A stretch of DNA of 18,212 nucleotides from Candidatus Eiseniibacteriota bacterium. GTDB lineage: Bacteria; Eisenbacteria; RBG-16-71-46. Position 1 is the first letter of the stretch. Each line of letters starts with the position of its first letter. Positions 1-18,212 of this stretch are shown here, piece after piece. A program made the position numbers and the translations under genes. The notes under the pieces were generated by a model. It did no database searches and was not told where the DNA came from. It saw only the letters and a program-made list of their open reading frames with translations. The stretch lies in contig JANLOX010000416.1 of NCBI GenBank assembly GCA_031366795.1, positions 1 to 18,212 of the forward strand, given 5' to 3'.

Positions 1-537
1 CATCTCGTGCGCCATTGCATCCGCGTGGTGGGCGTGGGTACCGTGGGAGGTCCTAACGCTTTCATCGCGTGCAGTGCCCCGCGTCGGTGATTGGGCCGCG
101 GGATGTTGAGCATGGCGACGATCATCGGCCGGTACGGCGTCAGCGACCGGGGCGGCCGCGTCCGGTCGTTGCGCTGCCGGCTGCGCATTGCAGAGATGTC
201 GCGGTAGAGATTCCCCAGCGCAGTGGTGGCCGCACGCTTCAATCGCCGACATGATTTCCGTAGGGCCCGTTCGCGTTGGATCGTAGGTGATCGTAGCCGA
301 GCCCGACACGGGGTTTACCGACGCGCCCATGACACCCGTCAGCCGAATGAGCTGTCTTTCGATTCCCTGTGCGCTCAGGACCGACAATAGGTCTCGCACC
401 TCCATTGTCGTCTTCTGGATCCCCGGCGCCCCGGGCTTGGACTGGTTATCCGATGTGCCAAGCTCGCTCCCAGACTGCGGGCTGCCATCGGCCTGATGGG
501 AATGCGCGTGACCATCGGCCGCGATCTGAGGGTTCAT
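1..537 (-). CDS. Heavy-metal (probably copper) translocating P1B-type ATPase, N-terminal 179 codons only; runs off the left edge
   Basis: Not in the ORF track. Hand translation from the ATG at 537 (GGAGG at 551-547) is open to position 1: MNPQIAADGHAHSHQ...TTMEVRDLLSVLSAQGIERQLIRLTGVMGASVNPVSGSATITYDPTRTGPTEIMSAIEACGHHCAGESLPRHLC...SHGTHAHHADAMAHEM. This is an HMA-like domain followed by a His/Met-rich linker, as precedes TM1 in CopF/CopA-like ATPases. The catalytic core lies outside the window. Confidence 0.8.
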   Translation of the reverse strand, partial: MNPQIAADGHAHSHQADGSPQSGSELGTSDNQSKPGAPGIQKTTMEVRDLLSVLSAQGIERQLIRLTGVMGASVNPVSGSATITYDPTRTGPTEIMSAIEACGHHCAGESLPRHLCNAQPAAQRPDAAAPVADAVPADDRRHAQHPAAQSPTRGTARDESVRTSHGTHAHHADAMAHEM

Positions 538-727
538 TGGCTCTTTCCTCCGTGGTCAAAATCAACCGGTCAAGCGTGCAAGTACAAGGAGGGCTGTAAT
601 GGCAGGCTTTAGCCGCCGTGTTGCTTGTGCCCCGCGACATAGAGAAGGAGACCTGCGAGCCAGATTCCGCAGGAGATACGTATCCATGTGGCGACGTGAC
701 GCGTTATTCTCCCTACCAACGTAGTCC

Positions 728-1168
728 TCACCGCCTGACGACGAGCACGCTGCAGGGTGCATGGGTTACGACGTGGGAGGCGACGCTTCCCATTAGCAGC
801 TTCTCGAGCCCCGTGCGTCCGTGCGAACCCACGACGAGCAGGTCGGCCCCCTCCTTCCTCACCTCTTCAATCAGCGCCTCACGTGGATCGCCTTGCAGCA
901 CTCGCACCTGGGTGCGCAAGCCCGCGTCCGCGAGTTTCCGAGCGGCGCGCGAGACGACGCCCTCGTGCAACTTGGTCAGCTCCGCGAGCCAGCCGCTGGG
1001 ATCCATGGCGACCGGCAGATTGCTCTCCGAAGACGCAGAGGTAATCAGCGGTAGCTGTATCGCCGAACACACGACCACGTCCGTGTCCGCGGGCCACGAC
1101 AGCCTCCGCACGAACTGCAACGTGATGTCCGCATGCGACGAGTTATCCAAGCCAATCAGCACTTTCAT
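728..1168 (-). CDS. Universal stress protein (UspA family), single domain, 146 aa
   Basis: MKVLIGLDNS N-terminus and the GDP...ADLLVVGSHGRTGLEKLLMGSVASHVVTHAPCSVLVVR signature; GGAGGTG SD just upstream. Confidence 0.95.
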   Translation of the reverse strand: MKVLIGLDNSSHADITLQFVRRLSWPADTDVVVCSAIQLPLITSASSESNLPVAMDPSGWLAELTKLHEGVVSRAARKLADAGLRTQVRVLQGDPREALIEEVRKEGADLLVVGSHGRTGLEKLLMGSVASHVVTHAPCSVLVVRR

Positions 1169-1223
1169 GACACCTCCATCTTGATCCGCATTAGTTAGCC
1201 CTGGTGCCCGCCTTGGGTCTTGG

Positions 1224-1524
1224 TCATCCCGTCTGGCGAGCCGTGGGAGACGCCATCGACGTGGACCACGTCACATGCTGGTAGATGGCCGACCAATAGC
1301 CGCCGAACGCCGCTGCGAAGAGCAGCTCCTCGACCGGCAGACCGGCGATCAGGATCCCTGACAGTGCGGGAAGGTTCCATACGCGTCCGATGTAACCCGG
1401 CGCTGTTGCCTCGAGGGCGAGCAGGAGGACGGTATAGAACGTGAGGAAAAGGAGCGCACCCATCGCGGTCTTGGCTTTCAGGTCCAGCCGGCAGGCGATC
1501 GCCGAAAGCGCACCAGCTCCCATC
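1224..1524 (-). pseudogene. 3' part of an IS-disrupted polytopic membrane protein (lycopene cyclase domain-containing family)
   Basis: MGAGALSAIACRLDL...VWNLPALSGILIAGLPVEELLFAAAFG carries the G-x-P-x-EE-x-x-F motif of CrtYc/d-type domains. It joins in frame to 2905..3323 once the IS and one ATC copy are removed. Confidence 0.88.
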
Positions 1525-1548
1525 TGGAGTTGACCCGGTTTCGTGGAC
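1525..1548 (+). repeat. IS left inverted repeat
   Basis: TGGAGTTGACCCGGTTTCGTGGAC versus the reverse complement of the right end, TGGAGTTGCCCCGATTCGGTGGAC. Confidence 0.95.
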
Positions 1549-1578
1549 ACCTGACCATTTGGGTCGGAGGTCACCACG

Positions 1579-1902
1579 ATGCCGAAGAAGTCTGCACCCC
1601 CAGCACCATACCCGCCTGAGCTTCGTCGCCGGCTAATCGAGTTGGTTCGTGCGGGCCAGACGCCCGAGGAACTGGCGAAGAAGTTCGAACCCACGTCGCA
1701 GTCGATACGGAACTGGGTCCGCCAGGCCGATCTCGACGCCGGTAAGCGCACGGATGGGCTGACGACGGAAGAGCGAGCGGAACTGGTCCAGCTTCGTCGC
1801 GAAGTTCGAACGCTGCGTGAAGAGCGAGAAATACTGAAAACAGCCGCGGCCTGGTTCGCGCAGGAGACGCAGTCGACTCCGAACAAGCGTTCGGGTTCAT
1901 GA
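1579..1902 (+). CDS. IS3-family transposase OrfA (HTH plus leucine zipper), 107 aa
   Basis: YPPELRRRLIELVRAG...LAKKF...SIRNWVRQ HTH and the ELVQLRREVRTLREEREILK zipper; GGAGG SD upstream. Confidence 0.95.
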   Translation: MPKKSAPPAPYPPELRRRLIELVRAGQTPEELAKKFEPTSQSIRNWVRQADLDAGKRTDGLTTEERAELVQLRREVRTLREEREILKTAAAWFAQETQSTPNKRSGS

Positions 1903-2810
1903 GCGCCCACCAGGCCGAACACCGGATCACCACGATGTGCCGTCTGTTGGGCTTCTCTCCCAGCGGATACTACGCGTACAAGAAGCGGAAACCTTCGGCA
2001 CGAGCGCGAGCGAACGGGCAACTGCTCGCACGCATGCGCACGATCCACGTGAAGTCGCGTGAGACCTATGGTGCGCCGCGAATGCACGCCGAGCTCAAGG
2101 AAGAGGGGCTTGCGGTCGGACGCAACCGCATTGCTCGACTGATGCGGCAAGCAGGGCTCGTCGGCGCGAGCCGTCGCAAGGGATGTTGGACCACGCGTCG
2201 TGACAAGAACGCGCAGCCTGCGCCCGATCTCGTCCGCAGGGAGTTCATGGCGGACGCACCGGACCGTTTGTGGGTCGCCGACATCACCTACATCCCGACG
2301 TGGACGGGATTCCTGTTCCTGTCGGTGGTCCTCGACGTGTTCAGCCGGCGAATCGTCGGCTGGGCGATGGCGAATCACCTTCGGACGGAGTTGATCCTCG
2401 AGGCATTGGAGATGGCGCTGCACCGGCGTCGCCCGCAGGACGTGATCCATCATTCGGATCAGGGCTGCCAGTACACGTCGATCGCATTCGGCTCGCGCTG
2501 TCGCGAAGCCGGCGTGCGGCCGTCGATGGGATCGGTGGGTGACTGCTTCGACAACGCCATGTGCGAATCGTTCTTCGCCACACTCGAGTGCGAGCTGCTG
2601 GTGAAGCACCGCTTCCGTACTCAGGCCGAGGCGGTGCCGGTCACGTTCGAATTCATCGAGGGCTGGTACAACACGCAGCGTCGTCACTCGTCGCTGGGAC
2701 AAATCTCGCCTATCGCGTTCGAAAGGAGGTACGCTGCCGCGCGTGAGGCCGGGTCGCTTGAAAACGGCTTCCAAGGATGCCCCCAGAACAGCGATCATGC
2801 TCCGGCATGA
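1899..2810 (+). CDS. IS3-family transposase OrfB (DDE integrase core), 303 aa
   Basis: YGAPRMHAEL, WVADITY (D), HHSDQGCQY (D), DNAMCESFF (E), WYNTQRRHSSLG; ATGA overlap with orfA. Confidence 0.96.
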   Translation: MSAHQAEHRITTMCRLLGFSPSGYYAYKKRKPSARARANGQLLARMRTIHVKSRETYGAPRMHAELKEEGLAVGRNRIARLMRQAGLVGASRRKGCWTTRRDKNAQPAPDLVRREFMADAPDRLWVADITYIPTWTGFLFLSVVLDVFSRRIVGWAMANHLRTELILEALEMALHRRRPQDVIHHSDQGCQYTSIAFGSRCREAGVRPSMGSVGDCFDNAMCESFFATLECELLVKHRFRTQAEAVPVTFEFIEGWYNTQRRHSSLGQISPIAFERRYAAAREAGSLENGFQGCPQNSDHAPA

Positions 2811-2880
2811 GTCCAAGGTCGGGGGCTGGCGACGCGAAACTGCGTCTCGCACGGCCGCCGATCAACCGCAGTCCTCACCC

Positions 2881-2904
2881 GTCCACCGAATCGGGGCAAC
2901 TCCA
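2881..2904 (-). repeat. IS right inverted repeat
   Basis: GTCCACCGAATCGGGGCAACTCCA, followed directly by the ATC duplication. Confidence 0.95.
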
Positions 2905-3323
2905 ATCGCCACGATCGCCGGGTATATCGGATTCCAGTGCAAGAGCAGTAGTGGCGGGAATACGAGTACGGGCGCCGCCAATGCCAGTTTGTGGAAGCGA
3001 TGCCGCATGTGACGCTGCTTCGCCGCCGGCATGCGCACCGTGACGCGGCGGGTGAGTGCATCGTAGAGCACCAGCCCCACGCCCCCGATCGCAAAGCTGA
3101 AGATCAAGCTCTCGAGGTCGAAGCCTGTGCGCCGGGCGAGCTCGAACAGGCTGGGTGGAGACCAGTAGGCCGGGACGAACAGGGGCTCGGTGAGCCCGAA
3201 CGGCATGGTGAGCAAGCTCGCACGCAGCATGACCCGACGCCTGGCGGGAATTGCGAGATAGAGCCCGAGCCAGGGAATCAGGAACGCGCTCGACCAGAAG
3301 AGCCAAACGTAGTGATCGGGCAT
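2905..3323 (-). pseudogene. 5' part of the IS-disrupted lycopene cyclase domain-containing membrane protein (238 aa when reconstructed)
   Basis: MPDHYVWLFWSSAFLIPWLGLY...TEPLFVPAYWSPPSLF...GFDLESLIFSFAIGG...WNPIYPAIVA, hydrophobic and multi-TM. The start at ATG 3323 is inferred; the upstream extension in the ORF track overlaps the neighbouring gene. Confidence 0.88.
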
Positions 3324-3402
3324 GGTCAGACTCACCACAGGGTCGAGGCAGGGGAATCGAACTTCCTCGTCACGGCGATCGCGAATCGTCCAGCATCGCG
3401 AT

Positions 3403-3996
3403 TCACGATCCTCCCGTCGCTTGCGATAGCGACCGCACACCTCCAAAGCGAGGAATGCAACCGGGGGTGATCGCAGCATACCGCGCATACGCCTCGCCGA
3501 ATGCCGCAGCCGCTTCGCGCTCCTCGCGACGCGTGAGCTTCATATACATGATGACCAGAATGGGGAACATCACCAGCGTGACGAGGGTGGGCCATTGGAG
3601 CAGGAATCCCAGCATGATGGTGATGAATCCGGCGTACTGCGGATGGCGCACGCGAGCGTAGGGCCCCTGAGTGGCGAGCGTGGCACTGCGCTGCGCCTGG
3701 TACAACACGCGCCACGCTGACCCGATGAGGAGAACTCCACCGAATACGAGCACGTTGCTCAAGATATGGAGTGGGTTGAGGTGTGGATCACCCTTCCACC
3801 CAATAACCGTGTAGAGCAAGTGACCGGCGTCGTGGGATAACAGATCCACGCCTGGTAGCCGCTTGGCGAGCCAGCCAGAGAGCAGATAGATCGCAAGGGG
3901 AAAGTCGTACATCTCGGTGAAGAGTGCCACCAGAAACGTTGAGAACGCGCCAAACGAACGCCAGTCACGCGCGGTGCGCAGTTTCGCAAAGCTGAA
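3403..3996 (-). pseudogene. Isoprenylcysteine carboxyl methyltransferase (ICMT/Ste14) family membrane protein, 5'-truncated
   Basis: FSFAKLRTARDWRSFGAFSTFLVALFTEMY...LATQGPYARVRHPQY...REE...FGEAYARY. The frame upstream of FSF is the alternative frame of the DUF2933 gene and has no SD or first TM helix. Confidence 0.8.
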
Positions 3997-4172
3997 TGGA
4001 ACAAGTATAGGAGGAGGCAGAGCAGTAGGAGCACAAATGGCAGCGCCTCGAACAGGTGCGCGCGATGCTTCGTGAACAGAAGAAACACGGCGATCCCAGC
4101 AAAGCCGATCCACGCCCAGCCGGAAGCTGACCGAAACCACGGTCTTGCGGGCTCTGTAGAAGGCTCGTTCAT
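3996..4172 (-). pseudogene. DUF2933-like small membrane protein, 3'-truncated; reads on out of frame to a stop at 3759
   Basis: Strong SD (GGAGGAGG). WFRSASGWAWIGFAGIAVFLLFTKHRAHLFEALPFVLLLLCLLLYLFH matches the EHRAH...LP.LLLL.CPL.H.F pattern as recalled; the His/Gly tail and native stop are missing. Confidence 0.78.
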
Positions 4173-4301
4173 GGCTGCCTCCTCCGTGGCAAGTTCTCTC
4201 GCGTGTATCTATGTCCCCGCATTGGAACCGAGTCGTACAGTCGCTTCAGGGCGCAGGCTCCGCCCCTTCGCAGCACGCTGCCCCGCCACGCGCGGTCTTC
4301 T

Positions 4302-4685
4302 CTACGACTTTTCCAATTGATGGGCGCTGACGGTGCCGCAACACCCTCCTGAGCTGTCTACGACGGGCAAGCTCGTGGCGCGATGCTCATGGAGTTTGCG
4401 GCGCGCCTCCTCAACCGGCTCATCTGCGCCACAACACACCGACGCGGGTCGCATAATCTCTTCGACTCGCACTTCGGACGCATTGCGGTCATCAGCCGCC
4501 ATGCCGCAACACACGTCGCGCTCGGTGACGACACCTACCAGCTTGAGGCGTTCTGTACTCTCTACCACCGGCGTGCAGCCGCAGCCTGACTCACGCATCG
4601 CTCGCGCAGCGTGTGCCGCCGTGTCTTGCGGCGTACAGCACGCAGATGCTTCGATTGGTTTCATCACATCACTACAACAACTCAT
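4302..4685 (-). CDS. Stand-alone CBS-pair protein, unusually Cys-rich (12 Cys in 127 aa)
   Basis: CBS motifs AARAMRE...PVVE...LVGVVTERD and VEEIMR...ARRKLHEH...LPVVD...GTVS; AAGGAGG SD. Confidence 0.9.
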   Translation of the reverse strand: MSCCSDVMKPIEASACCTPQDTAAHAARAMRESGCGCTPVVESTERLKLVGVVTERDVCCGMAADDRNASEVRVEEIMRPASVCCGADEPVEEARRKLHEHRATSLPVVDSSGGCCGTVSAHQLEKS

Positions 4686-4783
4686 TGTCTGTGCCTCCTT
4701 TGGTTATTTCGATCGCACGTCGCTATCGTCATTGCGCAACAGGGACAGCCCATCTATCGGACACGCAGCAACGCAAGCCCTTC

Positions 4784-5314
4784 CTACATCTTCATTTTCA
4801 TCTGGCTCCCCTTACTGCCCGACATCATCTTCGACATGGCATCAAGGTGTGTGTGCACGCTGGCTACCAAGGTGGAGACTTTCTTCGCATCTGGCGTGGC
4901 CGCCTGAACCTCTTGCTCCAGTGCCGTAAGCTGGGTGTTCAGTTCGGCCTGATGGGTCTCCATTTGCTGCATCATACCGCTCAGTTTGGTCTGCATTTCA
5001 GCGCTCATGGCCTGTACGTGTTCTTGATGATGCTGTTTCATCTGATCAAAACTGCGCCGCATCTCGGTCACTGCGGCGCGGGCGAATTCCACATCGACTG
5101 AGCTGGCGCGAGCCGTTTGCTCCTGCAGGGCCTTCGCAAACACAGTCATGTTCTGACAGTAAGCCATGGCTAGGGCGTGATGCGGCTCATCGGCCATCAT
5201 CATGTGATCGTGGGACATCTCATGTTTGCCTGGTGTTGCGGATTGCGATGCCGTTGCGCTAAGGACTCCGAATGACAGGGTCAAGAGGAGCGTTGAAAGT
5301 AGTCTTGTCTTCAT
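4784..5314 (-). CDS. Secreted Met/His-rich all-helical protein of unknown function (candidate periplasmic Cu/Ag-binding protein), 176 aa
   Basis: Sec-type signal MKTRLLSTLLLTLSFGVLSATA; 20 Met and 11 His counted by hand; amphipathic helices; AAGGAG SD. Confidence 0.85.
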   Translation of the reverse strand: MKTRLLSTLLLTLSFGVLSATASQSATPGKHEMSHDHMMMADEPHHALAMAYCQNMTVFAKALQEQTARASSVDVEFARAAVTEMRRSFDQMKQHHQEHVQAMSAEMQTKLSGMMQQMETHQAELNTQLTALEQEVQAATPDAKKVSTLVASVHTHLDAMSKMMSGSKGSQMKMKM

Positions 5315-5598
5315 TGTGATTCTCCTTTAGGAGGGTGTGATATGTGACTCGTCAAATTCTGTTCCGCCAAGACTAAAGAACCTATTGCATTACCGCTGGA
5401 ACTCCTCAGCGCGCTATGTGTTCATGACACTAGGCAACTCAAGTCCCTCCTATCGATCGCCTCGCCTCTTCGCGAGCAACCCATGTTGCCCATGAGTCAT
5501 CCCGCCGCGGGCAAAGGTCACCGCTGTGCACATCGTTCGCGTGAAACACCTAGCGCCCGCCGCCGGGATCATGGACTGTAGGTAACCGGCCCGCGCTC

Positions 5599-6312
5599 AT
5601 GAAGTCGGCCAAACCGAAACTCCTTATCGGCGAATGCAGCCACCGCTGGTTCGGGATTGTTTCGGTGCTGGTCAAAGTCGAGGAGGGTTGCCAGTTGCAT
5701 CTGCCGCGCGCGTGCTATGACCCATTGATCCGGCAGACCCTGCCGCAGGAAACCTTTCGCCGCCTGGTCCTCACCCCGGCCGGCCTTGCATGCGGCGATC
5801 GGGTGCTTGACTTGGGATGTGGAACAGGTTCGCACGCCACCATCATCAAGCGGGTCCACCCGGACGCCTGCGTGGTGGGGATTGACGACGATCCGGAAGC
5901 GATCGCGCTGGCGAAAGCGCGCGCCGCCAGGGAGTCGGTTGCCATCGTATTTCGGCACGGCAACGCGACCCAGTTGCCCTTCGAGGGTCAATCCTTCGAC
6001 CACGTCTTCTCCTCCTTCTTGTTTCATCACCTGGATCGGGCCGGCAAGTGTCGTACCCTCAGCGAAATCCTTCGCATCCTGCGAATGGGCGGGCACCTGC
6101 ACCTTGTCGACTTCGCGCGGCCGCAGGGCTGGCGCATGCGCCTGGCGTTTGTCTTCATTCGCCTGACACATCAGCACGCATCACTGGACGACAATGTCCG
6201 TGGAATGCTGCCCACACTTTTGCGCGAAGCGGGATTTACCAGCCCAATGCAGGAAGTGCGTGCACAGTCGCCCTTCGGAACGATCGGGATACTGCACGCC
6301 GGCAAGGAATGA
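5599..6312 (+). CDS. Class I SAM-dependent methyltransferase (UbiE/Methyltransf_11-like); start uncertain
   Basis: VLDLGCGTG motif I, VVGID, GNATQLPFEGQSFDHVFSSFLFHHL, EILRILRMGG. No SD before 5599. Confidence 0.85.
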   Translation: MKSAKPKLLIGECSHRWFGIVSVLVKVEEGCQLHLPRACYDPLIRQTLPQETFRRLVLTPAGLACGDRVLDLGCGTGSHATIIKRVHPDACVVGIDDDPEAIALAKARAARESVAIVFRHGNATQLPFEGQSFDHVFSSFLFHHLDRAGKCRTLSEILRILRMGGHLHLVDFARPQGWRMRLAFVFIRLTHQHASLDDNVRGMLPTLLREAGFTSPMQEVRAQSPFGTIGILHAGKE

Positions 6313-6459
6313 ATCGAAACCCGCCGCACCCCCACCCGCAAGTCCTCTCTCTTGATGTTCGCCTCGATCCTGCGCCGCCCGCGCGATCCCCACAGTGACT
6401 GGTCGTACAGCTCATCGGCGAACTTCAGCGTGAGCGGGGGGCGCGACCTTCAGCGGTCG

Positions 6460-6822
6460 CTACTTCGTCGCCATTGCCGCCATATCCTGACAAGCCTTCG
6501 CGCCCTGCCGACATGCATCCGCACATCGACGCATCGTCGCATCGTCACTGAACTGTTCGCAGTCCTTGGCGCACGTTTCGCACACCTTGGCGCACACCCC
6601 ACAGACGTGAACCTGATGCGCTGAGCCCCGCACCATAAAGTCCGCCGCAGTGGCGCAGATCCTCGCGCAATCGAGCAGCAATGTGATGTGCTCGGGCGTT
6701 GCGTGCGCTCCGCCGAGCCCAAGGCAGTGAGACACAGAGGACGCGCATGCCTGCTCACACGACCGACAGGACTCGATACAGGCTTCCACCTTTGGGTTAT
6801 CCATCGCCATGTCCTGGTGCAT
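6460..6822 (-). CDS. Four-helix-bundle copper-storage protein (DUF326, Csp3-like, cytoplasmic), 120 aa
   Basis: Repeated CxxxC/CxxC helices with 15 Cys (CIESCRSCEQAC, DCARIC, CGVCAKVCETCAKDC, CADAC...C); no signal peptide. The GGGAG SD favours ATG 6822 over the ORF-track start at 6927. Confidence 0.92.
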   Translation of the reverse strand: MHQDMAMDNPKVEACIESCRSCEQACASSVSHCLGLGGAHATPEHITLLLDCARICATAADFMVRGSAHQVHVCGVCAKVCETCAKDCEQFSDDATMRRCADACRQGAKACQDMAAMATK

Positions 6823-6919
6823 TGGTTTCATCTCCCTTTTGTAACGAGGTTGAACCTCACGGCCATGGGGCCAGCGAGTACGTGCCACGCGGCCCTGCAA
6901 AGGAACAGAGAGCGTGCGG

Positions 6920-7492
6920 CTAAGCACACTTCCGATACCACCGACAGAGCCAGTCCTTCATGGTGACGATCTCCCGTTGCTGAGATTGCTCAATCTGGTG
7001 ACACATATCGCGCAACTCAGTGTGCTTGCTGCGGCGCTTGCACGCTTTCGCCTGTCGCACTGCCGCGGCGTGGTGTCGAATCATCATCTGCAGGAACTCC
7101 TTTTCGAAGGCTTCTCCCTTCAGCCTCTCGAGGGGCCGCATGCTCGCCATCATTGTGGGTGGCTCATGGGTGCGTCCATACCATTGCTTGAGCCAGGCCT
7201 GCATCTGCTCAATCTCAGCGCGCTGGGCAACGGCAATGGTGTCGCCGAGGCTTCCCAGTTCGGTGTGGATGGCCTGTGCGTGCAGGAGTTCGCTCATGTG
7301 CACCGCCATGGCGTGATGGTCGATCATTCCTTCCAGGAAGCGGATCTCGAACCGGCTCGCCGATGGCGTCCCTGCCTCCCGGGTGGCGACGTGTTCGTGC
7401 GGCCCCTGGGCCAACGCAGCGGAGTCCAACATGAGAAGAGCGAGCGCCGCGGGGAAGCCGGCGCGGAGACGGGAAATAAGGGACCCATGCAT
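6920..7492 (-). CDS. DUF305 (CopM-like) exported ferritin-like metal-binding protein, 190 aa
   Basis: Signal peptide ending ALA-Q; two repeats of F..xMIxHH..A...QxxEIxxMxxWLxxWY; GGAGG SD. Confidence 0.92.
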   Translation of the reverse strand: MHGSLISRLRAGFPAALALLMLDSAALAQGPHEHVATREAGTPSASRFEIRFLEGMIDHHAMAVHMSELLHAQAIHTELGSLGDTIAVAQRAEIEQMQAWLKQWYGRTHEPPTMMASMRPLERLKGEAFEKEFLQMMIRHHAAAVRQAKACKRRSKHTELRDMCHQIEQSQQREIVTMKDWLCRWYRKCA

Positions 7493-7738
7493 CAGCCAAG
7501 CCCTCCGTGACTACACGCTAATTTATCCAAACATTTAAGCGCGCATTCTTGGTCCGCCGCAGCTATCATGCCACGCTGGCTTAGCGTCGAATGTCCCCCC
7601 CAACTCCATGTGGCTATGCGTACTCGTGCTTCGTGGTTGGCGAACCGCCGCATCCGGGGGCTGCAGCCTCAGGCGCGTAGACGGAACAACTTACATACCT
7701 GGGTGGTGTAAACTTCAAGACATAACCTCTGGAGAAAT

Positions 7739-9110
7739 TCAGTAGCCACCAGATCTCGACGTGAGACTCCGTAGGCGAGGCACGTTTCCGATTAACCGAA
7801 ACCGAAGTCAAGCTCATGGCGGCTGCGGCGATTGTTGGGCTGAGGAGAACCCCCAAGAGGGGTACAGCACGCCGGCGGCAACCGGCAGACCCAGCATGTT
7901 GTAGATGAGCGCGAAGAATAGATTCTGGCGGATGTTGCCCATCGTGGCGCAACTCAGATGGCGGGCACGAACAATTCCGCGTAGGCCCCTTTTCATGAGC
8001 GTCACCCCGGCGCTCTCCATCGCCACATCCGTCTCCGTGCCCATCGCGATTCCGATCTGTGCCTGGGCCAGCGCCGGTGCGTCGTTGATCCCGTCTCCAG
8101 CCATCGCGCCGACACGTCCCTCGCCGTGTAGGCGCTTCACCACCTCGACCTGCTGATCCGGCAGCACTTCTACGATCACATCATCGATGCCGAGTCGGCG
8201 TGCGACGGCCTCAGCAGCCGTACGGCTGTCGCCGGTGAGCATGACCACGCGCATGCGTTCGCCGTGAGTTGCCGGATGGCCTCCGGGGTCGTTTCCTTGA
8301 TGGGATCCGCCACTCCGACAAGACCAGCGAAAGCGCCGTCAACCACCACGAACATGACGGTCTCGCCCTCTGACCTCATCCGCTCGGCGTCATCGACCGC
8401 AGTCGGCGCAATGCCCAGATCTTCCAAGAGGGCTTGATTTCCAAAAACAACGCCGTGGCCCTCCACCCGGCCCGTGACACCACGCCCAGTTCGGGACTGG
8501 AATTCCTCGACCGGAACGAAGGTCACGCCGCGCTCAAGCGCGCCGGCCACGATGGCACCGGCCAGCGGATGCTCGCTGCCGCGTTCGAGGCTGGCCGTCA
8601 AGCGCAGGAGTCGCGCCTCGTCCCATCCGGCAAGCGGCTTCCCCGCGACGAGTCTGGGTTTGCCTTCGGTGAGCGTGCCGGTCTTGTCGATGACGAGCGT
8701 GTCGGCCGTGCTGAGCGTCTCGAACGCTTCAGCATTTCGGAACAGCACGCCGATCGTTGCTCCCTTCCCGGTCGCGAGCCCGAGCGCGCAAAGGCAAGCG
8801 ACGATGAGCACCGCCACGGCATTGACGAGGCCATGCGTGGCTCCAGCCCGAAGCTGGCCCACCGATGGAGGTGGCGATGGCGGCGAGCACCACGACGGGC
8901 ACGAAGATGCCCGACACCTTGTCCGCGAGCTTCTGGATCGGCGCACGGCTGCGCTGGGCCTCGGCCACCATGCGGACGATTCGCGCTAGGAGCATATCCG
9001 CCCCGGTCTTTTCCGCGCGCACGATGAGCGAGCCTGTTCCGTTCACGGTTGCGCCGACCACCTTGGCCCCTGGCCCCCTTCTCGACGGGAATCGGCTCGC
9101 TAGATGACAC
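7739..9110 (-). pseudogene. copA: Cu(I)-translocating P1B-1 ATPase pseudogene (5'-truncated, multiple frameshifts)
   Basis: Motifs in order across three frames: [33 protein letters not shown](L)[63 protein letters not shown]. Everything upstream of the TGE loop is absent. Confidence 0.93.
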
Positions 9111-9129
9111 CCGATGTCGTGTGAGCGAT

Positions 9130-9504
9130 CTATTGGACTACGAGCTCGCCCGTGAACATGCCCATGCCGCAGGCGAACGCCATCCGTCCACCCGATTGAG
9201 CAGGTAAGGAGACCCGAACGGTCTTGTTCAGCGGCAAGTCGACGGTCTTGTCGATCGCCTTGAAGACGGCCTGCGTGGCGCAGGTGTTCTCCGTCTTCCG
9301 AGTGAGCAGAAGGACGATCGGCACGCCCTTCTTCACTGAAATGGTGGCGGGCACGAACCCCTCCTCCGTGACCGACACCTTCACTTGCTGCGACTTCGGG
9401 TGGTGGCCTGAATGGACCACGCCCTTCGGATGTGCGAACACCGCGCTTGTCACGAACAGATCCACCACGATACTCACCGCCATCGCTTTCGTTCTTAAGC
9501 TCAT
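9130..9504 (-). CDS. Cupredoxin-fold copper-binding protein (CupA-like) with N-terminal signal or anchor, 124 aa
   Basis: [30 protein letters not shown] and C-terminal [18 protein letters not shown] 6 nt before ATG 9504. Confidence 0.9.
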
Positions 9505-9553
9505 CACACGCTCCTTGCTTGGGTCTGGAGATCAACATCGCTGACAAGAACGG

Positions 9554-10057
9554 TTACTGCGCGCCCGTAACGGTCTTGATGGTTTTCAAGACTCCATCGA
9601 GCTTCGCGGCCTCCGCCTGCGTACCGCTGAGATTGCCGGCGTCGCCGAGCTCGTCGAGCTTGGTGGCCGAGGCCTTGACCTGCTCCACCATGCCCTTGAG
9701 CTTCGGTGCTACCGCCGGAGTTGCAGCGCCAGCCCTGTCCACCAATGCGACCACGAGGTCTCGGATCCCAAACGCGAGATGGTGAACGTCTTTCAGCTGA
9801 CCATTCTGAATCGCGGCGGACAGCTTACCCTGTTCACCCTGGACCTGTGCCCAGATCTCAGGCACCGTGCCGGCGGGGGTCACGGTAGGACCGCTCTCAT
9901 CGTGCTCTACTGTTCCACTACCCGGGGCGGCCGGAGCCGGCGGCTGCTGTGCCACCGGCGGGGTGGCCGCTTCGTCTTTCTTCTGCGAACAGCCGAACGC
10001 GGAAATCGCTGCGATCAACGCGATAGCCAGAATCCACCGTTGGGTTAAGGTTCTCAT
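9554..10057 (-). CDS. Lipoprotein of unknown function with a predicted helical bundle and VHH motif, 167 aa
   Basis: CAGGAGG SD before ATG 10057; lipobox AFG-C23; Pro/Ala linker followed by amphipathic helices containing DVHHLAFGIRDLV. Confidence 0.85.
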   Translation of the reverse strand: MRTLTQRWILAIALIAAISAFGCSQKKDEAATPPVAQQPPAPAAPGSGTVEHDESGPTVTPAGTVPEIWAQVQGEQGKLSAAIQNGQLKDVHHLAFGIRDLVVALVDRAGAATPAVAPKLKGMVEQVKASATKLDELGDAGNLSGTQAEAAKLDGVLKTIKTVTGAQ

Positions 10058-10313
10058 TTGCGCCTCCTGTGTTGAGAGTGTGCGATGTGACGGCAATCTG
10101 ACGTGGGTACTGCCCACAATTCCTTCGCGTTTCCGACAAGTACTTCTCGGCGAATGGCCGCTCCCATGCCGACGGCCGGTATCAGCGCGAGCACGATGAG
10201 AAGGGGAACAACCTCGTCGACACCCTTCCGCGAAAGGAGGAACATTGACATGAGGATGCCGTGGTGGCGCGCCACGCTCCACTGAGTTTATCGGCCGCGA
10301 CACGATCTCCGGC

Positions 10314-10496
10314 TCACTTGGCCGCGATCGTGCCCCCGAGCATGTGCATGCCGCAGATGTAGTTCAGTGTGTCCGTCACGCCCCCAGGGACTTCGATGCG
10401 TACCGCCTGGTTGAGGGGCAGCGCGAGGCGCTCATTGAGCGCAGGGATCAGAATCTCCTTCGCACTGGTCTGGTCAGTCTGGCGTGTGACGACCAT
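10314..10496 (-). pseudogene. C-terminal half of a second CupA-like cupredoxin
   Basis: VVTRQTDQTSAKEI...LPLNQAVRIEV...YICGMHMLGGTI aligns by eye with the C-terminal half of 9130..9504. The signal peptide and first strands are missing. Confidence 0.8.
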
Positions 10497-10511
10497 GGAT
10501 CTCCCACCCGC

Positions 10512-11417
10512 TTACACGACATGGGCGGGCGCCTGGCCACACTCGGCGGCACCGTCCCCCCGCTCGACCTGAATGGTCGTGTGCTCGATTCCGAAGCGAG
10601 AGTGAAGCTCCCCGCAAATCCGAGCCATGACATCGTCTGTTATGACTCTCTCGGGCACGATCAGATGCACCGTAAGAGCGTGCTCCGTCGTGCTCATTGC
10701 CCAAACGTGGAGATCGTGCACGGCAACCACTCCCGGCAGCTCTTCGAGGTAACGCTGAATCCCCGGAAGGTCCGTGCCCTCCGGAACGGCGTCCATGGCG
10801 AGACGCAGTGATTCCTTCAGCAGGCTCCACGTTCCGAGCACGATGACTGCTCCGACGCCCAGGCTGACGACCGGGTCGAGCCATGACTTCCCAGTGAATA
10901 GGATCGCGATGCCGGCGAGTACGACGCCCAGCGACACCACCGCGTCCGATAGCATGTGCTGAAATGCGCCGCGGATATTGATGTCGTGGTCTCTCCCCGA
11001 CATGAATAGCAGCGCCGCCAGACCGTTGACCACAATGCCAATCGCCGCCACCACCATCACGGTCTGGCCTGCGACTGCGTGCGGGTGGCGAAGCCGTTGA
11101 AGCGCCTCCCACGAGATCCCACCCACTGCGACGAGTAACAGGATCGCGTTGCCGAGCGACGCAAGGATCGAGGCGCGCCTCATTCCATAGGTGTGCCGGG
11201 CGGTGGGTGGCCTTTGCCCAAGGATGAGAGCACCCCACGATAGACCCAGGCCCAGGACATCTCCCGTGTTGTGCCCTGCATCAGATAGCAGGGCGAGCGA
11301 GTGCGCGCGCAACCCATACACGACCTCCACGACAACAAACAGGAGGTTTAGACCGATTCCGATCGCGAATGATCTCGAGGTCGCGGGGGCTGTGTGGCTA
11401 TGGCCGTGTGCGTGCAT
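10512..11417 (-). CDS. czcD: Cation diffusion facilitator transporter (CzcD/ZitB type), 301 aa
   Basis: His-rich N-terminus, SLALLSDAGHNTGD (HxxxD), NIRGAFQHMLSD (HxxxD), VHDLHVW, HTTIQVE; GAGG SD. Confidence 0.93.
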   Translation of the reverse strand: MHAHGHSHTAPATSRSFAIGIGLNLLFVVVEVVYGLRAHSLALLSDAGHNTGDVLGLGLSWGALILGQRPPTARHTYGMRRASILASLGNAILLLVAVGGISWEALQRLRHPHAVAGQTVMVVAAIGIVVNGLAALLFMSGRDHDINIRGAFQHMLSDAVVSLGVVLAGIAILFTGKSWLDPVVSLGVGAVIVLGTWSLLKESLRLAMDAVPEGTDLPGIQRYLEELPGVVAVHDLHVWAMSTTEHALTVHLIVPERVITDDVMARICGELHSRFGIEHTTIQVERGDGAAECGQAPAHVV

Positions 11418-11444
11418 GTCGCTTCCTCACGATGCGAGTGCGGG

Positions 11445-14400
11445 TCACTCGGTAACGCTCTCAATCCGCGAAGGAGTGGCCGTTCGGTGAACTAGCCGGT
11501 AGAAGGCAGGCAGAACGACAAGCGTCAGGAGCGTAGACGATACGATTCCGCCGATCACCACCGTCGCGAGCGGCCGTTGTACTTCCGCCCCAGTTCCCGT
11601 GGCGAACGCCATGGGGACAAATCCAAACGAAGCGACCAGCGCGGTCATGAGAATCGGCCGCAGCCGTCGCGTGCAGCCATCCAGGATGGCGAGATCGACG
11701 TCCAGCCCATCCGCGACCCGTTGCCGGACAAAGGACAGTAAAACGAGGCCATTGAGGACGGCCACGCCCGAGAGCGCAATGAAGCCGATTCCTGCGGTGA
11801 TCGAGAACGGCATGTGGCGCCCCGCCAGCGCGAGCACGCCCCCGGTCAGTGCCAGCGGGACGCCACTGAACACCACGAGCGCGTCGCGCAGTGAGCCGAA
11901 GGCGAGAACGAGGAACAAGAGAACCAGCGCGAGCGCCATCGGCACGACGATCGCGAGCCGGTTGCGAGCAGTCACCAGATTCTCGAACTGGCCACCCCAA
12001 CCCAGCCAGTAGCCAGCGGGGATCGGGACCTTCGCGTCGACCACCCGCCGGACATCGGCAACAAATGAAGCAAGGTCGCGACCCCGGACATTGGCCTGCA
12101 CCACGACGCGCCGCTTGCCGTTCTCGCGGCTGACCTGGTTCGGCCCTTCCTCGAGCCGGATGTGGGCGACGGCGCTCAAGGGCACGAACTCAATGCGTGA
12201 TTCAGCGAGTGCCCCGGAGCCGTCATGGCCATGGCCCGCGATCGGAATCGGCAACTGTTCGAGTGCCGCCACATCGCGCCTCGATTGCTCAGGCAAGCGG
12301 ACGACGATAGGAAAACGCCGGTCGCCCGTGAACAACTCCCCCGCCTGCGTGCCACTGAGGGCCGTTCGCACAACGTTCTGAACGTCCGCGAGATTGAGTC
12401 CGTAGCGAGCCACCGCACGGCGGTCGATGTCGATTGCGAGTGTCGGAAGCCCAGTCACCTGCTCGACCTTGACATCGGTTGCGCCCGGCACGGCTCGCAC
12501 GATGCGCGCGATGCGATTCGCAGCGGTCAGCATCGTGTCGAGGTCATCCCCGAACACCTTGATCGCGAGATCGCTTCGCACCCCGGCGATCAGCTCGTTG
12601 AAGCGCATCTGGATGGGCTGAGTGAACTCGTACGCGTTCCCCGGGAGCACCGAGAGCCGCCGCTCCATCTCCTCCACCAGTTCGGCCTTCGGTCGCTTGG
12701 GATCCGGCCATTGCCGGCGGGGCTTCATGATCACGTAGGTATCGCCAGTGCTGATGGGCATGGGGTCGTTCGCGACCTCGGCGGTCCCCAGGCGCGCGAA
12801 GACTTCTCGCACCTCAGGCATGGCGGCGATCACGGCTTCGACTCGGTGTTGCATGATCACGGCCTGATCCACACTGATGCCGGGCATGCGTACGGGTTGG
12901 ATGAGGACATCCTGCTCATCGAGCGTCGGCACGAATTCGCCACCGAGACGCGTGGCGAGGATTGCGCACAGCACCAGCAGCACAGCGGTGCCTGCCAGCA
13001 CCGACGTTCGGTGAGCCAGCGACCACCGCAGCACCGGCACGTAGACATGGCGGACGCGACGCACGACCGGGCTCTCCGTTTCGGCGAGCCGTCCGCGGAG
13101 CAGCAGCGCGGCCATGGCCGGCACGAACGTGAATGCGAGCAACAGCGCCCCGGTAAGCGCCAGCAGCACCACCTCGGCGAGCGGGCGGAACATTTTCCCC
13201 TCGACCCCGGTGAGCGTAAGGATCGGGAGGTAGACGACGAGGATGATGGCGGTACCGAACAAGGTCGGCCGGGCCACCTCCTGCGCGCTGGAGTAGCTGT
13301 GGGCAAGTCGCTCAGGGAGGGTGAGCACGCGGCCCACTTCCTGTTGGTGCTGGCTCAGTCGACGCAGGATGTTCTCGACCATCACCACCGCACCGTCGAC
13401 GATGATGCCGAAGTCGATCGCTCCGAGGCTGAGCAGGTTGGCGCTCACGTGGCCTTGCACCATTCCCGTCACCGCGAACAGCATCGAGAGTGGGATCACC
13501 AACGCCACGATAAGGGCGCCCACCCAGTTCCCGAGCAGCGCGAACAGCACGGCGATTACGAGGATCGCGCCCTCGAGCAGATTCTTGCGCACCGTCTCAA
13601 GCGTGGCGTCGACGAGTCGTGTCCGATCGTAGACGGGCCTCGCCACGATCCCGGGCGGTAGCGAGCGGTTGACCACACTCAGGCGTTCGCCGACCCGTTT
13701 CGCAACGGCGCGGCTGTTCTCGCCGAACAACATGATGGCCGTGCCGATGACCGTCTCGGATCCGCGGCTGGTCGCCGCACCGGTGCGCAGTTCCTGGCCC
13801 AGTCCGACCGTGGCAACATCGCCAACATGGATCGGCACGCCGCTTCGAGTCGCGACGACGACCTGCTCGATGTCGTCTGGCGACGACAGTCGCCCATCGG
13901 TATGAACGAGGTACTGCTCGCCCTTGTGGGGCAGGAACCCTGCGCCGACAGCCTGGTTGTTGAGTTCCACAGCAAGCAGCACATCGCCCAGTGTCAGGCC
14001 GTAAGCCCGCAACCGAGCGGGATCGGGCTGTACGTCGTACTGCTTCCTATACCCGCCGATGCTGTTGACCTCGGTTACACCGGGCACGGTCCGGATCTGC
14101 GGCTTGATGATCCAGTCTTGGATCTCGCGAAGGTCAGTGACGGTGTAGGTTGTGCCGTCAACCTTGCGGGCATCGGGCCGCGCTTCGACCTCCCAGTGGA
14201 AGATCTCGCCGAGCCCGGTCGCGATCGGACCCATCTTGGGCTCGGCAATGCCGCGCGGAAGGCTCTCCCGCGCGTCTTGCAGACGTTCATTCACGAGTTG
14301 CCGTGCAAAATAGATGTTGGTGCCGTCGTGGAACACCACCGTCACCTGTGAGAGTCCGTAGCGCGACAGCGATCGAGTTTCCGCGAGGCCGGGCAGGCCC

Positions 14401-14657
14401 GCCATCGCGGTTTCGATCGGATACGTGACCTGTCGCTCAATTTCGAGCGGCGGCAAGCCCTCGACGATCGTGTTGACCTGAACCTGCACATTGGTGATGT
14501 CCGGCACGGCGTCGATGGGAAGACGACGGAGACTGAACAGTCCAAGTGCCGCCACAGCCGCAGTCGCGGCCATCACCGCCCAGCGATGGACGACCGAGAA
14601 GCGGAGTGTCCGTTCGAGAAATGTGCGGGCTTCCGGCAAGCGGGTGTCAGTCCTCAT
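11445..14657 (-). CDS. czcA: CusA/CzcA-family heavy-metal efflux RND permease, CzcA-type, 1070 aa
   Basis: LPIDAVPDITNVQVQVNT, TM4 AIDFGIIVDGAVVMVEN (DFG...DG...E pattern of the divalent-cation pumps), RLRPILMTA, GAEVQRPLATVVIGG. Confidence 0.95.
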   Translation of the reverse strand: MRTDTRLPEARTFLERTLRFSVVHRWAVMAATAAVAALGLFSLRRLPIDAVPDITNVQVQVNTIVEGLPPLEIERQVTYPIETAMAGLPGLAETRSLSRYGLSQVTVVFHDGTNIYFARQLVNERLQDARESLPRGIAEPKMGPIATGLGEIFHWEVEARPDARKVDGTTYTVTDLREIQDWIIKPQIRTVPGVTEVNSIGGYRKQYDVQPDPARLRAYGLTLGDVLLAVELNNQAVGAGFLPHKGEQYLVHTDGRLSSPDDIEQVVVATRSGVPIHVGDVATVGLGQELRTGAATSRGSETVIGTAIMLFGENSRAVAKRVGERLSVVNRSLPPGIVARPVYDRTRLVDATLETVRKNLLEGAILVIAVLFALLGNWVGALIVALVIPLSMLFAVTGMVQGHVSANLLSLGAIDFGIIVDGAVVMVENILRRLSQHQQEVGRVLTLPERLAHSYSSAQEVARPTLFGTAIILVVYLPILTLTGVEGKMFRPLAEVVLLALTGALLLAFTFVPAMAALLLRGRLAETESPVVRRVRHVYVPVLRWSLAHRTSVLAGTAVLLVLCAILATRLGGEFVPTLDEQDVLIQPVRMPGISVDQAVIMQHRVEAVIAAMPEVREVFARLGTAEVANDPMPISTGDTYVIMKPRRQWPDPKRPKAELVEEMERRLSVLPGNAYEFTQPIQMRFNELIAGVRSDLAIKVFGDDLDTMLTAANRIARIVRAVPGATDVKVEQVTGLPTLAIDIDRRAVARYGLNLADVQNVVRTALSGTQAGELFTGDRRFPIVVRLPEQSRRDVAALEQLPIPIAGHGHDGSGALAESRIEFVPLSAVAHIRLEEGPNQVSRENGKRRVVVQANVRGRDLASFVADVRRVVDAKVPIPAGYWLGWGGQFENLVTARNRLAIVVPMALALVLLFLVLAFGSLRDALVVFSGVPLALTGGVLALAGRHMPFSITAGIGFIALSGVAVLNGLVLLSFVRQRVADGLDVDLAILDGCTRRLRPILMTALVASFGFVPMAFATGTGAEVQRPLATVVIGGIVSSTLLTLVVLPAFYRLVHRTATPSRIESVTE

Positions 14658-15600
14658 CGCCGCCCGCTTTCTTTTCGAGCTCCGCCTTCAGCCAGAAGGC
14701 ATTCCGCGTAACGATGCGCGCGCCGCGTTCGAGTCCCGAAACAATCTCCGTCGTCGTTCCGTCGCTTCGGCCCAGCGTGACGGGTTGGACCTCGAACCCG
14801 GACGAGTCGGCGCGGAACACGGCGGAGCCCGTGCCGACGCGGACAATTGCGTCCTCGGGTACGGCAACCGGCACCGTGACGCGTTCGATCACGACCACTG
14901 CGGTCACGAGCCGTCCGGGCTGCCAGCGGCCATCGGGATTCGGAAGCACGACGCGCGCGTAGGTGGTGCGCGTATCCACGTCGAGCAGCGGCCCGACGTA
15001 GCTGATCGTGCCGGTCGCCGAGATCGCGGGCCCACCATCCGTCCGCACAAGGACGCGTTGGCCCCGGTGAATCCTGCCCAGGTGCTGCACATAGATTGGG
15101 AAGTCGAGCCACACGCTCGACAGGTCCGCGACCGTGTAAAGGACCGACGCAGGGTCTACTGCTGCTCCCGGGCTCGTTGGGCGAGCGACGATCGTTCCAC
15201 TCATCGGCGCGGAAACGATGTAGCCACTGAGGCTCTCGTTGCTCAGGATCTCGGCCAGTGGCTGGCCACGCGAGACGCGGCTGCCGAGCGCCGCGTTCAA
15301 TGTCGTCACGCGGCCTGGATAGGTTGGACGCACATCGACGCTGCGCTCGGCGTTTAACTTGATTTCGCCCGGCAACTCCAGCGTGACGTCGATCGGCTGC
15401 TCCCCCGACTTGCCGATGGTGATCCCGGCGCTGTCGACCGCCTCGGGTGACAGCGAGATGATTGCTCCGCCATGTGCTCCCATGCGCGGCGAAGCCTCGG
15501 GCTCTGCGACCTCGGCCGCCTGCTTCGCGCAGCCGGAAACGGCCAGTGCCAACGCGAACAGGACGGCTGTCACCAGAGTGGTTCGTTGTGGGCGGTTCAT
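14647..15600 (-). CDS. czcB: RND periplasmic adaptor (MFP), short CzcB-like lipoprotein, 317 aa
   Basis: GGAGG SD and ATGA overlap with the czcC stop; lipobox VSG-C; lipoyl halves, VADLSSVWL, G.ISYVGP.LD..TRT, AVPEDAI, EIVSGL. Confidence 0.92.
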   Translation of the reverse strand: MNRPQRTTLVTAVLFALALAVSGCAKQAAEVAEPEASPRMGAHGGAIISLSPEAVDSAGITIGKSGEQPIDVTLELPGEIKLNAERSVDVRPTYPGRVTTLNAALGSRVSRGQPLAEILSNESLSGYIVSAPMSGTIVARPTSPGAAVDPASVLYTVADLSSVWLDFPIYVQHLGRIHRGQRVLVRTDGGPAISATGTISYVGPLLDVDTRTTYARVVLPNPDGRWQPGRLVTAVVVIERVTVPVAVPEDAIVRVGTGSAVFRADSSGFEVQPVTLGRSDGTTTEIVSGLERGARIVTRNAFWLKAELEKKAGGDED

Positions 15601-16886
15601 CGCCCCTCCTTGGGGGTGAGAAGCCCAATGCCCGCCAGCAGCTCGAGCCGCAGTTGTGCTCGCAAGAGATCGGCCTGTGCATCGATGATGGCGAGCTCGG
15701 TTTCGAGCAGATTGGATTGTTCGGTAACGAGATCGGCGTAATTCGACCGACCGGTTCGATAGCCACGCAGCAATTCGTCGACGATCTGCGCCCGGGCAGG
15801 TAGGGCGCGAAGACGGAGGGTGTCGTAGCGAGCAGCGGCGGCCTTGACGCGCTCTGTTGCGGCGGCGAAGGCTACCTGTAGTTGCTGCTCCGTCGCCCGT
15901 CGTTCGGCGGTAGCCGCATCGAGATCGCGATGCGCCGCAGTGACACCGCCGTTCCCTCGGTTCCAGAGGGGAAGCGGCACTTCCGCTCCAATCAGGAATC
16001 CGGTGCCCGATACTTCTTCGAGGTGGCGCACGCCGCCCGACAACGTGAGGTCGGGCCTGCGAGCTGCTGCCGCCGCATGCACGCGGGCGGATGCGAGTGC
16101 TTCGGCAGCCGAGGCCCGAGTGAGCTCGGGGTGTTCCGAAAGCCGAGGCTGCGATCCCGCGGTGTCGCTGGGCACCACCTGATCCGACGTGACCAGGGAG
16201 TCGAACGTGGCAGTCACAGAGCCCCAGCCCAGCGCGAGCTCCTGCCGAGCGACAGTCAACTCCGACTCGGCGCGCTGCCGCTCCACCGCCTGCGTCGTCG
16301 CTCGACTCTCCGCACGGAGGATGTCCAGGCGTGGTGACGCGCCGGCCTGGAATCGCTCGGTCGCCGCATGGATGGCTTGCGCGGTGAGCGCTTCGCCTTC
16401 CTGCAGTCGTCCGAGTCGAGCCTGAAGCGACCACGCTGCAATGAATCGGTCGGCAGCCAGCGCCAAGCCTTCGCGCTCTACAGTGTTCGCCTCCGCACTC
16501 GCGAGCCTGGACTCCGCTTCGGCAGTGCCCGCGCGGGCGCTTCGGTCGCCTCCGATCTCGAGCACCTGGCTGATGGCCATCGTGGCCTCTCGACGGCTTC
16601 CTCCGAATTGCCCGCCAAAGTTCTCCTCCGTGGCGTTCAAGGTCGGATTCGGGCGACGGCCCGCGTCCGCGATCCGTGCGCGCGCCGCCTGAGCCCGCAG
16701 CCGGGCCGCCTGCAAGGTCGGCGCGTATCGGCTCGTGAGCCCGAGCGCTCGCTCCAGGGTCAGCGGACCGGTAACGGCAGCGATACTGTCCGGCAGAATC
16801 GGTGCTGCGATCGCCGTGGCCTGCAAAGACGTACTGGCCACAAGAATGACCGCGCAACGGCAGCCGGCTCTCGTGAGTGAGAGCAC
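15597..16886 (-). CDS. czcC: TolC-family outer-membrane factor (CzcC-like), 429 aa
   Basis: AAGGAG SD before the GTG; signal peptide; LTLERAL, PNPTL, two OEP repeats, PLPLWNRG, Y..G..NY.DL. Confidence 0.92.
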   Translation of the reverse strand: MLSLTRAGCRCAVILVASTSLQATAIAAPILPDSIAAVTGPLTLERALGLTSRYAPTLQAARLRAQAARARIADAGRRPNPTLNATEENFGGQFGGSRREATMAISQVLEIGGDRSARAGTAEAESRLASAEANTVEREGLALAADRFIAAWSLQARLGRLQEGEALTAQAIHAATERFQAGASPRLDILRAESRATTQAVERQRAESELTVARQELALGWGSVTATFDSLVTSDQVVPSDTAGSQPRLSEHPELTRASAAEALASARVHAAAAARRPDLTLSGGVRHLEEVSGTGFLIGAEVPLPLWNRGNGGVTAAHRDLDAATAERRATEQQLQVAFAAATERVKAAAARYDTLRLRALPARAQIVDELLRGYRTGRSNYADLVTEQSNLLETELAIIDAQADLLRAQLRLELLAGIGLLTPKEGR

Positions 16887-16891
16887 GGAAA

Positions 16892-16969
16892 GATCTCCTT
16901 TGAGCTGGGGGGCTGATCATGGGCACACGGGTCCGTGCGCCGGCTCAGATCCGGGCAGCTCGAGAGATC
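16892..16969 (-). promoter_or_regulatory. Predicted mRNA hairpin pairing the upstream-ORF stop region with the czcC Shine-Dalgarno sequence
   Basis: Inverted repeat arms (plus-strand text): GATCTC 16892-16897 with GAGATC 16964-16969, and GAGCTG 16902-16907 with CAGCTC 16956-16961; inner 7-bp stem at 16923-16940. Confidence 0.6.
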
Positions 16970-17348
16970 AACAGCGGAGAATTGGGAGTCGTCTTCCCGG
17001 AGGTTCGCCGGCCCAGAACAGCCGGCGCCCGACAACAGGAGCGGCAACGGCTGGTTCGCATGAAGGGACGTGCGGCCTAGATGTCATCAACGCAGTGCAC
17101 GTCGGGGGCGTGGTGCTGCATGAAGCGGTGAACACCTCGTCCCGACAGGGCCCACACTGGGCTGTCCCGGCCACGCCAATCGCTGCCGCAGATTCGCGCG
17201 CTGGCAGCTCCATGCATGCGCAGAATCCCGGCTCCAACCTCGCCACGCCGTCTGTGGAGATACAGACAGAACCGCCGGCCAGCGGAGGCATGACGATAAG
17301 CACTTGGAGGAGCGCGAGCAATCGGAAGAACCGCTTCGAAGCGGGCAT
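16968..17348 (-). CDS. Cys-rich small protein with N-terminal signal or TM segment (CzcI/DUF2946/CutF-like leader), 126 aa; start inferred
   Basis: MPASKRFFRLLALLQVLIVMPPLAGGSVC...FCAC...QCGPC...GEPPGRRLPILRC; 9 Cys; lies directly upstream of czcC. No clear SD. Confidence 0.7.
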   Translation of the reverse strand: MPASKRFFRLLALLQVLIVMPPLAGGSVCISTDGVARLEPGFCACMELPARESAAAIGVAGTAQCGPCRDEVFTASCSTTPPTCTALMTSRPHVPSCEPAVAAPVVGRRLFWAGEPPGRRLPILRC

Positions 17349-17444
17349 AGGCTCGCGACAGTCGCGGAAATGCTGGCCCGGGTCAAGCGCTTGGCGATGG
17401 CGATTGTCGCTCCTGCGCTGGATTCCATGAGCGGGTGCAACAAC

Positions 17445-17464
17445 ATTTCGCCATGTGACGAAAT
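17445..17464. promoter_or_regulatory. Imperfect 20-bp palindrome, possible operator
   Basis: ATTTCGCCATGTGACGAAAT is self-complementary at 16 of 20 positions and sits in a locally AT-richer patch about 100 bp upstream of the leader ORF. Confidence 0.3.
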
Positions 17465-17729
17465 CACCAAATGAGGAACGCATATACGCCACTTTGAGCT
17501 GGCTGTGAGCGCCGTCGGGGACCTGATTAGTCGCTGAATCCCCAAGCGAAGCCGGTGCCTGATCTCCTGCACGGCGCGCTCGACGGGACCCGGCAGGGAT
17601 CGCCGACCGCTTCTCGATCAGGCCGAACGTCCTGCTCGCTGAGTTAAACGATCCTGCCGCTCGGCCCGAGTCAGGCTCGCACGAATAGGCGAGGACTCTT
17701 GCGGAGCTTCTCCGCACACATGGAAAGGA

Positions 17730-18212
17730 TCACCGCTCGGAGACCTCAGGTTGTTCGAATCGCCCGAATCTTAGCGCGAGGGTCGGCAGCACGAGGAGGC
17801 TGAGCAGCGTGGACGTCACGAGTCCGCCGAGGATGACAATCGCCATCGGACCCTCGATCTCTCGCCCTGGCGCTCCGCTGCCGATGGCGAGCGGCAACAG
17901 CCCCAGAGCGGTGACCAGTGCGGTCATCACGATCGGTGCGAAGCGCTCAGCCGCCCCGCGGAGCGCCGCTTCCGGTCCCCAGGCCATGCCCTCGTGCGCC
18001 ACGATGTGATCGTAGTGCGAGATGAGCATGATCGAGTTACGGGTGCTGATGCCGAACAGCGTGACGAAACCGACCAGTGAACCGACAGAGAGCCATCCGC
18101 CGGTGAGGAATACAGCGAGCACGCCACCGACCAACGCGAACGGCAAATTCGCTAGCACAAGTGCCAGGTTCCGCCCACTCCGGAACACGATTGCCAGGAG
18201 CAGCACGATCCC
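17730..18212 (-). CDS. C-terminus of a second CusA/CzcA-family RND permease (partial; enters from the right edge)
   Basis: Frame open to the edge: NLPFALVGGV, SVGSLVGFVTLFGISTRNSIMLISHY, ERFAPIVMTALVT, GREIEGPMAIVILGGL. Confidence 0.93.
   Translation of the reverse strand, partial: GIVLLLAIVFRSGRNLALVLANLPFALVGGVLAVFLTGGWLSVGSLVGFVTLFGISTRNSIMLISHYDHIVAHEGMAWGPEAALRGAAERFAPIVMTALVTALGLLPLAIGSGAPGREIEGPMAIVILGGLVTSTLLSLLVLPTLALRFGRFEQPEVSER

Follow-up and report, generated by a model that had tools for sequence, protein, structure and literature searches.

How might a short, cysteine-rich open reading frame (ORF) in front of a metal efflux operon act on the genes behind it? The window analyzed here, an 18,212-nt stretch of Candidatus Eisenbacteria DNA, raises this question on its minus strand, on which all features described below lie. 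Sequence and ORF translation give a 126-aa leader ORF (17348-16968; MPASKRFF...GEPPGRRLPILRC-TGA), whose stop codon at 16970-16968 lies 81 nt before the GTG start (16886) of a czcC-like gene. An earlier note, made from the letters alone, had described this ORF as carrying a signal-like N-terminus and CxC and CxxC motifs at that same distance from czcC, and our coordinates and motifs (C43xC45, C65xxC68) agree. The presumed regulated gene encodes the czcC-like outer membrane factor (15597..16886; Pfam OEP, E 6e-34) and is followed by a czcB-like adaptor (14647..15600; HlyD_D23, TIGR01730), a heavy-metal RND pump of the CzcA/ZneA type (11445..14657; CusA/CzcA family, TIGR00914, 1487 bits) and, according to family models, a CDF transporter (10512..11417; CzcD/ZitB-like). 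The closest solved relative of the pump is ZneA, with which it shares the AIDFG segment, and the metal at this locus is most likely of the Zn/Co/Cd type.

The leader ORF (16968..17348) belongs to a real conserved gene family. Homology searches yielded 36 homologues with identities of 40-74%, and pN/pS was below 1 in every segment of the ORF. One match lies in a Ca. Eisenbacteria metagenome-assembled genome, where protein and flanks equal those in a genome assigned to the same taxonomic family as the window, which makes an origin of the window in this phylum probable. The first profile matched 47 cluster representatives, one of them a repetitive false match and another the window ORF itself with its start placed at an upstream GTG. 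With successive profiles, the number of Ca. Eisenbacteria genomes containing members rose from 9 to 37 and then to 64 of 206, a recovery biased by the inclusion of the tail in the profiles. Before counting, we left out near-duplicates (L009, L012, L014, L016, L018, L020, L028 and L029), a locus cut by a contig end (L110) and a weak match containing stops (L107). Scanning the ORF and the family alignments A4 and A5 against Pfam and NCBIfam gave no meaningful family match, and two distant members had no tblastn match in plasmids. The nearest clusters in a language-model comparison are nameless or carry the labels DUF2946 (23% of members), DUF6769, DUF6660 or DUF8199, which we treat as leads only. 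Weak matches ending in VILLT, TILLI and VVLLH hint at a spread of such leaders beyond these loci.

Nearly all leader homologues precede a TolC/CzcC gene. The next gene encodes an OEP in 19 of 21 distant loci (one of the others is cut short, and one lacks a recognized start); of 34 held-out loci, 31 have an OEP there, two are cut short and one has a CDF. Each of the 20 stretches inspected beyond this gene carries a heavy-metal RND-like gene related to the window pump, 12 with the AIDFG segment, 7 of an MSLGG type nearer to CusA and one whose motif was not captured; given this mixture, the ligand may differ between loci.

Conserved promoter spacing suggests that translation begins at, or almost at, the 5′ end of the mRNA. 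The word TTGAC lies 34-41 nt upstream of an in-frame start in 62 of 79 leaders, compared with 7 of 706 control windows, and an SD-like word (Shine-Dalgarno, SD) precedes the start in only 3 of those 62. In the window, this corresponds to a putative sigma70-type −35 box, TTGACC (17381..17386), and, placed by a 17-nt spacer, a putative weak −10 box, GACTGT (17358..17363), 9 nt before the ATG. The TTGAC spacing and the rarity of SD-like words thus point to a leaderless or nearly leaderless transcript starting at ATG 17348. A 249-aa version starting at GTG 17717, as called in the database (P0037 cluster), was rejected because homology and the −35 spacing favor ATG 17348.

We then folded the RNA between the leader and czcC. 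The earlier note had proposed that an arm overlapping the UGA pairs with the czcC SD, and both helices of this pairing are present in the minimum free energy (MFE) and centroid structures: GAUCUCU (16969-16963) with GGAGAUC (16898-16892), and GAGCUG (16961-16956) with CAGCUC (16907-16902). The anti-SD arm (arm A; 16956..16969) thus starts within the stop codon, and the 3′ arm (16892..16907) contains the SD AAGGAG (16900-16895), of which four bases, GGAG, are paired rather than the three (GAG) proposed; sequestration of the SD itself holds. Between the arms lies an inner hairpin (16913..16948). Its proposed stem is present with 8 bp (16941-16922) instead of 7, and the middle helix is formed by CUGA/UCAG in place of the suggested GAUC/GAUC segment. 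The hairpin is more stable than shuffled sequence, with z-scores of −2.39 for 131 nt (4 of 200 shuffles as stable) and −3.35 for 171 nt (0 of 200). In the close subfamily, a small hairpin, GCUCUC/GAGAGC (16867..16884), additionally covers the first czcC codons. Rfam models found no match in 16700-17800 at E up to 1, and an intrinsic terminator was rejected, as no conserved U-run follows the hairpin.

Column-wise evidence for these structures among close homologues is modest. The inner stem is paired in 93% of alignment cells and has 2 pairs with changes on both sides, and the small hairpin is paired in 97.6% of cells with no pair changed on both sides. Across 21 close loci, we counted 5 pairs changed on both sides, a number reached by 128 of 500 shuffles, and 17 such cells, reached by none of 500. 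An RNAalifold consensus placed the arm in the ILR codons at the end of the ORF, a candidate that failed the covariation test; RNAalifold favored it since close homologues use two different registers for the post-stop arm.

Stronger evidence comes from asking how well each leader's anti-SD arm pairs with its own SD region compared with the SD regions of other loci, a homologue comparison that the earlier note had called for. Using the first 18 nt from the stop codon in 24 loci, the duplex energy was −16.1 kcal/mol, against −11.3 ± 0.55 kcal/mol for permuted partners. The difference recurred in 38 held-out loci (−17.3 versus −11.9 ± 0.48 kcal/mol) and in 28 non-redundant held-out loci (−16.1 versus −11.4 kcal/mol), and the observed value was reached by 0 of 10,000 permutations in each of the three sets, bearing out the expected covariation of the arm. 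L035, L047 and L094, which have no downstream start, were omitted from these duplex tests, and four held-out starts were set by hand. Pairing was strongest at stop +3 to +14 in all sets. A duplex of −14 kcal/mol or lower was found in 79% of the held-out leaders but, among 68 ordinary pairs of genes from the genome, in only 19%; the mean of these pairs was −10.7 kcal/mol. Of six control windows, five gave no clear effect in the permutation test; the one from −45 to −30 did exceed permuted pairings among the held-out loci (43 of 10,000), so relatedness and base composition add a little to the pairing signal. Since the loci are kin and therefore dependent, the permutation counts overstate certainty.

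Where would a ribosome have to stand to release the SD? Our footprint model, with an assumed size, masks 15 nt on the 5′ side of the first P-site base and 14 nt on its 3′ side. Across the 24 loci, opening the SD costs a median of 9.3 kcal/mol on ribosome-free RNA and of 8.4-8.9 kcal/mol with the P-site at codons −11 to −6 (8.5 at −10), a value that falls to 6.2-5.5 kcal/mol at −3 to −1 (5.5 at −1). The cost decreases by over 2 kcal/mol in 16 of 24 loci with the P-site at −1, compared with 3 of 24 at −10. For the window locus, opening sets in at codon −3, −4 or −5 with footprints of 12, 14 or 17 nt, respectively. L026, L036 and L039 are among the exceptions with a weak arm or little opening, the arm being weak in L026 and L039. 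In this model, the SD would thus open only with a ribosome on the last three to four codons.

The conserved end of the leader falls on the same codons. We counted tail features in 69 genome-derived leaders, leaving out loci that had been found by a tail pattern. The pattern [LI][RL]x-stop occurs in 65 of the 69 but in only 13 of 677 background ORFs, with Leu at −3 in 63 and Arg at −2 in 59; it is also present in 6 of 8 matches whose HMM alignment ended before the tail. When the 69 leaders were compared in stop-anchored register, pN/pS came to 0.16 at −3, to 0.39 at −2 and to roughly 1 at the other positions compared. (A value of 0.02 was set aside as circular, since 12 of 16 loci came from a tail-pattern scan; the figures given here were recomputed on the 69 loci.) The conserved Arg is encoded by CGC, CGT, CGG, CGA or AGG, and the last residue varies (C in 30, I in 17 and N in 14 of 69). 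The stop codon is TGA in 66 of 69 leaders and TAG in three, compared with TGA in 302 of 677 background ORFs, a preference that could reflect either release factor RF2 or base pairing of the stop itself. In the window, the corresponding candidate arrest motif is I-L-R-C-UGA (16968..16982). Its codons can, in addition, form a weak duplex with the SD (arm B): no synonymous recoding of the tail (0 of 300) paired with the SD as well as the native codons, and CTT is used at −3 in 18 of 41 leaders, so part of the tail conservation may lie at the RNA level. Arm B showed no covariation with its own SD, as 2828 and 1080 of 10,000 permutations reached the observed value; these codons may serve as a second, weaker anti-SD.

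These counts bear directly on the prolines of the tail, which the earlier note had taken as the likely stall site. In the window, P116-P117 (16998..17003) occupy codons −11 and −10 and are specific to the subfamily: PP lies exactly there in 10 of the 69 leaders, within the last 15 residues in 28 and within the last 6 in none. The suggested tail with both PP and LRC is therefore conserved only at its L-R-x end, and a relevant stall on the Pro-rich part is not borne out, since PP stands 10-11 codons before the stop, is poorly conserved and, in the footprint model, leaves the SD closed when a ribosome is placed on it. The same note had remarked that the tail lacks the canonical RAPP, and indeed neither RAPP nor RGPP occurs in the tail of any of the 69 leaders, nor does RAPP occur in any of 75 family proteins. 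Conservation centers instead on L-R-x, adjoining the stop, and the prolines probably do not act as the switch.

Further upstream, the protein has parts that would suit an exported, metal-binding leader. Residues 1-26 (17271..17348), basic and then hydrophobic, form a signal-like N-terminus with a net charge of +3, a best 11-residue hydropathy of 2.9 and an AlphaFold helix at residues 5-24, and in 75 of the 76 family proteins scored, a hydrophobic 11-mer lies N-terminal to the first conserved Cys; the leader is thus probably exported. The Cys core C29...E39...C43xC45...C65GPC68xD70 (17139..17264) is a candidate metal site that we expect to bind metal: C29, C68 and D70 are invariant, and C45 and C65 are at least 90% conserved in alignments A1, A4 and A5. 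Beyond the signal helix, AlphaFold gave no confident fold (pLDDT 61, pTM 0.26; a weak model). The linker that follows (17013..17132) has a pN/pS of 0.74-0.79, and the distance from C68 to the C-terminus is 58 residues in the window leader, 56-59 in 20 close leaders, 63-68 in 20 distant ones and 60-70 in 35 of 37 held-out leaders scored. By these rates and lengths, the linker drifts almost neutrally and yet keeps its length, as would suit a ruler that spans from the Cys core to the ribosome.

Taken together, these observations lead us to a reading that we hold to be rather likely: a CutF-like, cis-acting leader in which a ribosome dwelling on the last codons or at termination frees the czcC SD, and in which metal at the exported Cys core raises this dwell. 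The mRNA would start at the leader ATG, nearly leaderless as the −35 spacing suggests. Without a ribosome, the post-stop arm is predicted to pair with the SD, a pairing for which covariation was found, and czcC translation would be low. The leader would be exported co-translationally, so that the Cys core, which lies 58-70 residues upstream, would have passed the exit tunnel and reached or cleared the translocon by the time the ribosome is on the last codons. Nascent I-L-R-C beside UGA would slow the last elongation steps or termination, and metal on the Cys core may lengthen this dwell, by analogy with the proposal for CutF. A modeled ribosome whose P-site occupies codons −3 to −1 would cover the anti-SD arm and leave the SD free, and czcCBA(D) would be translated as periplasmic metal rises, a direction suggested by the target being an efflux pump. 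Both the stalling and the metal sensing in this scheme are inferred from the features above.

Since the arm would be melted by whichever ribosome terminates there, the RNA data taken by themselves are also compatible with plain translational coupling. A metal-independent device, in which a finishing or export-delayed ribosome melts the hairpin and sets czcC output while the Cys core is merely structural, could also draw on signal-bearing uORFs that arrest at the stop codon and are known as candidate secretion-monitoring substrates, according to the available account (10.1101/2023.09.02.556018). We nevertheless consider it unlikely, because it leaves unexplained the near-invariant Cys ligands, the fixed distance from Cys to stop and the restriction to metal efflux genes, and because pure coupling would not need the conserved L-R. 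Selection at the stop also bears on a trans-acting alternative, in which the leader is a periplasmic protein of the CzcI type that acts on the pump and the hairpin does no more than couple leader and CzcC synthesis. Cupriavidus CzcI and CzcI2 precede czcC and are reported, in the portion of the source available, as pump quenchers, and czcI2 as leaderless (PMC10127602). Here, however, the linker evolves almost neutrally and the residues at the stop are under the strongest selection, the leader has no NCBIfam or Pfam match, and no confident fold extends beyond the signal helix, a weak argument given the weak model; we regard a trans-acting protein as quite improbable.

An elongation stall at the Pro-rich GEPPG that melts the hairpin in the style of CutF appears very unlikely. 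It has in its favor that PP is found at −11/−10 in 19 and 20 of 21 close loci, that pN/pS is 0.44 over GEPPG to −6 (in loci partly chosen by tail pattern) and that CutF requires its PPP, as described in the accessible text. That PPP, however, lies 2 residues from the stop, whereas PP here lies 30 nt upstream of the arm, where a modeled ribosome at −10 leaves the SD shut, and 41 of 69 homologues have no PP in their last 15 residues; in the close subfamily, PP may contribute from inside the tunnel. The strong excess of UGA and the stem-loop directly after it would also suit hairpin-aided read-through, as selenocysteine or Trp, into a leader-czcC fusion, and the 81-nt gap does put czcC in frame here. 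An in-frame TGA 17 codons downstream in the window, a gap divisible by three in only 9 of 21 close loci, the three homologues that use TAG and the absence of any Rfam match at E up to 1 make this highly implausible.

How new would the favored cis-acting switch be? The conserved leader ORF, the stop-anchored, SD-sequestering hairpin with covarying arms and the CutF-like logic are all supported. CutF of Rhodobacter capsulatus is likewise a small, signal-bearing uORF with a Cys motif, whose stem-loop shields the next SD across a gap of less than 100 nt (PMC8456105; PMC9973294; 10.1101/2025.02.05.636593; as given in the accessible parts of these sources). According to the same parts, CutF ends in PPPRL, with its prolines 2 residues from the stop, whereas here L-R-x-stop is conserved, and C73 of CutF lies 45 residues from the end, as against 58-70 here; the window leader family has no detectable HMM similarity to CutF. 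The Czc-type target, which had been thought to mark an undescribed variant, is in itself not new: in the available text of the survey of CutF-like proteins (Ozturk et al. 2023, PMC9973294), OEP/CusC/CzcC/SilC genes, which count among the commonest neighbors, head the list of those named, with TonB-like genes after them. The rules of that survey, as given there, include fewer than 150 aa, a same-strand neighbor, a gap below 1000 nt, a PP filter, a SignalP Sec signal peptide and retrieval by jackhammer from the CutF seeds (PMC9973294). With 126 aa and 81 nt, the window leader meets the length, PP, strand and distance filters; of its homologues, 28 of 69 pass the PP filter and 41 would fail.

CruR of Bordetella pertussis (Bp2923, DUF2946) is also a CxxC uORF that has an export signal and keeps its Cys motif at a conserved distance from a C-terminal motif, but, as described in the part of the report available (PMC9426467), it carries RAPP with a 45-residue spacing and a 162-nt gap and acts through Rho-dependent termination by which metal shuts off an importer, in contrast to the SD-sequestering hairpin and the exporter target here. 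The CxxC feature of DUF2946 and CruR is present in the window leader (C65GPC68), whereas the spacing of about 45 residues is not: the distance to the C-terminus is 58 here and mostly 60-70 in distant leaders, and 47 residues separate CxxC from PP in the window protein only. The DUF2946 model (PF11162) matched 0 of 41 members of A4 and 0 of 35 of A5 at E up to 1 and gave no match at the window locus, so that, by HMM and motif, the leader is not a DUF2946 member.

Two further groups invite comparison. CzcI and CzcI2 of Cupriavidus metallidurans are small exported ORFs directly before czcCBA, with czcI2 leaderless, but the accessible text presents CzcI as quenching the pump from the periplasm (PMC10127602). 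The survey places CzcI in one of its clusters, as lacking the C-terminal proline motif (PMC9973294, available portion), and our Pfam/NCBIfam scans, in which the two were compared through family models only, gave no sequence link between CzcI and the leader family. Arrest at a stop codon itself is known from NSP-stop, NAP-stop and DGMK-stop uORFs (10.1101/2023.09.02.556018); like the leaders predicted here, these have conserved residues adjoining the stop and stall with the stop codon in the A-site, but they carry other motifs, lie upstream of secA/secDF or metabolic genes and, in the available text, are not reported as metal sensors. In the literature, as far as the accessible sources extend, we found no leader with L-R-x-stop described upstream of metal pumps; the protein list and cluster logos of Ozturk et al. 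(2023) may contain such a cluster.

In conclusion, the family looks like a proline-independent variant of the CutF/CruR-type metal-sensing leaders. As the overall design of the switch has been published, the surprise is limited. CutF and CruR, the two characterized metal-sensing leaders, rely on C-terminal prolines according to the accessible accounts, and the published survey filtered on PP; the family described here has the same anatomy, but its strongest protein-level conservation falls on L-R-x at the stop, and its covarying anti-SD occupies precisely the stretch that a terminating ribosome would cover. If stalling occurs as proposed, L-R-x would be a new arrest motif, post-transcriptional metal sensing would extend to pumps of the Zn/Co/Cd type, and proline-less leaders such as CzcI would gain a testable cis-acting reading. 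More tentatively, and with some doubt on our part, these leaders might form a separate, proline-independent class of extracytoplasmic metal sensors heading metal-efflux operons in at least one phylum, in which nascent L-R-x would block RF2-dependent termination at UGA, tuned across the membrane by metal at a Cys core about 60-70 residues away; surveys based on PP or RAPP would largely miss such a class.

The operon headed by the leader, which runs from czcC through czcB and the CzcA/ZneA-type RND pump to a CDF transporter, is part of a metal/stress island (731-11417, minus strand) that counts the CDF gene among its members. Also within this island are genes for CopM/DUF305 (6920-7492) and a Csp1-like copper storage protein (6460-6927), together with CBS, methyltransferase and Usp genes. 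The scanned ORFs included no recognisable two-component regulator. A heavy-metal P1B-type ATPase is found at 7814-9547 (minus strand) only in pieces spread over several reading frames, comprising actuator, hydrolase and C-terminal parts, and the gene has apparently decayed. At the upstream end of these pieces lies a 125-aa ORF (9130-9507), which resembles a cupredoxin on inspection by eye. The end part of a second RND pump gene (17730-18212, minus strand) is located directly upstream of the leader promoter, at the contig edge.

Over the first czcC codons, a conserved hairpin occupies 16867-16884 (minus strand). In the close subfamily, comprising the nearest leader homologues, the word GCxC is frequent in the CzcC signal peptide.

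A DUF2946 match at 4035-4295 (plus strand) is weak (E 0.135, below the cut-off), contains an internal TGA and is probably due to chance. The same genome (G000) also encodes a pair of leader-like ORFs whose tails carry the canonical RAPP: one ending in LRAPPASA on contig C18 (about 7620-8228, plus strand), where CTCCTC directly follows the stop and the next ORF is TolC-like as judged by eye, and one ending in SRAPPAA on contig C253 (minus strand).

One partial member of protein cluster P0121 carries a Gaiellaceae MAG label, which could reflect misbinning or transfer. On contig C24 of genome G103, two family leaders (15094-15495 and 21135-21512) each head one of tandem TolC operons, and on contig C111 of G165, leader loci L023 and L103 lie in opposite orientations, one facing a TolC gene and the other a CDF gene.
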